Program-made: the position numbers and the translations under genes
The notes under the pieces: model-generated
What the model was told of the DNA's origin: nothing
Databases searched by the model: none
Seen by the model: only the letters and a program-made list of their open reading frames with translations
Source of the DNA: Escherichia coli
Lineage (GTDB): Bacteria > Pseudomonadota > Gammaproteobacteria > Enterobacterales > Enterobacteriaceae
Assembly: GCF_046105845.1 (NCBI RefSeq)
Contig: NZ_CP151004.1
DNA: 64,000 bases
Strand: one strand, 5' to 3'
Shown: one piece after another, positions 1 through 64,000 of the stretch
Position numbering within the stretch: position 1 is the stretch's first letter
Layout of the letters: every line of letters begins with the position of its first letter

Positions 1-1026
1 GAAATGCTGCGTCCCGGGCGCAAACTAGCCTCGCTGCTGGTGTCGCGTATCAAGGTGATGGCGCGGCTGGACATTGCCGAAAAGCGCGTGCCGCAGGATG
101 GACGTATTGCGCTGCTGCTGGGCGGTCGGGCGATTGACGTGCGTGTCTCCACCATGCCTTCTGCCTGGGGCGAGCGCGTGGTGCTGCGACTGCTGGACAA
201 AAACCAGGCCCGCCTGACGCTGGAGCGTCTGGGGCTGAGTCATGAACTGACCGCGCAGTTGCGCCAGCTACTGCACAAACCGCACGGTATCTTTCTGGTG
301 ACGGGGCCGACGGGTTCCGGCAAAAGCACCACGCTGTACGCCGGATTGCAGGAGCTGAACAACCATTCGCGCAACATTCTCACGGTTGAAGACCCCATCG
401 AATACATGATTGAAGGGATCGGTCAGACGCAGGTTAACACCCGCGTCGGCATGACCTTCGCCCGTGGCCTGCGCGCGATTTTGCGTCAGGACCCGGATGT
501 GGTGATGGTCGGTGAAATCCGCGATACCGAAACCGCAGAAATCGCTGTTCAGGCGTCGCTCACGGGGCACCTGGTACTTTCCACGCTGCATACCAACACG
601 GCGGTGGGGGCGATTACGCGTTTGCAGGATATGGGCGTCGAGCCTTTCCTGCTCTCTTCCAGTCTGACGGGCGTGATGGCGCAGCGACTGGTCCGCACGC
701 TGTGCCCAGACTGCCGCCAGCCTGCACCTGCCACTGACGAAGAAAAACGCCTGCTGGGAATTACCGACGCGCGTACTGTCACGCTTTACCATCCGCAGGG
801 CTGCCCCGCCTGTAATCACAAAGGTTTCCGCGGGCGTACTGCCATCCATGAGTTGATCGTGGTGGACGCCACATTGCGTGATTTGATCCACCGTCAGGCC
901 GGGGAACTGGAGCTGGAACGTTATGTCCGGCAACAGTCTGCGGGCATCCGCAGCAATGGCATTGAGAAAGTGCTCGCCGGAGAAACCTCTCTCGATGAAG
1001 TTCTGCGGGTAACCATGGAGGCGTAA
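1..1026 (+). CDS. gspE: Type II secretion ATPase GspE, 5' end cut by window edge
   Basis: ORF 4..1026 in frame to window start; Walker [11 protein letters not shown]-terminal CxxC...CxxC motif; followed by gspF-M. Confidence 0.93.
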
Positions 1027-2249
1027 TGGCACTGTTTTACTATCAGGCGCTGGAGCGTAATGGTCGCAAAACCAAAGGCATGATTGAGGCGGATTCAGCG
1101 CGTCATGCCCGCCAGTTGTTGCGCGGTAAAGAGCTTATCCCCGTGCACATTGAAGCCAGGATGAATGCTTCGACAGGGGGAATGTTGCAGCGTCGGCGGC
1201 ACGCACATCGTCGCGTGGCGGCGGCAGATCTGGCGCTGTTCACACGCCAACTGGCAACGTTAGTACAGGCAGCAATGCCGCTGGAAACCTGCTTACAGGC
1301 GGTCAGTGAGCAAAGTGAAAAACTGCATGTGAAAAGCCTCGGAATGGCGCTGCGCAGTCGGATTCAGGAAGGCTATACCCTGTCGGACAGCCTGCGCGAA
1401 CATCCCCGCGTCTTTGACTCCCTGTTTTGTTCGATGGTCGCTGCCGGAGAAAAATCCGGACATCTCGACGTGGTGCTCAATCGCCTGGCGGATTACACCG
1501 AACAGCGGCAGCGCCTGAAATCACGATTGTTGCAGGCCATGCTCTATCCGCTGGTATTGCTGGTGGTGGCAACGGGCGTGGTCACTATTTTGCTGACGGC
1601 AGTGGTGCCGAAAATCATCGAACAGTTCGATCACCTCGGACACGCGCTACCCGCCTCCACCCGAATGCTCATCGCCATGAGCGACGCGTTACAGGCCAGC
1701 GGCGTTTACTGGCTGGCGGGTTTTCTGGGGCTTCTGGTGCTGGGGCAACGGTTACTCAAAAATCCTGCTATGCGCCTGCGCTGGGATAAAACCTTGCTGC
1801 GCCTGCCCGTGACGGGGCGTGTTGCGCGCGGGCTGAATACGGCGCGTTTTTCCCGCACATTAAGCATCCTCACCGCCAGCAGTGTTCCGCTACTGGAAGG
1901 TATTCAGACCGCTGCCGCCGTGTCGGCAAATCGCTATGTCGAGCAACAACTGCTGCTGGCGGCAGATCGCGTCCGCGAAGGAAGCAGTCTGCGCGCCGCG
2001 CTGGCGGAGTTGCGCCTGTTCCCGCCGATGATGCTGTACATGATCGCTTCCGGCGAACAGAGCGGCGAACTGGAAACCATGCTTGAGCAGGCCGCAGTCA
2101 ACCAGGAACGGGAATTTGATACCCAGGTGGGGCTGGCGTTAGGGCTGTTTGAACCGGCGCTGGTGGTGATGATGGCGGGCGTGGTGCTGTTTATCGTCAT
2201 CGCCATCCTCGAACCGATGCTGCAACTGAACAATATGGTTGGAATGTAA
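1026..2249 (+). CDS. gspF: Type II secretion inner-membrane platform protein GspF
   Basis: 407-aa ORF, polytopic membrane protein; ATG overlaps gspE stop (TAATG). Confidence 0.92.
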   Translation: MALFYYQALERNGRKTKGMIEADSARHARQLLRGKELIPVHIEARMNASTGGMLQRRRHAHRRVAAADLALFTRQLATLVQAAMPLETCLQAVSEQSEKLHVKSLGMALRSRIQEGYTLSDSLREHPRVFDSLFCSMVAAGEKSGHLDVVLNRLADYTEQRQRLKSRLLQAMLYPLVLLVVATGVVTILLTAVVPKIIEQFDHLGHALPASTRMLIAMSDALQASGVYWLAGFLGLLVLGQRLLKNPAMRLRWDKTLLRLPVTGRVARGLNTARFSRTLSILTASSVPLLEGIQTAAAVSANRYVEQQLLLAADRVREGSSLRAALAELRLFPPMMLYMIASGEQSGELETMLEQAAVNQEREFDTQVGLALGLFEPALVVMMAGVVLFIVIAILEPMLQLNNMVGM

Positions 2250-2265
2250 TTTACGGAGTTATCAC

Positions 2266-2721
2266 ATGAATTCGTTATCCCGCACACAAAAACCACGGGC
2301 AGGTTTTACCCTGCTGGAAGTGATGGTGGTGATTGTTATTCTTGGCGTCCTGGCAAGTCTGGTGGTGCCTAACCTGTTGGGCAATAAAGAGAAAGCGGAT
2401 CGGCAAAAAGCCATCAGCGATATCGTGGCGCTGGAGAATGCGCTGGATATGTACCGACTGGATAACGGGCGTTATCCGACTACCGAGCAGGGGCTTGAGG
2501 CGCTGATCCAGCAACCGGCCAATATGGCGGACGCCCGCAACTACCGTACCGGTGGATACATCAAACGACTGCCAAAGGATCCGTGGGGCAATGATTATCA
2601 GTATCTCAGCCCGGGTGAAAAAGGGCTGTTTGATGTTTATACCCTGGGGGCAGATGGTCAGGAAAACGGGGAGGGCGCTGGCGCAGATATCGGTAACTGG
2701 AATTTGCAGGAGTTTCAGTAA
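2266..2721 (+). CDS. gspG: Type II secretion major pseudopilin GspG
   Basis: Prepilin leader ending GFTLLEVMVV; GGAG 8 nt upstream of ATG 2266; track ORF start 2239 is probably an in-frame upstream extension. Confidence 0.9.
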   Translation: MNSLSRTQKPRAGFTLLEVMVVIVILGVLASLVVPNLLGNKEKADRQKAISDIVALENALDMYRLDNGRYPTTEQGLEALIQQPANMADARNYRTGGYIKRLPKDPWGNDYQYLSPGEKGLFDVYTLGADGQENGEGAGADIGNWNLQEFQ

Positions 2722-2724
2722 TCA

Positions 2725-3288
2725 GTGCCTGAACGCGGATTCACACTTCTGGAAATCATGCTGGTGATTTTCCTTATCGGCCTTGCCAGTGCGGGCGTGG
2801 TACAGACGTTTGCGACCGCTTCAGAGCCGCCTGCGAAAAAAGCGGCGCAGGATTTTCTGACTCGCTTTGCGCAGTTTAAGGACAGGGCAGTGATCGAAGG
2901 GCAAACACTCGGTGTACTAATCGATCCTCCTGGCTATCAGTTTATGCAGCGTCGTCACGGGCAGTGGTTGCCCGTTTCTGCGACCCGCTTATCGGCACAG
3001 GTTACGGTGCCAAAACAGGTGCAGATGCTGTTACAACCCGGCAGTGATATCTGGCAGAAGGAGTATGCGCTGGAACTGCAGCGTCGTCGCCTGACGCTGC
3101 ACGATATTGAACTGGAGCTGCAAAAAGAGGCGAAAAAGAAGACGCCGCAGATCCGTTTTTCGCCTTTTGAACCCGCCACGCCGTTTACGCTGCGCTTCTA
3201 CTCGGCGGCGCAAAACGCATGTTGGGCGGTAAAACTGGCACACGATGGCGTGTTATCCCTCAATCAATGTGATGAGAGGATGCCATGA
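2725..3288 (+). CDS. gspH: Type II secretion minor pseudopilin GspH
   Basis: GTG start; N-terminal GFTLLEIMLV prepilin motif. Confidence 0.85.
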   Translation: MPERGFTLLEIMLVIFLIGLASAGVVQTFATASEPPAKKAAQDFLTRFAQFKDRAVIEGQTLGVLIDPPGYQFMQRRHGQWLPVSATRLSAQVTVPKQVQMLLQPGSDIWQKEYALELQRRRLTLHDIELELQKEAKKKTPQIRFSPFEPATPFTLRFYSAAQNACWAVKLAHDGVLSLNQCDERMP

Positions 3289-3656
3289 AGCGCGGATTTA
3301 CCTTGCTGGAAGTGATGCTCGCGCTGGCGATTTTTGCGCTGGCGGCCACGGCGGTGTTACAGATTGCCAGCGGTGCGCTGAGTAATCAGCACGTTCTTGA
3401 GGAAAAAACAGTAGCGGGCTGGGTAGCTGAAAACCAGACCGCGCTGCTCTACCTGATGACCCGCGAGCAGCGGGTGGTCAGGCACCAGGGCGAGAGTGAT
3501 ATGGCAGGAAGCCGCTGGTACTGGCGAACCACACCGCTGAATACCGGTAACGCGCTGCTCCAGGCGGTGGATATTGAAGTCAGCCGTCACGAAGATTTTT
3601 CGTCGGTGATTCAGTCACGACGCGCCTGGTTTAGCGCCGTGGGAGGCCAACAGTGA
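3285..3656 (+). CDS. gspI: Type II secretion minor pseudopilin GspI
   Basis: N-terminal KRGFTLLEVMLA prepilin motif; ATGA overlap with gspH stop. Confidence 0.87.
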   Translation: MKRGFTLLEVMLALAIFALAATAVLQIASGALSNQHVLEEKTVAGWVAENQTALLYLMTREQRVVRHQGESDMAGSRWYWRTTPLNTGNALLQAVDIEVSRHEDFSSVIQSRRAWFSAVGGQQ

Positions 3657-4258
3657 GAAGGACTTGCGCTGGTTTCACGTTACTGGAAATGCTGGTGGCA
3701 ATTGCCATTTTTGCCTCGCTGGCACTGATGGCGCAGCAGGTGACTAACGGCGTCACACGCGTGAATAGCGCCGTCGCCGGACACGATCAAAAACTAAACC
3801 TCATGCAGCAAACGATGAGTTTTCTGACCCACGATCTGACACAAATGATGCCGCGTCCGGTAAGAGGCGATCAGGGCCAGCGTGAACCTGCGTTACTGGC
3901 GGGCGCTGGCGTGCTGGCGTCTGAGAGTGAAGGGATGCGCTTTGTGCGTGGCGGCGTGGTTAACCCGTTGATGCGTCTGCCACGCAGTAATCTGCTCACC
4001 GTCGGTTACCGCATTCATGACGGCTATCTCGAACGGTTAGCCTGGCCGCTGACCGACGCAGCAGGCAGCGTGAAGCCGACAATGCAAAAGTTGATTCCGG
4101 CGGATTCGCTCCGTTTGCAGTTCTACGACGGCACGCGCTGGCAGGAGAGCTGGTCATCAGTACAGGCAATCCCAGTGGCGGTGCGCATGACCCTGCATTC
4201 GCCACAATGGGGCGAGATTGAACGCATCTGGTTGTTACGCGGGCCGCAATTATCATGA
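3653..4258 (+). CDS. gspJ: Type II secretion minor pseudopilin GspJ
   Basis: GTG start overlapping gspI stop (GTGA); N-terminal AGFTLLEMLVA prepilin motif. Confidence 0.85.
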   Translation: MRRTCAGFTLLEMLVAIAIFASLALMAQQVTNGVTRVNSAVAGHDQKLNLMQQTMSFLTHDLTQMMPRPVRGDQGQREPALLAGAGVLASESEGMRFVRGGVVNPLMRLPRSNLLTVGYRIHDGYLERLAWPLTDAAGSVKPTMQKLIPADSLRLQFYDGTRWQESWSSVQAIPVAVRMTLHSPQWGEIERIWLLRGPQLS

Positions 4259-5232
4259 TCACCTCACCACCAAAACGCGGAATGGCACTGGTCGTGGTGC
4301 TGGTATTGCTGGCGGTTATGATGCTGGTGACCATCACGCTTTCCGGGCGAATGCAGCAACAACTTGGGCGAACGCGCAGCCAGCAGGAGTACCAGCAGGC
4401 GCTGTGGTACAGCGCCAGTGCGGAAAGCCTGGCGTTGAGCGCACTCAGTCTGAGCCTGAAAAATGAAAAGCGCGTGCATCTGGCGCAGCCGTGGGCTTCC
4501 GGCCCTCGTTTTTTCCCACTGCCGCAGGGGCAAATCGCCGTCACTCTGCGTGACGCACAGGCCTGCTTTAACCTGAATGCCCTCGCTCAGCCGACGACGG
4601 CGTCGCGTCCTATCGCGGTACAACAACTGATTGCCCTGATCTCGCGCCTGGATGTGCCTGCTTATCGGGCCGAACTGATAGCCGAAAGCCTGTGGGAGTT
4701 TATTGACGAGGACCGCAGCGTGCAGACGCGTCTGGGGCGTGAAGACAGCGAGTATCTCGCCCGCTCGGTGCCGTTCTACGCCGCCAATCAACCGCTGGCC
4801 GATATCAGTGAGATGCGCGTGGTACAGGGAATGGACGCCGGGCTTTATCAAAAACTGAAACCGCTGGTCTGTGCGCTGCCGATGACCCGCCAGCAAATCA
4901 ACATCAATACCCTGGACGTCGCGCAAAGTGTGATTCTTGAGGCGCTGTTTGACCCGTGGTTAAGCCCTGTTCAGGCGCGGGCGTTATTACAACAACGTCC
5001 GGCGAAGGGCTGGGAAGATGTCGATCAGTTTCTTGCGCAGCCGCTACTTGCTGACGTCGATGAGCGTACTAAAAAACAGCTAAAAACCGTCCTGAGCGTG
5101 GACAGCAATTACTTCTGGCTGCGTTCAGATATCACCGTGAATGAGATTGAACTGACGATGAACTCGTTAATTGTCCGCATGGGCCCACAACACTTTTCGG
5201 TTCTCTGGCATCAGACAGGAGAAAGTGAGTGA
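4255..5232 (+). CDS. gspK: Type II secretion minor pseudopilin GspK
   Basis: 325-aa ORF with hydrophobic N-terminus (RGMALVVVL); ATGA overlap with gspJ stop. Confidence 0.85.
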   Translation: MITSPPKRGMALVVVLVLLAVMMLVTITLSGRMQQQLGRTRSQQEYQQALWYSASAESLALSALSLSLKNEKRVHLAQPWASGPRFFPLPQGQIAVTLRDAQACFNLNALAQPTTASRPIAVQQLIALISRLDVPAYRAELIAESLWEFIDEDRSVQTRLGREDSEYLARSVPFYAANQPLADISEMRVVQGMDAGLYQKLKPLVCALPMTRQQININTLDVAQSVILEALFDPWLSPVQARALLQQRPAKGWEDVDQFLAQPLLADVDERTKKQLKTVLSVDSNYFWLRSDITVNEIELTMNSLIVRMGPQHFSVLWHQTGESE

Positions 5233-6407
5233 GTTCCATGCTTGAGATTTTTATCCCGCTTTGCGCCTCCGATCCCATCCGTTGGCAGCACCGTACCACC
5301 GACGTGGAGCACGGCATCTGGTCTGACGTTGACAACGAACAGCTCCAGCAATGGCTGCAAACTGATGCGATTCGACTCTACATTCCCGGCGAATGGATCA
5401 GCGTCTGGCAGGTTGAACTGCCTGATATCCCCCGCAAGCAGATACCGACTATTCTGCCCGCCTTGCTGGAAGAAGAGCTGAACCAGGATATCGATGAACT
5501 GCATTTCGCCCCGTTGAAAATCGACCAGCAACTGGCAACCGTAGCAGTGATTCACCAACAGCATATGCGCAACATTGCGCAGTGGTTGCAGGCAAACGGC
5601 ATCACCCGCGCTACCGTCGCGCCGGACTGGATGTCCATTCCTTGTGGGTTTATGGCTGGCGATGCGCAACGGGTTATCTGCCGCATCGATGAATGCCGGG
5701 GATGGAGCGCCGGGCGGGCGCTGGCTCCGGTCATGTTCCGCGCCCAGCTCAATGAGCAGAATTTACCGCTTTCGCTAACCGTAGTCGGCATTGCACCGGA
5801 AGAGCTATCAGCATGGGCTGGCCCAGATGCTGAACGTCTGACCGTTACGGCTCTGCCCGCCATTACCACTTATGGCGAACCGGAAGGAAACCTGCTAACA
5901 GGGCCGTGGCAGCCCCGCGTCAGCTACCGAAAACAGTGGGCGCGCTGGCGGGTGATGATTCTGCCGATATTGCTGATTCTGGTTGCGCTGGCAGTGGAAC
6001 GGGGCGTGACGTTATGGAGCGTCAGCGAACAGGTGGCGCAAAGCCGCACCCAGGCGGAAAAAAAGTTCTTAACACTGTTCCCGGAGCAGAAGCTGATTGT
6101 GAATTTGCGTTCCCAGGTGACGATGGCGCTGAAAAAATATCGCCCGCAGGCCGACGATACCCGGCTGCTCGCTGAGTTGTCAGCGATAGCCAGCACCCTG
6201 AAATCAGCATCACTTTCCGACATCGAAATGCGTGGTTTCACCTTTGATCAAAAACGCCAGACGCTCCACCTTCAGTTGCAGGCCGCGAACTTTGCCAGCT
6301 TCGACAAACTGCGTAGCGCACTGGCGGCAGATTATGTTGTGCAACAGGACGCGTTACAGAAAGAGGGTGATGCGGTTTCCGGCGGCGTAACGTTGCGGAG
6401 GAAATAA
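5229..6407 (+). CDS. gspL: Type II secretion inner-membrane protein GspL, full length
   Basis: 392-aa ORF; GTG start overlapping gspK stop (alternative ATG at 5238); single TM segment mid-protein. Confidence 0.82.
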   Translation: MSSMLEIFIPLCASDPIRWQHRTTDVEHGIWSDVDNEQLQQWLQTDAIRLYIPGEWISVWQVELPDIPRKQIPTILPALLEEELNQDIDELHFAPLKIDQQLATVAVIHQQHMRNIAQWLQANGITRATVAPDWMSIPCGFMAGDAQRVICRIDECRGWSAGRALAPVMFRAQLNEQNLPLSLTVVGIAPEELSAWAGPDAERLTVTALPAITTYGEPEGNLLTGPWQPRVSYRKQWARWRVMILPILLILVALAVERGVTLWSVSEQVAQSRTQAEKKFLTLFPEQKLIVNLRSQVTMALKKYRPQADDTRLLAELSAIASTLKSASLSDIEMRGFTFDQKRQTLHLQLQAANFASFDKLRSALAADYVVQQDALQKEGDAVSGGVTLRRK

Positions 6408-6408
6408 C

Positions 6409-6945
6409 ATGTTACGCGATAAATTTATTCACTATTTTCAGCAATGGCGTGAACGCCAGTTAAGCCGTGGCGAACACTGGCTTACACAACACCTGGCGGG
6501 GCGTTCTCCGCGTGAAAAGGGCATGTTACTGGCAGCGGTGGTGTTCCTGTTTAGCGTCGGATATTACGTCCTCATCTGGCAGCCGTTGAGCGAACGGATA
6601 GAACAACAGGAGACGTTGTTGCAGCAGCTGGTGGCAATGAACACCCGACTGAAGAGCGCCGCGCCGGATATTATTGCGGCGCGAAAATCCGCCACAACAA
6701 CGCCTGCGCAGGTATCTCGGGTCATCAGTGACAGTGCTTCCGTGCACTCAGTGGTCATCAAGCGGATAGCCGAGCGCGGGGAGAATATTCAGGTCTGGAT
6801 AGAACCTGTGGTGTTTAATGACCTGCTGAATTGGCTTAATGCGCTGGATGAAAAGTATGCGCTGCGGGTGACACAAATTGATGTCAGTGCAGGTGAGAAG
6901 CCTGGGATGGTGAATGTGCAGCGGCTGGAGTTTGGAGGGGGGTAA
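6409..6945 (+). CDS. gspM: Type II secretion protein GspM
   Basis: 178-aa ORF with N-terminal TM helix; GGAG RBS; position matches K-12 yghD next to pheV. Confidence 0.82.
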   Translation: MLRDKFIHYFQQWRERQLSRGEHWLTQHLAGRSPREKGMLLAAVVFLFSVGYYVLIWQPLSERIEQQETLLQQLVAMNTRLKSAAPDIIAARKSATTTPAQVSRVISDSASVHSVVIKRIAERGENIQVWIEPVVFNDLLNWLNALDEKYALRVTQIDVSAGEKPGMVNVQRLEFGGG

Positions 6946-7055
6946 GTATCAGGAGATTAATATCAATAAAATTACTCTCGTTAACGTGGCGAGAGTAATT
7001 CCCCCAGACCTCATAAGCTAAGTTTTTTCGTGAAGGTTATTGCCAGATCCAAAAG

Positions 7056-7080
7056 CAAAAACCCGCCTTGTGGGCGGGTT
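7056..7080 (-). terminator. Rho-independent terminator of pheV
   Basis: Minus-strand hairpin AACCCGCC-CACA-AGGCGGGTT followed by TTTTGCTTTT, directly 3' of the tRNA. Confidence 0.55.
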
Positions 7081-7092
7081 CTTAAGAATTAG

Positions 7093-7168
7093 TGGTGCCC
7101 GGACTCGGAATCGAACCAAGGACACGGGGATTTTCAATCCCCTGCTCTACCGACTGAGCTATCCGGGC
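7093..7168 (-). tRNA. pheV: tRNA-Phe (anticodon GAA)
   Basis: Reverse complement reads the 76-nt E. coli tRNA-Phe sequence, GCCCGGATAGCTCAGTCGGTAGAGCAGGGGATTGAAAATCCCCGTGTCCTTGGTTCGATTCCGAGTCCGGGCACCA. Confidence 0.96.
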
Positions 7169-7273
7169 AACGGGGCGCATTAAACCTGATTCGCCTCGTC
7201 TCGTCAATCAAATTTCTTCAATTTACTGCAGACTGCACAATCTATCATCACTTTGCCGCTAATGCACGCATTG

Positions 7274-8002
7274 TCAGGCAAACCAAGCGGTCCAGGCGGC
7301 GGAAAGCGGCATTGCCAGAAGGAGTGCTGGAAGCATGTTGACCACCGGGAACATTTTAATGCCACAGATGCGTAATCCGGTTGCCAGCAGCAATAAACCG
7401 CCTACGGCGCTGAAGTCTGCCATCATCGACGGTGTGGTCAGCGGTAATATCAGCGCGGCAGCCCACGCCAGCGTTAACTGGATGATCAGTAATGGGATAC
7501 TAATCACCGATACCGCAATACCCAGCGAGCAGGCGAAGATCATCGCCGTAAAGAAATCAAGAAATGACTTGGCGATTAAAATACTCGGATCGCCGGTCAT
7601 CCCTTCGTTCATTGCCCCGAAGATCCCGGTGCCGCTGGCGCAAAACAGGACAATAATCGCGACATAATTCTGAATAAAAGATTCATGCGCTGGCTTCTTA
7701 CGTGAGTGGCGAAACAGATTTTGTGCTTTGGTGACCGCGGTATTGACGCCTTTTTCCAGCAGACAAATTTCGCCGATTAATGCACCGAGTAAGGTTGCTA
7801 ACACCATCGCAGGAAGGTTGGCGCATTTCACCACCAGTAAAATACCAATCCCCAGCGATGCCAGACCAAAAATTGATGTCATGGAGACGCGGATACGTTC
7901 CGGTAAGCGTTGGCTAAGGAGTGCACCGAGAACGCCACCCAGTAATACTGCACTTGCGTTGATAAAAGGACCGATGACCACAAGAGTTCCTGTTAGCTGC
8001 AT
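7274..8002 (-). CDS. yqgA: DUF554 inner-membrane protein YqgA
   Basis: 242-aa hydrophobic ORF between pheV and speC, as in K-12. Confidence 0.85.
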   Translation of the reverse strand: MQLTGTLVVIGPFINASAVLLGGVLGALLSQRLPERIRVSMTSIFGLASLGIGILLVVKCANLPAMVLATLLGALIGEICLLEKGVNTAVTKAQNLFRHSRKKPAHESFIQNYVAIIVLFCASGTGIFGAMNEGMTGDPSILIAKSFLDFFTAMIFACSLGIAVSVISIPLLIIQLTLAWAAALILPLTTPSMMADFSAVGGLLLLATGLRICGIKMFPVVNMLPALLLAMPLSAAWTAWFA

Positions 8003-8373
8003 TATCTGATTTTCTTATTATGAACGTTTGGCACCTTCGATGGCTTGTTTGTTCGCAAAGTCCTGGCTTGCACGCTCTGGTGAAAGGTGCCATGATTGCG
8101 CGAATTTTCTCCTCTCTGTACGGAGTTTGCCCGATGCACGCCACCTCCTTACATTCTCTCGCTTATCGCCGTTTCGCGCGAAACTCCTCCCCTTTTCTGC
8201 TCATGCGGTGAAGTTAACGCACGCTCACTGCAGGACAACAGTAAAATCAGAGCGTTTCTGCTTTTACTGATGTCTGGCGGTCGGAGCTGGTGACCAGTTT
8301 GACCCATATCTCGTGGGGCAGGGTTTTTCACCTTGTCCGGTATTCTTACTTCCCCGAAACGGGTTTTGCGCTT

Positions 8374-10509
8374 ATGAAATCAATGAATATTGCCGCCAGT
8401 AGTGAACTGGTATCCCGACTTTCTACTCATCGCCGCGTGGTGGCGTTGGGAGATACTGATTTTACGGACGTCGCGGCAGTCGTCATTACCGCTGCGGATA
8501 GTCGCAGTGGCATTCTTGCGTTGCTTAAGCGCACCGGTTTTCATCTACCGGTGTTTTTGTATTCCGAACATGTTGTTGAATTACCTGCGGGCGTTACGGC
8601 GGTAATCAACGGCAACGAGCAGCAGTGGCTGGAGCTGGAATCCGCAGCCTGTCAGTATGAAGAGAATTTGCTGCCACCGTTTTATGACACGCTGACGCAG
8701 TACGTTGAGATGGGCAACAGCACCTTTGCTTGCCCTGGACATCAACATGGTGCGTTTTTTAAAAAGCATCCTGCCGGACGCCATTTTTACGATTTCTTTG
8801 GTGAGAACGTCTTTCGCGCCGATATGTGTAACGCTGACGTAAAATTGGGCGATCTGCTTATTCATGAAGGATCGGCGAAAGATGCGCAGAAATTCGCAGC
8901 CAAAGTCTTTCATGCCGATAAAACCTATTTTGTACTGAACGGCACATCGGCAGCGAATAAAGTGGTGACGAATGCGCTGTTAACGCGTGGCGATCTGGTG
9001 CTCTTCGACCGTAACAACCATAAGTCGAATCATCACGGCGCGCTGATTCAGGCGGGGGCGACGCCGGTCTATCTGGAAGCTTCACGTAACCCGTTTGGTT
9101 TCATTGGCGGTATTGATGCGCACTGTTTTAATGAAGAGTATCTGCGCCAGCAAATTCGCGACGTTGCGCCAGAAAAAGCTGAGTTGCCGCGCCCGTTTCG
9201 CCTGGCGATTATTCAGTTGGGAACCTATGACGGCACTGTCTATAACGCCCGTCAGGTGGTCGATACCGTTGGGCATCTGTGTGATTACATTCTGTTTGAT
9301 TCCGCATGGGTCGGTTACGAACAGTTTATCCCGATGATGGCGGATAGCTCGCCGCTGCTGTTAGAACTTAACGAAAACGATCCGGGGATCTTTGTGACTC
9401 AGTCGGTGCACAAACAGCAGGCGGGATTCTCACAGACGTCGCAGATCCATAAAAAAGATAACCATATCTGCGGACAGGTGCGTTTTTGCCCGCATAAGCG
9501 GTTGAATAATGCCTTTATGCTCCATGCTTCTACCAGCCCGTTCTATCCGTTGTTTGCCGCGCTGGACGTTAACGCCAAAATTCATGAAGGGGAGAGTGGG
9601 CGTCGGCTGTGGGCTGAGTGTGTAGAGTTGGGGATTGAGTCGCGCAAGGCGATTCTTGCGCGCTGTAAGCTGTTCCGCCCGTTTATCCCGCCCGTTGTTG
9701 ATGGCAAATTGTGGCAGGATTATCCGACATCAGTGTTAGCCAGCGACCGCCGTTTTTTCAGTTTTGAGCCGGGGGCGAAGTGGCACGGCTTTGAAGGATA
9801 TGCCGCGGATCAGTATTTTGTTGATCCGTGCAAGCTGTTACTCACTACACCAGGTATTAATGCCGAAACTGGCGAATATAGCGACTTTGGCGTTCCGGCG
9901 ACGATTCTGGCGCACTATCTGCGTGAGAACGGCATTGTGCCGGAGAAGTGCGATCTCAATTCCATTCTGTTCTTATTAACGCCGGCGGAAAGCCACGAGA
10001 AGCTGGCACAACTGGTGGCGATGCTGGCGCAATTTGAACAGCATATTGAGGATGACTCGCCGCTGGTTGAGGTGTTGCCGAGCGTTTATAACAAATATCC
10101 GGTGCGCTATCGCGACTACACCCTGCGCCAGTTGTGTCAGGAGATGCACGATCTGTATGTCAGTTTCGACGTCAAAGACCTACAAAAAGCGATGTTCCGC
10201 CAGCAGAGTTTCCCGTCAGTGGTGATGAACCCCCAGGACGCGCATAGCGCTTATATTCGCGGTGAAGTGGAGTTGGTGCGGATTCGTGATGCCGAAGGGC
10301 GAATTGCGGCAGAAGGGGCGTTGCCTTATCCACCAGGCGTGCTTTGCGTGGTGCCCGGGGAAGTCTGGGGTGGGGCGGTTCAACGTTATTTCCTTGCGCT
10401 GGAAGAAGGGGTGAATTTGTTGCCGGGATTTTCGCCGGAGCTGCAAGGTGTCTATAGCGAAACCGATGCAGATGGCATGAAACGATTGTACGGTTATGTG
10501 TTGAAGTAA
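8374..10509 (+). CDS. speC: Ornithine decarboxylase, constitutive (SpeC)
   Basis: 711-aa product from ATG 8374 (MKSMNIAASSEL...); track ORF begins upstream at 8290. Confidence 0.95.
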   Translation: MKSMNIAASSELVSRLSTHRRVVALGDTDFTDVAAVVITAADSRSGILALLKRTGFHLPVFLYSEHVVELPAGVTAVINGNEQQWLELESAACQYEENLLPPFYDTLTQYVEMGNSTFACPGHQHGAFFKKHPAGRHFYDFFGENVFRADMCNADVKLGDLLIHEGSAKDAQKFAAKVFHADKTYFVLNGTSAANKVVTNALLTRGDLVLFDRNNHKSNHHGALIQAGATPVYLEASRNPFGFIGGIDAHCFNEEYLRQQIRDVAPEKAELPRPFRLAIIQLGTYDGTVYNARQVVDTVGHLCDYILFDSAWVGYEQFIPMMADSSPLLLELNENDPGIFVTQSVHKQQAGFSQTSQIHKKDNHICGQVRFCPHKRLNNAFMLHASTSPFYPLFAALDVNAKIHEGESGRRLWAECVELGIESRKAILARCKLFRPFIPPVVDGKLWQDYPTSVLASDRRFFSFEPGAKWHGFEGYAADQYFVDPCKLLLTTPGINAETGEYSDFGVPATILAHYLRENGIVPEKCDLNSILFLLTPAESHEKLAQLVAMLAQFEQHIEDDSPLVEVLPSVYNKYPVRYRDYTLRQLCQEMHDLYVSFDVKDLQKAMFRQQSFPSVVMNPQDAHSAYIRGEVELVRIRDAEGRIAAEGALPYPPGVLCVVPGEVWGGAVQRYFLALEEGVNLLPGFSPELQGVYSETDADGMKRLYGYVLK

Positions 10510-10510
10510 G

Positions 10511-10549
10511 AAAAAAAAGGGTCACCTTCTGGCGACCCGTTTTTCTTTG
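10511..10549. terminator. Bidirectional rho-independent terminator between convergent speC and nupG
   Basis: A-run, hairpin GGGTCACC-TTCT-GGCGACCC, then T-run; readable as hairpin plus U-tract on both strands. Confidence 0.7.
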
Positions 10550-10554
10550 CGTAA

Positions 10555-11811
10555 TTAGTGGCTCACCGTCTGTGTGCCTGTCGGGACACGAACGTGTTTA
10601 TATTTGAACATCGCCATGAACGCGAAGGCCAGAACCACGGAGTAACCAGCGAAAATCAACCATACGGTCTGCCAGTCGGTAATGCCGTTTTGGGTGTACA
10701 TCTCAACAACTTTACCGCTCACGATGCCGCCAAGGATACAGCCGAAGCCGTTAGTCATCATCAGGAACATCCCCTGCGCACTGGCGCGAATTGCCGGGCT
10801 AACTTCTTTTTCGACAAACACCGAACCAGAGATGTTGAAGAAGTCGAATGCGCAACCGTAAACGATCATCGACAGTACCAGCAGCACGGTACCGAACGGA
10901 GTCGGGTCGCCGTAAGCAAACAGCGCAAAACGCAGGATCCACGCCACAATACTGATCATCATTACGTTCTTAATACCGTAGCGGCTTAAGAAGAACGGGA
11001 TAGTCAGAATGAACAGGGTTTCAGAGATCTGCGAAATCGACATGATGATTGACGCATGCTGCACAATAAAGCTGCTGGCAAACATCGGATCTTTGTCGAA
11101 GCTGTGCAGGAAGGTGTTACCGAACATGTTGGTAATCTGCAGTTCCGCGCCCAGCAGCATTGAGAAGATGAAGAAGATTGCCATACGCTTGTTTTTAAAC
11201 AGCGCGAATGCATCGAGGCCCAGCAGGGTTGTCCAGCTCTGATTCGCTTGCTGTTTAGCAACCGGAATATGCGGCAGAGTCAAGGTAAACAGAACCAGAA
11301 TGGCGGAAAGTGCTGCGCCAATATACAGCTGCATGTGGCTTAATTCGAAGCCAGACAGGCTCACCACCCACATTGCCATGATAAAGCCGATGGTGCCCCA
11401 GATACGGATTGGCGGGAAGTCAGTAACGATATCCATCCCGGCATTTTGCAGGCGATAGTAAGAGATGGTGTTGATTAACCCAAGCGTTGGCATATAAGCA
11501 AACGAGTTAATCAATATCACAAGGAACATCGCCTCCGGCGTCGTGACCTGGGCCGCCATGAACAGCGTGATAGCGCCAATGGTGTGGCAAATGGCATAGA
11601 CCCATTTCGCACTTAACCATTTGTCGGCCACAATCCCCAGCAGCGCTGGCATAAAGACCGCGGCGATACCCAGTGAACTATAAACTGCGCCGATAGAAGC
11701 ACCGTCAAACTTCAGGGTAACAAACATATAGGAGCCGAGGGTCGTCAGCCAACTTCCCCACAGACAGAACTGCAGAAAAGAGAGGATTTTCAGCTGCAGC
11801 TTAAGATTCAT
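10555..11811 (-). CDS. nupG: Nucleoside:H+ symporter NupG
   Basis: 418-aa MFS permease from MNLKLQLKILSF; track ORF extends 16 codons upstream. Confidence 0.93.
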   Translation of the reverse strand: MNLKLQLKILSFLQFCLWGSWLTTLGSYMFVTLKFDGASIGAVYSSLGIAAVFMPALLGIVADKWLSAKWVYAICHTIGAITLFMAAQVTTPEAMFLVILINSFAYMPTLGLINTISYYRLQNAGMDIVTDFPPIRIWGTIGFIMAMWVVSLSGFELSHMQLYIGAALSAILVLFTLTLPHIPVAKQQANQSWTTLLGLDAFALFKNKRMAIFFIFSMLLGAELQITNMFGNTFLHSFDKDPMFASSFIVQHASIIMSISQISETLFILTIPFFLSRYGIKNVMMISIVAWILRFALFAYGDPTPFGTVLLVLSMIVYGCAFDFFNISGSVFVEKEVSPAIRASAQGMFLMMTNGFGCILGGIVSGKVVEMYTQNGITDWQTVWLIFAGYSVVLAFAFMAMFKYKHVRVPTGTQTVSH

Positions 11812-11958
11812 GTTAATTTCCTCACATCGTGATGCGGATGAGTGTTTGAAAAAGCACATTTGACCGTGCGAGATGATGGGATTCTATCAACTTCGCGGAC
11901 TGGTTTTTTGTTACCTGTGGCAAATAATTGCAAACATTCCCAATTTGCAAAACGAAAT

Positions 11959-11974
11959 TGTGATGTGGATAACA
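11959..11974 (-). promoter_or_regulatory. Candidate CRP site upstream of nupG
   Basis: TGTGA-N6-TAACA, about 150 bp upstream of the nupG start. Confidence 0.3.
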
Positions 11975-12012
11975 TTTTTACCCCTGAGCATCGTCAGGGG
12001 CGGTTAGTGGAA

Positions 12013-13119
<1,107 letters not shown>

Positions 13120-13156
13120 TTATGCAAGTTGCCGGAGGCGTGCTCCGGCACTGTTT

Positions 13157-13435
<279 letters not shown>

Positions 13436-13459
13436 TCATCCTCTTTATCGACTCACGCG

Positions 13460-14512
13460 CTAAACCGGCGCGCCAGTGCGTAACTGCTGTAACAAACGCT
13501 CCACGGGAGCCGCCAGGCCAACTGACGGCGGTTGCGCTAAGTTATACCAGAGCGCATTGCCTTCATCCATGCAGCCGGTGAATGACGACACGGGAAGCCA
13601 CATAGGCACAATATCTAAGTGGAAATGGCTGAAGGTATGCCGAAACGCGGTCAGCTGCGTCAGGTTATCGGCAGAAATCTGTCGTTGCGCCAGCCACTGC
13701 CGCAAACTTTCTTCATCGGCAAACTGCGGGAAACAGTATAAACCGCCCCACAATCCGCTCGGCGGACGCTGCGCCAGCAATACTTCATCTTCGTGCTGTA
13801 ACAGCAAAAAGTAGCCGGTGCGCTCTGGCAGCGTCTGTTTCGGTTTTTTGCCCGGATAAAGCGACCAGCTATTGTTGGCGGCGGCAATACATCCGTTTTG
13901 TAGCGGACAGAGCGAACATTTCGGCTTAGAGCGCGTACAAATCATCGCGCCCAAATCCATCATCGCCTGATTAAACCGTTCCACGCCAACCGCGGGCGTC
14001 ACCTGCTCGCTCAAACTCCATAGTTTATTCTCGACCTCTTTTTTCCCAGGCCAGCCGCTTACAGCATAGCAGCGCGCCAGCACCCGTTTGACGTTACCGT
14101 CGAGAATCGGAAAGTGCTTACCCAGAGAAAGCGAGAGAATCGCGCCTGCGGTGGAACGCCCGACGCCCGGTAACGCCGCGACTTCTTCAAAGGTTTCCGG
14201 GAATTTACCGCCGTGTAAGGTCGCCACTTGTTGTGCCGCTTTATGCAGATTGCGCGCGCGGGCGTAATAGCCAAGCCCGGTCCACAAGTGGAGAACTTCG
14301 TCCAGCGGCGCATTGGCGAGATCGGTCACCGTTGGGAAGCGCGCCATAAAGCGTTCAAAATAGGGGATAACGGTCGCAACCTGAGTTTGTTGCAACATCA
14401 CTTCTGAGAGCCATACTTTGTAGGGCGTCTTGTCAATTTGCCAGGGCAGCGTTTTCCGCCCGTATTTATCGTACCAGTCCAGAGCCTGGGCTGAAAATTG
14501 CGACGCTTGCAT
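13460..14512 (-). CDS. mutY: Adenine DNA glycosylase MutY
   Basis: 350-aa product from MQASQFSAQ; [4Fe-4S] Cys cluster CxxxxxxCxxCxxxxxC near residue 190; track ORF extends 10 codons upstream. Confidence 0.93.
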
Positions 14513-14672
14513 GGTCACCGAATTCACTGTTGTTGGGGGCAAGATTGCAGCACAGCGACGGCAGGGTGTAAACCGGAACTTTCCGCAGCCACGGCCTTAT
14601 CATGCTTGCATCCGGCAACTAACTTTGGATAATGCCCGTTTTCAGAACACTTTCACAAGCGACTAAATCTTT

Positions 14673-15392
14673 ATGAAAAACGACGTCATCTCACCGGAAT
14701 TTGATGAAAACGGCCGCCCGCTGCGCCGTATCCGTAGTTTTGTGCGCCGCCAGGGGCGACTGACCAAAGGCCAGGAACATGCGCTGGAAAACTACTGGCC
14801 GGTGATGGGCGTTGAGTTCAGCGAAGATATGCTGGATTTCCCTGCGCTTTTTGGCCGTGAAGCGCCGGTGACGCTTGAGATTGGTTTCGGCATGGGGGCG
14901 TCGCTGGTGGCAATGGCTAAAGATCGCCCCGAGCAGGACTTCCTCGGCATTGAAGTGCATTCACCGGGCGTTGGTGCGTGCCTGGCTTCTGCGCATGAAG
15001 AGGGCTTAAGCAACCTGCGCGTGATGTGTCACGATGCGGTTGAAGTGCTGCATAAAATGATTCCTGACAATTCATTGCGCATGGTGCAGCTCTTTTTCCC
15101 TGACCCGTGGCACAAAGCGCGCCATAATAAACGCCGTATCGTTCAGGTGCCGTTTGCCGAACTGGTAAAAAGCAAACTGCAACTGGGGGGCGTATTCCAT
15201 ATGGCGACCGACTGGGAACCTTATGCGGAACATATGCTTGAAGTGATGTCTTCTATTGACGGTTATAAAAACCTGTCAGAGAGCAATGATTACGTACCTC
15301 GTCCGGCATCACGTCCGGTGACGAAATTTGAACAACGTGGTCATCGTCTTGGTCACGGAGTATGGGACTTAATGTTCGAGAGGGTGAAATAA
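14673..15392 (+). CDS. trmB: tRNA (guanine-N7)-methyltransferase
   Basis: 239-aa ORF; stop overlaps yggL start (TAATG). Confidence 0.93.
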
Positions 15393-15718
15393 TGGCAAAG
15401 AACCGTAGCCGTCGTCTGCGTAAAAAAATGCACATCGACGAATTCCAGGAATTAGGATTTTCGGTGGCATGGCGATTCCCGGAAGGTACATCGGAAGAAC
15501 AGATTGATAAAACCGTTGATGACTTTATTAACGAGGTTATCGAACCGAACAAACTGGCCTTTGACGGCAGCGGTTATCTGGCCTGGGAAGGTCTGATCTG
15601 CATGCAGGAAATCGGCAAATGCACCGAAGAACATCAGGCGATTGTGCGTAAGTGGCTGGAAGAGCGCAAACTGGGCGAGGTACGCACCAGCGAACTTTTC
15701 GACGTTTGGTGGGACTAA
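15392..15718 (+). CDS. yggL: DUF469 protein YggL
   Basis: 108-aa product from [12 protein letters not shown]. Confidence 0.9.
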   Translation: MAKNRSRRLRKKMHIDEFQELGFSVAWRFPEGTSEEQIDKTVDDFINEVIEPNKLAFDGSGYLAWEGLICMQEIGKCTEEHQAIVRKWLEERKLGEVRTSELFDVWWD

Positions 15719-15760
15719 GAAAGCATACGGGCGATGACAAAGTTAAAAAAAGCGCTCGGA

Positions 15761-15872
15761 TAGTCCCCTCGCCCCTCCGGGGAGAGGGTTAGGGTGAGGG
15801 GAACAGACCAGCACTGGCGCGATTATTTACCCTCACCCCGACCCTCTCCCTAAAAGGGCGAGGGGGAAAACC
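15761..15872. repeat. GC-rich composite palindromic intergenic repeat (two inverted copies of a ~40-bp motif)
   Basis: Left arm CCCCTCGCCCCTCCGGGGAGAGGGTTAGGGTGAGGG; reverse complement of right arm CCCCCTCGCCCTTTTAGGGAGAGGGTCGGGGTGAGGG; arms about 20 bp apart. Confidence 0.55.
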
Positions 15873-15954
15873 GTGCCCCTTTTGACTTTTAAGCCAGTTT
15901 GTTATCAATCTGGGGCCAGCAAATGCTGGCCTGATTTGTTCTTGAGGGAAGACT

Positions 15955-16674
15955 ATGATGCGCAAAATGCTGCTGGCGGCAGCACTTTCAGTGACGGCAA
16001 TGACCGCTCACGCCGACTACCAGTGCAGCGTCACGCCGCGTGACGATGTGATTGTCAGCCCGCAAACCGTGCAGGTGAAGGGCGAAAACGGCAATCTGGT
16101 GATCACGCCAGACGGCAACGTGATGTATAACGGTAAGCAATATTCCCTGAATGCCGCCCAGCGCGAGCAGGCGAAGGATTATCAGGCTGAACTGCGTAGC
16201 ACGCTGCCGTGGATTGATGAAGGTGCGAAAAGCCGCGTCGAGAAAGCCCGTATTGCGCTGGATAAAATTATCGTTCAGGAGATGGGCGAAAGCAGCAAAA
16301 TGCGCAGCCGTCTGACCAAACTTGATGCGCAGCTGAAAGAGCAGATGAACCGCATTATCGAAACGCGCAGCGATGGCCTGACGTTTCACTATAAAGCCAT
16401 TGATCAGGTTCGCGCCGAAGGCCAGCAATTAGTGAATCAGGCAATGGGCGGAATTTTACAGGACAGCATTAATGAAATGGGCGCGAAAGCGGTGCTGAAA
16501 AGCGGCGGTAACCCATTACAGAATGTGCTGGGAAGCCTGGGCGGTCTGCAATCCTCAATCCAAACCGAATGGAAAAAGCAGGAAAAAGATTTCCAACAGT
16601 TTGGCAAAGATGTTTGTAGCCGCGTTGTGACTCTGGAAGATAGCCGCAAAGCCCTGGTCGGGAATTTAAAATAA
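15955..16674 (+). CDS. yggN: DUF2884 periplasmic protein YggN
   Basis: 239-aa ORF with signal peptide. Confidence 0.88.
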   Translation: MMRKMLLAAALSVTAMTAHADYQCSVTPRDDVIVSPQTVQVKGENGNLVITPDGNVMYNGKQYSLNAAQREQAKDYQAELRSTLPWIDEGAKSRVEKARIALDKIIVQEMGESSKMRSRLTKLDAQLKEQMNRIIETRSDGLTFHYKAIDQVRAEGQQLVNQAMGGILQDSINEMGAKAVLKSGGNPLQNVLGSLGGLQSSIQTEWKKQEKDFQQFGKDVCSRVVTLEDSRKALVGNLK

Positions 16675-16688
16675 TCCTCTATTTTAAG

Positions 16689-16722
16689 ACGGCATAATAC
16701 TTTTTTATGCCGTTTAATTCTT
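16689..16722 (+). terminator. Rho-independent terminator after yggN
   Basis: Stem ACGGCATA/TATGCCGT followed by T-rich tract. Confidence 0.5.
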
Positions 16723-16849
16723 CGTTTTGTTACCTGCCTCTAACTTTGTAGATCTCCAAAATATATTCACGTTGTAAATTGTTTAACGTCAAATTTCCCA
16801 TACAAAGCTAAGGGATAATGCGTAGCGTTCACGTAACTGGAGGAATGAA

Positions 16850-17896
16850 ATGGAGTTTTTCAAAAAGACGGCACTTGCCGCACTGGTTATGGGTTTTAGT
16901 GGTGCAGCATTGGCATTACCCAATATCACCATTTTAGCAACCGGCGGGACCATTGCCGGTGGTGGTGACTCCGCAACCAAATCTAACTACACAGCGGGTA
17001 AAGTTGGCGTAGAAAATCTGGTTAATGCGGTGCCGCAACTGAAGGACATTGCGAACGTTAAAGGCGAGCAGGTAGTGAATATCGGCTCCCAGGACATGAA
17101 CGATAATGTCTGGCTGACACTGGCGAAAAAAATTAACACCGACTGCGATAAAACCGACGGCTTCGTCATTACCCACGGTACCGACACGATGGAAGAAACC
17201 GCTTACTTCCTCGACCTGACGGTGAAATGCGACAAACCGGTGGTGATGGTCGGCGCAATGCGCCCGTCCACGTCCATGAGCGCAGACGGTCCATTCAACC
17301 TGTATAACGCGGTAGTGACCGCAGCTGATAAAGCCTCCGCTAATCGTGGCGTGCTGGTGGTGATGAACGACACCGTACTGGACGGTCGCGATGTCACCAA
17401 AACCAACACCACCGACGTAGCGACCTTCAAGTCTGTTAACTACGGTCCTCTGGGATACATTCACAACGGTAAGATTGACTACCAACGTACCCCGGCACGT
17501 AAGCACACCAGCGATACGCCGTTCGATATCTCTAAGCTGAATGAGCTGCCGAAAGTCGGCATCGTTTATAACTACGCTAACGCATCCGATCTTCCGGCTA
17601 AAGCACTGGTAGATGCGGGCTATGATGGCATCGTTAGCGCTGGTGTGGGTAATGGTAACCTGTATAAATCCGTGTTCGACACCCTTGCAACCGCCGCGAA
17701 AAACGGCACTGCAGTCGTGCGTTCTTCCCGCGTACCGACGGGCGCTACCACTCAGGATGCCGAAGTGGATGATGCGAAATATGGCTTCGTGGCCTCTGGC
17801 ACGCTGAACCCGCAAAAAGCGCGCGTTCTGCTGCAACTGGCTCTGACGCAAACCAAAGATCCGCAGCAGATCCAGCAGATCTTCAATCAGTACTAA
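16850..17896 (+). CDS. ansB: Periplasmic L-asparaginase II
   Basis: 348-aa ORF with signal peptide; asparaginase motifs (TGGTIAG, HGTDTMEET). Confidence 0.95.
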   Translation: MEFFKKTALAALVMGFSGAALALPNITILATGGTIAGGGDSATKSNYTAGKVGVENLVNAVPQLKDIANVKGEQVVNIGSQDMNDNVWLTLAKKINTDCDKTDGFVITHGTDTMEETAYFLDLTVKCDKPVVMVGAMRPSTSMSADGPFNLYNAVVTAADKASANRGVLVVMNDTVLDGRDVTKTNTTDVATFKSVNYGPLGYIHNGKIDYQRTPARKHTSDTPFDISKLNELPKVGIVYNYANASDLPAKALVDAGYDGIVSAGVGNGNLYKSVFDTLATAAKNGTAVVRSSRVPTGATTQDAEVDDAKYGFVASGTLNPQKARVLLQLALTQTKDPQQIQQIFNQY

Positions 17897-17903
17897 TCAC
17901 CTC

Positions 17904-17929
17904 GCCCCGGTAACGTGCCGGGGCTTTTT
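17904..17929 (+). terminator. Rho-independent terminator of ansB
   Basis: GCCCCGG-TAACGTG-CCGGGGC followed by TTTTT. Confidence 0.7.
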
Positions 17930-18012
17930 CACTTCAGACTTACGTCCATTGCCAATTTTCATTACCCTGATGATAATCACTGGAATAAATTATTCCGCGA
18001 GAGGGTTTTCGG

Positions 18013-19020
18013 GTGAAAAAGCAATGGATTGTTGGCACGGCGCTGCTTATGTTGATGACTGGTAATGTCTGGGCAGATGGCGAACCGCCAACTGAAAATA
18101 TCTTAAAAGATCAATTCAAAAAGCAGTATCACGGCATTCTCAAGCTTGATGCTATCACCTTAAAAAATCTTGATGCTAAGGGTAATCAGGCCACCTGGTC
18201 AGCGGAAGGCGATGTCTCTTCCAGTGACGATCTCTATACCTGGGTCGGTCAGTTGGCAGATTACGAACTGCTCGAACAGACCTGGACGAAAGATAAACCG
18301 GTAAAATTCTCGGCGATGTTAACCAGTAAAGGAACGCCCGCGTCTGGCTGGTCGGTGAACTTTTACTCTTTTCAGGCGGCAGCCAGCGATCGTGGACGGG
18401 TGGTCGACGATATCAAAACGAATAATAAATATCTGATCGTGAATAGCGAAGATTTCAATTATCGCTTTAGTCAGCTTGAGACTGCGTTGAATACCCAGAA
18501 GAACTCGATTCCTGCGCTGGAAAAGGAAGTGAAAGCGCTTGATAAGCAAATGGTGGCGGCGCAGAAAGCAGCGGATGCATATTGGGGAAAAGATGCAAAC
18601 GGTAAGCAAATGACCCGCGAAGACGCATTTAAAAAAATTCACCAACAGCGTGATGAGTTTAATAAACAGAACGATAGCGAGGCGTTCGCGATTAAATATG
18701 ACAAAGAGGTTTATCAACCGGCGATTGCGGCATGTCATAAACAGAGTGCAGAGTGTTATGAAGTGCCGATTCAGCAGAAGCGAGAATTCGATATCAACGA
18801 ACAACGGCGACAGACTTTTCTGCAATCACAAAAAATTAGCCGTAAATTGCAGGATGACTGGATAACGCTCGAAAAAGGGCAATATCCGTTAACGATGAAA
18901 GTTTCAGAAATAAACAGTAAAAAAGTCGCGATTTTGATGAAAATTGACGATATCAATCAGGCTAATGAACGCTGGAAAAAAGATACCGAACAATTGCGGC
19001 GCAATGGAGTGATTAAGTAA
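18013..19020 (+). CDS. yggM: DUF1202 periplasmic protein YggM
   Basis: 335-aa ORF, GTG start, signal peptide. Confidence 0.88.
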   Translation: MKKQWIVGTALLMLMTGNVWADGEPPTENILKDQFKKQYHGILKLDAITLKNLDAKGNQATWSAEGDVSSSDDLYTWVGQLADYELLEQTWTKDKPVKFSAMLTSKGTPASGWSVNFYSFQAAASDRGRVVDDIKTNNKYLIVNSEDFNYRFSQLETALNTQKNSIPALEKEVKALDKQMVAAQKAADAYWGKDANGKQMTREDAFKKIHQQRDEFNKQNDSEAFAIKYDKEVYQPAIAACHKQSAECYEVPIQQKREFDINEQRRQTFLQSQKISRKLQDDWITLEKGQYPLTMKVSEINSKKVAILMKIDDINQANERWKKDTEQLRRNGVIK

Positions 19021-19035
19021 CTCATGTTAAGTGCC

Positions 19036-19078
19036 TTTGCCGGATAATATAAAAAGTTATCCGGCAAATTATTTTTTA
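19036..19078 (+). terminator. Rho-independent terminator after yggM
   Basis: 12-bp stem TTTGCCGGATAA/TTATCCGGCAAA, 9-nt loop, then TTATTTTTT; the T-tract overlaps the stop codon of the convergent TRAP large-permease gene. Confidence 0.75.
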
Positions 19079-20377
19079 CATTAGCCCTAGTAGCTGTGGA
19101 ATGAACAAGGATATTTGCGGGATGTAAGTGATCATCATCAACGCGATTAACAATGCGGCATAAAATGGCAGCAATGGTTTGATCAAATGTTGAATCTTCA
19201 CACCTGAAATAGAACAACCAACAAATAGCGCACTACCCACCGGCGGTGTTAACAGCCCAATACAAAGGTTGGCCACCATCATAATACCGAAATGTACCGG
19301 ATCCATTCCCAGCTCTTGTGCAATCGGCAAGAAGATTGGTGTGAAGATTAGTACAGCCGGTGTCATGTCCATAAAGATGCCGACAATTAATAAGACGATA
19401 TTAATCAGCAGCAATATGACCAGTGGGTTATCAGAAATCCCCATCAACGCGTCGCTGATCATATAAGGAATATCAGCATTGGTCATTGCCCAGGACATGC
19501 CCACGGAAAAACCGATCAACAGTAATACAATCGAAGTGGTAACAACCGATTCCAGAATCAGTTTGGGTAAATCGCGCCATTTTACTTCCCGGTAAATCAG
19601 CACCGAGAGGATAAATGTGTAGACAACGGCAATTGCTGACGCTTCAGTTGCGGTAAAAATGCCGCCCAGAATGCCGCCCATTACAATGAACACCAGAAGC
19701 AAACTTGGTAAGGCATCCAGAAACGCTTTACATGCCTGAGCAAAGGTTGCTCTTTCTGAAAGTGGGTAGCCACGGCGTTTAGCAATAATGCCGCAGACTA
19801 TCATTACCGCGAGACCCATTAAGATCCCTGGCAAATATCCCGCCATAAATAGCGATGCTACAGAAACGCCGCCAGCTGTCAGGGAAAACACAATTAACAC
19901 GTTTGAGGGCGGTATCAGTAATCCAGTAATACAAGATGAGACGTTTACAGCGGTAGAAAATGCCGGATCATAACCTTCTTTGGTCTGAATGGGATTCAGT
20001 GTGCCACCAACGGCAGCAGCTGCCGCAACAGCTGAACCAGAAATGGAACCAAACATCATATTCGCCAGGACGTTCACATGACCAAGCGAACCAGGAACGC
20101 GGCCAACCATTACCTGGGCGAGGTTAATCAAACGTATCGCAATACCGCCGCTGTTCATCAGCGTTCCGGCAAAGATGAAAAAGGGGATTGCTAATAGGGC
20201 AAAGTTATCCAGTCCATTAGCCAGTCGCTGCGAAACAGTGATTGCCGCGATATCCTAGGGAAACATCAACAGCATTGAAGCTACAGTGGCAATACCGATT
20301 GAGAACGAAATGGGCACACCAATAAAGACCAGCACAAAAAAACAGCCAAACAGTGTAAGCGCGATATAACTATCCAT
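19076..20377 (-). pseudogene. TRAP transporter large permease (DctM family), interrupted by an in-frame TAG at codon 41
   Basis: ATG near 20377 directly after the small-permease stop; translation reads MDSYIALTLFGCFFVLVFIGVPISFSIGIATVASMLLMFP-stop-DIAAITVSQRL..., and the track's 360-aa ORF (19076..20158) restarts at internal Met 74 in the same frame. Confidence 0.8.
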
Positions 20378-32276: not shown

Positions 32277-32358
32277 GATGCCCTCCAATATGGTTATTTT
32301 TTATTGTGAATTAAGATAGGTGAGTACGACGTAAAAAGATGTGAAGCAAATCACATCA

Positions 32359-32374
32359 GTGTAATCGCTTACAC
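32359..32374 (-). promoter_or_regulatory. GalR/GalS operator upstream of galP
   Basis: GTGTAATCGCTTACAC matches the gal operator consensus GTGKAANCGNTTMCAC, about 85 bp upstream of the galP start. Confidence 0.55.
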
Positions 32375-32434
32375 TAACATTTATCTTGGTTATGATTTAA
32401 GTGCATGAAAATAATTGAGTTATATCATCATAGA

Positions 32435-32650
32435 TTAAACGCTGTTATCTGCAATTAAGACTTTACTGAAAAGAAATGTAACAACTGTGAAAGCTGAATA
32501 ATAATATGAAAATATTACAAATATTTGGCTGGCGTGGTTGGTGTAATCGGTTTCAGTAGTGATGGTAATTTGCGGTAAAACGTGTTGAGGAAGAATGATG
32601 TTATTGTGCGGGCGGTTTTTTTGCCGGATGCGGCGTGAATGCCTGTCCAC
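32435..32650 (-). CDS. yqgD: Small ORF at the K-12 yqgD position; coding status uncertain
   Basis: 71-aa ORF with GTG start lying inside a REP-like sequence, between the metK terminator and the galP promoter. Confidence 0.3.
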   Translation of the reverse strand: MDRHSRRIRQKNRPHNNIILPQHVLPQITITTETDYTNHASQIFVIFSYYYSAFTVVTFLFSKVLIADNSV

Positions 32651-32661
32651 CGCGGTGAGGT

Positions 32662-32693
32662 AAAAGAAAAAGGCCAGCGCGAGGCTGGCCTTT
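32662..32693 (-). terminator. Rho-independent terminator of metK
   Basis: Minus strand: AAAGGCCAGC-CTCGC-GCTGGCCTTT followed by TTCTTTT. Confidence 0.7.
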
Positions 32694-32712
32694 GAAAGCA
32701 GGTGAAGAAAGA

Positions 32713-33867
32713 TTACTTCAGACCGGCAGCATCACGCAGCAGCTGCGCTTTGTCGGTTTTTTCCCACGGGAAATGTTCACGACCAAAGTGACCGTATGCT
32801 GCGGTTTCTTTGTAGATCGGGTGCAGCAGATCCAGCATCTGAATCAGACCGTATGGGCGCAGGTCGAAGAATTCACGTACCAGCAGAGTCAGTTGTTCAG
32901 AAGGCACTTTCTCAGTACCGAAAGTTTCTACCATGATGGAAGTCGGTTCAGCCACGCCGATTGCGTAGGAAACCTGAATTTCACAACGATCGGCCAGGCC
33001 AGCAGCAACGATGTTTTTCGCGACATAACGTGCTGCGTAGGCTGCGGAACGGTCCACTTTTGATGGATCTTTACCAGAGAATGCACCGCCACCGTGACGC
33101 GCCATGCCGCCGTAGGTATCAACGATAATTTTACGACCAGTCAGACCGCAGTCACCCATCGGGCCACCGATAACAAAACGACCGGTCGGGTTGATGAAGA
33201 ATTTGGTGGCAGAAGTCAGCCATTCAGCCGGCAGAATCGGCTTGATGATCTCTTCCATTACCGCTTCTTGCAGCGATTTCTGGTCGATTTCTTCAGAGTG
33301 CTGAGTGGAAAGCACGACAGCATCGATACCAACGATTTTGCCGTCGTCATACTGGAAAGTCACCTGGCTTTTCGCGTCCGGGCGCAGCCACGGCAGAGTG
33401 CCGTTTTTACGCACTTCAGCCTGACGCTGTACCAGACGGTGTGCATAGGTGATAGGCGCTGGCATCAGCACGTCGGTTTCATTGGTTGCGTAGCCAAACA
33501 TCAGACCCTGGTCACCCGCGCCCTGTTCCAGCGGATCGGCACGGTCAACGCCCTGGTTGATGTCAGGAGACTGTTTACCGATGGCGCTCAGAACCGCACA
33601 GGAGTTAGCGTCAAAGCCCATGTCGGAATGTACATAGCCAATTTCGCGAACGGTGTTACGGGTGATCTCTTCGATGTCTACCCAGGCGCTGGTGGTGATT
33701 TCGCCGCCAACTAAAACCATGCCGGTTTTTACGTAGGTTTCGCAAGCAACGCGTGCTTTCGGATCCTGTTCGAGGATCGCGTCTAAAACGGCATCAGAGA
33801 TTTGGTCAGCAATTTTGTCAGGATGCCCTTCAGAGACGGACTCGGACGTAAAAAGGTGTTTTGCCAT
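32713..33867 (-). CDS. metK: S-adenosylmethionine synthetase
   Basis: 384-aa product from [18 protein letters not shown]. Confidence 0.96.
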
Positions 33868-34170
33868 ATTTAATATCACCTAAAGAGAATTTGGTTAGCT
33901 CAAACTGTTGTGTGGATTTTCTGTGGTAGCGGATCCTACCACGACTCTGCAGGTTAAAAACACTGGCAGTCTGAGTGTTAATCGGTATGGATGGATTAAC
34001 ATCTGGATGGCTATTTTAGGTCAGTTCTTCACCCAATTTCCACTTTTTTTTGAATCGTGTCTCATTCTGTTAAAAACGTGGCTGGAAATTTTTCCTGACA
34101 ATGCTGGCATTCTGCGTATTTATCTTTTGCAATTTTCTGCCATTGTGGGGTATAAAACGCGGCGCGCGGC

Positions 34171-34386
34171 TTAAATAAAAAGCACACGACGTTTCTTTCG
34201 TGTTGCCACTTCCAGCCGGGTTGAAATCAGAGTTTTGGCTTGTGGGTTCGTCTTAACAGGCGGCCGTGGAGGTGATACGAAATAATGAACCGTTGTCTGC
34301 TGCTTAACCTGTCTCACCGTTCTGGTGAAGATTCGTTCCCCGCACTCTGCATCTCTGCTTTGCATACCTGCCGATGTTATACCCAT
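34171..34386 (-). CDS. Small ORF, possibly yqgC
   Basis: 71-aa ORF in the metK-speA intergenic region; no other support. Confidence 0.2.
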
Positions 34387-34521
34387 CTCGGCGCTTCTCA
34401 GGATTCAAGAGCTGGTTACAGTTACTGAGGACTGAACAAGGGCGCTCTTGTAAAAACAAGAGTTTTCTCGTGGTTTCGCCGAACTGTCACACTTACGTTC
34501 GGTTATGTGCTTAATAATGTT

Positions 34522-34653
34522 ATGAAAAAGAAACCGGTTGCGCAGTTGGAGCGTCAGCATTCACTGCTGGAAAATCCATGTGCTTATGGGTTGTTATCGC
34601 AGTTCCAGGCTGCGATAGTCGTTAACTGTTTTACACTTAATAAAATAATTTGA
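34522..34653 (+). CDS. yqgB: Small acid-stress protein YqgB in the speA leader
   Basis: 43-codon [46 protein letters not shown] ending 8 nt before the speA ATG. Confidence 0.6.
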
Positions 34654-34661
34654 GGTTCGCT

Positions 34662-36638
34662 ATGTCTGACGACATGTCTATGGGTTTGCCTTCGTCAGCG
34701 GGCGAACACGGTGTACTACGCTCCATGCAGGAGGTTGCAATGAGCTCCCAGGAAGCCAGCAAGATGCTGCGTACTTACAATATTGCCTGGTGGGGCAATA
34801 ACTACTATGACGTTAACGAGCTGGGCCACATTAGCGTGTGCCCGGACCCGGACGTCCCGGAAGCTCGCGTCGATCTCGCGCAGTTAGTGAAAACTCGTGA
34901 AGCACAGGGCCAGCGTCTGCCTGCACTGTTCTGTTTCCCACAGATCCTGCAGCATCGTTTGCGTTCTATTAACGCCGCGTTCAAACGTGCGCGGGAATCC
35001 TACGGCTATAACGGCGATTACTTCCTCGTTTATCCGATCAAAGTTAACCAGCACCGCCGCGTGATTGAGTCCCTGATTCATTCGGGCGAACCGCTAGGCC
35101 TGGAAGCCGGTTCCAAAGCGGAGTTGATGGCGGTGCTGGCACATGCTGGCATGACCCGTAGCGTCATCGTCTGCAACGGTTATAAGGACCGCGAATATAT
35201 CCGCCTGGCATTAATTGGCGAGAAGATGGGCCACAAGGTCTATCTGGTCATTGAGAAGATGTCAGAAATTGCCATTGTGCTGGATGAAGCAGAACGTCTG
35301 AATGTCGTTCCTCGTCTGGGCGTGCGTGCGCGTCTGGCTTCGCAGGGCTCCGGTAAATGGCAGTCCTCCGGCGGGGAAAAATCGAAGTTCGGCCTGGCGG
35401 CGACTCAGGTACTGCAACTGGTTGAAACCCTGCGTGAAGCCGGGCGTCTCGACAGCCTGCAACTGCTGCACTTCCACCTCGGTTCGCAGATGGCGAATAT
35501 TCGCGATATCGCGACAGGCGTTCGTGAATCCGCGCGTTTCTATGTTGAGCTGCACAAGCTGGGCGTCAATATTCAGTGCTTCGACGTCGGCGGTGGTCTG
35601 GGCGTGGACTATGAAGGCACCCGTTCGCAGTCCGACTGTTCGGTGAACTACGGCCTCAATGAATACGCCAACAACATCATCTGGGCGATTGGTGATGCGT
35701 GTGAAGAAAATGGTCTGCCACATCCGACAGTAATCACCGAGTCGGGTCGTGCGGTGACTGCACATCACACCGTGCTGGTGTCGAATATCATCGGCGTGGA
35801 ACGTAACGAATACACGGTGCCGACTGCGCCTGCAGAAGACGCACCGCGCGCCCTGCAAAGCATGTGGGAAACCTGGCAGGAGATGCACGAACCGGGAACT
35901 CGCCGTTCTCTGCGTGAGTGGTTGCATGACAGCCAGATGGATCTGCACGATATTCATATCGGCTACTCTTCCGGCACCTTTAGCCTGCAAGAACGCGCAT
36001 GGGCTGAGCAGCTTTATTTGAGCATGTGCCATGAAGTGCAAAAGCAGCTGGATCCGCAAAACCGTGCTCATCGTCCGATTATCGACGAGCTGCAGGAACG
36101 TATGGCGGACAAAATGTACGTCAACTTCTCGCTGTTCCAGTCGATGCCGGATGCGTGGGGGATCGACCAGTTGTTCCCGGTTCTGCCGCTGGAAGGGTTG
36201 GATCAAGTGCCGGAACGTCGCGCTGTGCTGCTGGATATTACCTGTGACTCTGACGGTGCTATCGACCACTATATTGATGGTGATGGTATTGCCACGACAA
36301 TGCCAATGCCGGAGTACGATCCAGAGAATCCGCCGATGCTCGGTTTCTTTATGGTCGGCGCATATCAGGAGATCCTCGGCAATATGCACAACCTGTTCGG
36401 TGATACCGAAGCGGTTGACGTGTTCGTGTTCCCTGACGGTAGCGTAGAAGTAGAACTGTCTGACGAAGGCGATACCGTGGCGGACATGCTGCAATATGTA
36501 CAGCTCGATCCGAAAACGCTGTTAACCCAGTTCCGCGATCAAGTGAAGAAAACCGATCTTGATGCTGAACTGCAACAACAGTTCCTTGAAGAGTTCGAGG
36601 CAGGTTTGTACGGTTATACCTATCTTGAAGATGAATAA
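34662..36638 (+). CDS. speA: Biosynthetic arginine decarboxylase
   Basis: 658-aa product from [18 protein letters not shown]; track ORF starts at an upstream TTG. Confidence 0.95.
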
Positions 36639-36655
36639 TTAAGATTATTCCGCTG

Positions 36656-36696
36656 GCGGGTCGATTTATTTACGTAAATCGGCCCGCTTTCTTTTT
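36656..36696 (+). terminator. Rho-independent terminator of speA
   Basis: 13-bp stem GCGGGTCGATTTA/TAAATCGGCCCGC (one G-U) followed by TTTCTTTTT. Confidence 0.7.
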
Positions 36697-36783
36697 ATAT
36701 ATTCTTAAAAATAATTTAGCTGCTTTTCTTATTAAATAATCCCCCTACAATCGCTGCATTAATTAAATACAGAGGGAACGGTT

Positions 36784-37515
36784 ATGAAAAAAGGGAAAGT
36801 ACGTAGCGCGTTGATAGCATTAGCCGTGCTGCTGGCCGGTTGTTCCAGTAATGCGCAGTATAATAGCAGTGCATCGGGCAATGTCGGCACCGCCTGGGGT
36901 GGGGATGTGCACTCATCGGTTCAGGGCGTATCTGCTGAGCGAGCCTGGCGCGATCCGGCAGAGATGATCGTTATTAGTTATTCGACTAATGTTCCTTCCG
37001 GCTATGATCGCGTTTATAGCATTCGTATTAACGAACTGGAATATGCTATTCGCGATGGTAATTTTAATTCTCTACCTATTACGCGTGTTTATGATTCATC
37101 CAATAATGAACCACGCTATATTGTCCATGCCAGAGTCGGAATGAATTATCAATTATATGTCCGTAATTACAGTCGTAACACCAACTACGAGATCGTTGCT
37201 ACGGTTGATGGCCTGGATGTGCTGAACGGCAAGCAAGGTTCGCTGAATAACAACGGCTATATTGTGAATGCCGGAGATTCGTTAGCGATTAAAGGATTTC
37301 GCAAAGATAAACATACCGAAGCGGCTTTTCAGTTCGCCAACGTTGCTGATTCCTACGCAGCCAATTCGGCGCAAGGCGATGTGCGTAATACCGGGGTAAT
37401 CGGCTTTGCCGCCTTTGAATTACAAGGCTCGGCGCAAAACGCGATGCCGCCGTGCTCTGGACAAGCCTTTCCGGCAGATAACAATGGCTATGCGCCGCCA
37501 CCGTGTCGGAAATAG
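36784..37515 (+). CDS. Lipoprotein of unknown function, accessory
   Basis: 243-aa ORF; lipobox LLAGCSS; Asn/Tyr/Ser-rich mature domain; AT-rich (about 32% GC in a sampled 60 nt); own RBS and flanking terminators. Confidence 0.75.
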   Translation: MKKGKVRSALIALAVLLAGCSSNAQYNSSASGNVGTAWGGDVHSSVQGVSAERAWRDPAEMIVISYSTNVPSGYDRVYSIRINELEYAIRDGNFNSLPITRVYDSSNNEPRYIVHARVGMNYQLYVRNYSRNTNYEIVATVDGLDVLNGKQGSLNNNGYIVNAGDSLAIKGFRKDKHTEAAFQFANVADSYAANSAQGDVRNTGVIGFAAFELQGSAQNAMPPCSGQAFPADNNGYAPPPCRK

Positions 37516-37524
37516 CAACCTCGC

Positions 37525-37553
37525 TTGATGCCTCGTCCATTTAAGGCGATAAT
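37525..37553 (+). promoter_or_regulatory. Candidate sigma-70 promoter upstream of speB
   Basis: TTGATG, 17-nt spacer, GATAAT. Confidence 0.4.
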
Positions 37554-37580
37554 TAGCGCAAACTTGTGTTTCGCAAATCC

Positions 37581-37622
37581 AACCCTTCCTCGTCGGGCCT
37601 AACGACGCGGAAGGGTTTTTTT
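37581..37622 (+). terminator. Intrinsic-terminator-like hairpin 29 nt upstream of the speB start
   Basis: AACCCTTCC...GGAAGGGTT with inner stem CGTCG/CGACG, followed by TTTTTTT. Confidence 0.65.
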
Positions 37623-37650
37623 ATATCGACTTTGTAATAGGAGTCCATCC

Positions 37651-38571
37651 ATGAGCACCTTAGGTCATCAATACGATAACTCACTGGTTTCCAACGCCTT
37701 TGGTTTTTTACGCCTGCCGATGAACTTCCAGCCGTATGACAGCGATGCAGACTGGGTGATTACTGGCGTGCCGTTCGATATGGCCACTTCTGGTCGTGCG
37801 GGTGGTCGTCACGGTCCGGCAGCTATTCGTCAGGTTTCGACGAATCTGGCCTGGGAACACAACCGCTTCCCGTGGAATTTCGACATGCGTGAGCGTCTGA
37901 ACGTGGTGGACTGCGGCGATCTGGTATATGCCTTCGGCGATGCCCGTGAGATGAGCGAAAAACTGCAGGCACACGCCGAGAAGCTGCTGGCTGCCGGTAA
38001 GCGTATGCTCTCCTTCGGTGGTGACCACTTTGTTACGTTGCCGCTGCTGCGTGCACATGCGAAGCATTTCGGCAAAATGGCGCTGGTACACTTTGATGCC
38101 CACACCGATACCTACGCTAACGGTTGTGAATTTGACCACGGCACCATGTTCTATACCGCGCCGAAAGAAGGTCTGATCGACCCGAATCATTCCGTGCAGA
38201 TTGGTATTCGTACTGAGTTCGATAAAGACAACGGCTTTACCGTGCTGGACGCCTGCCAGGTGAACGATCGCAGCGTGGATGACGTTATCGCTCAGGTGAA
38301 ACAGATTGTAGGTGATATGCCGGTTTACCTGACTTTTGATATCGACTGCCTGGATCCTGCTTTCGCGCCGGGAACTGGTACGCCGGTGATTGGCGGCCTG
38401 ACCTCCGATCGCGCCATTAAACTGGTACGCGGCCTGAAAGATCTCAACATCGTTGGGATGGACGTAGTGGAAGTGGCTCCGGCATACGATCAGTCGGAAA
38501 TCACCGCTCTGGCTGCGGCGACGCTGGCGCTGGAGATGCTGTATATCCAGGCGGCGAAAAAGGGCGAGTAA
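37651..38571 (+). CDS. speB: Agmatinase
   Basis: 306-aa ORF; Mn-binding His/Asp motifs (GGDHF, DAHTD, DIDCLDP). Confidence 0.95.
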
Positions 38572-38607
38572 GCGCCGGATAAGATGCGTTATGCGTCAAA
38601 TCCGGCG
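38572..38607. repeat. REP-like palindromic unit between convergent speB and loiP
   Basis: GCGCCGGATAAGATGCGTTATGCGTCAAATCCGGCG; ends CGCCGGAT/ATCCGGCG are complementary. Confidence 0.5.
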
Positions 38608-38618
38608 TAATAAAATGC

Positions 38619-39377
38619 TTACTTAATTCCATCCGCGCTCATACGATCGCGAATATGCTGGGCGCGTTCGGCGGATGCAGGATGGTCGTCAAACATTGAG
38701 CTTTGGCGGCCTTCTTCCAGTTTCGCCAGTTTTTCAAAGCTGGTGGCAAGACCTGCCGGGCTGATGCCGCGTTGACGCAGAAGATCGTAAGAATAATCAT
38801 CGGCTTCTGCTTCCTGGCGCTGGGAGAATTGCGAATTAACTAATTTCTCGCCCAGATCACCGAGTTGTGATTGAGATAAACTGCCGACAATCCCGCCCGC
38901 AGAGGCCGCAGCTACTCGCACGGCATTTGTACCAAGTGCCACCTGCATCCCTTTTTTCACATGGCCTAACGCCACGTGCCCCATTTCGTGACCGATCACC
39001 GCTTCGACTTCGTTATCCGTCATCATATCCATCAGCCCGCTATAGACGCGGATACAGCCGTTAGCCATTGCAAAGGCGTTCACATCCTTCGCCATATACA
39101 CTTTGTAATTCACCGGCTGACCGTTGATATTGTTGCCTAGCGCATTGGCAATAGTTGTCAGACGTTTAGCGTATTCGCTATTGGCTGGCGCAATCGTCGC
39201 CTTGCTGTCCATCTCCTGACATGCCTGATCGCTCAGGGTTTTCACCTGCGCATCACTCAAACTGTAAGCCTGAAAAGCTTCCGCTCCTGATGAGAGCAGT
39301 CCGTTGGAGTCCATATTCTGGCAACCGGTCAGTACCGTTGCCACGCTCATTGCTACCAATAAGGCGCGAATTTTCAT
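38619..39377 (-). CDS. loiP: Outer-membrane M48 metalloprotease LoiP (YggG)
   Basis: 252-aa product from MKIRALLVAMS; lipobox LTGCQ; HEMGH zinc motif. Confidence 0.92.
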   Translation of the reverse strand: MKIRALLVAMSVATVLTGCQNMDSNGLLSSGAEAFQAYSLSDAQVKTLSDQACQEMDSKATIAPANSEYAKRLTTIANALGNNINGQPVNYKVYMAKDVNAFAMANGCIRVYSGLMDMMTDNEVEAVIGHEMGHVALGHVKKGMQVALGTNAVRVAAASAGGIVGSLSQSQLGDLGEKLVNSQFSQRQEAEADDYSYDLLRQRGISPAGLATSFEKLAKLEEGRQSSMFDDHPASAERAQHIRDRMSADGIK

Positions 39378-39654
39378 GTTTTCTCTTCCGCACAAGGTCA
39401 GGATTATTCTAAAAATGCGCCGTTTGCAGGTGAATCGACGCTCAGTCTCAGTATAAGGAAAAGCGCAGCGGACGGGCGAGCAGATTGCGCAACATGCGAG
39501 CATGATCCAGAGATTTCTGAAGCGGCAAAAGGATGTTCCATGTACATGACGCGCGGCTTGCGGTAAATTGTTGGCAAATTTTCCGGCGTAGCCCAAAACG
39601 CGCTGTCGTCAAGTCGTTAAGGGCGTGCCCTTCATCATCCGATCTGGAGTCAAA

Positions 39655-41646
39655 ATGTCCTCACGTAAAGAGCTTGCCAATGCTATTCGTGCGCTGAGCA
39701 TGGACGCAGTACAGAAAGCCAAATCCGGTCACCCGGGTGCCCCTATGGGGATGGCTGACATTGCCGAAGTCCTGTGGCGTGATTTCCTGAAACACAACCC
39801 GCAGAATCCGTCCTGGGCTGACCGTGACCGCTTCGTGCTGTCCAACGGCCACGGCTCCATGCTGATCTACAGCCTGCTGCACCTCACCGGTTACGATCTG
39901 CCGATGGAAGAACTGAAAAACTTCCGTCAGCTGCATTCCAAAACGCCGGGCCACCCGGAAGTGGGCTACACCGCAGGTGTGGAAACCACTACTGGTCCGC
40001 TGGGTCAGGGTATTGCCAACGCAGTCGGTATGGCGATTGCAGAAAAAACGCTGGCGGCGCAGTTTAACCGTCCGGGCCACGACATTGTCGACCACTACAC
40101 CTACGCCTTCATGGGTGACGGCTGCATGATGGAAGGCATCTCCCACGAAGTTTGCTCTCTGGCGGGTACGCTGAAGCTGGGTAAACTGATTGCGTTCTAC
40201 GATGACAACGGTATCTCTATCGATGGTCACGTTGAAGGCTGGTTCACCGACGACACCGCAATGCGTTTCGAAGCTTACGGCTGGCACGTTATTCGCGGCA
40301 TCGACGGTCATGACGCGGCATCCATCAAACGCGCAGTAGAAGAAGCGCGCGCAGTGACTGACAAACCGTCCCTGCTGATGTGCAAAACCATTATCGGTTT
40401 CGGTTCACCGAACAAAGCCGGTACGCACGACTCCCACGGTGCGCCGCTGGGCGACGCTGAAATCGCCCTGACCCGCGAACAGCTGGGCTGGAAATATGCA
40501 CCGTTCGAAATCCCGTCTGAAATCTATGCTCAGTGGGATGCGAAAGAAGCAGGCCAGGCGAAAGAATCCGCATGGAACGAGAAATTCGCTGCTTACGCGA
40601 AAGCTTATCCGCAGGAAGCCGCTGAATTTACCCGCCGTATGAAAGGCGAAATGCCGTCTGACTTCGACGCCAAAGCGAAAGAGTTCATCGCTAAACTGCA
40701 GGCTAATCCGGCGAAAATCGCCAGCCGTAAAGCGTCTCAGAATGCGATTGAAGCGTTCGGTCCGCTGTTGCCGGAATTCCTCGGCGGCTCTGCTGACCTG
40801 GCACCGTCTAACCTGACCCTGTGGTCTGGTTCTAAAGCAATTAACGAAGATGCTGCGGGTAACTACATCCACTACGGTGTTCGCGAGTTCGGTATGACCG
40901 CGATTGCTAACGGTATCTCCCTGCACGGTGGTTTCCTGCCGTACACCTCCACCTTCCTGATGTTCGTGGAATACGCACGTAACGCCGTACGTATGGCTGC
41001 GCTGATGAAACAGCGTCAGGTGATGGTTTACACCCACGACTCCATCGGTCTGGGCGAAGATGGCCCGACTCACCAGCCGGTTGAGCAGGTCGCTTCACTG
41101 CGCGTGACCCCGAACATGTCCACATGGCGTCCGTGTGACCAGGTTGAATCCGCGGTCGCGTGGAAATACGGCGTTGAGCGTCAAGACGGCCCGACTGCGC
41201 TTATCCTCTCCCGTCAGAACCTGGCGCAGCAGGAGCGTACTGAAGAGCAGCTGGCAAACATCGCGCGCGGTGGTTATGTGCTGAAAGACTGTGCCGGTCA
41301 GCCGGAACTGATTTTCATCGCGACCGGTTCTGAAGTTGAACTGGCGGTTGCTGCCTACGAAAAACTGACTGCCGAAGGCGTGAAGGCGCGCGTGGTTTCC
41401 ATGCCGTCTACCGATGCATTCGACAAGCAGGATGCGGCTTACCGTGAATCCGTACTGCCGAAAGCGGTTACTGCACGCGTTGCGGTAGAAGCGGGTATTG
41501 CTGACTACTGGTACAAGTATGTTGGCCTGAACGGCGCTATCGTCGGCATGACCACCTTTGGTGAATCTGCTCCGGCAGAGCTGCTGTTTGAAGAGTTCGG
41601 TTTCACCGTTGATAACGTTGTTGCGAAAGCCAAAGCGCTGCTGTAA
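39655..41646 (+). CDS. tktA: Transketolase 1
   Basis: 663-aa product from [20 protein letters not shown]. Confidence 0.96.
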
Positions 41647-41666
41647 TCGGTAAGATGCTTTGTGAG

Positions 41667-41692
41667 AAGGGCCGCGAAAGCGGCCCTTTTTT
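41667..41692 (+). terminator. Rho-independent terminator of tktA
   Basis: GGGCCGC-GAAA-GCGGCCC followed by TTTTTT; the T-tract overlaps the stop codon of the convergent SPFH gene. Confidence 0.75.
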
Positions 41693-42591
41693 ACTTGGTG
41701 GAGATAAACGGAACTGTGCTGCCGGGGATCATGGTATCGGGTAGCTTACCGTCCCAACGCTCTGCAGTGGTTAGGGCAACAAGTCCGGGATTATCCCGCA
41801 GAGCTTCACCGCGCAGGCGGATAGCTTCTGCTTCAGCCGCACTTTTTAAACGAATAGTTTCAGCCTCTGCCGCGCCTCTTACGCGAATAGTCTCAGCTTC
41901 TGCTTTGGCTGCCGCCAGTTTACTGTCTGCTTCAGCCTGGGCCTGAGTTACTGCTATTTGCGCCTGGATTTTCTCTGTTTCCAGATTTTGCTTACGTGTG
42001 GCAATGGCGACTTCTGCTTTCATTCGATCTTCAATCGATTTTTCATAAGCGTCAGAAAAATCAATATTTTCAATCTGGACACCATCAATCACCACCGGGC
42101 CAACAACGGCTTTACGCATTGCATTTTGCAGATCCTGAACCAGTTTTGTACGATCCTGTACCGCGCTGATGGCGGTATATTGGCCGAAAACGTTCTCCAG
42201 TTGAGTTGGCAGCTGGCGGACGATCAGACGCTCTTTTAAAGATTCAATGGTGTTGTAGGTTGTATAAACTGCGCCAGCTTCTGAAGGTTTAATGTGGAAG
42301 CTGACTGATACTGTCATTTGTGCCGGTTGCTGGTCGCGGCTGTAGGCCCTGATAAACCACAGCCTGATTACGCGTGGAAATTTTCTCCACGCTTTCCATA
42401 AAAGGGATCTTAAAACCCAGACCCGGCTCGGCAACTTTTACGATTTTTCCGTAGCGCAGCAAAATGCCGCGTTCACCTTCATTAACGGTGTAATACGAGA
42501 GAAATGGCAGCACAACCACGGCAAGCACGCCAATGACGATAGCAATAGATTTTTGTGGGCGAAATGAGGTTATTGAAACAGGTGCTTTCAT
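41691..42591 (-). pseudogene. SPFH/band-7 (stomatin/prohibitin-like) membrane protein gene split by a frameshift
   Basis: N-terminal part (TM helix, EGERGILLRYGKIV, PGLGFKIPFMESV) in ORF 42289..42627; remainder (VSVSFHIKP..., coiled-coil Ala/Glu-rich tail) in ORF 41691..42434 in another frame; RBS AGGAAG before ATG 42591. Confidence 0.75.
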
Positions 42592-42967
42592 ATGAATCTT
42601 CCTTGAGTAAAGTGGGGAATATGTCACATGAGGTGAGGAGAAAATAGCCGACAGGTGAGAATTCAGAATCTATAAAGGGGTATAGCGAAAAAACATTGCA
42701 TTAAAAAAGTATGTTTTCGGACATTCAATAAATAAATGGCGATATGCATCACAAATACAACAACAATCAAAATGTTGATTTTGTGACAAACATAACAAAT
42801 ACAAAATTGACTTTAAAAATATCAATTTCATGTTGTTGTTATTTAAAGTTTTATTATTTTTGTTCATGGGGTTTTTCTTCTCGCGTACCCAATTGCTTTC
42901 ATTAAACCGCACGAGTATTTTATTTTTACCGCCGGACGGTACCCTAAAAATAAAATAAGGATAATTT

Positions 42968-43411
42968 ATGCGGCTTAGTGATTATTTTCCAGAGTCATCA
43001 ATCTCAGTTATACATTCAGCAAAAGATTGGCAGGAAGCTATTGATTTCTCGATGGCATCATTGCTGGATAAAAACTATATCAGCGAGAATTACATTCAGG
43101 CAATTAAAGATTCCACCATTAACAATGGCCCTTATTATATTCTCGCACCAGGTGTGGCAATGCCTCATGCGCGACCGGAATGTGGGGCGCTTAAAACCGG
43201 GATGTCTTTGACGTTACTTAAACAAGGCGTTTATTTTCCGGGGAATGACGAACCGATTAAATTACTCATCGGGCTTTCTGCTGCCGATGCCGATTCGCAC
43301 ATTGGCGCTATTCAGGCGTTAAGTGAATTACTAAGCGAAGAAGAAATACTCGAACAACTCTTAACAGCATCATCAGAAAAACAATTAGCGGACATTATCA
43401 GCCGCGGATAA
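42968..43411 (+). CDS. cmtB: Mannitol-type PTS enzyme IIA, cryptic
   Basis: 147-aa ORF with PTS EIIA-2 His motif (VAMPHARPE). Confidence 0.9.
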   Translation: MRLSDYFPESSISVIHSAKDWQEAIDFSMASLLDKNYISENYIQAIKDSTINNGPYYILAPGVAMPHARPECGALKTGMSLTLLKQGVYFPGNDEPIKLLIGLSAADADSHIGAIQALSELLSEEEILEQLLTASSEKQLADIISRG

Positions 43412-43438
43412 TTACTCTCTCCTCTACAGGATAATATT

Positions 43439-44827
43439 ATGGAAAACAAGTCTGCTCGTGCAAAGGTCCAAGCTTTTGGGGGTTTTTTGACGGCAATGGT
43501 CATCCCCAATATCGGTGCTTTTATTGCCTGGGGCTTTATAACTGCGTTATTTATTCCCACCGGTTGGCTGCCGAATGAACATTTCGCCAAAATTGTCGGC
43601 CCGATGATTACCTATTTATTGCCCGTGATGATTGGTTCTACTGGTGGTCATCTGATCGGCGGCAAACGCGGCGCGGTCATGGGCGGAATAGGTACTATTG
43701 GTGTGATCGTCGGCGCAGAGATCCCGATGTTCCTTGGCTCAATGATCATGGGACCGCTCGGTGGGCTGGTCATAAAATATGTCGATAAGGCACTGGAAAA
43801 ACGCATACCTGCCGGTTTTGAGATGGTTATCAATAACTTCTCATTAGGTATCGCGGGGATGCTCCTTTGTCTGCTGGGTTTTGAAGTGATCGGCCCTGCG
43901 GTGTTAATTGCCAATACTTTCGTCAAAGAGTGTATTGAGGCGCTGGTACATGCGGGTTATCTGCCTTTGCTGTCAGTCATCAATGAACCGGCGAAAGTGC
44001 TTTTCCTTAATAATGCGATCGATCAGGGCGTCTATTATCCGCTGGGAATGCAACAGGCATCAGTTAACGGCAAATCCATCTTCTTTATGGTGGCCTCTAA
44101 CCCAGGTCCGGGCCTGGGGCTGCTGCTGGCGTTTACCTTGTTTGGTAAAGGGATGAGTAAACGTTCTGCGCCAGGGGCGATGATTATTCACTTCCTCGGT
44201 GGGATCCACGAACTGTATTTCCCATATGTGCTGATGAAGCCGCTGACCATTATTGCCATGATTGCGGGCGGTATGTCTGGCACCTGGATGTTTAACTTAC
44301 TGGACGGTGGTCTGGTGGCTGGCCCAAGTCCGGGGTCTATCTTTGCTTACCTGGCACTGACGCCGAAAGGCTCGTTCCTGGCGACAATTGCCGGTGTTAC
44401 GGTAGGTACCCTGGTGTCCTTTGCTATCACTTCGCTGATACTGAAGATGGAAAAAACGGTGGAAACGGAGAGCGAAGATGAGTTTGCTCAGTCAGCCAAT
44501 GCGGTTAAGGCGATGAAACAAGAGGGTGCATTCTCGTTAAGCCGGGTTAAGCGTATCGCCTTTGTTTGCGATGCGGGGATGGGCTCCAGCGCGATGGGCG
44601 CAACCACCTTCCGTAAACGTCTGGAAAAAGCGGGGCTGGCAATTGAAGTAAAACATTACGCGATAGAAAACGTGCCTGCGGATGCGGATATCGTTGTTAC
44701 TCATGCCAGTCTGGAAGGGCGCGTGAAACGTGTGACGGATAAACCGCTGATACTGATTAATAACTATATTGGCGATCCAAAACTCGACACTTTATTTAAT
44801 CAATTAACCGCCGAACATAAAAACTGA
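43439..44827 (+). CDS. cmtA: Mannitol-type PTS enzyme IICB, cryptic
   Basis: 462-aa polytopic ORF with C-terminal EIIB Cys motif (FVCDAGMGSSAMG). Confidence 0.9.
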   Translation: MENKSARAKVQAFGGFLTAMVIPNIGAFIAWGFITALFIPTGWLPNEHFAKIVGPMITYLLPVMIGSTGGHLIGGKRGAVMGGIGTIGVIVGAEIPMFLGSMIMGPLGGLVIKYVDKALEKRIPAGFEMVINNFSLGIAGMLLCLLGFEVIGPAVLIANTFVKECIEALVHAGYLPLLSVINEPAKVLFLNNAIDQGVYYPLGMQQASVNGKSIFFMVASNPGPGLGLLLAFTLFGKGMSKRSAPGAMIIHFLGGIHELYFPYVLMKPLTIIAMIAGGMSGTWMFNLLDGGLVAGPSPGSIFAYLALTPKGSFLATIAGVTVGTLVSFAITSLILKMEKTVETESEDEFAQSANAVKAMKQEGAFSLSRVKRIAFVCDAGMGSSAMGATTFRKRLEKAGLAIEVKHYAIENVPADADIVVTHASLEGRVKRVTDKPLILINNYIGDPKLDTLFNQLTAEHKN

Positions 44828-44841
44828 TTGCCGAGGTAAAA

Positions 44842-46119
44842 ATGAAAACCAAAGTTGCTGCTATTTATGGCAAGCGGGATGTCCGTCTGCGCGAATTTGA
44901 ACTGCCAGAAATTACCGATAATGAACTGTTAGTGAGTGTGATTTCTGACAGCGTCTGTTTATCGACCTGGAAAGCGGCGTTACTCGGTAGTGAACATAAA
45001 CGCGTACCCGACGATTTAGAAAATCATCCGGTCATTACCGGGCATGAATGTGCCGGGGTTATTGTTGAAGTGGGTAAAAATCTCACCGACAAATATAAAA
45101 AAGGCCAGCGTTTTGTATTGCAACCGGCGATGGGGTTACCAAGCGGATATTCAGCGGGCTACAGCTACGAATATTTTGGCGGTAACGCCACCTATATGAT
45201 TATTCCCGAAATCGCCATTAATTTGGGCTGCGTATTACCGTATCACGGCTCTTATTTTGCTGCGGCGTCGCTGGCAGAGCCTATGTGCTGCATTATTGGC
45301 GCTTATCATGCCAATTATCACACCACGCAATATGTTTATGAGCATCGCATGGGCGTTAAACCTGGCGGCAGTATTGCGCTGCTGGCATGTGCTGGTCCGA
45401 TGGGCATTGGCGCTATCGATTATGCTATTAACGGCGGCATACAACCGTCGCGGGTGGTGGTGGTCGATATCGACGACAAACGCCTGGCGCAGGTACAAAA
45501 GCTGCTGCCGGTGGAACTGGCGGCCAGTAAAGGCATTGAGCTGGTGTATATGAATACCAAAGGGATGAGCGATCCGGTCCAGACGCTGCGGGCGCTGACG
45601 GATGATGCCGGATTTGATGACGTATTTGTCTATGCAGCGGTGCCTTCAGTCGTCGAGATGGCTGATGAATTACTGGCGGAAGATGGCTGCCTGAACTTCT
45701 TTGCCGGGCCGACGGATAAAAACTTCAAAGTGCCGTTTAATTTCTACAACGTCCATTACAACAGCACGCATGTCGTCGGTACGTCCGGCGGTTCAACGGA
45801 CGACATGAAAGAGGCGATTGCGCTTAGCGCCACAGGGCAGTTGCAGCCGTCGTTTATGGTGACCCATATCGGTGGGCTGGATGCGGTGCCTGATACCGTG
45901 CTCAATCTGCCGGATATCCCCGGCGGTAAAAAACTCATTTATAACGGTGTGACCATGCCGCTCACTGCCATTGCCGATTTTGCCGAAAAAGGCAAAACCG
46001 ATCCGCTGTTTAAAGAGCTGGCGCGGCTGGTTGAGGAAACGCACGGCATCTGGAATGAGCAGGCCGAGAAATATCTGCTGGCGCAATTTGGCGTTGATAT
46101 CGGGGAGGCCGCGCAATGA
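44842..46119 (+). CDS. yggP: Zinc-binding dehydrogenase-like protein YggP
   Basis: 425-aa MDR-superfamily ORF (GHECAG, GAGPMG). Confidence 0.88.
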   Translation: MKTKVAAIYGKRDVRLREFELPEITDNELLVSVISDSVCLSTWKAALLGSEHKRVPDDLENHPVITGHECAGVIVEVGKNLTDKYKKGQRFVLQPAMGLPSGYSAGYSYEYFGGNATYMIIPEIAINLGCVLPYHGSYFAAASLAEPMCCIIGAYHANYHTTQYVYEHRMGVKPGGSIALLACAGPMGIGAIDYAINGGIQPSRVVVVDIDDKRLAQVQKLLPVELAASKGIELVYMNTKGMSDPVQTLRALTDDAGFDDVFVYAAVPSVVEMADELLAEDGCLNFFAGPTDKNFKVPFNFYNVHYNSTHVVGTSGGSTDDMKEAIALSATGQLQPSFMVTHIGGLDAVPDTVLNLPDIPGGKKLIYNGVTMPLTAIADFAEKGKTDPLFKELARLVEETHGIWNEQAEKYLLAQFGVDIGEAAQ

Positions 46120-47081
46120 TGTCCCTGGCGTGGCCATTATTTCGCGTTACGGAACAGGCAGCGTTGGCTGCCTGGCCGCAAACCGGATGTGGCGACAAAA
46201 ATAAAATTGATGGCCTGGCGGTCACCGCGATGCGCCAGGCATTAAACGACGTCGCTTTTCGTGGGCGAGTGGTTATCGGCGAGGGAGAGATTGACCATGC
46301 GCCGATGCTGTGGATTGGCGAAGAGGTGGGCAAAGGCGATGGGCCAGAAGTCGATATCGCGGTTGATCCCATTGAAGGTACGCGGATGGTGGCGATGGGG
46401 CAGAGCAATGCGCTGGCGGTCATGGCTTTCGCCCCTCGAGATAGCCTGTTACACGCGCCCGATATGTATATGAAAAAACTGGTTGTTAATCGGCTGGCGG
46501 CGGGCGCGATTGATCTGTCCATGCCTCTGGCGGACAACTTGCGCAACGTGGCGAAAGCGTTAGGCAAACCGCTGGACAAGCTGCGTATGGTTACGCTGGA
46601 TAAACCGCGCCTGAGTGCCGCAATTGAGGAAGCAACACAGCTGGGCGTGAAGGTTTTTGCCCTGCCGGATGGCGATGTCGCCGCCAGCGTGCTGACCTGC
46701 TGGCAGGATAATCCTTACGATGTGATGTACACCATCGGCGGTGCGCCAGAAGGCGTGATTTCTGCCTGTGCCGTTAAAGCATTAGGCGGGGATATGCAGG
46801 CCGAGCTGATTGACTTTTGTCAGGCTAAAGGGGATTACACGGAAAATCGGCAGATTGCAGAGCAGGAGCGCAAGCGTTGCAAGGCAATGGGCGTTGACGT
46901 TAACCGTGTGTACTCGCTCGATGAACTGGTGAGGGGGAACGATATCCTCTTTAGTGCTACGGGCGTGACGGGCGGCGAGTTGGTGAACGGTATCCAACAG
47001 ACGGCGAATGGGGTGCGGACGCAGACATTACTGATCGGCGGCGCGGACCAAACGTGTAATATAATAGACTCCCTGCATTGA
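46116..47081 (+). CDS. yggF: Class II fructose-1,6-bisphosphatase (GlpX paralogue) YggF
   Basis: 321-aa ORF; ATGA overlap with yggP. Confidence 0.9.
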   Translation: MMSLAWPLFRVTEQAALAAWPQTGCGDKNKIDGLAVTAMRQALNDVAFRGRVVIGEGEIDHAPMLWIGEEVGKGDGPEVDIAVDPIEGTRMVAMGQSNALAVMAFAPRDSLLHAPDMYMKKLVVNRLAAGAIDLSMPLADNLRNVAKALGKPLDKLRMVTLDKPRLSAAIEEATQLGVKVFALPDGDVAASVLTCWQDNPYDVMYTIGGAPEGVISACAVKALGGDMQAELIDFCQAKGDYTENRQIAEQERKRCKAMGVDVNRVYSLDELVRGNDILFSATGVTGGELVNGIQQTANGVRTQTLLIGGADQTCNIIDSLH

Positions 47082-47102
47082 TGGTGATCTATCGGAAGAC
47101 CA

Positions 47103-47612
47103 ATGGCGACGCTGACAGAAGATGATGTGCTTGAGCAACTGGATGCACAGGACAATTTATTTTCATTTATGAAAACTGCGCATTCTATTTTGCTCCAGGG
47201 GATACGCCAGTTTCTGCCGTCGCTGTTTGTCGATAATGATGAAGAGATCGTCGAATATGCAGTGAAGCCGTTACTCGCCCAAAGCGGCCCGCTTGACGAT
47301 ATTGATGTTGCACTGCGTTTGATTTATGCGCTGGGAAAAATGGATAAATGGCTGTACGCCGATATCACCCATTTTTCCCAGTTCTGGCATTACCTGAACG
47401 AACAGGATGAAACGCCCGGATTTGCCGATGACATGACCTGGGATTTTATCAGCAACGTCAATAGCATAACCCGCAATGCGACTCTCTATGACGCGTTGAA
47501 AGCGATGAAGTTCGCCGATTTCGCCGTCTGGTCAGAGGCGCGTTTTAGCGGGATGGTCAAAACGGCGCTGACGCTGGCAGTAACGACAACCTTAAAGGAA
47601 TTAACGCCGTGA
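47103..47612 (+). CDS. yggD: MtlR-like regulator YggD
   Basis: 169-aa ORF. Confidence 0.85.
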   Translation: MATLTEDDVLEQLDAQDNLFSFMKTAHSILLQGIRQFLPSLFVDNDEEIVEYAVKPLLAQSGPLDDIDVALRLIYALGKMDKWLYADITHFSQFWHYLNEQDETPGFADDMTWDFISNVNSITRNATLYDALKAMKFADFAVWSEARFSGMVKTALTLAVTTTLKELTP

Positions 47613-48322
47613 AAATCGAACTGACGGTGAATGGACTAAAGGTACAGGCGCAGTACTCTGATGATGAAATTGAGAATGTTCATAAACCGCTACTGCGTAT
47701 GCTGGCGGCCTTACAGACGGTAAATCCGCAGCGGCGTACGGTGGTTTTTCTTTGCGCTCCGCCGGGGACGGGTAAATCTACCCTAACCACCTTCTGGGAA
47801 TATCTCGCGCAACAAGACCCGGAACTACCCGCTATTCAGACACTCCCGATGGATGGTTTTCACCATTACAATAGCTGGCTGGATGCGCATCAATTGCGCC
47901 CCTTCAAAGGCGCACCAGAGACATTTGACGTTGCGAAACTGGCGGAAAATCTGCGCCAGGTCGTGGAAGGGGATTGTACGTGGCCGCAGTACGATCGACA
48001 AAAGCATGATCCTGTTGAAGATGCGTTGCACGTTACCGCACCACTCGTCATCGTCGAAGGAAACTGGCTATTACTGGATGATGAAAAGTGGCAGGAGTTG
48101 GCATCTTTCTGCGATTTTTCTATTTTTATTCATGCACCTGCTCAAATTCTGCGGGAGCGCTTGATTAGTCGTAAAATTGCGGGAGGATTATCGCGGCAAG
48201 AAGCCGAAGCTTTTTATGCCCGAACCGATGGTCCCAATGTCGAGCGTGTGCTGGTGAATAGTCGTCAGGCCAATCTGATATTAGAGATGACCGAAGAAGG
48301 CAGATATCACTTCAAAAGCTGA
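47609..48322 (+). CDS. yggC: P-loop kinase-like protein YggC
   Basis: 237-aa ORF with Walker A (PPGTGKST); ATGA overlap with yggD. Confidence 0.85.
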   Translation: MKIELTVNGLKVQAQYSDDEIENVHKPLLRMLAALQTVNPQRRTVVFLCAPPGTGKSTLTTFWEYLAQQDPELPAIQTLPMDGFHHYNSWLDAHQLRPFKGAPETFDVAKLAENLRQVVEGDCTWPQYDRQKHDPVEDALHVTAPLVIVEGNWLLLDDEKWQELASFCDFSIFIHAPAQILRERLISRKIAGGLSRQEAEAFYARTDGPNVERVLVNSRQANLILEMTEEGRYHFKS

Positions 48323-48467
48323 CAATTTATTCCAGTTATTGCAGGGGGATTATTACGCCAGCCTGGAATAAAGCTCCCTACAAAAGGGGATAAAAGTGTG
48401 ATGTAAGTCAGATAAATGTCTTCTTCGGCTGGACAATCATTCCTTTTATTCCACGTTTCGCTTATCC

Positions 48468-48484
48468 TAGCTGAAGCGTTTCAG
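48468..48484 (+). promoter_or_regulatory. Cra (FruR) operator upstream of epd
   Basis: GCTGAAGCGTTTCAGTC matches the Cra palindrome GCTGAAWCGWTTCA, about 125 bp upstream of the epd ATG. Confidence 0.5.
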
Positions 48485-48606
48485 TCGATTAAATGTTCGA
48501 CAATTAACCAATCAGTCGCAGTTTGCGACAGGTAAGGTTTCCCCGAACGATTTGCTGGATTACTCTGTCAGGCAAATTTGCTCAGGGAAAACCTTGCAGG
48601 AGATCT

Positions 48607-49626
48607 ATGACCGTACGCGTAGCGATAAATGGCTTCGGTCGCATCGGGCGTAATGTGGTTCGTGCTTTGTATGAATCCGGACGTCGGGCGGAAATTACCG
48701 TGGTGGCAATCAACGAACTGGCGGATGCTGCGGGCATGGCGCATTTGTTGAAATATGACACCAGCCATGGCCGTTTTGCATGGGAAGTACGACAGGAACG
48801 CGATCAACTTTTTGTTGGTGATGACGCCATCCGCGTATTGCATGAACGTTCACTGCAATCGCTCCCCTGGCGTGAACTTGGCGTTGATGTAGTCCTCGAC
48901 TGCACCGGCGTATATGGCTCCCGCGAACATGGCGAAGCGCATATTGCCGCCGGGGCTAAAAAAGTGCTCTTTTCACATCCTGGCAGTAACGATCTCGATG
49001 CGACCGTTGTTTACGGCGTCAATCAGGATCAACTTCGTGCGGAACACCGCATCGTTTCTAACGCTTCCTGTACCACGAATTGCATAATTCCCGTCATCAA
49101 ATTGTTAGATGATGCGTACGGTATTGAGTCCGGCACTGTGACCACAATTCACTCCGCCATGCACGATCAACAGGTTATTGATGCATACCATCCTGACCTG
49201 CGTCGCACCCGGGCAGCCAGCCAGTCGATCATTCCGGTCGATACTAAACTGGCCGCCGGTATCACACGATTTTTTCCGCAATTTAACGATCGCTTTGAAG
49301 CGATTGCGGTACGTGTGCCAACCATAAATGTGACGGCAATCGATTTAAGCGTGACGGTGAAGAAACCTGTAAAAGCCAATGAAGTCAACCTGTTGCTGCA
49401 AAAAGCAGCACAAGGTGCATTTCATGGTATAGTTGACTATACGGAATTGCCGTTGGTCTCTGTAGATTTTAACCACGATCCGCACAGTGCCATTGTCGAT
49501 GGCACCCAAACCCGGGTCAGTGGCGCACACCTGATCAAAACGTTGGTCTGGTGCGATAACGAATGGGGCTTTGCTAACCGAATGCTCGACACGACGTTAG
49601 CTATGGCTACTGTTGCTTTCAGGTAA
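48607..49626 (+). CDS. epd: Erythrose-4-phosphate dehydrogenase
   Basis: 339-aa product from [15 protein letters not shown]; active-site SNASCTTN. Confidence 0.95.
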
Positions 49627-49675
49627 GACGCAAGCAGCGTCTGCAAAACTTTTAGAATCAACGAGAGGATTCACC

Positions 49676-50839
49676 ATGTCTGTAATTAAGATGACCGATC
49701 TGGATCTTGCTGGGAAACGTGTATTTATCCGTGCGGATCTGAACGTACCAGTAAAAGACGGGAAAGTAACCAGCGACGCGCGTATCCGTGCTTCTCTGCC
49801 GACCATCGAACTGGCCCTGAAACAAGGCGCAAAAGTGATGGTAACTTCCCACCTGGGTCGTCCTACCGAAGGCGAGTACAACGAAGAATTCTCTCTGCTG
49901 CCGGTTGTTAACTACCTGAAAGACAAACTGTCTAACCCGGTTCGTTTGGTTAAAGATTACCTCGACGGCGTTGACGTTGCTGAAGGTGAACTGGTTGTTC
50001 TGGAAAACGTTCGCTTCAACAAAGGCGAGAAGAAAGACGACGAAACTCTGTCCAAAAAATACGCTGCACTGTGTGACGTGTTCGTAATGGACGCATTCGG
50101 TACTGCTCACCGCGCGCAGGCTTCTACTCACGGTATCGGTAAATTTGCTGATGTTGCGTGCGCAGGCCCGCTGCTGGCAGCTGAACTGGACGCGCTGGGT
50201 AAAGCACTGAAAGAACCTGCTCGCCCGATGGTGGCTATCGTTGGTGGTTCTAAAGTATCTACCAAACTGACCGTTCTGGACTCCCTGTCTAAAATCGCTG
50301 ACCAGCTGATTGTTGGTGGTGGTATCGCTAACACCTTTATCGCGGCACAAGGCCACGATGTGGGTAAATCTCTGTACGAAGCTGACCTGGTTGACGAAGC
50401 TAAACGTCTGCTGACCACCTGCAACATCCCGGTTCCGTCTGATGTTCGCGTAGCAACCGAGTTCTCTGAAACTGCACCGGCTACCCTGAAATCTGTTAAC
50501 GATGTGAAAGCTGACGAGCAGATCCTGGATATCGGTGATGCTTCCGCTCAGGAACTGGCTGAAATCCTGAAGAATGCGAAAACCATTCTGTGGAACGGTC
50601 CGGTTGGCGTGTTCGAATTCCCGAACTTCCGCAAAGGTACTGAAATCGTGGCTAACGCTATCGCAGACAGCGAAGCGTTCTCCATCGCTGGCGGCGGCGA
50701 CACTCTGGCAGCAATCGACCTGTTCGGCATTGCTGACAAAATCTCCTACATCTCCACTGGCGGCGGCGCATTCCTCGAATTCGTGGAAGGTAAAGTACTG
50801 CCTGCAGTAGCGATGCTCGAAGAGCGCGCTAAGAAGTAA
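49676..50839 (+). CDS. pgk: Phosphoglycerate kinase
   Basis: 387-aa product from [17 protein letters not shown]. Confidence 0.96.
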
Positions 50840-50937
50840 AAAATCACAGGGCAGGGAAACCTGCCCTTGTTGCAGCGCGCTTTTAAAGCACGCACTTTTT
50901 CATACTCTAAATAATTCGAGTTGCAGGAAGGCGACAA

Positions 50938-51042
50938 GAGAGTGAATCCCATGAGCTTACATAAGTAAGTGACTGGGGTGAGCGAACGCAGACGCAGCAC
51001 ATGCAACTTGAAGTATGACGAGTATAAGGCCCGACGATACAG
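50938..51042. repeat. ERIC (IRU) element
   Basis: Contains AAGTAAGTGACTGGGGTGAGCG (exact ERIC2 primer sequence) and GTGAATCCCATGAGCTTACAT (near reverse complement of ERIC1R); flanked by direct ACAAGAGA repeats; ends about 10 bp before the fbaA ATG. Confidence 0.8.
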
Positions 51043-51052
51043 GACAAGAGAC

Positions 51053-52132
51053 ATGTCTAAGATTTTTGATTTCGTAAAACCTGGCGTAATCACTGGTGAT
51101 GACGTACAGAAAGTTTTCCAGGTAGCAAAAGAAAACAACTTCGCACTGCCAGCAGTAAACTGCGTCGGTACTGACTCCATCAACGCCGTGCTGGAAACCG
51201 CTGCTAAAGTTAAAGCGCCGGTTATCGTTCAGTTCTCCAACGGTGGTGCTTCCTTTATCGCTGGTAAAGGCGTGAAATCTGACGTTCCGCAGGGTGCTGC
51301 TATCCTGGGCGCGATCTCTGGTGCGCATCACGTTCACCAGATGGCTGAACATTATGGTGTTCCGGTTATCCTGCACACCGACCACTGCGCGAAGAAACTG
51401 CTGCCGTGGATCGACGGTCTGCTGGACGCGGGTGAAAAACACTTCGCTGCTACCGGTAAGCCGCTGTTCTCTTCTCACATGATCGACCTGTCTGAAGAAT
51501 CTCTGCAAGAGAACATCGAAATCTGCTCTAAATACCTGGAGCGCATGTCCAAAATCGGCATGACTCTGGAAATCGAACTGGGTTGCACCGGTGGTGAAGA
51601 AGACGGCGTAGACAACAGCCACATGGACGCTTCTGCACTGTACACCCAGCCGGAAGACGTTGATTACGCATACACCGAGCTGAGCAAAATCAGCCCGCGT
51701 TTCACCATCGCAGCGTCCTTCGGTAACGTACACGGTGTTTACAAGCCGGGTAACGTGGTTCTGACTCCGACCATCCTGCGTGATTCTCAGGAATATGTTT
51801 CTAAGAAACACAACCTGCCGCACAACAGCCTGAACTTCGTATTCCACGGTGGTTCCGGTTCTACTGCTCAGGAAATCAAAGACTCCGTAAGCTACGGCGT
51901 AGTGAAAATGAACATCGATACCGATACCCAATGGGCAACCTGGGAAGGCGTTCTGAACTACTACAAAGCGAACGAAGCTTATCTGCAGGGTCAGCTGGGT
52001 AACCCGAAAGGCGAAGATCAGCCGAACAAGAAATACTACGATCCGCGCGTATGGCTGCGTGCCGGTCAGACTTCGATGATCGCTCGTCTGGAAAAAGCAT
52101 TCCAGGAACTGAACGCGATCGACGTTCTGTAA
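51053..52132 (+). CDS. fbaA: Class II fructose-bisphosphate aldolase
   Basis: 359-aa product from MSKIFDFVKPGVITGDD. Confidence 0.96.
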   Translation: MSKIFDFVKPGVITGDDVQKVFQVAKENNFALPAVNCVGTDSINAVLETAAKVKAPVIVQFSNGGASFIAGKGVKSDVPQGAAILGAISGAHHVHQMAEHYGVPVILHTDHCAKKLLPWIDGLLDAGEKHFAATGKPLFSSHMIDLSEESLQENIEICSKYLERMSKIGMTLEIELGCTGGEEDGVDNSHMDASALYTQPEDVDYAYTELSKISPRFTIAASFGNVHGVYKPGNVVLTPTILRDSQEYVSKKHNLPHNSLNFVFHGGSGSTAQEIKDSVSYGVVKMNIDTDTQWATWEGVLNYYKANEAYLQGQLGNPKGEDQPNKKYYDPRVWLRAGQTSMIARLEKAFQELNAIDVL

Positions 52133-52156
52133 GTCATTCCTTTCTGCTTATCTCAA

Positions 52157-52181
52157 GGCCCGCTCTGCGGGTCTTTTTTTC
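52157..52181 (+). terminator. Rho-independent terminator of fbaA
   Basis: GGCCCGC-TCT-GCGGGTC followed by TTTTTTT. Confidence 0.7.
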
Positions 52182-52322
52182 GCCAAAAGCAAGGTGATAC
52201 AGATGAGAAATCTGTGATCTATTTGGCAAAATTATGCTTTATTGTTTACCCTTGTCAGACTGCCCGTCATAAGGCGGCGGAGTGTATTTCTCCATTTTGA
52301 GTCAGTTGAAAAGGAATATTGA

Positions 52323-53183
<861 letters not shown>

Positions 53184-53192
53184 TCAACGCTG

Positions 53193-53230
53193 AGGCCAGA
53201 TAATACTCTCTGGCCTCTCTCTTATTAGTT
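53193..53230 (+). terminator. Candidate terminator after mscS
   Basis: Stem GAGGCCAG/CTGGCCTC followed by T-rich tract. Confidence 0.45.
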
Positions 53231-53321
53231 TTTCTGATTGCCAATTAATATTATCAATTTCCGCTAATAACAATCCCGCGATATAGTCTCTGCATCAGAT
53301 ACTTAATTCGGAATATCCAAC

Positions 53322-53957
53322 GTGTTTTCTTATTACTTTCAAGGCCTTGCTCTTGGGGCAGCTATGATTCTGCCGCTCGGCCCACAAAATGCTTTTGTGA
53401 TGAATCAGGGCATTCGTCGTCAGTACCACATTATGATTGCCTTACTTTGCGCTATCAGCGATTTGGTCCTGATTTGCGCCGGGATTTTTGGTGGCAGCGC
53501 GTTATTGATGCAGTCGCCGTGGTTGCTGGCGCTGGTCACCTGGGGCGGCGTAGCCTTCTTGCTGTGGTATGGTTTTGGCGCTTTTAAAACAGCGATGAGC
53601 AGTAATATTGAGTTAGCCAGTGCCGAAGTCCTGAAGCAAGGCAGATGGAAAATTATCGCCACCATGTTGGCAGTGACCTGGCTGAATCCGCATGTTTACC
53701 TGGATACTTTTGTTGTACTGGGCAGCCTTGGCGGGCAACTTGATGTGGAACCAAAACGTTGGTTTGCGCTCGGGACTATTAGCGCCTCTTTCCTGTGGTT
53801 CTTTGGTCTGGCTATTCTCGCAGCCTGGCTGGCACCGCGCCTGCGCACGGCAAAATCACAACGCATTATCAATCTGGTTGTGGGATGTGTTATGTGGTTT
53901 ATTGCCTTGCAGCTGGCGAGAGACGGTATTGCTCATGCACAAGCCTTGTTCAGTTAG
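53322..53957 (+). CDS. argO: Arginine exporter ArgO (LysE family)
   Basis: 211-aa ORF. Confidence 0.93.
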
Positions 53958-54049
53958 GCGCTATCTGATGGAAAAATAAAACAGAGGCGCTAAGCTTGCC
54001 TCCAGAGGTCCTGAATTTTAGGCAAGTCAATTAACACGGAGAGACTAAC

Positions 54050-54790
54050 GTGAAGTTCAAAGTTATCGCCCTGGCGGCATTAATGGGTATTAGCGGGATG
54101 GCAGCGCAGGCTAACGAATTGCCGGATGGACCGCATATTGTCACCTCCGGTACGGCAAGCGTGGATGCGGTGCCAGACATTGCCACTCTTGCGATTGAAG
54201 TTAACGTGGCCGCGAAGGATGCCGCTACTGCCAAGAAACAGGCGGATGAGCGCGTCGCACAATACATTTCCTTCCTTGAACTCAATCAGATCGCGAAAAA
54301 AGATATCAGCTCAGCGAACTTACGCACCCAGCCAGATTATGATTATCAGGATGGTAAAAGTATCCTGAAAGGCTACCGCGCTGTGAGAACGGTGGAAGTC
54401 ACGCTCCGTCAGTTAGACAAACTGAATTCCTTGCTGGATGGCGCGCTGAAGGCGGGTCTTAACGAAATTCGTTCTGTGTCGCTGGGCGTGGCGCAGCCGG
54501 ATGCCTATAAAGACAAAGCGCGTAAGGCAGCGATTGATAACGCGATTCATCAGGCGCAGGAACTGGCGAACGGCTTTCATCGTAAACTAGGGCCGGTATA
54601 TAGCGTGCGCTACCATGTTTCCAACTATCAGCCCAGCCCAATGGTGCGGATGATGAAAGCCGATGCCGCGCCGGTGTCCGCCCAGGAAACTTACGAGCAG
54701 GCCGCTATTCAGTTTGATGATCAGGTCGATGTGGTCTTCCAGTTAGAACCTGTGGATCAACAACCCGCTAAAACACCTGCCGCACAATAA
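54050..54790 (+). CDS. yggE: SIMPL-domain periplasmic protein YggE
   Basis: 246-aa ORF, GTG start with GGAGAG RBS, signal peptide. Confidence 0.9.
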   Translation: MKFKVIALAALMGISGMAAQANELPDGPHIVTSGTASVDAVPDIATLAIEVNVAAKDAATAKKQADERVAQYISFLELNQIAKKDISSANLRTQPDYDYQDGKSILKGYRAVRTVEVTLRQLDKLNSLLDGALKAGLNEIRSVSLGVAQPDAYKDKARKAAIDNAIHQAQELANGFHRKLGPVYSVRYHVSNYQPSPMVRMMKADAAPVSAQETYEQAAIQFDDQVDVVFQLEPVDQQPAKTPAAQ

Positions 54791-54956
54791 TACTTGTAGC
54801 CCGACGTATTGGTCGGGCTAATGCCTTTACCCGATATTGCCTCCTTTTTCTGTAATTTTCTGTAAAACCATGACGTAATCACCTATCTTTGCTCGCGGTT
54901 TCATCAAGGATAGGCTGACTGAAACGGTTAAGCGGACAAGGATGCGGGGAGCGGGG

Positions 54957-55853
54957 ATGGACATTTTTATTTCGAAAAAGATGCGCAATTTCATTTTATT
55001 AGCGCAAACCAATAATATTGCCCGGGCGGCAGAAAAAATCCATATGACGGCTTCGCCATTTGGCAAAAGCATTGCCGCGCTGGAAGAACAAATTGGCTAT
55101 ACGCTATTTACCCGCAAAGATAATAATATCAGCCTCAATAAAGCCGGACAGGAACTGTATCAAAAACTGTTCCCGGTTTATCAACGACTTTCTGCGATTG
55201 ATAATGAAATCCATAACTCAGGGCGTCGTTCACGAGAAATTGTGATTGGCATAGATAATACTTATCCGACAATTATTTTCGATCAGTTGATTAGTCTCGG
55301 AGATAAGTATGAAGGCGTGACCGCCCAGCCAGTTGAGTTCAGCGAAAACGGCGTTATCGATAATCTTTTTGACCGTCAGTTAGATTTTATTATCTCCCCA
55401 CAGCATGTATCTGCACGAGTTCAGGAACTGGAAAACCTGACTATCAGTGAACTACCACCGCTGCGATTGGGCTTTCTCGTTTCTCGCCGTTATGAAGAGC
55501 GACAAGAGCAAGAGCTGCTTCAGGAGCTACCCTGGCTACAAATGCGCTTTCAGAACCGGGCCAACTTCGAAGCAATGATTGATGCGAATATGCGACCTTG
55601 TGGGATCAATCCAACCATTATTTATCGTCCCTACAGTTTTATGGCCAAAATCAGCGCCGTGGAGCGCGGACATTTTCTGACGGTGATCCCGCATTTTGCC
55701 TGGCGACTGGTGAATCCGGCAACGCTGAAATATTTTGATGCGCCGCACAGGCCGATGTATATGCAGGAATATCTTTATTCAATCAGAAATCATCGTTATA
55801 CCGCCACGATGCTTCAGCATATTGCTGAAGATCGTGACGGGACGAGTCATTAA
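54957..55853 (+). CDS. ygfI: LysR-family transcriptional regulator YgfI
   Basis: 298-aa product with N-terminal HTH; stop overlaps scpC stop (convergent). Confidence 0.85.
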   Translation: MDIFISKKMRNFILLAQTNNIARAAEKIHMTASPFGKSIAALEEQIGYTLFTRKDNNISLNKAGQELYQKLFPVYQRLSAIDNEIHNSGRRSREIVIGIDNTYPTIIFDQLISLGDKYEGVTAQPVEFSENGVIDNLFDRQLDFIISPQHVSARVQELENLTISELPPLRLGFLVSRRYEERQEQELLQELPWLQMRFQNRANFEAMIDANMRPCGINPTIIYRPYSFMAKISAVERGHFLTVIPHFAWRLVNPATLKYFDAPHRPMYMQEYLYSIRNHRYTATMLQHIAEDRDGTSH

Positions 55854-57328
55854 CCCAGCATCGAGCCGGTTGCAATTAAATTACGGTGTAAATCGAAGAC
55901 GTGGCTAAGATCGTGGTGAATATGTCCGCCGGGCGCATTTTCCAGATAGCGATGCAGATAATCCCGATACATAGGATGTGCACAATTATCAATGATAGTG
56001 CGGGCGCGTTGAAGCGGGGAAAGACCACGCAGATCGGCGATGCCTTGTTCGGTGATGATCACTTTGACGCTGTGTTCGCTGTGATCAACATGGCTGCACA
56101 TTGGCACGACGGTTGAGATCTTGCCTTCTTTAGCAATCGACGGGGCCATAAAGATCGACAGATACGCGTTGCGTTCAAAATCACCGCTGCCACCGATGCC
56201 GTTCATCAGATCGACCCCGGCTACGTGCGTTGAGTTGGCATGCCCGTAAATATCAAACTCCAGGCCGACGTTCAGAGCGATGACGCCCAGACGACGGATG
56301 ATTTCCGGGTTATTGGAAATCTCCTGCGGACGCAACACAATGCGGCTGGCAAAGTAATCCATATTGTCGTAAATCTTGCGCAGGGAATCGGCCGAGATAG
56401 TCAGGCTGGAGGCGCTGGCCCCGCTGATTTTGCCCGTTTCCAGTAAATGCACCACCGATTCCTGTAGCACTTCCGAATACATCATGAACGGAGGAATTTC
56501 CGGGTTTTCCCCTAGTCGCGCCATGACTGCATTATTGATATTGCCCACGCCACTTTGCAGCGGCAGAAATTCCGGCGGAATACGCCCATGCGCCATTTCC
56601 TGCAACAAGAACGTGACCACGTTATCGGCAATCTGCTGGCACATGGGATTTTGCTTATCCAGCATATTACCGGCGTCGGGCAAGTTGGTTTCCACGACGG
56701 CGACAATCTTTTTCGGATCGATTTGCACATAGCGGGTACCGACGCGATCCATTGCATGGAAGATCGACACGCTATTGCGCCGCGGTGGCGCGCCAGGAAT
56801 CACAATATCTGCCAGTTCTGCAACGCGCGGATCGTGATAGTGATTGAGTTCAATGATCACTTTCTTCGCCCGCAGCAGCCAGGTCGGCGCATTACCGATC
56901 CCGCTGGTTAACCAGACTCGACCATCCGGTGCCAGTGCCGATGCTTCAATGACGGCAACATCAATTTCGCCGAAGAAACCGTAATTGACCATTTGCGCCA
57001 CTTCGCTCAAATGCAGGTCAACGAAACTCACCGCGCCCTGATTGATCTTTTTACGTAAACCGGACGATGTTTGATATGGCGCACGCCAGGAAACAGCATC
57101 GGCGTCAGAAAGTACATCGTCAGCGGCGGCGCTGATTGACGCCCCCGTCAGCAGGCGGATTTGATACGGCTTTTGGGCCTCATGCTGTTCGTTAGCTCTG
57201 CGGGCAATGGCGGTGGGAAGGGCTTTCGGCGAACCCGCCGGGGTAAAGCCGCTAAATGCCACCATGTCGTTATGCTGGATAATTTCTGCCGCTTCATCGG
57301 CGGTCATCCTTGTCCACTGAGTTTCCAT
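55850..57328 (-). CDS. scpC: Propionyl-CoA:succinate CoA transferase
   Basis: 492-aa ORF, last gene of the sbm operon. Confidence 0.92.
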   Translation of the reverse strand: METQWTRMTADEAAEIIQHNDMVAFSGFTPAGSPKALPTAIARRANEQHEAQKPYQIRLLTGASISAAADDVLSDADAVSWRAPYQTSSGLRKKINQGAVSFVDLHLSEVAQMVNYGFFGEIDVAVIEASALAPDGRVWLTSGIGNAPTWLLRAKKVIIELNHYHDPRVAELADIVIPGAPPRRNSVSIFHAMDRVGTRYVQIDPKKIVAVVETNLPDAGNMLDKQNPMCQQIADNVVTFLLQEMAHGRIPPEFLPLQSGVGNINNAVMARLGENPEIPPFMMYSEVLQESVVHLLETGKISGASASSLTISADSLRKIYDNMDYFASRIVLRPQEISNNPEIIRRLGVIALNVGLEFDIYGHANSTHVAGVDLMNGIGGSGDFERNAYLSIFMAPSIAKEGKISTVVPMCSHVDHSEHSVKVIITEQGIADLRGLSPLQRARTIIDNCAHPMYRDYLHRYLENAPGGHIHHDLSHVFDLHRNLIATGSMLG

Positions 57329-57351
57329 TTTTACTCCTTCGTTCGTAGGGA

Positions 57352-58137
57352 TTAATGACCAACGAAATTAGGTTTACGTTTTTCGAGGAAAGCGTTCATC
57401 CCTTCCTGGTAATCTTCGCTGTCATAAACCGCGCGGCGCATCCCCTGAATACGTTCAAATTCATCGGAGTTCATGGTGTGCGCTTCGCCCAGTACACGCA
57501 GCTCTTCTTTGATAACGGCAATGGCTAACGGCGCTTTCTCAGAGATGTGGTGCGCCATTTGTAAGGTGAAATCTTCCAGTTCTTCCACTTCCACAACATG
57601 GTTGAGGATGCCGACAGCCAGCGCGCGCTGGGCTGTGATTGGCGAAGCGGTAAAAATCAGCTCTTTGACAATGTGGAAGCCCGCGTCGCGGGTCAGGTTG
57701 TGAATGCCGACCAGGTTATACGGGACACCGAGGTTTACAGGTGTCATTGAGAAGGTTGAGGTACTGGCGGCGATAATCAGATCGGAACTCATGATCATTT
57801 CAAATGCGCCACCCCAAACACTACCTTCCACCATCGAAATGATCGGTTTCGGGAATTTTTGGATCATGCGGGTGATTTGACGCAATGGATCATCATAGGA
57901 GAGCGGATCGCGACCGCCAGACGGCAGTTCGTGAATATCGTGACCTGCGGAGAAGACTTTGGAACCACTCGGCGCGCGCAAAATGATACAGCGAATTTCC
58001 GGCCGGTTGAGATCGCTTAATGCCTGCATAAGATCATCAATAAAGACTTTACTTAAGGCATTAAGTTTGCGGCCATAGTTAAACTCAATGACCGCCACTT
58101 TGTTGATAGTGACAACGTTCACATACTGATAAGACAT
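57352..58137 (-). CDS. scpB: Methylmalonyl-CoA decarboxylase (crotonase fold)
   Basis: 261-aa product from MSYQYVNVVTINKV. Confidence 0.9.
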   Translation of the reverse strand: MSYQYVNVVTINKVAVIEFNYGRKLNALSKVFIDDLMQALSDLNRPEIRCIILRAPSGSKVFSAGHDIHELPSGGRDPLSYDDPLRQITRMIQKFPKPIISMVEGSVWGGAFEMIMSSDLIIAASTSTFSMTPVNLGVPYNLVGIHNLTRDAGFHIVKELIFTASPITAQRALAVGILNHVVEVEELEDFTLQMAHHISEKAPLAIAVIKEELRVLGEAHTMNSDEFERIQGMRRAVYDSEDYQEGMNAFLEKRKPNFVGH

Positions 58138-58147
58138 AAAAATTCCT

Positions 58148-59143
58148 TTAATCAAAATATTGCGTCTGGATAAATTCACTGAGCTGCCGCAGGCCGGTGC
58201 GCGGTGAGAGCGTATTGTTTTTGACCGCTAAAAGCGTCTGGCGGTAATAGCGATCGAAATCTTCATTCGCGAACAGGTGATTCAGTACTTCTTCTTCGGT
58301 TTGTTTACGCAGCCATTCCACCGATTGTTGTTGCCGCACTTGTTGCAAACGACCACTGGCAGTTAGCGCGGTTTTGAAGTCGATGATGGCGTGCCAGATC
58401 TCATCGATTCCACGTTTTTCCAGTGCGCTACAAGTCAGAACTCGTGGCTGCCATTCGTCGTATTTATGTCGCAGAATATGCAGGGCACTCTCGTACATAT
58501 GCCGGGCAATGGCGACATTGGTATGGTTATCGCCATCGTCTTTGTTGATAACGATCAGATCTGCCACTTCCATCAGCCCCTTTTTAATGCCCTGCAGATC
58601 ATCGCCACCACCGGCAATTTGCAACGAGATAAAACAGTCAACCATGCGGGCGACTTCCGTTTCCGACTGCCCGACGCCAACCGTTTCGACAATCACTACG
58701 TCATAACCCGCCGCTTCGCATAACAGCATTAATTCCCGCGCTCGCTGACTGGCACCGCCCAGATGGCCGGAGGATGGTACCGGGCGAATAAACGCCGCCT
58801 CGGCACGCGCCAGGTCATTCATGCGGGTTTTATCCCCGAGAATGCTACCGCCAGTGACCGGGCTACTGGGATCGACCGCAACAACCGCAACCTTTAGTCC
58901 CTCACGAATCAACAACATGCCAAAGGCTTCAAGAAAGGTACTTTTCCCCGCGCCGGGTGTGCCGGTAACGCCCAGTCGCAGGGCGTTACCACAGAACGGC
59001 ATAATGGCATCAAGCAGCTGCGTACTTAGCGCCTGATGACGCGGGTGACGGCTTTCTACCAGTGTCATGGCCTGGGCGAGCGTGGCACGCTCACCCTGAC
59101 GTAAGCGGCGAATACTTTCTGCCAGCGTGGCTTCATTAATCAT
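58148..59143 (-). CDS. argK: MeaB-like G-protein chaperone of methylmalonyl-CoA mutase (ArgK/YgfD)
   Basis: 331-aa ORF with P-loop GTPGAGKST; start overlaps the sbm stop. Confidence 0.92.
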
Positions 59144-61280
59144 GATGCTGGCTTATCAGATTCAGTACGTCGCGCACGCTGTCGAGCATAGGCGTACCAG
59201 GACCATAAATCGCCGCCACGCCGCGCTCCTGCAGGAAGGCGTAATCCTGTGGCGGGATGACGCCACCCGCGACCACGCAGATATCTTCGCGTCCCCATTT
59301 TTTCAGCGCTTCGACCAGTTCCGGGATCAGCGTTTTATGACCGGCAGCCAGTGAAGATGCGCCCACTACGTGAACGTCGTTTTCTACTGCCAGGCGGGCG
59401 ATCTCTTCAGGTGTAGAGAACATCGGGCTTAAATCTACGTCGAAACCGAGATCGGAATAGGCGCTGGCGATCACTTTCGCGCCGCGATCGTGCCCATCCT
59501 GGCCCATTTTGGCGATCAGAATGCGCGGGCGACGACCATTGTCGGCAAGGAACTGCTCCGTTTGCGCAACAATGGCATCGAACTCGGAAGCCGATTTCTC
59601 AGACTGATGATAGCTTTGCGCAATCACGCCGGTAACACACTGGCTTGGCACCAGATAACGGTCAAATGCCGCTTCCAGCGCATCGGAAATTTCACCAAGC
59701 GTTGCGCGAACGCGAGCGGCATTAACAGCGGCAGCCAGCAGGTTTTCGTTATGCTGTGCGGCGTGAGTCAGGGCGTTCAACGTGGCGGTTACGGCGGCAT
59801 CATCACGGGTGGCGCGAATGCGTTCCAGTGAAGCAATCTGCTCGTTACGCACCATCACGTTGTCGATCTCAAGTACATCGGTTTCGTCTTCGTGATCCAG
59901 TTTGTACTTGTTGACACCAACGATGACACGCTTGCCCTGGTCGATCAGCGACTGTTCGCGCGCTGAGGCCTCTTCGATCATTCGTTTTGGCAGACCTGCT
60001 TCGATCGCTTTCGCCATACCACCGGCTTCGTCGATCTGTTGGATAATAGCTCTGGCTTGTTTGACGATTTGATCGGTCAGCGACTCAACGTAATAGGATC
60101 CGGCCAGTGGATCGACGGTGCGGCAGAGTTCTGATTCTTCCTGAATGATGATCTGGGTATTGCGGGCAATGCGTGCTGAGAAATCGGTAGGCAAACCAAG
60201 CGCTTCATCAAAGGCGTTGGTATGCAGTGACTGAGTACCGCCCAGCGTTGCAGCCAGTGCTTCAATGGTGGTGCGGATAACGTTGTTATACGGATCCTGT
60301 TCAGTCAGGCTCCAGCCTGAGGTCTGGCAGTGGGTACGCAGCGCCAGTGATTTCGGATCCTGTGCGCCAAATCCACTGACCGCTTCGCTCCATAAATAAC
60401 GTGCCGCACGCAACATGGCGACGTTCATAAACAGATCCATGCCAATGCCGAAGAAGAACGACAGGCGAGGAGCGAAGTCATCAATTTTCAGCCCGGCGGA
60501 GATTGCTGCTTTGATGTACTCAATCCCATCAGCGAGCGTAAATGCTACCTGCTGCACGCAGTTGGCACCCGCTTCACCCATATGGTAACCGCTGATACTG
60601 ATGGTATTAAATCGCGGCATGTTGCCGGAACACCAGGCGATGATGTCTGCGATAATACGCATTGACGGTTTTGGCGGGTAAATATAGGTGTTGCGGCAAA
60701 GATACTCTTTGAGGATATCGTTTTGAATGGTGCCGGTCAGTTTATCGGGTGTAACACCTTGCTCTTCTGCGGCGACAATATAAAACGCCAGTACTGGTAG
60801 TACTGCGCCATTCATGGTCATCGAAACCGACATTTTATCCAGCGGGATCTGGTCGAACAGGACTTTCATATCTTCCACGGTGTCGATAGCAACGCCCGCT
60901 TTGCCGACGTCGCCCGCCACGCGCGGGTTATCGGAGTCGTAGCCTCGGTGGGTGGCAAGGTCAAACGCAACGGAAAGACCTTTTTGCCCGGCGGCCAGGT
61001 TACGGCGATAAAAAGCGTTGGACTCTTTTGCTGTTGAAAAACCAGCATACTGACGGATGGTCCACGGTTGGGCGGTATACATAGTGGCACGCGGGCCACG
61101 AACGTAGGGAGGCAAACCAGGAAGGGTACCTGTCACCTCCAGATTATCGAGATCGGCTTCGGTATACAGCGGCTTGATGGCGATCCCTTCCGCGGTTTGC
61201 TGAACCAGCGAGTCGACAGTTTTCTCCCGACGGCTCAATTCCTTGTTGGCAAGCTGTTGCCACTCCTGCACCTTAGACAT
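59136..61280 (-). CDS. scpA: Cobalamin-dependent methylmalonyl-CoA mutase (Sbm)
   Basis: 714-aa product from [15 protein letters not shown]. Confidence 0.93.
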
Positions 61281-61483
61281 TATTTGCTCCGTAAAACGCA
61301 ATCAAAATGAGGGTATTTGCGCCTACGGTGAGCTTTTTACGTGGGTTTGTCGCCAGCAAAAAAAATGCATTCAGACGTCGTTTTTTGCCGCCTGAGATTT
61401 GTCTATTTTGTGATGTGATTCAAGGAATACAAAAAGAAGTGAGGATAACGCCTGATATGTGCTATCAGGCATTATTTGATGGA

Positions 61484-62377
61484 TTAATCCTGACGAAGGA
61501 CTTTGTGACCATAATCGAGCAACGCATCAGTGACTTTACGCATCATGCGGCTTTCAGGAGCAAAGCGGTGCCAGTAGAGCATCCGGCGTTGAAATAGCCC
61601 TGGCGTTAAGTCAATCAGTTCACCGCTGGCCAGTTCTTTCTCGATTTGCAGGTGCGGGATCATACAGCAGGTGGTGCCCTGGCGAGCAAGTTGCACGAAC
61701 GCTTCTGAAGAATTAACGATATGGCACGGTACGCTGCCTGGGGGCAGATCGAAGTTTTGCTGCAAAAAGGCCTGGTGCATATCGTCAAGATGGTCAAAGG
61801 CGACCACAGGTGCTTTCAATAATGCCGAACGCGTTACGCCGTTAGGGAAATATTTTTCGGCAAACGGTTTTGAGCTGACGAACAGATAGTCAAGCGCACC
61901 GAGCTTATCGACAAGACAACTCGGCAGCGCCTGATGTTGAATACTCACCGCGCCGACCACTTCGCCGCGGCGCAGACGTTCCTGAGTGCGGGTTTCATCT
62001 TCTACCTGCAAGTTGAGGCGGATAGGCGAATCAGCCAACACAGGAGCCAGCGCCGGAAGCAACCACGTCGCCAGACTGTCAGCGTTGACCGCCAGTGAAA
62101 GCAGCAGCGGAGTTGAACCGGTTTGTTCATCGCCCAGCCACTCTTCTTCCAGTAACTCCACCTGGCGCAGCAGTGCCAGCAGTTTTTGCCCTTGTTCTGT
62201 CGGGCGCGGTGGTACGGTACGCACCAACAGTGGCTGCCCGAACATATTTTCCAGTTGCTTAATGCGCTGTGAGACGGCTGATTGTGTAATGCACAGCTTT
62301 TGTGCCGCGCGCTCAAATCCTCGTTCACGTATCACCGCATCCAGTGCCTGTAATGTTCTGTAGTCCGGGCGTTTCAT
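61484..62377 (-). CDS. argP: LysR-family regulator ArgP (IciA)
   Basis: 297-aa product from [25 protein letters not shown]. Confidence 0.92.
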
Positions 62378-62804
62378 TGCTGTTGTCTGCTCCTGGTAAA
62401 TGCTTTTTCCTGCACTATGACACAATTTTGTGTCAGGTTGCATATACCGAAGCCGTCGGCGGGTAACATTTGTATTCGTGGTAAAACGCGCAGCTTAAAA
62501 GATCAGGGATTTGCGCTAATGCATTTCGCTCAGCGAGTTCGCGCCCTGGTTGTGTTGAATGGCGTGGCGCTATTGCCTCAATTTGCCTGTAAACAGGGGC
62601 TTGCGAACGGTGAACTGGTGCGCCTGTTTGCACCGTGGAGCGGCATACCCAGATTGTTGTATGCCTTATTTGCGGGGCGAAAGGGGATGCCTGCCATTGC
62701 GCGATATTTTATGGATGAGTTAACCACGCGGCTTGCCAACGGGGTCTGAATCGCTTTTTTTGTATATAATGCGTGTGAAATTTCATACCACAGGCGAAAC
62801 GATC

Positions 62805-63464
62805 ATGACGCAGGATGAATTGAAAAAAGCAGTAGGATGGGCGGCACTTCAGTATGTTCAGCCCGGCACCATTGTTGGTGTAGGTACAGGTTCCACCGCC
62901 GCACACTTTATTGACGCGCTCGGCACGATGAAAGGCCAGATTGAAGGGGCCGTTTCCAGTTCAGATGCTTCCACTGAAAAACTGAAAAGCCTCGGCATTC
63001 ACGTTTTTGATCTCAACGAAGTCGACAGCCTTGGCATCTACGTTGATGGCGCAGATGAAATCAACGGCCACATGCAAATGATCAAAGGCGGCGGCGCGGC
63101 GCTGACCCGTGAAAAAATCATTGCTTCGGTTGCGGAAAAATTTATCTGTATTGCCGACGCCTCCAAGCAGGTTGATATTCTGGGCAAATTCCCGCTGCCA
63201 GTAGAAGTTATCCCGATGGCACGTAGTGCAGTGGCGCGCCAGCTGGTGAAACTGGGCGGTCGTCCGGAATACCGCCAGGGCGTGGTGACCGATAACGGCA
63301 ACGTGATCCTCGACGTCCACGGCATGGAAATCCTTGACCCGATAGCGATGGAAAACGCCATAAATGCGATTCCTGGCGTGGTGACTGTTGGCTTGTTTGC
63401 TAACCGTGGCGCGGACGTTGCGCTGATTGGCACACCTGACGGTGTCAAAACCATTGTGAAATGA
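62805..63464 (+). CDS. rpiA: Ribose-5-phosphate isomerase A
   Basis: 219-aa product from [18 protein letters not shown]. Confidence 0.95.
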
Positions 63465-63719
63465 TCTGACGGGGGAACCTCCCCCGTTAAAAAAATTCTC
63501 TTCATTAAATTTGGTGACATGTGTCACGTTTTTACCTGGCTATTGTCGATTGCTCTAAATAAACCCTCTAAACCAGCATATTCATCCAAGAAATACCTTT
63601 GCGTGATATTTCCTCAACATTGCGACGCAAACGTTCATATTGCCGCAATATTATTTTTTGATATGTTGAAAGGCGGATGCAAATCCGCACACAACATTTC
63701 AAAAGACAGGATTGGGTAA

Positions 63720-64000
63720 ATGGCAAAGGTATCGCTGGAGAAAGACAAGATTAAGTTTCTGCTGGTAGAAGGCGTGCACCAAAAGGCGCTTGAAAGCCTT
63801 CGTGCAGCGGGTTACACCAACATCGAATTTCACAAAGGCGCGCTGGATGATGAACAATTAAAAGAATCCATCCGCGATGCCCACTTCATCGGCCTGCGAT
63901 CCCGTACCCATCTGACTGAAGACGTGATCAACGCCGCAGAAAAACTGGTCGCTATTGGCTGTTTCTGTATCGGAACAAACCAGGTTGATCTGGATGCGGC
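63720..64000 (+). CDS. serA: D-3-phosphoglycerate dehydrogenase, 3' end cut by window edge
   Basis: Reads MAKVSLEKDKIKFLLVEGVHQKALESLRAAGYTNIEFHKGAL... to the window end. Confidence 0.93.
   Translation, partial: MAKVSLEKDKIKFLLVEGVHQKALESLRAAGYTNIEFHKGALDDEQLKESIRDAHFIGLRSRTHLTEDVINAAEKLVAIGCFCIGTNQVDLDA

Follow-up and report, generated by a model that had tools for sequence, protein, structure and literature searches.

The first 6,945 positions of the window, the 64,000-nucleotide stretch of DNA that was analysed, are read with a confidence of about 90% as the promoter-distal part of the chromosomal E. coli T2SS-beta operon. This part makes up the downstream two-thirds of the operon, extends from the 3′ end of gspE to gspM, occupies the usual site beside pheV and is undamaged as far as its sequence shows. 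Nine consecutive reading frames are found on the + strand between positions 1 and 6945, from part of gspE to gspM, also known as yghD (ORF listing, ARAGORN). The initial annotation had described nine consecutive co-oriented gsp genes, intact from gspE to gspM; the run itself is confirmed and gspF to gspM are complete and undamaged, but gspE runs off the window edge and is present only in part. This fragment (1..1026, +) contains the last 341 of the 497 codons of the secretion ATPase and the stop codon. The frame is open from base 1, with the gene start and the first 156 codons upstream of the window edge. It aligns to profile positions 150-486 of 486 of the GspE model TIGR02533 (NCBIfam, E 5e-168), and a motif search detected the Walker A/B motifs and a tetracysteine (zinc) motif, CPDC...CPAC.

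The eight complete genes, all on the + strand, score above their NCBIfam cut-offs with end-to-end profile coverage. Equivalog models were used for GspF to GspL and a YghD-specific ‘exception’ model for GspM. The first of these genes, gspF (1026..2249), encodes the inner-membrane platform protein of 407 aa (TIGR02120, 489 bits, cut-off 424, full profile coverage), and its ATG overlaps the stop codon of gspE. The major pseudopilin gene, gspG (2266..2721, 151 aa; TIGR01710, 192 bits, cut-off 89), follows, with the prepilin cleavage motif G|FTLLE at residue 13. Three minor pseudopilins also contain GFTLLE: GspH at residue 5 (2725..3288, 187 aa, GTG start; TIGR01708, 187 bits, cut-off 80), GspI at residue 4 (3285..3656, 123 aa; TIGR01707, 87 bits, cut-off 44) and GspJ at residue 7 (3653..4258, 201 aa, GTG start; TIGR01711, 176 bits, cut-off 65). 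The four pseudopilins with this motif that had been proposed from the sequence are therefore all present. The remaining minor pseudopilin, GspK (4255..5232, 325 aa; NF037980, 286 bits, cut-off 130), is located at the pseudopilus tip and has the leader GMALVV, which is without Glu5. A leader lacking this Glu is usual for GspK.

Two further genes complete the set. GspL (5229..6407, GTG start; TIGR01709, 180 bits, cut-off 65), a bitopic protein of the inner membrane, links GspE with the periplasmic components of the machine. Its 392 aa equal the length annotated in RefSeq and profile positions 7-391 of 392 are covered, as expected of the full-length gspL claimed initially. The last gene, gspM (6409..6945), encodes a protein of 178 aa which matches NF007274 (YghD) at 404 bits over positions 1-178 of 178, against a cut-off of 352. 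All eight genes agree with those of RefSeq E. coli VCSW7 in coordinates, length and start codon, including the coordinates of gspF and the GTG start and length of gspH, and no indel is found within any of them. The exact GspF to GspM proteins have already been deposited at NCBI as E. coli Gsp proteins, GspF as WP_409023776.1. The E/F, H/I, I/J, J/K and K/L junctions overlap as ATGA or GTGA, those of H/I and I/J by 4 nt.

The cluster is assigned to T2SS-beta because it neighbours pheV, its GspL and GspM are each 95% identical to K-12 YghE and YghD respectively, the YghD model is passed and identity to the T2SS-alpha proteins of K-12 is low, at 19-66%. The same evidence upholds the T2SS-beta identity given in the initial annotation. 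The T2SS-beta locus of E. coli is delimited by glcA/sslE on one side and pheV-yqgA-speC on the other, and the pheV, yqgA, speC side was found as in VCSW7 and K-12. It has been reported that T2SS-beta adjoins pheV and secretes SslE (PMC3707838). The probability that the cluster is instead T2SS-alpha (gspC-O beside rpsJ/bfr) or a type IV pilus-like set (hofBC/ppd) is negligible. Its proteins do also match the PilB, PilC, HofC and ComG models, as expected from a shared superfamily, but with scores far under the cut-offs, in contrast to the models for GspF to GspL, all of which are passed. The low identity to the K-12 alpha proteins, the pheV, yqgA, speC surroundings, which are those of the beta locus, and the match to the YghD-specific model also argue against these alternatives. 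T2SS-alpha or pilus identity is refuted by the profile scores, the comparison with the K-12 locus and the alpha protein identities.

The predicted position of the operon next to pheV proved correct. The tRNA-Phe(GAA) gene (7093-7168, minus strand) converges on the operon (ARAGORN; Rfam RF00005, 68 bits) and was the sole match in an Rfam scan of the whole window. It lies 147 bases past gspM and is followed by yqgA and speC, a position which agrees with K-12 and VCSW7. A perfect hairpin of 14 bp is located at 6970..7000 (+), 25 nt past the gspM stop, with no U-run after it (RNA fold of 6940-7095); this may be the 3′ end or a stabiliser of the operon transcript. Between the convergent operon and pheV, 3′ of the tRNA gene, a terminator scan and fold identified a second hairpin (7056..7084, -) with a T-run, similar to an intrinsic terminator. 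No sigma-70-like promoter was found in a promoter scan of 6800-8400. This is expected, because the operon promoters sit upstream of the window.

The record of the window starts inside gspE, and the genes upstream, gspC, gspD, pppA, the pilotin gene and sslE, were read in near-identical genomes as a proxy. The closest, L014 (GCA_044249515.1), differs at 1 of 16,407 bases (99.994% identical), and the GspE fragment of the window matches the C-terminus of its 497-aa GspE with no differences. Directly upstream, L014 carries pppA (269 aa), a pilotin gene of the AspS/GspS-beta family (PF16549; 136 aa), gspC (319 aa), gspD (686 aa) and the full gspE (497 aa), all called at full reference lengths. A second contig, L002, with 2 mismatches in 7,122 bases, carries sslE (1519 aa), pppA and the pilotin gene. 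The expectation that gspC, gspD and the prepilin peptidase lie just upstream thus holds, at full length, in these near-identical genomes, which stand as a proxy for the contig itself. The GspC protein of L014 is a common one, with exact matches in other strains.

Among solved structures, GspK of the window scores 640 bits over 296 residues against PDB 3CI0 chain K, to which it is near-identical and which we take to be an ETEC structure, the PDB table naming no organism. GspD of L014 is near-identical to 5ZDH (1378 bits), presumably the ETEC GspD-beta/AspS complex, again with no organism named in the table, and scores 546 bits against 5WQ7, presumably the K-12 alpha secretin.

The mechanism proposed for the system follows what is established about type II secretion in general and what has been learned in strains H10407, E2348/69 and W. 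The full E. coli operon has the order sslE/yghJ - pppA - gspS-beta/aspS/yghG - gspCDEFGHIJKLM, and the tight or overlapping gene junctions fit translation from one polycistronic mRNA. PppA is predicted to cleave and methylate GspG, H, I and J at their G|FTLLE leaders, with GMALVV as the variant leader of GspK. The hexameric ATPase GspE, docked on an inner-membrane platform of GspF/L/M, would then power the assembly of a short GspG pseudopilus, which GspK-I-J would cap. This pseudopilus is expected to drive folded periplasmic substrates out via the GspD-beta secretin, itself brought to the outer membrane by the AspS pilotin. The substrates would be SslE, a lipoprotein mucinase, and the heat-labile enterotoxin in those strains that have it. 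Secretion of the toxin is relevant only if the strain carries eltAB, on which the window is silent.

The closest counterparts are the T2SS-beta of ETEC H10407, EPEC E2348/69 and E. coli W. These systems agree with the window in the order and lengths of their genes and in their chromosomal position next to pheV, and genomes near-identical to the window also have sslE, pppA and the pilotin gene upstream; the differences are allelic only. Ten genomes with the same GspE protein (L004-L013) have a kps capsule cluster between gspM and pheV, which is absent from the window. The T2SS-alpha of K-12 (gspAB, gspC-O), which secretes ChiA, is the same type of machine with the same gene order from E to M. 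It differs in the protein identities given above, in its locus (rpsJ-bfr) and in having the peptidase gene, gspO, inside the operon. Its secretin is of the Klebsiella type (PMC3542185). The Eps T2SS of Vibrio cholerae resembles T2SS-beta in its Vibrio-type secretin, its pilotin of the AspS family and its AcfD/SslE-like substrate (PMC3542185). It belongs to another genus, has other genomic surroundings and exports cholera toxin as one of several substrates. GspG of the window scores highest among solved structures against 3FU1, 4LW9 and 3GN9, presumably Vibrio GspG structures, although the PDB table names no organism for them.

In K-12, the same locus, with the same flanking pheV, yqgA and speC, contains yghF, yghE and yghD. 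The initial annotation had described these as only degenerate remnants, which is right in substance, but YghF (GspC) and YghD (GspM) are full length and the damage is a single lesion. YghE corresponds to GspL residues 107-392, and YghF is 94% identical to GspC of the contig L002. The lesion consists of a single deletion within the locus, running from gspD into gspL, as found in this comparison and in an earlier report of a gspD-K deletion (PMC3707838). K-12 therefore has neither the genes gspD to gspK nor the 106 codons at the start of gspL, whereas the window contains the 3′ part of gspE and every gene from gspF to gspM.

The gsp genes are under purifying selection. Relative to VCSW7, the best full-length match among complete genomes, there are 191 synonymous and 44 non-synonymous differences, with a dN/dS of 0.07. 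Because the frames are intact, the motifs conserved and this ratio low, the T2SS-beta of the strain is probably functional. It is improbable that the genes are present in a dead system, through a lesion in the unseen upstream part (gspC, gspD, pppA, the pilotin gene or 5′ gspE) or through disabling missense changes, for instance in GspL or GspM. The window begins within gspE and the integrity of the upstream genes lies outside its view, but L014, with its 1 mismatch in 16.4 kb, has every one of them at full reference length. GspL and GspM have 18 and 7 missense differences from VCSW7 and dN/dS values of 0.22 and 0.16, against 0.065 or less in the other genes, GspK having no amino-acid differences. 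These values still correspond to purifying selection, and several independent assemblies (13 contigs) have precisely these alleles of GspL and GspM. Independent losses of T2SS-beta are common, with about 40% of complete genomes lacking the full cluster, gspL broken in the genome L026 and the deletion in K-12. Two further accessory genes of the same window are inactivated, so the lineage does carry pseudogenes. Within the cluster, every frame is open and the motifs are intact, in favour of a system that is probably working.

Over its full extent the window is collinear with E. coli chromosomes, and the comparison with these showed no insertion sequences anywhere in it. The gsp DNA shares 96.7-97.7% identity with the genomes compared. 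By megablast, the best match over the full length reaches 96.7% in the gsp part and 98.6-99.0% elsewhere in the window, and synonymous divergence of the operon is 2-3x that of the flanking core genes. These modest values raised the possibility of a source other than E. coli, either Shigella or a cryptic Escherichia clade. It is rejected in view of the exact proteins deposited under E. coli, the 99.994% identity of GCA_044249515.1 and the collinearity with no insertion sequences. The low identity is due to a recombination mosaic, in which blocks of 300-1500 bases identical to strains with the capsule locus (kps) alternate with blocks diverged by 4-7%. This fine-scale mosaic is the only slightly unusual feature of the operon. 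A tentative suggestion, rather unlikely as it stands, is that T2SS-beta consists of two or more deep allelic lineages which recombine freely beside the pheV hotspot, with the GspL/GspM pair co-evolving or under relaxed or diversifying selection.

The cluster was correctly read, is ordinary and already known, and represents the majority state in E. coli. It is present in 3,275 of 5,426 complete genomes (~60%), counted where at least 80% of window positions 1-7200 occur in one place. SslE, its substrate, is also a vaccine candidate. The function of T2SS-beta has been shown in strains W, E2348/69 and H10407, where secretion of SslE, and of LT where present, depends on gsp and pppA (PMC3707838, PMC3542185). 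In strain W, SslE secretion was observed during growth at 37 °C in rich medium, with none seen at 30 °C or in minimal medium (PMC3707838). The AspS pilotin and the Vibrio-type secretin have likewise been described (PMC3542185). The finding has little import beyond annotation. It indicates that the lineage has retained the T2SS-beta which secretes SslE, serves as a factor in colonisation and biofilms and is the route of LT export in ETEC, and that the strain, unlike K-12, probably displays or secretes this mucinase.

As the initial annotation had described, the first 6945 bases of the window hold nine consecutive co-oriented gsp reading frames. All are on the + strand, and each is named by NCBIfam. 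Frame 1 is open from base 1, and the window therefore begins within gspE. The visible 3′ part of this gene in the ORF list (1-1026) covers positions 150-486 of the 486-position GspE profile. As the window edge cuts the gene and only 341 of its 497 codons lie inside, the intactness claimed for nine genes holds fully for gspF to gspM and with this caveat for gspE. The complete genes, with NCBIfam scores and cut-offs in bits, are gspF (1026-2249; 489, 424), gspG (2266-2721; 192, 89), gspH (2725-3288; 187, 80), gspI (3285-3656; 87, 44), gspJ (3653-4258; 176, 65), gspK (4255-5232; 286, 130), gspL (5229-6407; 180, 65) and gspM (6409-6945; 404, 352). The last of these matches 'GspM family protein YghD' over positions 1-178 of 178. 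The gspG coordinates are those of the annotated ATG; the ORF list also contains a longer alternative with a TTG start at 2239. The visible GspE fragment carries a Walker A box (17 residues) and a CPDC...CPAC tetracysteine motif. The G-F-T-L-L-E motif is present in four pseudopilins, at residue 13 of GspG, 5 of GspH, 4 of GspI and 7 of GspJ, while the GspK leader reads G-M-A-L-V-V and lacks the glutamate. The tRNA-Phe(GAA) gene pheV follows on the minus strand (7093-7168; ARAGORN and Rfam). Just 147 bases (6946-7092) separate gspM from pheV, and neither flank of the tRNA carries an island.

The gsp cluster is the pheV-side system, T2SS-beta, by sequence comparison. The same locus of K-12 MG1655 contains pheV, yghD (178 aa), yghE (286 aa), yghF (331 aa), yghG, pppA and yghJ. 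YghD is 95% identical to the window GspM across all 178 residues, and YghE is 95% identical to GspL in an alignment limited to GspL residues 107-392. YghF is 94% identical over its full length to the GspC of a near-identical contig. In contrast, K-12 GspE-GspM of the alpha system, which adjoins rpsJ/bfr, share only 66, 45, 63, 29, 30, 25, 35, 20 and 19% identity with the respective window proteins. The window GspK scores 640 bits against chain K of PDB 3CI0, the ETEC GspK-I-J complex.

The upstream part of the operon lies outside the window, and the same sequence was sought by exact-protein look-up. The E. coli assembly GCA_044249515.1 (contig DBAMWG010000003.1) differs from window 1-16407 by a single mismatch, at window 1212. 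Directly upstream it encodes pppA (269 aa, Peptidase_A24), a T2SSS_2/AspS pilotin (136 aa), gspC (319 aa), gspD (686 aa) and a complete gspE (497 aa), whose product ends in the same sequence as the window fragment. The predicted upstream gspC, gspD and prepilin peptidase are thus found in this near-identical relative, which serves as a proxy for the window's own record. Its GspD scores 1378 bits against PDB 5ZDH, 813 against 5W68 and 546 against 5WQ7, which are the ETEC GspD-AspS complex, the EPEC secretin and the K-12 alpha secretin, respectively. A second near-identical contig (Logan assembly of SRR31598815; 2 mismatches in 7,122 bases) also carries sslE (1519 aa, M60 peptidase domains); read from the annotated TTG, its gspC is uninterrupted over 319 aa.

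A megablast search of 5,426 complete E. coli genomes aligned window 1-7200 as a single piece. In the top complete-genome match for the gsp part, VCSW7, the RefSeq coordinates of gspF-yghD equal the window frames base for base, with identical ATG/GTG starts. No indels or internal stops were found within the gsp genes relative to VCSW7; the sole indel is one base directly past the gspM stop codon. The differences comprise 191 synonymous and 44 non-synonymous changes (overall dN/dS 0.07; at most 0.065 for gspE-gspK, 0.22 for gspL and 0.16 for gspM). E and F share one base, there is a 4-nt overlap at each of H/I, I/J, J/K and K/L, and L and M are 1 nt apart, which fits one polycistronic, translationally coupled message. 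A perfect 14-bp hairpin (6970-7000) lies 3′ of gspM, with the pheV terminator hairpin (7056-7084) beyond it. The undamaged frames, the purifying selection and the completeness of the operon in near-identical relatives indicate with good confidence that the system would function in the window strain.

The mechanism proposed is taken from established knowledge and cited papers. PppA would process the pseudopilin leaders, and GspE, on the GspF/L/M platform, would power assembly of the GspG pseudopilus with GspK-I-J at its tip. The pseudopilus would then expel folded periplasmic cargo via the AspS-dependent, Vibrio-type GspD-beta secretin. The expected cargo is SslE/YghJ and, in ETEC, also heat-labile toxin. 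AspS (YghG) was shown to be the pilotin in a paper that also defined the Vibrio-type class (PMC3542185). In the non-pathogenic strain W, the orthologous cluster secretes SslE in a pppA-dependent manner, confined to 37 C and rich medium (PMC3707838).

Collinearity with E. coli chromosomes extends over the entire 64 kb, from gspE to serA; identity to the best complete genomes is 98.6-99.0%. The gsp part reaches only 96.7-97.7%, because it is a recombination mosaic. Against L004, one of ten genomes with the same GspE and kps-type genes after gspM, the 300-base bins of window 1-1500, 2401-2700 and 5101-5400 are identical; other bins contain 13-22 differing bases each. Across 1-6945, stretches identical to kps-positive strains are interspersed with others that have diverged by 4-7%, and the operon dS (0.12) is 2-3 times that of flanking core genes. 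The mosaic fits the pheV neighbourhood, a hypervariable locus (PMC3707838). In the ten genomes (L004-L013), ABC-transporter genes after gspM, at 17417-21494 of those loci, appear kpsM/kpsT capsule exporter-like by Pfam domains. None of the complete E. coli genomes in the collection exceeds 99.0% identity over any sizeable portion of the window; near-identical drafts are known (GCA_044249515.1, Logan SRR31598815), and finished genomes of this lineage seem to be scarce.

Several other loci were observed in the window. A three-gene TRAP transporter operon lies between yggM and hemW (19076-21911, minus strand), a site that is empty in K-12. Codon 41 of its dctM-family large permease gene (19076-20377) is changed from TGG to TAG (stop at 20255-20257), and the gene is therefore probably a pseudogene in this strain. 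A prohibitin/HflC-like accessory gene between tkt and cmtB (~41692-42592, minus strand), also not in K-12, has an 8-bp deletion at ~42347 relative to E. coli TUM14759, shifting the frame after ~codon 85. Between speA and speB, where the K-12 spacer is 137 bp, there is a 243-aa ORF (36784-37515, +), 'hypothetical protein' in a relative and with no NCBIfam family match. The yggL-yggN spacer (15741-15898, 157 bases) is not alignable to the corresponding 104 bases of VCSW7, where a small hypothetical ORF is annotated.

For all eight complete Gsp proteins, NCBI entries as E. coli GspF-GspM already exist; the accessions of GspF, I, L and M follow the order of the genes, running from HBB8112910.1 to HBB8112917.1. 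Of the 5,426 complete genomes, 3,275 (60%) contain at least 80% of window 1-7200 at a single site. The operon first noted here is real and was correctly interpreted; it is nothing new, being a textbook operon widespread in E. coli.

Follow-up and report, generated by a model that had tools for sequence, protein, structure and literature searches.

Short and overlapping gene junctions in the gspE–gspM segment of an Escherichia coli T2SS-beta operon

The E. coli T2SS-beta operon (sslE/yghJ-pppA-yghG/gspS-gspCDEFGHIJKLM) has been described in ETEC H10407, EPEC E2348/69 and E. coli W, where it serves the secretion of SslE or the heat-labile toxin LT (PMC3707838). E. coli K-12 carries at another locus the paralogous, Klebsiella-type T2SS-alpha (gspC-O). 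In its reference annotation, successive genes overlap (negative spacing, in nt) at E/F (-4), H/I (-4), I/J (-8), J/K (-8), L/M (-4) and M/O (-1) and are spaced at F/G (+9), G/H (+7) and K/L (+14). Translational coupling is most efficient at spacings of -4 to +3 nt (review PMC12548453), and a spacer of about 20 nt abolishes reinitiation (PMC10666635). Of the native ATGA pairs of E. coli, five were tested and four proved to be coupled (PMC6728339). Genome-wide, 707 of 2987 E. coli pairs (24%) are spaced by -8 to +6 nt, and among short-distance pairs there is a 4.5-fold enrichment for genes whose products are subunits of heteromeric complexes (PMC10666635). The searchable literature yielded no experiment that tests coupling in any gsp operon.

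The window, i.e., the whole analyzed stretch of 64,000 nt of E. coli DNA, contains the distal part of a T2SS-beta operon at positions 1-6945 (gspE'-F-G-H-I-J-K-L-M/yghD), adjoining pheV, yqgA and speC. Genes, gene order and chromosomal site are those of the known operon. The window allele is distinguished by an ATG of its own at gspL codon 4 and by its divergence: among 5,426 complete E. coli genomes, the best match reaches only 95.5-97.8% identity per gene. Downstream, the window includes a tRNA at 7096-7168, and the flanks are colinear with E. coli VCSW7 (98.5-98.9%). The window starts inside gspE; the upstream context (sslE-pppA-gspS-gspC-gspD) was seen in the colinear E. coli genome only. 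In NZ_CP082357.1, gspD and gspE overlap by 1 nt just upstream of where the window begins. No plus-strand promoter-like or terminator-like sites above shuffled expectation were found in the interior of the operon.

All nine genes from gspE to gspM were present, in that order and co-directional on the plus strand. In a profile search, each gene from gspF to gspM matched its NCBIfam equivalog above the curated cutoff. The match of gspE was below its cutoff because the window edge truncates the gene; its 3' part (4-1026, running off the left end), encoding the T2SS ATPase, covered profile positions 151-486 of TIGR02533 (8.9e-168) and is annotated under the same name in the closest E. coli genome. 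The inner-membrane platform protein is encoded by gspF (1026-2249; TIGR02120, 489 bits versus a cutoff of 424), with an N-terminus, MA.F.Y.AL, kept across genera, and the major pseudopilin by gspG (2266-2721; ATG start; TIGR01710, 192 bits). Four minor pseudopilin genes follow, namely gspH (2725-3288; GTG start; TIGR01708, 186.9 bits), gspI (3285-3656; TIGR01707, 86.7 bits), gspJ (3653-4258; GTG start; TIGR01711, 176 bits) and gspK (4255-5232; NF037980, 286 bits). The segment ends with gspL (5229-6407; GTG start; TIGR01709, 179.8 bits) and gspM (yghD; 6409-6945; NF007274, 404 bits, full-length match 1-178). The prepilin-peptidase motif G↓F/M-T/A-L-L/V-E (arrow, cleavage) was found in GspG (RAG↓FTLLE; leader MNSLSRTQKPRAG↓FTLLE), GspH (ERG↓FTLLE), GspI (KRG↓FTLLE; leader MKRG↓FTLLE) and GspJ (CAG↓FTLLE; leader MRRTCAG↓FTLLE), and TIGR02532 matches support it. 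The GspK cleavage site, KRG↓MALVV, is without Glu5. GspK matched chain K of the ETEC GspK-GspI-GspJ heterotrimer (PDB 3CI0; E=3e-192), a defined complex of these products.

The junctions were read straight from the sequence and checked against the ORF list. Nine genes make eight junctions, not the seven counted in the initial annotation, whose own list sums to eight. The spacings are -1 (E/F), +16 (F/G), +3 (G/H), -4 (H/I, I/J, J/K and K/L) and +1 (L/M). At E/F, TAATG (1024-1028) combines the gspE stop TAA (1024-1026) with the gspF ATG at 1026, and GGAGG lies 3 nt upstream of this ATG. ATGA forms the H/I (3285-3288) and J/K (4255-4258) junctions, the latter without a recognisable Shine-Dalgarno sequence. 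GTGA forms I/J (3653-3656), preceded by GGGAGG at 3641-3646, and K/L (5229-5232), which lies inside GTGAGTGA and is preceded by AGGAG at 5216-5220. At G/H, TAA-tca-GTG (2719-2727) keeps the gspG stop (2719-2721) and the gspH GTG (2725) in the same frame. At L/M, TAA-c-ATG (6405-6411) leaves a single base between the gspL stop (6405-6407) and the gspM ATG (6409), with GGAGG at 6397-6401. The F/G spacer of 16 nt (2250-2265) separates the gspF stop (2247-2249) from the gspG ATG (2266) and contains GGAG at 2254-2257. Thus, the five overlaps, the spacers of 3-16 nt at F/G and G/H, the single base at L/M and the three GTG starts (gspH, gspJ and gspL) were as initially described. Setting G/H and L/M apart from the overlaps was artificial, since both fall in the efficient-coupling range: seven of the eight junctions lie within -4 to +3 nt, and F/G is the sole junction outside. 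Gene order and junction logic are like those of the K-12 T2SS-alpha, which differs in its spaced K/L junction and in overlaps of 8 instead of 4 nt at I/J and J/K.

Overlaps of -4 or -1 nt occurred at 5 of 8 junctions here, compared to 6 of 39 co-directional pairs in the neighboring 50 kb (Fisher p=0.011). Relative to nearby compact pairs (<=50 nt apart; 6 of 19), the enrichment was not significant (p=0.14). Spacings between -8 and +6 nt, observed for 7 of 8 junctions, were more frequent than in the E. coli genome as a whole (binomial p=2.6e-4) and than among the compact pairs nearby (7 of 19; p=0.02). The enrichment is real versus all gene pairs and modest versus compact operons.

E. coli VCSW7 and E. 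albertii have exactly the same architecture, including the E/F and K/L junctions and the GTG starts. Junction conservation was scored on each start codon together with the 25 nt preceding it. With 0 mismatches at 224 sites versus VCSW7 (7.6 expected; p=4e-4) and 12 versus E. albertii (21 expected; p=0.02), the junction regions were more conserved than the remainder of the operon. A wider sample of 80 loci covered 27 gammaproteobacterial genera; Vibrio and Shewanella predominated in it, and it was also summarized per genus. Every locus long enough to hold the whole cluster showed the order EFGHIJKLM. By the start calls of a home-made, unvalidated picker, overlaps were present at H/I in 23 of 26 genera, at I/J in 24 of 27 and at J/K in 25 of 27, and the F/G spacer exceeded 20 nt in 19 of 25; between genera, exact overlap lengths ranged from -1 to -35. 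A measure independent of start calls, namely how far the conserved Gly(-1) codon lies from the preceding gene's stop, agreed with this pattern of overlaps and spacers: its median was 14-23 nt at H>I, I>J and J>K versus 80 nt at F>G. Like the gene identities and start codons, the junction geometry and its conservation are direct observations.

Shine-Dalgarno duplex energies for gspF, gspH, gspJ, gspL and gspM ranged from -6.9 to -10.2 kcal/mol. For these five genes and, in weak form, for gspI, the motif is contained in the 3' end of the preceding gene. By comparison, gspK is without a Shine-Dalgarno sequence (anti-SD duplex energy just -2.6 kcal/mol). The initiation regions of gspI and gspH are relatively closed, with opening costs of 17.6 and 14.1 kcal/mol (92nd and 67th percentiles), and those of gspF, gspG, gspK and gspM are open (2nd to 27th percentile). 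The ribosome-binding site of gspG, which opens for 5.6 kcal/mol (2nd percentile of operon positions), is the most accessible in the operon. It was also observed that gspF, gspJ, gspL and gspM have good Shine-Dalgarno sequences of their own, from which independent initiation could dominate.

Probably, the segment is a compact polycistronic unit whose short junctions would allow termination-reinitiation and in which gspG is started on its own. Where the next start falls -4 to +3 nt from a stop, a ribosome terminating there would be poised to restart, aided by Shine-Dalgarno sequences that lie within the preceding gene. Output would then be linked from E to F, from G through H, I, J and K to L, and from L to M. 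Due to its 16-nt spacer and highly accessible ribosome-binding site, gspG probably recruits ribosomes alone, and its product would be in excess. Being weak, the GTG start of gspH may step down expression for the minor pseudopilins, of which I, J and K would enter a 1:1:1 tip complex. Regarding the initial proposal that the layout points to coupling, the spacings do fit the best coupling range, while coupling itself is plausible and, like the resulting protein ratios, inferred.

This reading presupposes that the starts are correctly assigned. If true starts lay further downstream, some overlaps would be illusory, which is very improbable. The candidate named at the outset, an in-frame ATG at 5238-5240 on the plus strand, is indeed present in the window three codons downstream of the gspL GTG; ATG is the stronger start codon, and homology- and SD-based start pickers selected it in the window. 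However, it is window-specific: the codon is ATC in VCSW7 and GTA in E. albertii, and GTG alone is available there. Vibrionaceae GspL/EpsL homologues start with GTG-AGC/AAC at the aligned position (V-S/N-E-x-L), and the distance from AGGAG is 6-8 nt for the GTG versus about 15-17 nt for the ATG, a poor spacing. Since the ATG is specific to the window and Vibrio EpsL likewise begins GTG-Ser, GTG 5229 is taken from the sequence comparison to be the conserved gspL start; the home-made start picker called GTG in 53 of 77 loci. For gspH, no start is possible between the gspG stop and GTG 2725, which is also the sole start upstream of G↓FTLLE and is kept in VCSW7 and E. albertii. For gspJ, the reading frame has a stop at 3632-3634, after which GTG 3653 is the first start and the only one ahead of G↓FTLLE. 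The N-termini of gspF, gspL and gspM match conserved homologue N-termini, and the PGAP starts and junctions of the closest complete E. coli genome (NZ_CP082357.1) are identical to those of the window. Thus, the start codons chosen initially were right. N-terminal sequencing of processed pseudopilins would be uninformative on this point, as prepilin peptidase cuts off the leader.

With the starts in place, the overlaps could still be by-products of genome compaction and of stop- and start-codon drift, each gene relying on its own Shine-Dalgarno sequence for translation independent of its neighbors, without coupling or ratio-setting. The recognisable Shine-Dalgarno sequences of gspF, gspH, gspJ, gspL and gspM would suit this, but the lack of one at gspK and the weak, closed site of gspI argue against independent translation. 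Genome-wide, genes are most often spaced by -4 or -1 nt (PMC10666635, PMC12548453), and nearly a third of the nearby compact pairs show these overlaps; the majority of tested E. coli overlap pairs were nevertheless coupled (PMC6728339, PMC10666635), bioBF being the one among five that initiates de novo despite its ATGA overlap (PMC6728339). This explanation also gains from the PulM:PulL ratio of about 20:1 in Klebsiella cells, where pulL and pulM are adjacent (bioRxiv 10.1101/2022.07.16.500195), and from the variable overlap lengths among genera. Against it stand the elevated conservation of the junction regions and the persistence of the H/I, I/J and J/K overlaps across 23-25 of 26-27 genera, with F/G remaining spaced. 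On balance, this explanation appears unlikely. The same holds for coupling mainly by RNA unfolding, whereby upstream ribosomes would melt a structure masking the downstream ribosome-binding site, fresh ribosomes would initiate and the terminating one would not restart. RNA unfolding is an established mechanism (review PMC12548453), the closed regions of gspI and gspH would suit it, and K/L overlaps in Vibrionaceae, at -32 and -35 nt, exceed the length that efficient reinitiation allows (PMC12548453). The open initiation regions at F, G, K and M speak against it; it too is an improbable account compared with termination-reinitiation.

Even under termination-reinitiation, the coupled chain would be H-I-J-K at most. 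The initial claim of stoichiometric co-translation of the pseudopilin set was too strong, as gspG is apparently independent. In the Pul system, L pairs with M in a 1:1 heterodimer (bioRxiv 10.1101/2022.07.16.500195); the cellular ratio given above shows that a tight junction is no guarantee of equal steady-state amounts. A tentative extension, for which the odds are rather against than in favor, is that the junction pattern reflects a conserved expression program for type II secretion pseudopili, beyond mere compaction. Its elements may be the spacer and open ribosome-binding site of gspG, an entry into gspH that varies and is often weak (GTG), and unbroken H-I-J-K overlaps. If true, it would hard-wire a high ratio of major to minor pseudopilins and equimolar tip-complex subunits, and breaking the overlaps would alter the dynamics of secretion, by analogy with the effect of minor-to-major pilin stoichiometry in type IVa pili.

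Beyond E. coli, Vibrio cholerae-type eps and other gammaproteobacterial T2SS loci share the minor pseudopilin overlaps, the spaced F/G junction and the GTG start and N-terminus of gspL. Vibrionaceae overlaps are often longer, however (-14 nt for H/I and I/J, -32 or -35 nt for K/L), as are the Vibrio F/G and G/H spacers (medians of 53 and 42 nt). The termination-reinitiation pairs of Huber et al. (2019, 2023), among them hyfHI, astDB and menDH, resemble gsp in their ATGA/GTGA or TAATG geometry, in the Shine-Dalgarno sequence inside the upstream gene and in products that are subunits of heteromeric complexes (PMC6728339, PMC10666635). These pairs were tested with reporter constructs, whereas the gsp junctions are known from sequence. 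The homologous minor pilins of the V. cholerae T4aP are encoded by the partly overlapping genes fimT-pilW-pilX-pilV, and these overlaps were read by the authors as coupling that fixes stoichiometry, which was assumed, not measured (PMC13249403). That system differs in being a competence pilus machine with its major pilin gene outside the operon. Taken together, the overlap layout is correct but ordinary and already known: it is common in bacterial operons, already annotated, and conserved in related secretion systems.

The plus-strand genes at window positions 1–6945 were assigned to a T2SS-beta gsp operon, in which the 3' portion of gspE precedes gspF, G, H, I, J, K, L and M (yghD). Every gene matched its corresponding NCBIfam equivalog; only gspE scored below the curated cutoff, because the gene is cut by the window edge. 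GspK matched chain K of PDB 3CI0, the ETEC GspK-GspI-GspJ heterotrimer, with E=3e-192. On its 3' side, the operon is followed by a minus-strand tRNA gene (7096–7168), which was the sole match of an Rfam scan and is the counterpart of the tRNA-Phe annotated in the E. coli relative VCSW7 (NZ_CP082357.1), and then by yqgA and speC. VCSW7 is colinear with the window and carries sslE-pppA-gspS2-gspC-gspD upstream. The site is the one occupied by the T2SS-beta operon in the E. coli chromosome. Of 5,426 complete E. coli genomes, VCSW7 matched the gsp genes best, at 95.5–97.8% identity per gene (best whole-operon identity of 96.7%), compared with 98.5–98.9% for the flanking core genes (window 6896–56838); identity to E. 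albertii was only about 91%. A non-coli Escherichia, considered as the source in view of the operon identity of 96.7%, was rejected on this comparison, and the window is E. coli with a relatively divergent T2SS-beta gsp allele adjoining pheV. Just past the gspM stop, at about 6969–7000, lies a perfect inverted repeat (AATTACTCTCG...CGAGAGTAATT) without a T-run, and a strong 12-bp terminator hairpin is found downstream of the minus-strand tRNA-Phe (7056–7084, minus strand). 

Differences from VCSW7 were also observed outside the operon. The longest speC ORF (8290–10509), starting from GTG 8290, encodes 739 aa, as compared to the 711 aa annotated in VCSW7, whose annotation places a 25-aa hypothetical protein immediately 5' of speC. 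Between yggL and yggN, a non-aligning segment (15741–15898; about 157 nt versus about 104 nt in VCSW7) overlaps a 46-aa hypothetical protein of the VCSW7 annotation. A TRAP transporter large-permease gene (19076–20377, minus strand) is interrupted by an in-frame TAG near codon 41 (MLLMFP-stop-DIAAI; about 20255–20257) and elsewhere shares 99.8% identity with its intact VCSW7 counterpart of 434 aa. The stop marks a nonsense pseudogene or else results from an error in sequencing.

The gene junctions were read off the sequence and compared with the ORF list. With nine genes there are eight junctions, whereas seven were counted in the initial annotation; this slip of arithmetic was its sole error in the list, and the stop/start overlaps and short spacers themselves were confirmed. 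Overlaps are formed by TAATG at E/F (-1 nt), ATGA at H/I and J/K and GTGA at I/J and K/L (-4 nt each). The remaining junctions are F/G, with a spacer of 16 nt carrying GGAG (+16), G/H, which reads TAA-tca-GTG (+3), and L/M, which reads TAA-c-ATG with GGAGG present (+1). While G/H and L/M had been set apart from the overlaps, they belong to the same coupling-competent class. The PGAP annotation of VCSW7 contains the identical eight starts and, immediately beyond the window edge, one more overlap, of 1 nt, between gspD and gspE. At K/L, GTGAGTGA was considered as a slippage-prone repeat and rejected, with two copies only and the same sequence in relatives.

The chosen start codons, including GTG for gspH (2725), gspJ (3653) and gspL (5229), were borne out by leaders, homologue N-termini, PGAP and relatives. 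For gspH, the in-frame stop of gspG is the codon two positions ahead of GTG 2725 and the next ATG falls past the prepilin cleavage site; GTG 2725 alone preserves the leader MPERG/FTLLE (slash, cleavage). For gspJ, an in-frame TAG is present at 3632–3634, and GTG 3653 is the first and sole start ahead of CAG/FTLLE. The GspF N-terminus MALFYYQAL agrees with the conserved MAAFEYKAL of distant homologues, and gspM aligns with its family model over the full length. N-terminal sequencing of processed pseudopilins, suggested as a check, is blind to the start codon because the prepilin peptidase removes the leader.

The alternative to GTG 5229 is the in-frame ATG at 5238–5240 (codon 4 of gspL), whose use in place of the GTG had been named as the observation that would speak against the chosen starts. 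In the window it was wrongly preferred by the homology-based and SD-based start rules (A and B), but was overruled from the close relatives. VCSW7 has ATC (Ile) at this codon and E. albertii has GTA (Val), leaving only the GTG for gspL in both. Vibrionaceae gspL homologues start with GTG-AGC/AAC-GAA (V-S/N-E-x-L) at the aligned position, and AGGAG is located 6–8 nt from the GTG versus 15–17 nt from the ATG. GTG 5229 therefore stands as the gspL start. The ATG itself is a substitution specific to the window and may provide a secondary start, three codons inside GspL.

In E. coli, 707 of 2,987 co-directional gene pairs (24%) are spaced at -8 to +6 nt (PMC10666635). Against this background, the value of 7/8 for the gsp junctions is high (binomial p=2.6e-4). 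A local baseline was taken from the 50 kb adjoining the operon, with gene pairs from the VCSW7 annotation. Overlaps of -4 or -1 nt were found at 5/8 gsp junctions versus 6/39 nearby co-directional pairs (Fisher p=0.011). When only nearby pairs no more than 50 nt apart were considered, the difference was lost for these overlaps (5/8 versus 6/19, p=0.14) and kept for the -8 to +6 class (7/8 versus 7/19, p=0.02). The baseline overlaps were trmB/yggL (-1), TRAP dctM/dctQ (-1), hemW/rdgB (-8), yggU/yggT (-4), ruvX/yqgE (-1), yggP/glpX (-4) and fumE/yggC (-4), at window positions of about 14.7–48.3 kb (coordinates of L082, a retrieved locus, plus about 6,900–6,950, per the VCSW7 annotation). The enrichment being real against all pairs and modest against compact pairs, the gsp operon is tighter than average, yet not far beyond compact operons.

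The same eight junction types and three GTG starts occur in VCSW7, at about 3.4% divergence, and in E. albertii, at about 9.4%. Across each start codon and the 25 nt upstream of it (224 sites), 0/224 substitutions were found against VCSW7 (7.6 expected, p=4e-4) and 12/224 against E. albertii (21 expected, p=0.02), consistent with extra constraint on the start regions. One genome per species was scanned with a GspG alignment, yielding 80 loci from 27 gammaproteobacterial genera, and the order EFGHIJKLM was kept in all loci long enough for the whole cluster. Starts were called by a home-made, unvalidated picker combining start-codon type and anti-SD pairing, limited to positions close to where the HMM alignment puts the N-terminus. 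As genus-level medians of these unvalidated calls, overlaps were obtained for H/I in 23/26 genera, I/J in 24/27, J/K in 25/27, K/L in 15/26 and L/M in 16/20, with 3 more within 6 nt; L/M was scorable in only 56 loci, one of which returned an implausible -457. E/F showed an overlap or at most 6 nt in 22/25 genera, G/H was variable, and F/G had a spacer of more than 20 nt in 19/25. The qualitative picture was the same under three independent start rules applied to the 80 loci (proximity to the HMM N-terminus; codon weight combined with the anti-SD score; longest ORF). Median distances between the stop of the preceding gene and the conserved Gly(-1) codon, which are free of start calls, agree with it: 14 nt for H>I, 22 nt for I>J and 23 nt for J>K, against 44 nt (G>H) and 80 nt (F>G), with leaders of 7–11 residues. 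In the surveyed T2SS operons, overlap is nearly universal among the minor pseudopilin genes, with the gene of the major pseudopilin standing apart. In Vibrio, Aliivibrio, Photobacterium and Enterovibrio (retrieved loci L003-L023 and other Vibrionaceae), the gspL GTG apparently lies 29–35 nt inside gspK, a conserved overlap beyond the range reported efficient for reinitiation.

A scan of the plus strand within the operon against shuffled controls revealed no promoter-like or terminator-like sites above expectation, and the operon is consistent with a single gsp transcript. Coupling is most efficient at -4 to +3 nt (PMC12548453), 4/5 native E. coli ATGA pairs were coupled (PMC6728339), and a spacer of about 20 nt nearly abolishes reinitiation (PMC10666635). 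Candidates for termination-reinitiation are E>F, G>H>I>J>K>L and L>M, with F>G excluded. Of all initiation regions in the operon, that of gspG is the most accessible, with an opening cost of 5.6 kcal/mol (2nd percentile). A Shine-Dalgarno sequence is lacking for gspK (-2.6 kcal/mol) and is weak, in a closed context, for gspI (92nd percentile), and gspH combines a GTG start with a Shine-Dalgarno sequence at 11 nt distance. These features fit the termination-reinitiation reading. We infer that gspG may be made independently and in abundance, that expression would drop at gspH, and that gspH through gspK would then be linked.

The stoichiometric co-translation of the pseudopilin set, as initially proposed, is too strong a claim. 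The gene of the major pseudopilin, gspG, stands behind the sole uncoupled junction (F/G), and a tight junction does not guarantee equal amounts: in Klebsiella, with the whole system expressed, the adjacent pulL and pulM give about 1:20 protein (bioRxiv 10.1101/2022.07.16.500195). In the literature searched, no experiment on coupling in any gsp operon was found, nor anything usable on ribosome profiling of T2SS genes or Xcp pseudopilin abundance ratios. The XcpT:U:V:W ratio was reportedly put at 16:1:1:4 by Nunn and Lory in 1993.

In sum, the observation is correct, its interpretation is partly supported, and the matter is already known. Established knowledge covers the operon and its annotation as well as the commonness of the ATGA and TAATG junction types and the tie of such junctions to complex subunits; among short-distance pairs, heteromeric-complex subunits are enriched 4.5-fold (PMC10666635), and the coupling inference was published for the homologous type IVa pilus minor-pilin operon (PMC13249403). 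The cross-genus regularity is a tidy description that holds no surprise for specialists and raises no new question. Practical consequences are limited: confirmed start codons, three of them GTG, in a virulence-associated secretion operon help annotation, non-polar deletions and expression constructs, and the junctions matter for construct design because a cut there would be expected to affect how the next gene is expressed. Overlapped minor genes with the major gene apart fit the current view that the minor-to-major pilin ratio controls filament dynamics. The T2SS-alpha operon of K-12, in the reference annotation, follows the same logic as the operon described here, with E/F at -4, F/G at +9, G/H at +7, H/I at -4, I/J and J/K at -8 each, K/L at +14, L/M at -4 and M/O at -1.

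Follow-up and report, generated by a model that had tools for sequence, protein, structure and literature searches.

The window analysed here, that is, the whole stretch of 64,000 nucleotides of Escherichia coli DNA (contig NZ_CP151004.1 of assembly GCF_046105845.1), contains on its plus strand the genes gspK, gspL, and gspM (yghD), which were recognized with Pfam E-values down to 9e-47, and gspM is the last gene of the sslE-pppA-gspS-gspC..M (T2SS-beta) cluster (Table 1). A single tRNA, tRNA-Phe(GAA), was placed here by both ARAGORN and Rfam. The corresponding gene, pheV, is encoded on the minus strand, so that its 3' end points towards gspM, from which it is separated by a convergent spacer, whose measured length of 147 bp agrees with the approximately 150 bp estimated in an earlier reading of the DNA made without database searches (hereafter designated the sequence-only reading). 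Beyond pheV on its 5' side lie yqgA and then speC. The spacer itself contains two RNA stem-loops, namely, the terminator of pheV (hereafter designated T1) and a perfect hairpin at 6970-7000, which is situated 24 nt after the gspM stop codon and 55 nt past T1 in the direction of pheV transcription.

Table 1 Features at the gspM-pheV junction, in window coordinates
Feature	Position	Strand	Evidence and remarks
gspK	4255-5232	+	Pfam T2SSK
gspL	5229-6407	+	Pfam T2SSL/GspL_C
gspM/yghD	6409-6945	+	Pfam T2SSM, E = 4.8e-45; RefSeq relatives named "GspM family type II secretion system protein YghD"
Convergent spacer, gspM stop codon to pheV 3' end, 147 bp	6946-7092		Collinear with K-12 MG1655 yghD-pheV
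Segment of ~98 bp of kps-negative E. coli	6946-7044		kps cluster in its place in kps+ strains
U-rich tract after the stem-loop, 5'-UUAUUGAUAUUAAUC-3'	6955-6969	-	Tail score -3.83
Perfect stem-loop	Arms 6970-6980 and 6990-7000, loop 6981-6989		Inverted-repeat search, RNA folding
T1, predicted intrinsic terminator of pheV	7056-7084	-	Terminator scan, folding, tail scores
pheV, tRNA-Phe(GAA)	7093-7168	-	ARAGORN; Rfam tRNA, 68.3 bits
23-nt 3' end of pheV, TTCGATTCCGAGTCCGGGCACCA, attB core for pheV islands	7093-7115	-	One copy in the window
yqgA (DUF554), core gene 5' of pheV	7274-8002	-	Pfam DUF554, E = 4.1e-67; RefSeq relatives

No promoter was found in the spacer by the promoter and terminator scan, and with the Rfam 15 covariance models the tRNA alone passed, nothing overlapping 6970-7000 being detected even at E <= 1. 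The spacer also contains no plus-strand open reading frame with a usable start. On the minus strand, a 21-codon frame, MRSGGITLATLTRVILLILIS, runs through the hairpin from 7014 to 6949 (ATG at 7014-7012); it was rejected as probably not a gene, because it is not preceded by a Shine-Dalgarno sequence and its start codon is ATA in K-12.

State of the pheV site

The pheV gene is a well-known hot spot of island insertion, and speC together with gspM/yghD (or kpsF) provides the standard flanks for locating pheV islands (PMC7686366). The gspM-pheV junction in the window is an ordinary island-free pheV site with a K-12-like layout. An intact tRNA gene stands in a collinear core, its neighbours are gspK, gspL, gspM, and yqgA, every open reading frame 3' of pheV is a gsp gene, and neither an attR nor any integrase or island gene adjoins it. 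These results agree with the sequence-only reading, in which the pheV 3' end had been described as unoccupied and free of any integrase or island. A further copy of the pheV 3' end upstream, which had been named as a sign that the gsp region is itself part of an integrated island, was found neither in the window nor across the sslE-gsp cluster and the glc operon of the closest complete genome. In the window, no second copy of the 23-nt 3' end was detected with up to 3 mismatches, nor was any detected on its 3' side with up to 3 edits including indels; a weak att-like match at 37130 was discarded, being on the wrong side of the tRNA and 3 edits away. Since the window covers just 7 kb on the 3' side of pheV, we also searched 40 kb of the closest complete genome, that of strain MFDS1022581, comprising pitB, the glc operon, sslE, pppA, gspS, and gspC-M up to pheV, and here the pheV 3' end was again present as a single copy. 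The implied noteworthiness of the empty site was not upheld: K-12 is alike, as are 28% of complete E. coli genomes (1522 of 5426), in which a contiguous match to the whole yghD-pheV-yqgA query was obtained. The empty site, being the reference K-12 state, matters little in itself and is of use as an attB baseline for recognizing pheV islands.

In genomes with an occupied pheV site, the homology on the yghD side extends to window position 7115, which is the end of the 23-nt att repeat. The attR copies in ST167 (locus L012, about 3395-3420) and RM9131 (locus L008) are imperfect, each having 22 of the 23 nt because one C of CCCGG is lacking, and are followed by island genes, namely, a DUF4942 gene and a CbtA/YeeU toxin-antitoxin pair. 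As the imperfection is an indel, repeat searches that allow mismatches only can underscore attR. Moreover, the hairpin and T1 are both found on the chromosomal side of attR in the occupied strains and are thus outside the att machinery.

Another state of the junction was encountered in strains bearing the kps cluster. In strain 8178, which is kps+ with an empty pheV site, homology to the window begins at about 7045, just before T1, and past this point lie an IS110 remnant at the pheV-side boundary and kpsF/kpsE (locus L011, 2850-3055). In Escherichia sp. E1V33, unrelated sequence starts directly from the gspM stop codon, and kpsM/kpsT reading frames were confirmed about 1.1 kb downstream; kps-flank sequence similar to that of E1V33 also directly follows gspM in E. 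coli E69 and E. whittamii. T1 is kept in the kps+ strains, and the hairpin is absent from them. Because the kps cluster occupies the place of 6946-7044 in these strains, this segment of about 98 bp is the kps-less allele of the gspM-pheV junction. By blastn it has no homology to the kps flanks, with which it shares chance 8-11-mers only. The replacement is sharply bounded, by the gspM stop codon on one side and by a point about 11 nt before the pheV terminator on the other, and was noted at locus L004 (3535-4700) as well. As a by-product, the junction map distinguishes three alternative states, that is, empty, island-occupied with a 22/23 attR, and kps-bearing with 6946-7044 replaced.

The two stem-loops of the spacer

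T1, which had been missed in the sequence-only reading, is predicted to be a strong intrinsic terminator of pheV. In the terminator scan, its minus-strand form (7084-7056) has a 12-bp stem, 6 pairs of which are G-C, and the stem runs into UUUUUGCUUUU. In the plus-strand reading, T1 has a 9-bp G+C stem followed by UUCUUAAGAAUU, which makes it plausible as a bidirectional terminator serving the gsp operon too, and T1 read backwards is probably where gsp transcription stops. Its folding energy is -18.1 kcal/mol as minus-strand RNA and -15.2 kcal/mol as plus-strand RNA, and its tail scores are -5.1 and -3.66, respectively, in our own tail and terminator scoring, which is sensitive to the chosen stem end, misses T1 when the stem absorbs the U's, and was used solely for comparison between strands.

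Transcript data for this junction are available from K-12, in which window positions 7056-7092 correspond to 3110442-3110486 and the hairpin to 3110534-3110564. The sole 3' end mapped here by Term-seq is at 3110443 (+), which is the mature pheV end (Adams et al. 2021, PMC7815308), and a Rho termination region is recorded at 3110486 (+), right after T1 (PMC7815308, supplementary file 2). The downstream/upstream coverage (800 nt downstream) was 50/4606 in untreated cells and 293/3667 with bicyclomycin, corresponding to a Rho score of 7.36 (p = 3.6e-54) and an approximately sixfold rise in downstream reads (PMC7815308). This rise indicates that pheV, despite its strong hairpin terminator, leaks antisense transcription into yghD, and shows that much of the termination beyond T1 is due to Rho rather than to an intrinsic stop. 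The antisense read-through past T1 would also give a second stop something to act on. The K-12 Term-seq lists (PMC7815308) hold no 3' end at the hairpin, an absence that is uninformative because the T1 end is also unlisted and the gsp operon is silent in K-12, being silenced by H-NS (PMC5012682). Rho terminates an unrelated antisense transcript within yghE, in this case by way of an RNA aptamer (PMC6847712).

The hairpin had been described as a perfect 11-bp inverted repeat with nine intervening nucleotides, and this description was confirmed in full: the left arm AATTACTCTCG and the right arm CGAGAGTAATT, separated by 9 nt, are 100% complementary. The window has 4 loci with a perfect inverted repeat of 11 bp or more and a loop of 3-20 nt, as against 0.375 expected from Markov-shuffled sequence, and no further copy of the hairpin was found in the rest of the window. 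At 19036-19068, between the convergent reading frames 18013-19020 (+) and 19076-20158 (-), there is a perfect 12-bp inverted repeat, TTTGCCGGATAA/TTATCCGGCAAA (13 bp with a closing U-A pair), followed by ATTATTTT, which looks like a bidirectional terminator. Other perfect repeats are located at 22198-22223 (ATTAATGCGCC/GGCGCATTAAT) and 42916-42957 (AT-rich).

Folding of the hairpin region differed between the two strands. The plus-strand RNA folds with -16.1 kcal/mol (z = -5.7 versus shuffles), and its stem lengthens to 14 bp through two G.U pairs and one A-U pair, leaving an ACG triloop. On the minus strand, C-A mismatches stand in place of these extra pairs and the loop remains 9 nt long; the hairpin is part of a structure of -17.0 kcal/mol (z = -3.6 versus shuffles), and its stem has 11-13 bp with 4 G-C pairs and -12 to -13.8 kcal/mol, closed by the 9-nt loop. 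The terminator scan, which considers loops of 3-8 nt, did not call the hairpin with its 9-nt loop. The strands also differ in what follows the stem. The sequence-only reading had stated that no U-tract adjoins the hairpin, and this holds for the plus strand, where the tail, CCCCCAGACCUCAUA / CCCCCAGACC, scores -1.5 and does not qualify as an intrinsic-terminator U-tract, but not for the minus strand, where the stem is followed by TTATTGATATT. Indeed, the minus-strand tail UUAUUGAUAUU has 7 U in its first 11 nt and qualifies as a U-tract, a weak one because it is interrupted; its score is in the top 1.6% of all window positions (Table 1). On the plus strand, an A-tract precedes the stem.

Distribution and variation of the hairpin segment

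Among 5426 complete E. coli genomes, the spacer (6946-7058) was found in 2465, and a 41-nt block containing the hairpin (6965-7005) in 2512, in 2429 of which the block is identical to that of the window. The hairpin occurs at a median of 1 place per genome at E <= 10 and never on a plasmid, the lone "plasmid" match having proved to be a mislabelled 4.8-Mb chromosome. No matches to it were obtained in the collections of viral contigs, phages, and plasmids searched.

No genome is identical to the window in the next 41 nt (7006-7046), where almost all have at least 4 differences. When 11 haplotypes were aligned, 12 variable sites were counted in 147 nt, clustered at 7009-7021, and the 22 stem positions included 1 variable site versus about 1.9 expected, which is no significant depletion. 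Conservation of the hairpin block as a sign of selection was rejected, the contrast with the adjoining nucleotides reflecting the variable cluster 7009-7021. The polymorphic positions of this cluster, which lies between the hairpin and T1, are 7009, 7011, 7018, and 7021, the last with three alleles. The spacer is at least 99% identical to that of the window in just 3 of the 5426 genomes, so that the window carries an uncommon haplotype at this locus.

Two point variants were recovered out of 83 variant genomes, and both spare the core of the stem. One is G6986A in the loop (RM9131 and UTAK-13), and the other is T7000C in the outermost pair (MFDS1022581), which becomes A.C in plus-strand RNA but G.U in minus-strand RNA and may be read as a faint hint in favour of a minus-strand role. 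Larger changes were also found. In UMNF18, an IS679 element (IS66 family) cuts the hairpin at about 6996 (locus L010, 2525-2600), and in isolate LR1, gspM and the hairpin have been replaced by an IS1 (locus L018, 150-225). The hairpin is thus dispensable, having been lost naturally in the kps+ strains, UMNF18, and LR1.

Among the genomes examined, the hairpin was seen in E. coli only and there in the kps-less strains. It does not follow gspM in E1V33, E69, E. whittamii, E. albertii, E. fergusonii, Citrobacter portucalensis, or Salmonella, all of which have unrelated downstream DNA; gspM is followed by a YafT-family gene in E. fergusonii, by a convergent LysR gene, together with a G+C-rich hairpin of its own that looks bidirectional, in E. 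albertii, by an AraC-family gene in C. portucalensis, and by unrelated sequence in Salmonella. Nor does it lie 3' of pheV at the loci of E. albertii, an Escherichia-like genome, C. rodentium, and Salmonella. The first three of these diverge right at the pheV 3' end, like island-occupied sites, an integrase being present there in C. rodentium, and the Salmonella pheV locus is unrelated downstream. The GspM homologues (loci L019, L021, L022, and L024) are 74-94% identical and have a different neighbourhood in each species, none of them beside pheV. These differing neighbourhoods imply that the T2SS-beta cluster moved or was independently acquired, despite the absence of an att scar in E. coli.

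Possible roles of the hairpin and relation to known systems

We favour, at about even odds (a probability of roughly 0.5), the reading that the hairpin is an RNA-level transcript-end element in a convergent junction, with no role in island integration. The spacer is the empty, ancestral-type junction at which two transcription units converge, namely, the plus-strand gsp (T2SS-beta) operon and the minus-strand pheV. In the pheV direction, T1 would carry out nearly all of the termination, and the minus-strand hairpin may serve as a weak backup intrinsic stop that catches the read-through from T1 before its antisense entry into gspM; such a stop would precede the C-rich antisense gspM RNA on which Rho presumably loads. 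On the plus strand, the hairpin would be a stem-loop in the 3'-UTR of the gsp transcript, acting as a barrier to 3'-to-5' exonucleases and not as a terminator, while gsp termination itself would take place at the reversed T1 or by Rho. Lying between convergent genes, the hairpin is placed where terminator hairpins are expected. This reading is also supported by the perfection and stability of the stem, the U-rich tail peculiar to the minus strand, the A-tract ahead of the stem on the plus strand, the neighbouring T1, the read-through past T1 in K-12, the two point variants that spare the stem core, and the lack of any sign of mobility. Against a terminator stand its 9-nt loop, the 4 G-C pairs among 11, and the interrupted U-tract, which would together make a poor one. 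The natural losses of the hairpin, its absence from the related-species loci examined, and the part played by Rho beyond T1 also count against this reading. The data show the structure of the hairpin, its placement, strand asymmetry, copy number, and distribution, and the emptiness of the att site, whereas a terminating or stabilizing activity is inferred. The sequence-only reading had suggested, with due reserve, an operon-end structure, which is compatible with the present result, but it overlooked T1 and judged the U-tract on one strand. A more specific version, in which the hairpin is a dedicated insulator, that is, a second terminator peculiar to this lineage which, acting with Rho, protects the H-NS-silenced T2SS-beta operon against antisense transcription from the very highly expressed pheV, seems unlikely to us; if it were true, loss of the hairpin through kps acquisition or IS insertion should measurably alter gsp/SslE expression.

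It is also possible, though we hold it with less conviction, that the hairpin is a neutral palindrome, a part without function in a 98-bp filler that is specific to the lineage and lies at the junction of gspM and pheV. It could have been left over from the rearrangement between the kps-less and kps-bearing states, or it could be a quasi-palindrome perfected by template-switch mutation, its invariance reflecting the low diversity of E. coli. Such an origin would be in keeping with the lack of significant depletion of polymorphism in the stem, with the natural disruption and deletion that are evidently tolerated, with the fact that over half of complete E. coli genomes and all the loci examined in related species lack the segment, and with the K-12 Term-seq lists, in which no experimental 3' end is reported for the hairpin. 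It sits less easily, however, with the occurrence of a perfect 11-bp repeat within 147 bp, which is improbable when about 0.375 are expected per 64 kb, with the coincidence of the hairpin and a U-rich tail of such high rank, and with a location exactly where end-of-transcript hairpins are expected. Furthermore, the hairpin block is unchanged in 97% of the genomes carrying it, whereas the adjoining 41 nt vary in nearly all.

At the DNA level, the dyad, which is perfect over 31 bp with an inner palindrome CGTTAACG, might be bound by a dimeric protein, such as a regulatory or nucleoid protein that acts on the H-NS-silenced gsp operon or insulates this operon from the highly transcribed tRNA gene. 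A protein-binding palindrome had also been suggested in the sequence-only reading, and none of the present findings speaks in favour of it. Just 5' of the hairpin lies the AT-rich ATCAATAAAATT (window 6962-6973), which we take to resemble the high-affinity nucleation motif of H-NS (TCGATAAATT). The sslE-gsp operon is indeed regulated by H-NS/StpA in ETEC, but this regulation acts at the sslE promoter, more than 15 kb from the operon 3' end at which the hairpin lies (PMC5012682). Moreover, arms of 11 bp set 9 bp apart are unusually long for an operator, no promoter-like site was found near them in the scan, and a single-copy hairpin does not form a regulon-like motif family, so that protein binding appears a rather improbable explanation. 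Still further from the data is the idea that the hairpin is a mobile-element remnant or an accessory part of the pheV att site, with the gsp region or the spacer representing an old island scar. Although pheV is a known island hot spot (PMC7686366) and the G+C content of the gsp region is somewhat high at 50-58%, no second att repeat was found in the 7 kb of the window or in the 40 kb of MFDS1022581, the hairpin exists in one copy and gave no match in the phages, plasmids, and viral contigs searched, and the crossover in occupied strains does not extend beyond the tRNA 3' end, leaving the hairpin outside the island. This reading is largely refuted, and we regard it as very improbable.

K-12 MG1655 has the same gene order, speC-yqgA-pheV-yghD, the same spacer of 147-148 bp, and an identical hairpin and T1; the window spacer differs from that of K-12 by 4 substitutions and 1 indel, all outside the hairpin. 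In contrast, the T2SS-beta cluster of K-12 is internally deleted (yghE and yghF fragments), whereas gspK, gspL, and gspM are intact in the window. The hairpin is unannotated in RefSeq K-12 but is of the ordinary intergenic terminator or 3'-end type. Like REP/BIME and ERIC elements, it is an intergenic palindrome at the end of an E. coli operon; unlike them, it is present at one copy per genome with no related copies at E <= 10, and being single-copy it is not a REP, BIME, ERIC, or MITE element. We know of no resemblance of the hairpin to the REP or ERIC consensus sequences.

Protective 3'-UTR stem-loops set the 3' ends of mRNAs once Rho-dependent termination and trimming by exonucleases have taken place. 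The hairpin resembles them in being strong as plus-strand RNA, in having no U-tract on that strand, and in closely following the last stop codon of a long operon. It differs in that the kps lineages and other species have no such hairpin after gspM. From the intrinsic terminators that act in tandem or bidirectionally between convergent genes, it differs in the 9-nt loop and the 4 G-C pairs of 11, in the interruption of the U-tract on the minus strand and its absence from the plus strand, and in having no mapped 3' end in K-12. It shares with them a stable stem-loop after a gene, a U-rich 3' flank on the minus strand with the A-rich 5' flank on the plus strand, and the proximity of a canonical terminator, T1. 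If the hairpin does terminate the read-through from pheV, it would present another case of tandem or bidirectional termination between convergent genes.

Follow-up and report, generated by a model that had tools for sequence, protein, structure and literature searches.

The window, a 64-kb stretch of Escherichia coli DNA, covers the genomic region mutY-trmB-yggL-yggN-ansB, with trmB immediately upstream of yggL. An earlier note had reported a GC-rich composite palindrome at positions 15761-15872 of the window, placed it between yggL and yggN, and hesitantly likened it to Box C. The palindrome indeed lies wholly between these genes, in the interval running from the yggL stop at 15718 to the yggN start at 15955, and RefSeq records have no annotated feature beneath it. 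Its extent proved larger than described: the homologous, self-complementary unit reaches from 15733 to 15911, beginning 15 nt past the yggL stop codon and ending with the yggN start codon 44 nt downstream. The features of the interval are as follows.

15392 to 15718, + strand: yggL coding sequence, stop at 15718 (open reading frame list; RefSeq annotation of identical DNA)
15733 to 15911, unstranded: full repeated unit, a 179-bp end-to-end imperfect palindrome (paralogue alignments, empty-site comparison)
15733 to 15743, + strand: left end motif GATGACAAAGT, resembling a terminal inverted repeat (kept in the REP allele and in paralogues)
15744 to 15765, + strand: left outer arm, an A-tract plus GCGCTCGGATAGTC, pairing with the right outer arm (fold, family alignment)
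15766 to 15800, + strand: BoxC/TMECO unit, type A (TTA loop), exact consensus match
15766 to 15841, unstranded: 76-bp segment deleted in the short allele (alignment, junction census)
15801 to 15829, unstranded: spacer GAACAGACCAGCACTGGCGCGATTATTTA, the loop of the long hairpin, conserved among paired copies (family alignment)
15830 to 15864, − strand: BoxC/TMECO unit, type-B-like (TCG loop), exact consensus match (Table 1 of Holder 2015)
15865 to 15895, + strand: right outer arm GGAAAACCGTGCCCCTTTTGACTTTTAAGCC (paralogue alignments, fold)
15896 to 15911, + strand: right end motif AGTTTGTTATCAATCT (kept in the REP allele)
15913 to 15942, + strand: conserved intrinsic-terminator-like hairpin GGGCCAGCAAATGCTGGCC plus T-rich tail (terminator scan, outgroup spacers)
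15955 to 16674, + strand: yggN coding sequence, start at 15955 (open reading frame list; RefSeq annotation of identical DNA)

The segment GGGGAGAGGGTTAGGGTGAGGGG at 15779-15801, matched 0 times in 100 shuffles, has its near-complement, CCCTCACCCCGACCCTCTCCC, at 15830-15850, and a repeat search delimited 57-nt arms at 15747-15803 and 15827-15883 that are 75% complementary with 23 nt between them. The GC-rich inner cores of the arms pair almost perfectly, as had been claimed for the arms as a whole, while the outer portions pair less well; the consensus cores described below stand 27-29 nt apart rather than about 20 bp. Folded as RNA, the + strand of 15745-15890 reached −81.7 kcal/mol with z −6.64 and its − strand −89.3 kcal/mol with z −7.58, values that show the palindrome to be real, with 0 of 200 dinucleotide shuffles matching the native fold on either strand; the DNA fold gave −40.5 kcal/mol (z −5.9). 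The entire insert folds into one hairpin, with z from −6.6 to −8.1 across folds. The only hairpin flagged by a terminator scan was that at 15913-15932, with a T-rich tail on to 15942, the stem and loop of the palindrome exceeding the size limits of the scan. This hairpin was found in all genera sampled and is outside the repeat, which adjoins its upstream side. A promoter scan of 15300-16100 gave no sigma-70-like promoter. A known structured-RNA family was rejected for the palindrome: no Rfam family reached gathering score there in a scan of the whole window (whose sole match above that score was a tRNA gene at 7096-7168 on the − strand), and a permissive E-value scan of 15300-16300 returned only weak microRNA-type hairpin matches, below threshold.

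The published consensus for BoxC/TMECO, CCCTCNCCC-N3-6-GGGNGAGGG-N3-GGGNGAGGG (Holder 2015, PMC4666352), has two exact matches in the window, one on each strand of the palindrome and nowhere else, where 0 are expected from shuffles. The + strand unit (15766-15800) is identical to K-12 TMECO no. 23, and the TCG loop of the − strand unit (15830-15864) also occurs in the K-12 type-B units TMECO nos. 12 and 20. In a standard pair, a unit of type A (TTA) is accompanied by an inverted unit of type B (CCG) (Holder 2015, PMC4666352), with the two types close together on opposite strands (Holder 2015, PMC4666352; Kaplan 2016, PMC5100583); inverted A+B pairs were counted at five K-12 sites (Holder 2015, PMC4666352). 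The window has this paired form, a type A (TTA) unit together with an inverted unit bearing a TCG loop. The G-quadruplex (G4) motif HPG1, GGGAGAGGGTTAGGGTGAGGG, is exact at 15780-15800 (+), inside the type-A unit, and the − strand G4 motif, GGGAGAGGGTCGGGGTGAGGG, is HPG2 (GGGAGAGGGCCGGGGTGAGGG) with one mismatch, so that both belong to these motifs as defined by either 21-mer with at most one mismatch (Kaplan 2016, PMC5100583). A three-mismatch match to the double G-block motif (GCGTGCGGGTATGGGCGCGGG) at 28514-28534 (+) of the window is probably due to chance, shuffles giving up to two such matches.

The family has been found under several names. Its discovery as a palindromic repeat in the early 1990s is credited, as relayed by Holder 2015 (PMC4666352), to Bergler 1992 and Leung 1991; it was later encountered anew by the Maher laboratory, which named its members 'PIT' elements (Hoyne/Maher 2000), and it reappears as the TMECO triplex motif (Holder 2015, PMC4666352) and as the HPG1/HPG2 G-quadruplex motifs (Kaplan 2016, PMC5100583). 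Copy number is put at about 20-30 per E. coli genome, with 23 in MG1655, and the unit length usually quoted is 34-56 bp. Judged by its consensus matches, the palindrome at 15766-15864 is an inverted pair of BoxC repeats, an ordinary member of the family, which vindicates the hedged Box C-like call. The 'composite' palindrome consists of a BoxC unit of each type, inverted in the A+B manner already known, and it occurs here as a rare allele. The earlier note was also right that it is not a REP: no REP seed (GCC[G/T]GATG.CG...CG.CTTATC[C/A]GGCCTAC) occurs in 15733-15911, those of the window lying at 26561, 26605, 27056 and 32623.

Of the 5,426 complete E. coli genomes, 5,418 had matches to a 126-bp query, dispersed over a median of 17 places each (range 1-30). 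The sequence is therefore not single-copy, and its reading as a repeat family, which had been left to a copy-number check, stands. Nearly all places were chromosomal (83,668 of 83,705, or 99.96%); BoxC was almost absent from phage records, and 'plasmid' matches came chiefly from mislabelled chromosomes and megaplasmids, the family being nearly absent from true plasmids. BoxC is described in published work as having no association with transposons, phages or plasmids. Among side matches, the records of Campylobacter phages A18a and A11a each had BoxC-core-like blastn matches at 3 places (91% over 58 nt), and many alpha-proteobacterial megaplasmids (Azospirillum, Rhizobium/Sinorhizobium) had such matches at up to 21 places per record; these may represent contamination or a related GC-rich repeat. 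In other genera only a core of ~45 nt is common, often as tandem arrays, and this core is very highly conserved; the long unit described below was rejected for these genera, its flanks not being conserved and only the ~45-nt core being shared. In 12 or more species from other genera, Kosakonia, Pseudocitrobacter, Enterobacter and Pluralibacter among them, a BoxC core stands 10-20 nt past the yggN stop (at about 3605-3650 of the extracted loci, about 1200 in one), and in several of these species BoxC-containing repeats, each very roughly 75-120 bp long, follow it in tandem arrays; the corresponding E. coli site (window 16675-16720) holds a plain terminator only.

Within E. coli, homology among copies reaches well outside the 35-nt cores. 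We aligned the paralogues at gcvP-ygfF, yijF-gldA, fepB-entC, alx-sstT and hrpB-mrcB, which share the order GATGACAAAGT (from 15733), A-tract, GCGCTCGGATAGT, unit A, a spacer of 27-29 nt, unit B and GAAAACCGTGCC; in the gcvP-ygfF and yijF-gldA copies homology extends to GCCAGTTTGTTAnCAATCT (15911). The gcvP-ygfF copy, at 1496-1675 of the extracted locus in K-12, is 87% identical to the window unit over all 179 bp, long-unit copies in general are 75-87% identical to it, and at least five full-length copies occur in one genome. At gcvP, about 2,400 of 5,425 genomes are without the BoxC pair, and also without the whole ygfF gene, having instead roughly 110 bp with a single REP; homology between the two states is lost 1-3 nt short of GATGACAAAGT, immediately past the gcvP terminator, and this break defines where the 179-bp unit starts on its left side. 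The left half of the unit aligns to the reverse complement of the right half over its whole length, ends included. The right end motif contains TTTGTTATC, an inverted copy of the left end; over the 11-mers, GATGACAAAGT and AGTTTGTTATC match at 9/11 positions, a likeness inseparable from the general symmetry of a unit that is palindromic throughout. The motif GATGACAAA has its only exact occurrence in the 64-kb window at the left end of the unit, and end motifs of this type are no general companion of the window's REPs. Two solo BoxC units of K-12 are partial versions of the same structure: that at fimH-gntP is a left half, 92.6% identical to the window's and followed directly by a REP, and that at adk-hemH is unit A plus a right tail ending in ATCAGCAATCTCAG. 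Taking these alignments together, the repeated unit is 179 bp long with the BoxC pair as its core, and the K-12 solo units are long units that have been cut short.

In Citrobacter, Salmonella, Klebsiella, Enterobacter and Pluralibacter the yggL-yggN spacer is only 49-56 bp and consists essentially of the terminator-like hairpin, GGGGCCAGCAnnTGCTGGCCC with its T-rich tail, which follows the yggL stop at once. The window spacer measures 236 bp, so that the insert is 184 bp relative to this empty site, with a boundary ambiguous by GGG; this GGG is the only candidate target-site duplication and is too short for significance. In all Escherichia sampled an insert is present between GCATACGGG and GGGCCAGCA. 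Among 80 species loci, which include two labelled Escherichia sp. and in which E. fergusonii, E. marmotae and E. ruysiae could not be recognised by name, none had BoxC at yggL-yggN, and the insert was found in Escherichia only. As the outgroup spacers indicate, the insert entered a site that is otherwise empty, bounded by the yggL stop and the conserved terminator hairpin.

Three alleles of this insert were found in E. coli. The prevalent one, in ~98.8% of genomes and also in the four other Escherichia species sampled, has a REP pair as its core (a BIME of 103 bp, for example in strains APEC17 and CM19), occupying exactly the place of the BoxC core (window 15742-15897); with it, 182-183 bp separate yggL from yggN in the E. 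coli representative, in E. albertii and E. whittamii, and in Escherichia sp. E1V33. The REP alleles keep the ends of the BoxC long unit, CGATGACAAA on the left and, where the spacer was read through, TTTGTTATCAATCTG on the right. At yggL-yggN of Escherichia sp. MOD1-EC7003, alternating REPs form an expanded BIME array of >300 bp in place of a single pair, at about 2825-3130 of the extracted locus. A junction-specific census found BoxC-type alleles in 64 of the 5,426 complete genomes; it relied on a junction query, a 60-nt spacer query having been discarded as unspecific because it shares 28-mers with paralogues. The full BoxC pair accounts for 53 of these (~1% of complete E. coli genomes) and a short allele for 11 (for example strains A_5 and N3). 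The short allele is missing the 76 bp at 15766-15841, a segment flanked by direct CCCTC repeats at 15766 and 15842, and retains a single CCCCTCTCCC-TAAAA-GGGCGAGGGG hairpin. 'Palindrome effect' deletions and hypervariable BoxC loci have been described (Holder 2015, PMC4666352), and the short allele is a derivative of the full BoxC allele, by the same kind of decay (Holder 2015, PMC4666352).

The full allele occurs on at least five flanking haplotypes, whose identity to the window over 6 kb is 98.5-99.1%; some REP-allele genomes are nearer the window over the same distance (99.3%) than the carriers are, and within 250 bp the flanks are identical between a carrier and some non-carriers. Over 12800-18800 the best identity to any complete genome was about 99.1-99.3%, and no complete genome has the window's haplotype, although strain 19KM1831 is 100% identical to it over the 651 bp that surround the BoxC pair. 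A blastn search of 5,426 genomes with the 156-bp core gave no copy at least 95% identical at another locus, the closest donor candidate being gcvP-ygfF at 91.5%. An exact-pattern scan of metagenomes for the window-specific spacer gave three contigs, all of the yggL-yggN locus, and no donor copy of the full allele was found among the 5,426 genomes or the scanned metagenomes. The ends that the REP allele keeps are features of the BoxC long unit, so the long unit would have been inserted first and the REP core would have come later; we think that a BoxC long unit was probably inserted in the Escherichia ancestor and its core later exchanged for REPs. The REP allele is also that of E. albertii, which is basal in the genus, and this makes simple retention of the BoxC core as a polymorphism unlikely. 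The full core in ~1% of E. coli could reflect re-conversion from a paralogue via the short terminal homologies, or else retention or introgression; since no donor exceeds 92% identity and there are at least five carrier haplotypes, the history of the allele is not that of a simple recent event.

We consider the best account of these observations, and a likely one, to be that the BoxC pair is the core of a 179-bp palindromic unit, a structured, non-autonomous repeat lying in the yggL 3′ UTR and without locus-specific function. As such the insert would be structure-forming 'junk or selfish' DNA that does not move by itself. A locus-specific function is argued against by the ~98.8% of E. coli and every other species sampled that are without BoxC here; it is argued against also by published work, in which PIT elements had no promoter or terminator activity in assays and BoxC had no association with gene function (Holder 2015, PMC4666352). 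If the hairpin at 15913-15932 terminates yggL, the insert would be transcribed as part of the yggL 3′ UTR; if it terminates only partially, the insert would form part of a yggL-yggN intercistronic RNA. The transcribed insert is predicted to fold into a very stable hairpin, of about −82 kcal/mol. REP stem-loops act as 3′ exonuclease barriers, and by analogy with the REP pair the BoxC hairpin would serve, if at all, as a 3′-end stem-loop barrier, likely with the same mild effect. Transcription of the insert, like any effect on yggL or yggN mRNA, is something we infer. At the DNA level the palindromic, G-rich structure may make the insert unstable, and such instability would account both for slippage deletion between the CCCTC repeats and for turnover between BoxC and REP cores while the ends persist. 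The conservation of the core across genera and the triplex and G4 structures formed in vitro leave room for a sequence-specific function or a protein partner.

We hold as a minority possibility that BoxC pairs, being more than 35-nt motifs, form the centre of a ~180-bp cassette that is specific to Escherichia, can move or be exchanged, and has defined inverted ends GATGACAAAGT ... AGTTTGTTATC; the ends would persist and the core would be swapped, BoxC for REP/BIME, by end-directed exchange or by short-homology gene conversion between dispersed copies. Such a cassette, if real, would account for the 'instability' of BoxC loci and for the solo units, which would be its decay products. An element resembling a MITE, in which a transposase or recombinase acting in trans on those same ends would move or exchange the 179-bp unit, is in our judgment unlikely; on this account the REP-for-BoxC difference would itself be an end-directed cassette exchange. 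The filled and empty sites, the imperfect 9/11 terminal inverted repeats, the five or more full-length copies in one genome, the ends kept although the core differs, the gcvP homology break exactly at the end of the unit and the possible GGG duplication at the insertion point all fit such an element. Set against them, no cognate transposase is known, no copy looks recent since all are 75-87% identical to the window unit, copies at least 95% identical are absent from other loci of any E. coli genome, phages and true plasmids have next to none of the family, other genera share the core alone without the long-unit flanks, and the GGG is too short to count as a duplication.

Quite unlikely, in our view, is a non-B-DNA switch, in which the G-rich blocks would toggle among duplex, hairpin or cruciform, G-quadruplex and intrastrand triplex and thereby tune yggN transcription or termination after yggL. 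Canonical G4 motifs are present on both strands of the pair, and oligonucleotides of these types form triplex by CD and NMR in vitro (Holder 2015, PMC4666352) and G4 and hairpin in vitro, from which a switch was proposed (Kaplan 2016, PMC5100583). Nonetheless, published in-vivo DMS footprinting showed guanine cleavage like that of the control, that is, no triplex protection, and published tests gave neither promoter or terminator activity nor a link to gene class or distance; there is no promoter-like site in 15300-16100, and the near-universal lack of BoxC at this locus, in ~98.8% of E. coli and all other genera sampled, means that no locus-specific regulation by it is required. It is very unlikely that the insert provides yggL or antisense transcripts with an additional intrinsic terminator: the large GC-rich hairpin does have an A-tract to its left and a T-rich run to its right, giving a hairpin followed by CCCCTTTTGACTTTT on the + strand and by GCGCTTTTTTTAAC on the − strand, but a canonical, cross-genus terminator hairpin already stands immediately downstream, the T-rich right tail is not conserved in paralogues, and PIT elements were without terminator activity. 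A chance or locus-unique palindrome, or a small-RNA gene, can point to the hairpin itself and to the sub-threshold Rfam microRNA-type matches, and we dismiss it as extremely improbable, given thousands of homologous copies (a copy number that already refutes it), 0 of 200 shuffles folding as well, no Rfam family at gathering score, and equal folding of both strands, which is typical of a DNA palindrome and not of a strand-specific RNA.

Read as a structured, non-autonomous BoxC repeat, the insert can be compared with known systems. It resembles the BoxC/PIT/TMECO/HPG family in its both-strand consensus, its inverted A+B pair with conserved spacer, its intergenic, chromosomal and multi-copy nature, and its strain-polymorphic locus with a 'palindrome effect' deletion derivative at yggL-yggN; it differs in the TCG rather than CCG loop of its B unit and in being a 179-bp unit with defined ends rather than the usual 34-56 bp. 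K-12 has no BoxC at yggL-yggN, Table 1 of Holder 2015 (PMC4666352) having no entry near 3.10 Mb, and no yggL, yggN, trmB or ansB string occurs in the supplements of that paper, whose 63 TMECO loci may or may not include this one (Holder 2015, PMC4666352). REP/BIME elements are like it in forming an intergenic, 3′-UTR, GC-rich pair of inverted hairpins, two REPs holding the very same position in the alternative allele, and unlike it in that the BoxC unit has no similarity to the REP consensus; REPs moreover have a RAYT transposase relative, and we know of no transposase relative for BoxC. MITEs (ERIC/IRU, Correia/NEMIS, RUP) share a size of about 100-200 bp, palindromic form, TIR-like ends, filled and empty sites and co-transcription into long RNA hairpins, and the BoxC unit is set apart from them in that no cognate IS or transposase is known for it, its candidate target-site duplication is unconvincing, and near-identical copies that would point to recent movement are lacking. 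The RSA repeat of E. coli, which the earlier note had also named, is likewise intergenic and enterobacterial and, at about 152 bp, roughly as long. Published work already covers the repeat family and its capacity for G4, triplex and hairpin structures, as well as the inverted A+B pairs and the hypervariable nature of the loci, and Bachellier et al. 1997 reportedly described boxC insertions at polymorphic BIME sites; the 179-bp unit with its ends, the empty-site and REP-core alleles at yggL-yggN and the truncated solo units may go beyond the literature that we found.

For genome annotation, then, this is a routine member of a family described since 1992 that RefSeq leaves unannotated, and nothing new is required to explain it. 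The survival of the 179-bp unit's ends in the REP allele, together with the truncated state of K-12 solo units, suggests that the basic unit of the family has been under-described. This is an ordinary strain-variable BoxC copy, with a moderate upside were cassette exchange to be shown. The three-allele series of REP pair, full BoxC pair and slippage-deleted remnant, together with the empty site of the outgroups, makes a clean natural system, one that bears on the effect of BoxC on the expression of neighbouring genes and on whether BoxC turnover proceeds by structure-driven deletion, by conversion between copies or by true mobility.

What the first reader, a model, noticed from the sequence alone, without database searches (positions are those of the whole stretch)
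20255..20257. In-frame amber codon at position 41 of the TRAP large permease
From the ATG abutting the dctQ stop, the reading frame hits TAG after 40 codons (plus-strand CTA inside TATCCTAGGG), then continues in the same frame into the 360-aa ORF. The stop falls in the conserved first TM segment, so the transporter is predicted non-functional unless the codon is suppressed or a truncated permease is made from Met 74. A point nonsense lesion in an otherwise intact operon suggests recent inactivation.
Basis: seen in the sequence. Interest (0 to 1): 0.6.

Follow-up and report, generated by a model that had tools for sequence, protein, structure and literature searches.

The report
Recurrent amber stop in TRAP permease
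The stop codon is real and turns the large permease gene of an accessory E. coli sugar-acid transporter into an ordinary pseudogene; the one notable point is that it sits on a DNA-methylation (Dcm) mutation hotspot, and the same lesion has arisen repeatedly in unrelated E. coli strains.

Summary
Codon 41 of dctM (minus strand, 20257-20255) is TAG. Relatives have TGG (Trp), and the only change is a single C>T at plus-strand 20256. The gene is the last one of an otherwise intact dctP-dctQ-dctM TRAP operon between hemW and yggM in an E. coli chromosome.

It is not a sequencing error, because the identical allele occurs in independent assemblies. NCBI annotates the same lesion as a pseudogene with an "internal stop" in complete genomes (six of the eight carriers were inspected).

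Trp41 is not in a conserved transmembrane segment. It lies in a variable loop after the first, kinked helix.

There is also a new point. The mutated base is the methylated inner C of a Dcm site (CCAGG>CTAGG), the classic 5-methylcytosine deamination hotspot.
- The TAG41 allele sits on at least 7 diverged haplotype groups.
- The two other Dcm-site nonsense changes possible in dctM (Q88*, W296*) also recur in nature.
- Matched TGG>TGA controls and three other control sites gave none; a fourth control site gave one lineage.

Verdict: an ordinary, recently inactivated accessory gene produced by a known mutational mechanism. Low interest, though a tidy natural example of the lacI amber hotspots.

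The parts
20925..21911 (-). dctP, the TRAP substrate-binding protein (328 aa). Intact, with one private substitution, G60D.
   Evidence: Matches TIGR00787 at 280 bits. Covered full-length with no stops against the reference protein. G60D is shown. The best solved relatives are the hexuronate binders 4N15, 4MHF/4MIJ and 4N91 (ligands taken from PMC7660916).
20377..20880 (-). dctQ, the TRAP small permease (167 aa). Intact. Its TAA stop overlaps the dctM ATG by one base.
   Evidence: 100% identical to the reference protein. Pfam DctQ is recorded for identical genes.
19076..20377 (-). dctM, the TRAP large permease: 433 codons, interrupted at codon 41, so a pseudogene.
   Evidence: Translation. Homology to the solved SiaQM permeases 7QHA and 7QE5.
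20255..20257 (-). In-frame amber codon 41 (TAG; relatives have TGG Trp).
20255..20259 (+). Mutated Dcm site. The plus strand is now CTAGG, whereas relatives have CCAGG. The changed base, 20256, is the inner (methylated) C.
   Evidence: Direct reading against the reference allele. Hotspot rule from Coulondre et al. 1978 as summarised in PMC12606429.
20258..20377 (-). The 40 sense codons that remain translatable from the native start (the first, kinked TM helix only).
   Evidence: Model helices 2-18 and 23-38.
19076..20158 (-). Downstream 360-aa ORF starting at Met74, which gene callers report as a separate gene. It is probably not a functional product.
   Evidence: Met74 is a conserved internal residue of the PFFxxxGxLMxxGG motif. 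Only a GGA lies 8-10 nt upstream, with no AGGAGG-like site (direct reading). The ORF is annotated as a permease in an NCBI E. coli record, STF52102.1.
20114..20116 (-). Codon 88 (CAG within CCAGG), the second Dcm-site codon that can become amber. Intact in this window.
   Evidence: Q88* alleles found elsewhere.
19490..19492 (-). Codon 296 (TGG within CCTGG), the third Dcm-site codon that can become amber. Intact in this window.
   Evidence: W296* alleles found elsewhere.

Best explanation
dctM, the large permease of an accessory DctP-type TRAP transporter (probably for a hexuronate such as D-glucuronate or D-galacturonate), has been knocked out by a single C>T transition at plus-strand 20256. 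This converts Trp41 (TGG) to amber (TAG).

The mutated base is the inner cytosine of a Dcm site (CCAGG). In E. coli that cytosine is 5-methylated. When it deaminates it becomes thymine, and if very-short-patch (VSP) repair misses the T:G mismatch the result is exactly CCAGG>CTAGG.

Translation from the native start stops after 40 residues, which is only the first kinked helix. Any product restarted at Met74 would lack helices 41-56 and most of 59-76, including the near-invariant P65, F67 and G71. The transporter is therefore non-functional, while dctP and dctQ remain intact.

Shown here: the lesion, its Dcm context, its reality, its recurrence at this and the two other Dcm-nonsense positions of the gene, and its youth in this lineage.

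Inferred: actual methylation of the site, loss of transport, and the substrate.
For: The lesion and its context:
- TGG>TAG is the only non-synonymous change in dctM relative to intact alleles.
- The context is CCAGG>CTAGG.

It is real and not an error:
- Identical sequence, including TAG, over 3.5-9 kb in L004, L009/L018, L010, L020 and L032, which come from different assemblies and sequencing runs.
- Eight complete E. coli genomes carry TAG41; in the six whose annotation was fetched, the gene is marked 'pseudo, internal stop'.

It is recent:
- The TGG haplotypes L003 and L005 differ from the window by 1 other SNP in 1.8 kb.

It has arisen independently several times:
- TAG41 occurs on 7 haplotype groups. 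In the pairs examined they differ by 15 or more SNPs per 1.8 kb.
- Both alleles of the SNP 14 nt upstream, and both alleles of the SNP 28 nt downstream, are found next to TAG.
- L041 and L043 are identical to the TGG haplotype L023 except for the stop, yet they lie about 30 SNPs from the window.

The hotspot test:
- dctM has 15 possible nonsense transitions, 3 of them at Dcm inner cytosines: W41, Q88 and W296.
- All three Dcm alleles exist in nature on several haplotypes. In complete genomes they occur in 8, 1 and 62 genomes respectively.
- Controls Q50*, R51* and Q131* returned only contig-end fragments. W267* returned one lineage.
- The matched TGG>TGA changes at codons 41 and 296 give the same truncated protein but do not involve the methylated C. 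They occur in 0 genomes.
- A rough binomial for 12 Dcm events against 1 control event gives p about 3e-4.

Loss of function:
- Further decay is seen in other carriers: IS1 truncates dctP in L039, L040 and L044; an IS lies at the 3' end of dctM in L033 and L037; one genome carries both Q88* and W296*.

The mechanism is established knowledge: Coulondre et al. 1978 via PMC12606429, and Dcm/VSP repair in PMC3527292.
Against: - Methylation of this site and the presence of dcm in this genome could not be checked, because dcm and vsr lie outside the window.
- Across the window as a whole, transitions at Dcm inner positions are not enriched relative to other G/C positions when compared with two E. coli genomes (5 of 242 against a 2.6% background; 3 of 152 against 1.8%). 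The hotspot signal is therefore only visible for these nonsense alleles.
- Counts of genomes and contigs are not counts of mutational events. The haplotype grouping is approximate, and E. coli recombines.
- Only four of the twelve non-Dcm nonsense transitions were tested by contig look-up, plus two by BLAST.
- Low-level natural readthrough of UAG cannot be excluded.
Confidence: 0.85

Rival explanations
1. Sequencing or assembly error: the genome really has TGG at codon 41.
For: It is a single-base difference. The first 61-mer search found no complete genome identical to the window at this site. The window is only about 98.8% identical to the closest complete genome.
Against: The same TAG, within sequence 100% identical over up to 9 kb, is found in several independent assemblies and runs: GCA_044249515.1, GCA_018015415.1, SRR12605517, SRR12325025 and SRR28309099. 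TAG41 is also present in 8 complete genomes. The lesion is a substitution, not a homopolymer indel.
Confidence: 0.02
2. A single ancient TAG41 mutation was spread among lineages by homologous recombination, with no hotspot involved.
For: E. coli recombines. All four allele combinations (the four-gamete pattern) also occur between the neutral SNPs at operon positions 1731 and 1773, only 42 nt apart. Haplotype B (L016/L021) differs from its nearest complete-genome relative at both position 1731 and the stop, as a short conversion tract would.
Against: TAG is flanked by different alleles 14 nt upstream and 28 nt downstream. L041 and L043 equal the TGG haplotype L023 at every other site in 1.8 kb while being about 30 SNPs from the window, which would need an imported patch of less than about 80 nt. 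The same pattern repeats at the two other Dcm-nonsense codons but not at the control sites. VSP repair would tend to correct heteroduplex T:G at this site back to C (established knowledge).
Confidence: 0.08
3. The gene still yields a working permease, either by amber suppression or readthrough, or as a truncated or split protein restarted at Met74.
For: The frame is open on both sides of the stop, and the rest of the operon is intact. Gene callers report the 360-aa ORF, and one NCBI record names it a permease.
Against: The window holds no suppressor tRNA, only tRNA-Phe. Met74 is an internal conserved residue, and a restart there removes near-invariant P65, F67 and G71 and two helices. No start codon lies between codons 42 and 73, and the Shine-Dalgarno site before Met74 is weak. 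Other carriers accumulate further lesions in the operon, as expected for a dead gene.
Confidence: 0.04
4. The recurrence is driven by selection for loss of the transporter rather than by mutation bias.
For: The operon is absent from about 73% of complete E. coli genomes. It is hit by IS elements in several others. W296* is common, in 62 genomes.
Against: Selection for loss would accept any knock-out. Yet TGG>TGA at the same two codons, which gives the identical protein product, occurs in 0 genomes against 8 and 62 for TGG>TAG. Three of the four other nonsense sites tested were empty. Selection could still help such alleles rise in frequency once they have arisen; that was not tested.
Confidence: 0.1

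Closest known systems
lacI amber hotspots at Dcm sites (Coulondre, Miller, Farabaugh & Gilbert 1978; 5-methylcytosine deamination countered by Vsr very-short-patch repair)
   Same: A G:C>A:T transition at the second C of CCWGG creates an amber codon. The event recurs far more often than at comparable non-Dcm positions.
   Different: Here it is seen in natural isolates and metagenomes rather than in a laboratory mutant collection. At codons 41 and 296 the methylated C is on the non-coding strand (TGG>TAG), whereas the lacI sites are CAG>TAG. Dependence on dcm was not tested.
DctP-type TRAP transporters (DctPQM; solved permeases PpSiaQM 7QHA/8B01 and HiSiaQM 7QE5/8THI)
   Same: A three-gene operon of SBP, small permease and large permease. 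DctM matches TIGR00786 and aligns over its full length with the solved M subunits, with E-values of 2e-92 and 7e-83.
   Different: The large subunit is interrupted at codon 41, so the system is predicted to be dead. The substrate is probably a hexuronate, not sialic acid or C4-dicarboxylates.
Hexuronate TRAP systems: Salmonella STM3169-3171 (D-glucuronate) and the SBPs Bamb_6123 (4N15), Bpro_3107 (4MHF) and Apre_1383 (4N91)
   Same: The window's DctP has these uronate binders among its best solved relatives, with E-values from 1e-61 to 1e-66. As with STM3169, the operon stands alone without catabolic genes.
   Different: It is not the STM3169 orthologue. The stm3169 primers are absent from the syntenic Salmonella hemW-dctPQM-yggM locus, which encodes a 90% identical SBP. 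Ligand-binding residues and the ligand were not tested.
RefSeq/PGAP pseudogene 'TRAP transporter large permease, internal stop' in E. coli 2014C-3011, SMN013SH2, CAU16175, EPSSH018, PEC240 and OkiPb01679
   Same: The identical TAG at codon 41 of the orthologous gene.
   Different: It lies on a haplotype about 2% diverged from the window. In three of these genomes dctP is additionally truncated by IS1.

Membership tests
TRAP transporter large permease DctM (TIGR00786 / PF06808) | Profile score above the curated cut-off | tested here: met
TRAP transporter large permease DctM (TIGR00786 / PF06808) | Encoded together with a DctQ small permease and a DctP solute-binding protein | tested here: met
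   dctP, dctQ and dctM are adjacent on the minus strand, and dctQ and dctM overlap by 1 nt.
TRAP transporter large permease DctM (TIGR00786 / PF06808) | Uninterrupted reading frame of about 420-440 codons | tested here: not met
   TAG at codon 41. It is therefore a pseudogene of this family, not a functional member.
TRAP transporter large permease DctM (TIGR00786 / PF06808) | SBP-dependent, ion-coupled transport activity | not testable with these tools
   Needs an uptake or growth assay.
Dcm-site 5-methylcytosine deamination hotspot | The mutated base is the second C of CCWGG and the change is C>T | tested here: met
   On the plus strand, CCAGG (relatives) becomes CTAGG (window) at 20255-20259.
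Dcm-site 5-methylcytosine deamination hotspot | Recurrence in excess of comparable non-Dcm sites | tested here: met
   There are 7, 3 and 2 haplotype groups for the three Dcm nonsense alleles, against 0, 0, 0 and 1 for four controls. The matched TGA changes occur in 0 genomes, against 8 and 62 for TAG.
Dcm-site 5-methylcytosine deamination hotspot | The site is methylated, and the excess depends on dcm | not testable with these tools
   dcm and vsr are outside the window, and no methylome data are available.
Hexuronate-binding TRAP SBP cluster | Closest characterised relatives bind D-glucuronate or D-galacturonate | tested here: met
   4N15, 4MHF/4MIJ and 4N91 are among the top 7 solved relatives. 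Their ligands are given in PMC7660916.
Hexuronate-binding TRAP SBP cluster | Conserved ligand-contact residues and measured binding | not tested
   Residue mapping was not done, and binding needs an experiment.
Programmed amber suppression or recoding | A suppressor tRNA (anticodon CUA) or a recoding signal | tested here: inconclusive
   Only tRNA-Phe (GAA) is in the window. The rest of the genome is unseen. Decay of other TAG41 operons argues against recoding.

The most novel reading that the evidence does not exclude
The three Dcm sites in dctM might act as mutational 'weak points' that let E. coli lineages repeatedly shed this high-affinity hexuronate transporter when losing it is advantageous, for example in particular hosts or in Shigella-like lifestyles. 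In that reading, methylation-driven hotspots would bias which accessory functions are lost first. The evidence here shows mutation bias in where the knock-outs occur. It neither shows nor excludes selection on their spread.
Probability: 0.1. Interest if true: 0.5.

Novelty: new member of a known kind. Interest (0 to 1): 0.22.

Why it matters
For this genome it only means that the accessory TRAP transporter should be annotated as a pseudogene. The 40-aa and 360-aa ORFs are not genes.

More generally, it is a clean natural counterpart of the textbook lacI amber hotspots. Within one gene, all three positions where Dcm-site deamination can make a stop codon have been hit repeatedly in wild E. coli and Shigella, while the adjacent TGG>TGA changes have not.

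This is useful as a caution. Homoplasic nonsense alleles at CCWGG sites should not be read as shared ancestry, or as evidence of selection, without a mutation-bias control.

Tried and rejected
- The 61-mer search seemed to show that no complete genome carries TAG. That was wrong, because a neighbouring SNP (operon position 1731) masked carriers. The 41-mer design corrected it to 8 genomes.
- The JGI metagenome scan for the TAG 24-mer found nothing. The GTDB species-representative scan found only TGG alleles, in 3 contigs.
- I considered that the SBP is the Salmonella virulence factor STM3169. This was rejected because the published stm3169 primers do not match the syntenic Salmonella locus.
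- I tested whether Dcm sites are generally hypermutable in this region. They show no enrichment in overall divergence.
- Look-ups with N-terminal fragments as 'proteins' return many genes cut by contig ends rather than by stop codons. These were recognised and excluded by checking the DNA.
- L015 looked like a TAG carrier in the automated table but is TGG with a scaffold gap. L013, L017, L019 and L022 are indel-error assemblies.
- Vetting et al. 2015 (PMC4310620) is not held, so PDB ligands were taken from PMC7660916.
- The lineage of the window was not identified beyond 'Escherichia coli'. Exact-match proteins are named E. coli, and the longest contig carrying them is 4.74 Mb.

Full report
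**1. The observation**

The minus strand from 20377 to 19076 translates as 40 sense codons, a stop, and then 392 further sense codons ending at the normal C-terminus. The ATG at 20377 overlaps the dctQ TAA by one base (TAATG). The first in-frame start after the stop is ATG codon 74 at 20158, which opens the 360-aa ORF.

**2. What the region is**

- The window is an Escherichia coli chromosome segment running gsp-speC-nupG-mutY-ansB-yggM-[dctM-dctQ-dctP]-hemW...metK-speAB-tkt-cmtBA...pgk-fbaA...scpABC-argP-rpiA.
- It is colinear with complete E. coli genomes but only 98.7-98.8% identical to the closest of 5426 of them.
- Proteins identical to those of the window are named E. coli by NCBI, and the longest contig carrying them is 4.74 Mb.
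- DctM aligns over its full length with the solved SiaQM permeases.
- The operon is accessory. It is found in about 1490 of 5426 complete E. coli genomes.
- It is nevertheless syntenic in Salmonella enterica, where hemW-dctPQM-yggM encodes an SBP 90% identical to this one.
- The SBP's best solved relatives are hexuronate binders: 4N15, 4MHF/4MIJ and 4N91 (ligands from PMC7660916). A D-glucuronate or D-galacturonate transporter is therefore the best guess.
- It is not STM3169, because that gene's published primers are absent from the syntenic Salmonella locus.

**3. The lesion**

Against an intact allele, dctM differs at four bases. Three are synonymous, and the fourth is TGG>TAG at codon 41, which is C>T at plus-strand 20256. 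dctQ is identical at the protein level and dctP has one substitution, G60D.

Of 65 reference genes checked across the window, only dctM and a prohibitin-family gene (an 8-bp deletion) are disrupted.

The stop is not an error. Sequence identical to the window over 3.5-9 kb, TAG included, occurs in assemblies from different projects and runs.

The closest TGG haplotypes, L003 and L005, differ by one other SNP in 1.8 kb, so the inactivation in this lineage is recent.

**4. Position in the protein**

I aligned 80 diverse full-length homologues from a search of 1.84 billion representative proteins.
- Positions 39-41 are an indel-prone, unconserved stretch; W41 aligns with G, gap, S or D.
- P22, P65, F67, G71 and M74 are nearly invariant.
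- An AlphaFold model (pLDDT 95.6) has helices at 2-18, 23-38, 41-56 and 59-76.

For a nonsense codon this makes no practical difference.

Met74 is an internal residue of the PFFxxxGxLMxxGG motif. A restart there would lack two helices and three near-invariant residues, and only a weak GGA precedes it. No homologue starts at that Met.

**5. Mechanism of origin**

The wild-type plus strand reads CCAGG at 20255-20259. The mutated base is the inner C, which Dcm methylates. Deamination of 5-methylcytosine gives T, producing CTAGG. This is the mechanism behind the lacI amber hotspots (Coulondre et al. 1978, summarised in PMC12606429; Dcm and VSP repair in PMC3527292).

dctM has 116 single-base routes to a stop codon. 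Fifteen are transitions, and three of those are at Dcm inner cytosines: W41, Q88 and W296.

**6. Test of the hotspot idea**

*TAG41.*
- Looking up the 40-residue N-terminal peptide as an exact gene product found many contigs.
- After checking the DNA, TAG41 is present on 7 haplotype groups. In the pairs examined they differ by at least 15 SNPs in 1.8 kb.
- Both alleles of the SNPs 14 nt upstream and 28 nt downstream are found next to TAG.
- Two groups have an otherwise identical or nearly identical TGG counterpart: the window against L003/L005 (1 difference), and L041/L043 against L023 (0 differences).
- A 41-mer designed so that only TAG alleles can seed a match finds it in 8 complete genomes. 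In the six inspected, NCBI annotates the gene as 'pseudo, internal stop'.

*The other two Dcm-site nonsense alleles.*
- Both exist on several haplotypes. Q88* (CAG>TAG) is on 3 groups and in 1 complete genome.
- W296* (TGG>TAG) is on at least 2 groups and in 62 complete genomes.

*Controls.*
- Q50*, R51* and Q131* returned only genes cut by contig ends.
- W267* returned one lineage, and that one is TGA.
- The matched controls TGG>TGA at codons 41 and 296 give the same truncated proteins but do not involve the methylated C. They are in 0 complete genomes.
- A rough binomial for 12 Dcm events against 1 control event over the seven sites tested gives p of about 3e-4.

*Caveats.*
- Haplotype groups only approximate independent events, because E. 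coli recombines.
- Only part of the control set was tested.
- Overall divergence in this window shows no excess of transitions at Dcm positions.

**7. Consequence**

The transporter is predicted to be non-functional, while DctP and DctQ can still be made. dctM is the last gene of the operon, so there is no downstream polarity.

Other carriers show further decay:
- IS1 truncates dctP in three TAG41 genomes.
- An IS lies at the 3' end of dctM in L033 and L037.
- One genome carries both Q88* and W296*.

That is what is expected of a dead operon, and it argues against suppression or a functional split protein. No suppressor tRNA is in the window, but the rest of the genome is unseen.

**8. Comparison and verdict**

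This is a pseudogene of a DctM-family permease. It meets the family's sequence and operon criteria but fails the intact-frame criterion. It was created by a known mutational mechanism, and the same allele is already flagged as a pseudogene in RefSeq genomes.

What was not obvious from the window alone is that the lesion is one of three recurrent Dcm-hotspot knock-outs of this gene across E. coli and Shigella. That makes it a neat natural example of a 1978 laboratory result, not a new kind of biology.

Interest is low (0.22). The novelty class is a new member of a known kind.

Noticed in passing
window 41691-42591 (minus strand), deletion at about 42346: A prohibitin-family gene (302 aa in reference genomes) carries an 8-bp deletion (ATTACAGG) that shifts the frame. 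It is the only other disrupted gene among the 65 checked in the window.
   Followed up: partly
window 1-64000: The window is colinear with E. coli chromosomes, but its best identity to any of 5426 complete RefSeq E. coli genomes is only 98.7-98.8% over 23-24 kb. The lineage therefore has no close complete-genome relative in that collection. Exact-match proteins sit on a 4.74 Mb NCBI contig named E. coli.
   Followed up: partly
L051-L062 and L069-L074 (contigs ending at dctM codons 49-50 and 130); L038 (ends at codon 41): Dozens of metagenome and Logan contigs end exactly at polymorphic sites of dctM, for example the CAG/CAA SNP in codon 50. Exact-protein look-ups then return 'truncated proteins' that are contig ends rather than stop codons. 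This is a trap for pseudogene counting.
   Followed up: yes
L014 and L015 (scaffold gaps at dctM codon 41): Two metagenome scaffolds from one pipeline have runs of 10 N placed exactly at the codon-41 site. This might reflect mixed TGG/TAG strains within the sample, or it might be coincidence.
   Followed up: no
L039, L040, L044 (E. coli 2014C-3011, SMN013SH2, OkiPb01679); L033/L037 (CP026831.1); one search hit H3 (strain S5): The operon is also hit by insertion sequences in several genomes. IS1 removes the 5' part of dctP in three TAG41 genomes. An IS lies at the 3' end of dctM in a TAG41 genome. IS1 sits inside the permease region in strain S5.
   Followed up: partly
NZ_CM195848.1 (E. coli MEC2025-PR), hits H122 and H178: One complete genome carries both Q88* and W296* in the same dctM, that is, two Dcm-site amber mutations in one gene.
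   Followed up: no
L028/L029 (Salmonella enterica) versus window 19076-21911: The hemW-dctPQM-yggM arrangement is conserved in some Salmonella enterica (SBP 90% identical), yet it is missing from about 73% of complete E. coli genomes. This suggests an ancestral operon that is being lost within E. coli. It is a different system from STM3169-3171.
   Followed up: partly
cluster 3 (P0303, 344 aa, Shigella flexneri VA-6, 52 contigs): The 344-aa ORF that follows a Q88* stop is recorded on 52 contigs and named Shigella flexneri. The Q88* allele may therefore be fixed in a Shigella flexneri lineage.
   Followed up: no

Follow-up and report, generated by a model that had tools for sequence, protein, structure and literature searches.

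The window, i.e., the whole stretch of 64,000 nucleotides that was analysed, originates from a non-K-12 strain of Escherichia coli: in its segment 32250..32750, identity amounts to 99.8% with strain JNE23-011 and to 94% with strains of the K-12 type. This segment includes the 436-bp spacer between metK (methionine adenosyltransferase; CDS 32713..33867) and galP (galactose:H+ symporter; CDS 30882..32276), which are both encoded on the minus strand and were assigned from the open reading frame listing together with, for metK, an identical protein and the annotation in K-12 and RefSeq genomes and, for galP, the K-12 and RefSeq annotation. Behind metK, the terminator scan places an intrinsic terminator on the same strand (stem 32669..32693, T-rich tail 32659..32668), which comprises a 10-bp stem with six G-C pairs and a 5-nt loop, is conserved across Escherichia, and dominates the predicted fold of the RNA spanning 32590..32712 (z = -3.07). 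As the original prediction had it, a mechanical open reading frame (ORF) of 71 codons with a GTG start (32435..32650, minus strand; ORF listing) does begin just downstream of this terminator, 18 nt past its stem. We judge this ORF, which shares the spacer with a REP-type motif, to be spurious. On the far side of metK, and divergent from it, the ortholog of yqgD is found on the plus strand (33923..34174; 82/83 identity to K-12 YqgD, in agreement with K-12 and PGAP annotation). No gene is annotated in the metK-galP spacer of K-12 (3087861..3088283, NC_000913.3), and in 30 of 30 genomes sampled evenly from 5425, PGAP annotates nothing but metK and galP under the match. Likewise, an Rfam scan of 32000..34500 (E <= 1) revealed no known RNA family, and its sole match, Brucella sRNA CI337, is meaningless at 19.8 bits versus a gathering score of 229.

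The REP-type motif could be confirmed: GCCGGATGCGGCGTGAATGCC (32623..32643, plus strand) agrees with the canonical REP core GCCGGATGCGGCGTGAACGCC in 20 of 21 bases, and two matches with at most three mismatches to the core occur in the 64 kb, where 0.01 are expected, the second one being located at 26597..26617. Based on the core match and on alignment to complete BIMEs (those of L002, L003, L004, L093 and L094, see below), the element can be delineated as a degenerate z-type REP on the minus strand (32622..32651) that represents the surviving half of a BIME. When compared with the features that define REPs and BIMEs, including a GTAG 5' of the palindrome foot and the y, z1 and z2 REPs of the Bachellier classification (Ton-Hoang et al. 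2012, PMC3333891), the window copy resembles other E. coli elements in its core and in its extragenic location, with the metK stop (32713) on one side, the galP start (32276) on the other, and a gene's terminator immediately before it. It differs from an intact REP, however, in that (i) the 5' arm is mutated and carries a 1-nt deletion, although loop and 3' arm are intact, (ii) the GTAG foot is missing, the window reading ...CCGCGG-TGGAC... where L002 reads GTAGGCCGGATAAGG, (iii) the y-type inverted REP (iREP) has been lost together with most of the linker, in the window as well as in K-12, and (iv) the window allele folds no better than its shuffled versions (z = -0.31), with the REP stem being absent from the minimum-free-energy fold. 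The K-12 allele still folds a short REP hairpin (GGAU.GGCG/CGCC..AUCC). The window REP is a relic, namely the remnant of a larger BIME rather than an intact REP, which had been overlooked originally.

In sister lineages, the orthologous site still holds a complete BIME. Such an element, made up of a y-type inverted REP (AATGCCTGATGCGCTACGCTTATCAGGCCTAC), a z-type REP and a short linker between them, is carried by L002 (labelled E. coli; identity in the flanking genes 95-97%), L003 (Escherichia sp.; 97-98%) and L004 (E. albertii; about 92%), and in L002 its z-type REP exhibits the GTAG foot (GTAGGCCGGATAAGGCGTTCACGCCGCATCCGGCA). L093 and L094 also possess a complete BIME between metK and galP, and the long form of the complete BIME was encountered in 9 of 5426 complete E. 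coli genomes. For a broader comparison, the galP locus was fetched from 80 Enterobacteriaceae species, and the metK-galP spacer was extracted where both genes were present (n = 70). Among these 70 species with metK-galP synteny, a REP core at this site is confined to Escherichia; none was found there in Salmonella, Citrobacter, Klebsiella or the other non-Escherichia genera sampled. In L094 (E. coli 2020CK-00188), the sequence directly following the metK stop and the terminator (430..520) are E. albertii-like and not E. coli-like, which, in combination with the full BIME of this spacer, suggests an import by recombination.

Within E. coli, the surroundings of the relic are variable. Pairwise and population alignments identify a 13-bp segment (32650..32662; TACCTCACCGCGG on the minus strand) that is present in the window and absent from K-12-type strains, and for which no convincing alignment to the linker of the complete BIMEs was obtained. 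Its last base is the G of the ORF's GTG, and the deletion junction in K-12 yields a TTG. A perfect 10-bp palindrome, CACCGCGGTG (32648..32657, containing CCGCGG), is located at the edge of this segment. On its other side, the relic adjoins a homopolymer tract (32616..32622; A7 on the minus strand), for which the E. coli population alignment contains the variants A5G, A6, A7 and A8, and which differs again in sister species. Indels accumulate locally in this A-tract, a hot spot through which the frame of the ORF is shifted in many strains. The REP core itself varies at 3 of its 21 positions among 11 haplotypes, and its flanks contain indels. A candidate terminator on the reverse strand, GCGGGCGG followed by T7, was discarded: the T-run falls inside the predicted hairpin, and z is just -1.68.

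A comparable BIME resides elsewhere in the window, between yggR and ruvX (26561..26622), and comprises a y iREP that is intact (TGCCTGATGCGCTACGCTTATCAGGCCTAC) and, across a linker of 4 nt, a z REP without 5' arm, its GTAG being fused to TCATTCACGCCGCATCCGGCA, so that this element is another partly deleted BIME. The annotation of NC_000913.3 lists no REP features, not even in the yqgF (ruvX)-yggR spacer of K-12, which is the counterpart of this BIME region. In strain PEC240 (L091), the metK-galP spacer contains an IS1 (2819..3513), inserted a few bases ahead of the galP operator O_E described below (equivalent to window position ~32561), so that the galP control region is cut off from metK and the REP relic.

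It is this control region that underlies most of the ORF, a point that had likewise escaped notice. The GalR consensus GTGNAANCGNTTNCAC, a 16-bp dyad, has two matches in the 64 kb, both in the metK-galP spacer. The one retrieved by pattern search at 32541..32556 (minus strand; CTGAAACCGATTACAC) has one mismatch to the consensus, coincides with codons 32-37 of the ORF and is identical to the distal GalR/GalS operator O_E of galP published in Table 1 of Qian et al. (2016; PMC5110547). The second, GTGTAAGCGATTACAC (32359..32374, minus strand), is a perfect consensus match and corresponds to the published proximal operator, named O_I there; no sequence difference from the published regulatory region was noted. 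In K-12, the two operators occupy 3088004..3088019 and 3088186..3088201, and the distance of 182 bp between them is the same in the window. A scan for palindromes additionally yielded TGTGATTTGCTTCACA (32340..32355, minus strand), which adjoins the proximal operator and is a putative CRP site: we presume that it belongs to CRP on account of its match to the textbook consensus TGTGA-N6-TCACA. The primary paper on the control of galP by NagC, GalR and GalS is reportedly that of El Qaidi et al. from 2009.

In most of the 70 Enterobacteriaceae species, O_E is positioned at about -280 and O_I at about -100, that is, with a spacing of about 182-184 bp and at a fixed distance from the galP ATG. Upstream of O_E, the DNA is of freely varying length, and the metK-galP spacers of the 70 species range from 208 to 2086 bp. 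From the ORF, it is solely the motif E(S/T)DY(I/T) that recurs in other genera, and this motif is the translation of CTGAAACCGATTACAC. Since E(S/T)DY(I/T) represents translated O_E, the conservation seen under the ORF is that of regulatory DNA, and not that of a protein. The most conserved stretch of the ORF is the published galP operator O_E. What the comparison adds to the published description of the promoter is that the ORF covers the galP control region, and that most of the Enterobacteriaceae sampled share the two-operator geometry.

One may ask whether the REP remnant, although non-coding, is nonetheless functional on metK read-through RNA, where it might serve as a 3' stabilising hairpin or as a back-up (Rho-assisted) terminator that shields the galP control region from metK transcription, a role described for intact REPs. 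REPs have been demonstrated to act as context-dependent terminator or stabiliser elements in 3'UTRs (bioRxiv 10.64898/2026.03.23.713779), a location between tandem genes suits such a role, and the small hairpin that the K-12 version still forms would be placed just past the metK terminator. Taking the analysis as a whole, we nevertheless consider such a function rather unlikely. The hairpin of the window allele is indistinguishable from shuffled sequence, its GTAG foot and 5' arm are gone, its core positions and flanks vary between haplotypes as described above, and the non-Escherichia genera sampled exhibit the same operator geometry without any REP. Moreover, a strong intrinsic terminator is located upstream, and few transcripts should therefore reach the REP remnant.

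We then turn to the ORF itself, which exists, though its start is not the one originally described. The GTG within the REP motif (32634..32636) is on the plus strand, where its frame stops after 7 codons, while the ORF's own GTG is the reverse complement of the CAC at 32648..32650 and lies outside the 21-mer, 5 nt past its end. The N-terminus is indeed the REP read as protein: codons 1-10 fall within the 30-nt degenerate REP (32622..32651), and codons 3-10 (..RHSRRIRQ) represent the reverse complement of the REP core. For an assessment of the frame across E. coli, 11 haplotypes were aligned, nine of which were drawn from an evenly spaced ranking of 5425 genomes and complemented by the window and K-12. 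The frame is intact in five, frameshifted in five and interrupted by a nonsense mutation in one. Intact frames start with GTG in the window, LF82 and O157:H7, and with the TTG of the deletion junction in K-12 and 14EC017. Frameshifts are found in SSGNw2, C5, ST131 and IAI39, whose A-tract region is shorter by one base, and in MLI106K4, which has A8; in 23CRST029, the ORF is interrupted by CAA>TAA. Depending on the strain, the ORF thus starts with GTG, with TTG, with a different ATG, or not at all, the C-terminal frame being devoid of any canonical start codon in 5 of the 11 haplotypes. In each of the 11, the last 44 codons form an open frame. Of 5426 complete E. coli genomes, 2399 contain the frameshifting 42-mer in exact form and 1878 the exact in-frame A7 43-mer; the frameshifting haplotype accordingly occurs in at least 44% of these genomes. 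In ST131 (L085), a C>T SNP in the REP core, at the equivalent of ~32635, creates an ATG from which the frame runs for 66 codons, a possible explanation for the 66-aa entries in databases.

Signals for initiation could not be identified: the 20 nt that precede the ORF (TTTTCTTTTACCTCACCGCG) are devoid of a Shine-Dalgarno sequence, and the promoter scan returned no promoter-like site on the ORF strand, on which the terminator is located 18 nt further up. The pattern of substitution is likewise not that of a protein under purifying selection. The ORF contains 30 distinct SNPs, of which 6 are synonymous, 23 nonsynonymous and 1 nonsense, where about 28% synonymous changes are expected under neutrality, and the same SNPs read in the two alternative frames give 12 and 9 synonymous changes, i.e., more than the 6 of the ORF frame. 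SNPs are densest around the REP relic and the spacer and sparsest in the promoter-proximal part. Measured against 71-codon windows from 31 long ORFs of the same 64-kb window, the codon usage of the ORF yields a log-likelihood ratio of -0.076 log2 units per codon, which is below 99.4% of the real-gene windows. In relatives, the ORF frame is closed, both in sister Escherichia and in other genera; in L002-L004, it is open for merely 16-45 codons, and without a start. Taken together, frame maintenance, purifying selection, initiation signals or a promoter, and host-like codon usage, as they would be expected for a coding gene, were not found for the ORF.

Database searches point in the same direction. 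The ORF matches no family in Pfam or NCBIfam, and a search of 5.8 billion proteins retrieved 29 small clusters, all of them 'hypothetical' proteins of Escherichia/Shigella, mostly labelled 'partial' and with lengths of 59-110 aa. The presence of a 71-codon ORF alone carries little weight, because the 64-kb window contains 201 mechanical ORFs of this length (71 aa) or longer, 107 of which are mostly contained, in another frame, inside longer ORFs. With spurious ORFs derived from repeats, the ORF shares (i) N-terminal residues that are a REP read in a stop-free frame, (ii) a remainder of low complexity, rich in Phe, Ile and Tyr, that stems from AT-rich promoter DNA, and (iii) the sporadic annotation as 'hypothetical, partial'; its assignment to this class rests on the coding tests performed here. 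The doubt that the original prediction cast on the ORF as a gene is supported, with population, comparative and compositional tests being concordant.

Could the ORF, all the same, encode a genuine small protein of some E. coli lineages, that is, an incipient de novo gene translated from metK read-through? Its predicted product would have a basic N-terminus and a hydrophobic tail. The 71 codons are intact in the window, in LF82, in O157:H7 and in K-12-type strains, which amounts to a sizeable minority of E. coli, the abundance of the in-frame A7 haplotype given above likewise speaks for a gene, and gene callers now and then annotate the ORF as hypothetical in some assemblies. The PIRT-seq data have no entry at its position, which does not count as a negative result for translation. 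Yet it would have to be translated without a Shine-Dalgarno sequence from a non-ATG start that differs between strains, and from RNA arising directly behind a strong terminator and without a promoter-like site. In addition, the widespread frameshift, the nonsynonymous excess with its nonsense allele, the non-coding codon usage, the closed frame in sister Escherichia and the lack of family matches all speak against a protein-coding role, which we thus regard as highly improbable. Equally little credence can be given to the narrower scenario in which, in lineages with an intact frame, occasional read-through of the metK terminator would lead to low-level translation of a 71-aa peptide from REP relic and promoter DNA. 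If true, the locus would offer a snapshot of the birth of a de novo ORF from a repeat that is still polymorphic within E. coli.

The notion that the ORF is K-12 yqgD or its ortholog, as implied by the label under which it was first described ('K-12 yqgD position'), is refuted by gene order and sequence comparison: nothing but closeness to metK speaks for it, whereas yqgD (b2941, 83 aa; 3086399..3086650, minus strand, in NC_000913.3) is located upstream of, and divergent from, metK both in K-12 and in the PGAP annotation of strain PEC240, and hence across metK and on the strand opposite to the 71-codon ORF, its real ortholog in the window is the almost identical plus-strand gene described above, and BLASTP produces no alignment between ORF and YqgD. 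That true ortholog matched no family from Pfam or NCBIfam, though K-12 annotation names a DUF2684 domain-containing protein.

With the anatomy of the spacer, its polymorphism in the population, the absence of coding signatures and the identity of O_E as observed above, the metK-galP segment can with high confidence be interpreted as non-coding DNA, in which the 71-codon ORF is a chance open frame that extends over a decayed REP and the galP control region. As far as can be judged from sequence, the ORF is almost certainly not a gene. On the minus strand, the order is the metK terminator, the decayed z-type REP, a variable spacer with the unstable A-tract, and the galP upstream region bounded by O_E and O_I. 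We infer that a BIME was already present at this site in an ancestor within Escherichia, and that nearly all E. coli have since deleted the y-type partner and most of the linker. The REP that was left behind is by chance free of stops in the ORF frame, giving rise to ..RHSRRIRQ, the AT-rich promoter-distal DNA by chance remains open for some 60 further codons, and an indel junction supplies the start codon. Because the REP remnant follows a strong terminator and has, in the window strain, lost most of its hairpin, it presumably has little or no function of its own. The finding is ordinary, and it does not challenge current understanding.

Its relevance is that of a cautionary case for annotation and is otherwise minor. 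It corrects the position of a mislabelled gene, yqgD being situated across metK, and it demonstrates that an ORF starting in a REP, such as this one, should not be annotated. Furthermore, it documents a deleted BIME in the metK-galP spacer of most E. coli, beside the known galP operator O_E, and the presence or absence of the REP as well as the polymorphisms of the A-tract could be used as lineage markers.

Finally, some of the Enterobacteriaceae sampled depart from the common layout of the spacer. Three genomes of Silvania and Leclercia (L052, L053 and L062) have a spacer of ~209 bp whose only operator-like site is positioned at about -138, the usual sites at -100 and -282 being absent, which suggests that their galP promoter region has been remodelled. 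In Buttiauxella agrestis (L050), the spacer extends to 892 bp, and in Yokenella regensburgei (L075) to 2086 bp, the latter containing an open frame of 215 codons; given these lengths and the open frame in L075, something was therefore presumably inserted there.

Follow-up and report, generated by a model that had tools for sequence, protein, structure and literature searches.

The window, a 64,000-nucleotide stretch of Escherichia coli DNA, carries the gene order metK (minus strand), the small genes yqgD, yqgG and yqgB, speA (ending at 36638), an open reading frame (ORF), speB (37651-38571), loiP (minus strand) and tkt. In the window's ORF list, the frame between speA and speB runs from ATG to TAG at 36784-37515 on the plus strand and encodes 243 aa, in the same orientation as both neighbors. 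A Shine-Dalgarno sequence, GAGGG (36772-36776), sits 7 nt 5' of its start. The preliminary description had placed a 243-aa ORF with the lipobox LLAGC at this position, and both the translation and the conservation of Cys20 (at least 90% in alignments of 32 and 50 homologues) bear this out. The speA-speB interval holds a genuine conserved gene for a predicted lipoprotein. Its features are listed below.

36639-37573, no strand: tract unlike the K-12-type allele; speA and speB are 137 bp apart there and 1,012 bp apart in the window (net -875 bp)
36655-36699, plus strand: predicted speA intrinsic terminator from a terminator scan and RNA folding, a 15-bp stem and 4-nt loop (36655-36688) followed by TTTCTTTTTAT
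36700-36783, plus strand: AT-rich region 5' of the ORF with a -10-like TACAAT, a weak -35 and GAGGG
36784-36843, plus strand: predicted signal peptide and lipobox, residues 1-20 (MKKGKVRSALIALAVLLAGC), from the translation and the near-invariant Cys20
36844-36882, plus strand: putative flexible tether, residues 21-33, of low complexity and low pLDDT, variable in length among homologues, gap-rich and unconserved in the alignment
36883-37422, plus strand: predicted all-beta globular domain, residues 34-213, from the AlphaFold2 model and conserved columns
37423-37515, plus strand: C-terminal tail, residues 214-243 and the stop codon, a low-confidence linker followed by AFPxD..GYAPPP
37525-37553, plus strand: promoter-like element 5' of speB, TTGATG-17-GATAAT, from a promoter scan
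37581-37622, plus strand: second predicted terminator from RNA folding, with stem CCCTTCC/GGAAGGG and inner stem CGTCG/CGACG, running into T7

The N-terminus of the protein, MKKGKVRSALIALAVLLAGC followed by SS, has the layout of a bacterial lipoprotein signal. A basic n-region and a hydrophobic core (MKKGKVRSALIALAVLLA) precede L-A-G-C at residues 17-20, which fits the lipobox pattern [LVI][ASTVI][GAS]C. The predicted lipidation site, Cys20, is encoded at 36841-36843 and is followed by Ser21 at position +2. Lipoproteins without Asp at +2 undergo Lol-dependent sorting to the outer membrane (the +2 rule). The product would therefore be lipidated at Cys20 and, because Ser rather than Asp occupies +2, it is predicted from this rule alone to reach the outer membrane. 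The mature part is rich in Asn (10.8%), Ser (9.9%) and Tyr (6.3%), as had been described, two to three times as much as in the flanking enzymes (3.5, 5.5 and 3.4%, respectively). The AT-rich composition noted earlier is likewise evident: GC content is 0.486 and GC3 0.463, compared to 0.545 and 0.619 in speA and 0.550 and 0.622 in speB.

The ORF had also been described as bracketed by the speA terminator and a second terminator, and RNA folding agrees. The speA hairpin has a folding energy of -23.4 kcal/mol (z -4.5) and the second hairpin, at 37581-37617 and leading into T7, one of -26.4 kcal/mol (z -4.6); none of the 200 shuffles in either set folded as well as the real sequence. In an alignment judged by eye, ten genera retain the speA hairpin, with both of its arms changed at many positions. 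The K-12-type allele lacks it. The second terminator lies 28 nt 5' of the speB ATG and is identical in K-12, where it stands directly after speA. It is near-invariant in six genera, and three have other hairpins instead. An Rfam search over 34000-39800 found no RNA family, the second terminator included.

The spacer between speA and the ORF (36639-36783) has a GC content of 0.34. Its -10-like TACAAT (36746-36751) holds its position as TACAAT, TACTAT or TATTAT in an alignment of Escherichia, Salmonella, Citrobacter, Klebsiella and Kluyvera, and the accompanying -35 is weak (TTTTCT, around 36724-36729). A consensus promoter scan called no promoter 5' of the ORF; the gene's promoter presumably lies within 36700-36783. 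The promoter-like element upstream of speB reads TTGAAT..GATAAT in the K-12-type allele and is kept as CTTGAAG..GGCGATAAT in Citrobacter, Kluyvera, Klebsiella and Enterobacter. In the window, the second terminator is predicted to end the lipoprotein gene. Because two strong terminators flank the ORF, and the upstream one is conserved across genera, we argue that the gene probably forms its own transcription unit.

To describe the protein we used an AlphaFold2 model built from 32 sequences (pLDDT 82, pTM 0.78). It predicts a helix at residues 7-17, a disordered tether (pLDDT below 50 at residues 19-29) and, at residues 34-213, a domain of 13 strands in which the mean pLDDT of 10-residue blocks is mostly 87-97. 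This domain consists of a "GTxWGE" module (approximately residues 34-70) and a conserved core (approximately residues 85-213), with the motifs YxL..RNxS..YEIVATVDGLDV.xG, GY, IxGFRK, AAFxF, YA and NxGVIGxAxF. The alignments, which reach down to 36% identity, contain 20 invariant and about 35 near-invariant columns. Conserved positions in the core are Y122, N128, E136, VDGLDV (141-146), G158-Y159, G171-F172-R173-K174, Y191, N202 and GVIG. Since some relatives carry the two modules in swapped order (P0260) or in tandem duplication (P0215), the modules appear to be separable units that pack together. The tail is modeled with a pLDDT of 43-69, and its conserved columns are A228, F229, P230, Y236, A237, P239 and P240. 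Cys224 and Cys241 are shared by the enterobacterial sequences and by a few of the others aligned, and they would form a disulfide in the enterobacterial branch.

A coding signal among orthologues, proposed earlier as a check on the gene, is clearly present. By the Nei-Gojobori method, the mean dN/dS of the ORF over 11 Escherichia alleles is 0.078, and comparison with the cryptic-clade orthologues gives 0.07-0.09 at a dS of about 0.3. For comparisons inside E. coli, at short distances where raised values are usual, it is 0.23-0.34, and 0.10 against the near-identical allele that encodes WP_000715525.1. The frame and the length of 243 aa are unbroken in every intact orthologue. For speA and speB dN/dS is 0.006, so the ratio for the ORF is about 13 times higher. 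Several broken alleles also exist. One is disrupted by IS1; another, with 448 member sequences, is cut at codon 167, where the contig stops with GGAAGGTGCGAACAAGTCCCTGATA, which we take to be an IS5 end; and a frameshifted Salmonella allele has 132 members. We conclude that the ORF is functional and under purifying selection but less constrained than speA and speB, and that it is dispensable, as shown by its loss in K-12 and by the disrupted, truncated and frameshifted alleles.

Within E. coli the interval exists in two haplotypes. A megablast search with 36640-37650 recovered the full tract in 3,550 of 5,426 complete genomes (65%), and in genomes without it the match was limited to the last 77 nt of the query. 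The reciprocal search, with the junction of strain J53 as query, found an uninterrupted K-12-type junction in 1,865 genomes (about 34%), 98.8-100% identical across the sampled rows. Roughly ten genomes have neither haplotype intact, for example through IS1-associated disruption. In J53, a K-12 derivative, 137 bp separate speA and speB and there is no ORF, in line with the short K-12 spacer of the preliminary description. Nico21(DE3), a BL21-type name, gives the same short-match pattern as the ORF-less strains. Judging by the strain labels in the match tables, carriers of the ORF include 536, EC958, JJ1887, O157:H7, O104:H4 and O113:H21.

The same gene order recurs well beyond E. coli. From a scan of one genome per species we recovered 260 loci and kept 80, and we assessed synteny by tblastn with the window's SpeA, SpeB, LoiP, MetK and Tkt proteins. 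The order speA-ORF-speB is found in two cryptic Escherichia clades, E. whittamii and a divergent E. coli, and also in Citrobacter (three cases), Kluyvera, Klebsiella spallanzanii, Intestinirhabdus, Phytobacter, Kosakonia, Entomohabitans and an Enterobacter. In E. albertii we saw ORF-speB at a locus that is cut upstream, and in Salmonella the ORF directly follows speA and is succeeded by a GntR/mannitol-dehydrogenase block. Altogether the gene occupies this site, in this orientation, in 11 genera and in all non-coli Escherichia sampled. The identity of the lipoprotein falls from 95% to 53% across genera while that of SpeA is 94-99%, and in six of the eight genera measured (Citrobacter, Kluyvera, Klebsiella, Phytobacter, Kosakonia and Salmonella) the ORF has a lower GC content than speA and speB. 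At the borders of the standard locus there are no mobility genes, IS elements, integrases or tRNA genes, and no significant direct repeats flank the ORF; nor did any of the sister species sampled show the empty site that, with such border features, would mark a genomic island. A plasmid origin was considered and rejected. The "plasmid" matches are mostly very large records, all classed as non-mobilizable, such as a 4.9-Mb E. coli record (mislabelled chromosomes) and Burkholderia replicons of approximately 0.85-3.2 Mb.

Because the speA-ORF-speB order recurs across genera, we take the K-12 form to be the derived one. The common ancestor of Escherichia, Salmonella, Citrobacter, Klebsiella, Kluyvera, Kosakonia and their relatives most probably already had the ORF at this site. 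The earlier label "accessory" thus stands in the pan-genome sense, given a gene in 65% of complete E. coli, but not in the sense of something added to this strain, as the gene is ancestral across the Enterobacteriaceae. We consider it highly probable that the ORF is a chromosomal, vertically inherited, non-essential gene with its own transcription unit, and that K-12-type strains lost it.

The K-12-type allele itself is not a clean excision. Going back from about position 37574, the window and the K-12-type allele part from near-identity, and the approximately 57 nt that follow the speA stop in the K-12-type allele (GTCCTGTGTTACTTGAATCCGCTTAATTTAGCGGTGATAATCCGCCACAATTTATTGTG) are about 40% diverged from all ORF-bearing Escherichia. 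The final 19 nt of speA also differ, at two synonymous sites. Among ORF-bearing Escherichia the junction-side sequence is nearly identical, even in E. albertii, and over the remainder of speA and over speB the two haplotypes show the usual difference of 2-3%. The promoter-like element and hairpin before speB are retained. Since some 57 nt beside the junction are so diverged, "simple deletion" is an oversimplification, and a species without the ORF may have donated this short tract. Recombination between repeats on either side of the ORF was rejected as the source of the K-12 spacer, as 17 of 500 and 85 of 500 shuffled sequences aligned as well. With two clean haplotypes and essentially one junction allele, the pattern suggests a single loss in K-12-type strains. 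One deletion or replacement event would have removed the speA terminator, the ORF promoter and the ORF together. About 34% of complete E. coli genomes now carry the resulting ORF-less allele, K-12 and B strains among them.

The protein belongs to a large family. One search returned 290 homologues at E≤1e-3, and phmmer against 1.84 billion representatives returned 2,908 matches at E≤1e-3 and 859 at E≤1e-10. Its named members span Enterobacterales, Neisseria, Kingella, Pseudomonas, Acinetobacter, Moraxella, Burkholderia, Ralstonia, Variovorax, Comamonas, Paracoccus, Labilithrix and others, and in a second profile-based protein search nearly all of the 120 matches listed were unannotated. By these sequence searches the family appears to be large, mostly proteobacterial and unannotated. 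The preliminary description had not recognized the family, and the databases offer no name for it either: Pfam gave no match to the protein at E≤10 and none to 25 long distant relatives, while NCBIfam gave matches to lipoprotein models at the level of the signal peptide and to no family model. The PADLOC anti-phage defence models gave no family at E≤1. A PDB profile search with the protein returned nothing, and Foldseek against AFDB50 returned only the family itself, all uncharacterised lipoproteins.

The gene is nevertheless already catalogued. The window protein's exact sequence is present in a public collection, WP_000715525.1 is 99.6% identical to it, other alleles (WP_0007589xx) are 97-99% identical, and the same locus is annotated in thousands of genomes. 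In RefSeq the product goes under "hypothetical protein", "membrane protein" or "lipoprotein", and in UniProt under "Lipoprotein" or "Outer membrane lipoprotein". Its locus tags would be ECs3813 and c3523. These entries are the very same protein under generic names without functional information, and our literature search found no experiment or paper on its function. It is a hypothetical lipoprotein of the E. coli shell genome and no new type of system.

Two eukaryotic folds were compared with the predicted domain. Pfam DUF7918, a fungal domain with no known function and the candidate nearest relative, has no HMM match to the ORF protein or to the 25 relatives, and no paper in our literature search mentions it. 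Some of the fungal proteins related to DUF7918 are fused to RING-type or GRF-type domains. The fungal proteins presumably have no lipobox, GTxWGE module or AFPxD..YAPPP tail. MATH/TRAF domains (USP7/HAUSP, SPOP and TRAF proteins) gave weak scores at 2-11% identity, short of a strong structural match, and have no HMM match to the ORF protein. MATH proteins are eukaryotic and cytosolic. The resemblance to MATH/TRAF may simply reflect a generic sandwich topology.

Outside the Enterobacteriaceae the gene is found in quite different surroundings. About 60 homologue loci have neither speA nor speB within 6 kb, among them loci in Providencia, Proteus, Serratia, Gilliamella, Neisseria, Pseudomonas, Burkholderia, Variovorax and Paracoccus. 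When we clustered the neighbors at 80 loci, none was conserved across genera; the adjacent genes are heterogeneous and include recO-like, metJ-like, ThrRS, AdoHcyase, LysR, MCP and autotransporter genes. The homologue lies between hisD and hisC at 20 loci in Comamonadaceae. Directly after the homologue, 17 Variovorax/Xenophilus loci encode a secreted protein of approximately 120 aa that matches Pfam Rap1a (E 3e-5), a family of type VI secretion system (T6SS) amidase immunity proteins. This adjacency is the sole functional hint and is confined to one clade. The Pfam search on the homologues' neighbors gave no family for the ORF protein itself.

A WapI-like immunity match turned up in one neighbor set; it is a single instance, and we treated it as a coincidence, thinking that it may be a convergent 143-aa ORF in Propionivibrio.

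How the gene came to lie between speA and speB can be read in other ways. It could be a horizontally acquired islet, with the K-12 junction as the ancestral empty site. Such an islet might be expected from a GC and GC3 below the flanks, from the variable presence in E. coli, from the patchy spread of homologues across Proteobacteria and from a 63%-identical copy that one Citrobacter assembly carries in a different context. But position and orientation are shared with ten further enterobacterial genera, Salmonella included, and with every non-coli Escherichia sampled; the divergence of the ORF scales with taxonomic distance; and the low GC is common to the orthologues and therefore no mark of recent horizontal transfer. 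Together with borders free of IS elements, integrases, tRNA genes and direct repeats, the absence of the ORF from mobile plasmids and a K-12-type junction that is essentially one allele, this makes an islet so improbable that we give it hardly any weight. The "hypothetical protein" annotation and the loss or disruption of the gene in several lineages would also suit a decaying or spurious frame without function. That reading has next to no chance of being right, given the dN/dS over 11 alleles, the intact frame and length of the intact orthologues, the invariant and near-invariant columns and the confident AlphaFold model. Vertical inheritance with loss in K-12-type strains remains our account of the gene's history, and the readings of its function are less settled. 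The product might serve the arginine decarboxylase-agmatinase pathway, as an envelope anchor or partner of SpeA or as a protein that binds agmatine or polyamines; its gene would then be expressed together with speA and speB. SpeA is reportedly envelope-associated in older work, the ORF keeps its place between the two genes, in their orientation, across at least ten genera, and leaky terminators could allow read-through from speA. Against this, strong terminators intervene on both sides, one third of E. coli lack the ORF (among them the strains used to define the pathway), and the linkage to spe genes is limited to the Enterobacteriaceae rather than found wherever the family occurs, the Comamonadaceae homologue lying between hisD and hisC instead. 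The whole metK-speA-speB-loiP-tkt block is syntenic anyway. We think such a role very unlikely, and the product is unlikely to be a component of polyamine synthesis.

A periplasmic immunity or inhibitor protein acting against an exogenous cell-wall-degrading enzyme (a T6SS amidase, a glycosidase effector or lysozyme) is a further possibility. It would account for a stand-alone, dispensable and patchily distributed gene for a predicted periplasm-facing lipoprotein, for a dN/dS about 13 times that of the neighbors, for the Rap1a-family gene directly after the homologue in 17 loci and for the conserved polar surface set on the predicted beta-sandwich. The lysozyme inhibitors MliC and PliG and the T6SS immunity lipoproteins Tai/Tsi share the lipobox logic of export and anchoring with the product; by analogy they also resemble it as small, single-domain beta proteins that are monocistronic, non-essential and without conserved neighbors. 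None of them matches the product in sequence or fold, nor does any other known immunity or inhibitor family. Moreover, no effector gene was nearby in any locus examined, the Rap1a adjacency is restricted to a single clade, and orphan immunity genes are seldom kept at one locus by vertical descent for so long. We hold this specific role to be unlikely. A bolder proposal, that the ORF is the founding member of a lipoprotein family of approximately 2,900 clusters (at 50% identity), without a Pfam model and mostly proteobacterial, with a beta-sandwich homologous to fungal DUF7918, acting in the periplasm to bind, or confer immunity to, enzymes that target the cell wall, and having escaped study through the K-12/B deletion, is quite unlikely to hold as a whole.

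The speA linkage kept across at least eleven genera could still carry meaning, although general synteny explains it.

For the function itself we tentatively favor a binder over an enzyme, with a good deal less than even confidence and from the predicted model. The precursor would be lipidated at Cys20 through the Lgt/LspA/Lnt pathway, and the Lol system would carry it to the outer membrane, residue +2 being Ser and not Asp. There a tether of approximately 13 residues would hold a rigid beta-sandwich of approximately 180 residues bearing the conserved polar and aromatic set R53, Y66, Y122, N128, E136, D142, D145, Y159, R173, K174, Y191 and N202. The sandwich could act as a binding module for an envelope ligand, whether a protein, a peptide or a cell-wall glycan, and the product would then be a protective binder or inhibitor and not a metabolic enzyme. 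The AFPxD..YAPPP tail, probably stapled by Cys224-Cys241 in enterobacteria, may contribute to or gate the binding site. An enzyme would also fit the many invariant charged residues (E136, D142 and R173).

Genes for hypothetical lipoproteins are common in shell genomes, and this one will not surprise specialists and makes no open question testable. It does show a gap left by the model strains: the ORF is present in about two thirds of E. coli, in Salmonella and in many enteric genera. The family is big enough for a Pfam entry, and its predicted fold may tie it to an equally uncharacterised fungal domain. The two haplotypes also differ in how speA ends. ORF-bearing strains have a dedicated speA terminator, whereas in K-12 speA leads straight into the speB leader, and this difference at the speA-speB junction could alter read-through into speB.

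In the K-12-type allele, which lacks the lipoprotein gene between speA and speB, the last 19 nt of speA and approximately 57 nt past its stop codon are about 40% divergent from every Escherichia strain that carries the gene. The flanking genes, in comparison, differ by only 2-3% between K-12-type and ORF-bearing Escherichia. Such a sharp local contrast suggests that the ORF-less allele did not originate by simple deletion; it may be an import. This tract and the other features considered here are as follows.

Features of the speA-speB-loiP region and of homologous loci
Window 36620-36638 and 37516-37573, against 2922-3000 in K-12 (L002): diverged tract of the K-12-type allele
Window 37525-37622, also in L002, L008-L012, L015, L019 and L021: speB leader elements
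Window 38572-38618; 4933-5074 in strain AF39 (L001); 3999-4203 in K-12 (L002); also downstream of speB in L086 and L003: speB-loiP spacer
L091 3001-3527; L003 3248-4434; proteins P0025 and P0051: inactivated alleles of the lipoprotein gene
L039, L041, L043, L046, L047, L052-L056, L059, L061, L062, L064, L076, L077, L080 and L081, at approximately 6001-7050 in most: Comamonadaceae homologue loci

Promoter scanning and RNA folding of the speB leader revealed a promoter-like element, CTTGA(T/A)G-17-GATAAT, followed by a terminator-type hairpin with a T7 run that ends only 28 nt before the speB ATG. The hairpin, including its loop TCGTCGGGCCTAACGACG, is near-invariant in Escherichia, Citrobacter, Kluyvera, Klebsiella, Entomohabitans and Enterobacter; other hairpins take its place in Intestinirhabdus and Phytobacter/Kosakonia. 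An Rfam search of window 34000-39800 returned no family for it. Such a promoter-terminator arrangement could serve as an attenuator of speB. On the other side of speB, the spacer before loiP also varies in length: the window has 47 nt, AF39, a strain nearly identical to that of the window, has 142 nt, and K-12 has 205 nt. In some strains the next gene is dagR rather than loiP.

Inactivation of the lipoprotein gene is recurrent. One allele, with 448 member sequences, is broken at codon 167, and its contig terminates in GGAAGGTGCGAACAAGTCCCTGATA, which we take to be the IS5 terminal repeat. In one strain the locus has undergone an IS1-associated disruption and rearrangement, and Salmonella has a frameshifted allele with 132 members.

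Homologues also occur away from the spe genes. The assemblies labeled 'Chryseobacterium sp. 18061' and 'Citrobacter sp. 18056' (L013 and L014, 1141-10513) have identical ORF maps over 12.7 kb, suggesting contamination or mislabeling. Both hold a 63% identical copy that is not near speA or speB and that follows four co-oriented genes after a 40-nt gap. Of the four, one seems to encode a PAP2-like membrane protein and another a fusion of a hydrolase with a methyltransferase. NCBIfam gave no match for two other neighbours at this locus, among them the 440-aa ORF immediately upstream. Comamonadaceae carry the homologue between hisD and hisC, once again within a biosynthetic gene pair. The next gene in 17 Variovorax/Xenophilus loci encodes a small secreted protein with a match (E 3e-5) to Pfam Rap1a, an immunity family for type VI secretion system (T6SS) amidases.

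Among distant relatives, P0260 carries the conserved core ahead of the 'GLGTEFGE' module, a circular permutation, and P0215 contains core and module duplicated in tandem. These sequences show domain shuffling within the lipoprotein family.
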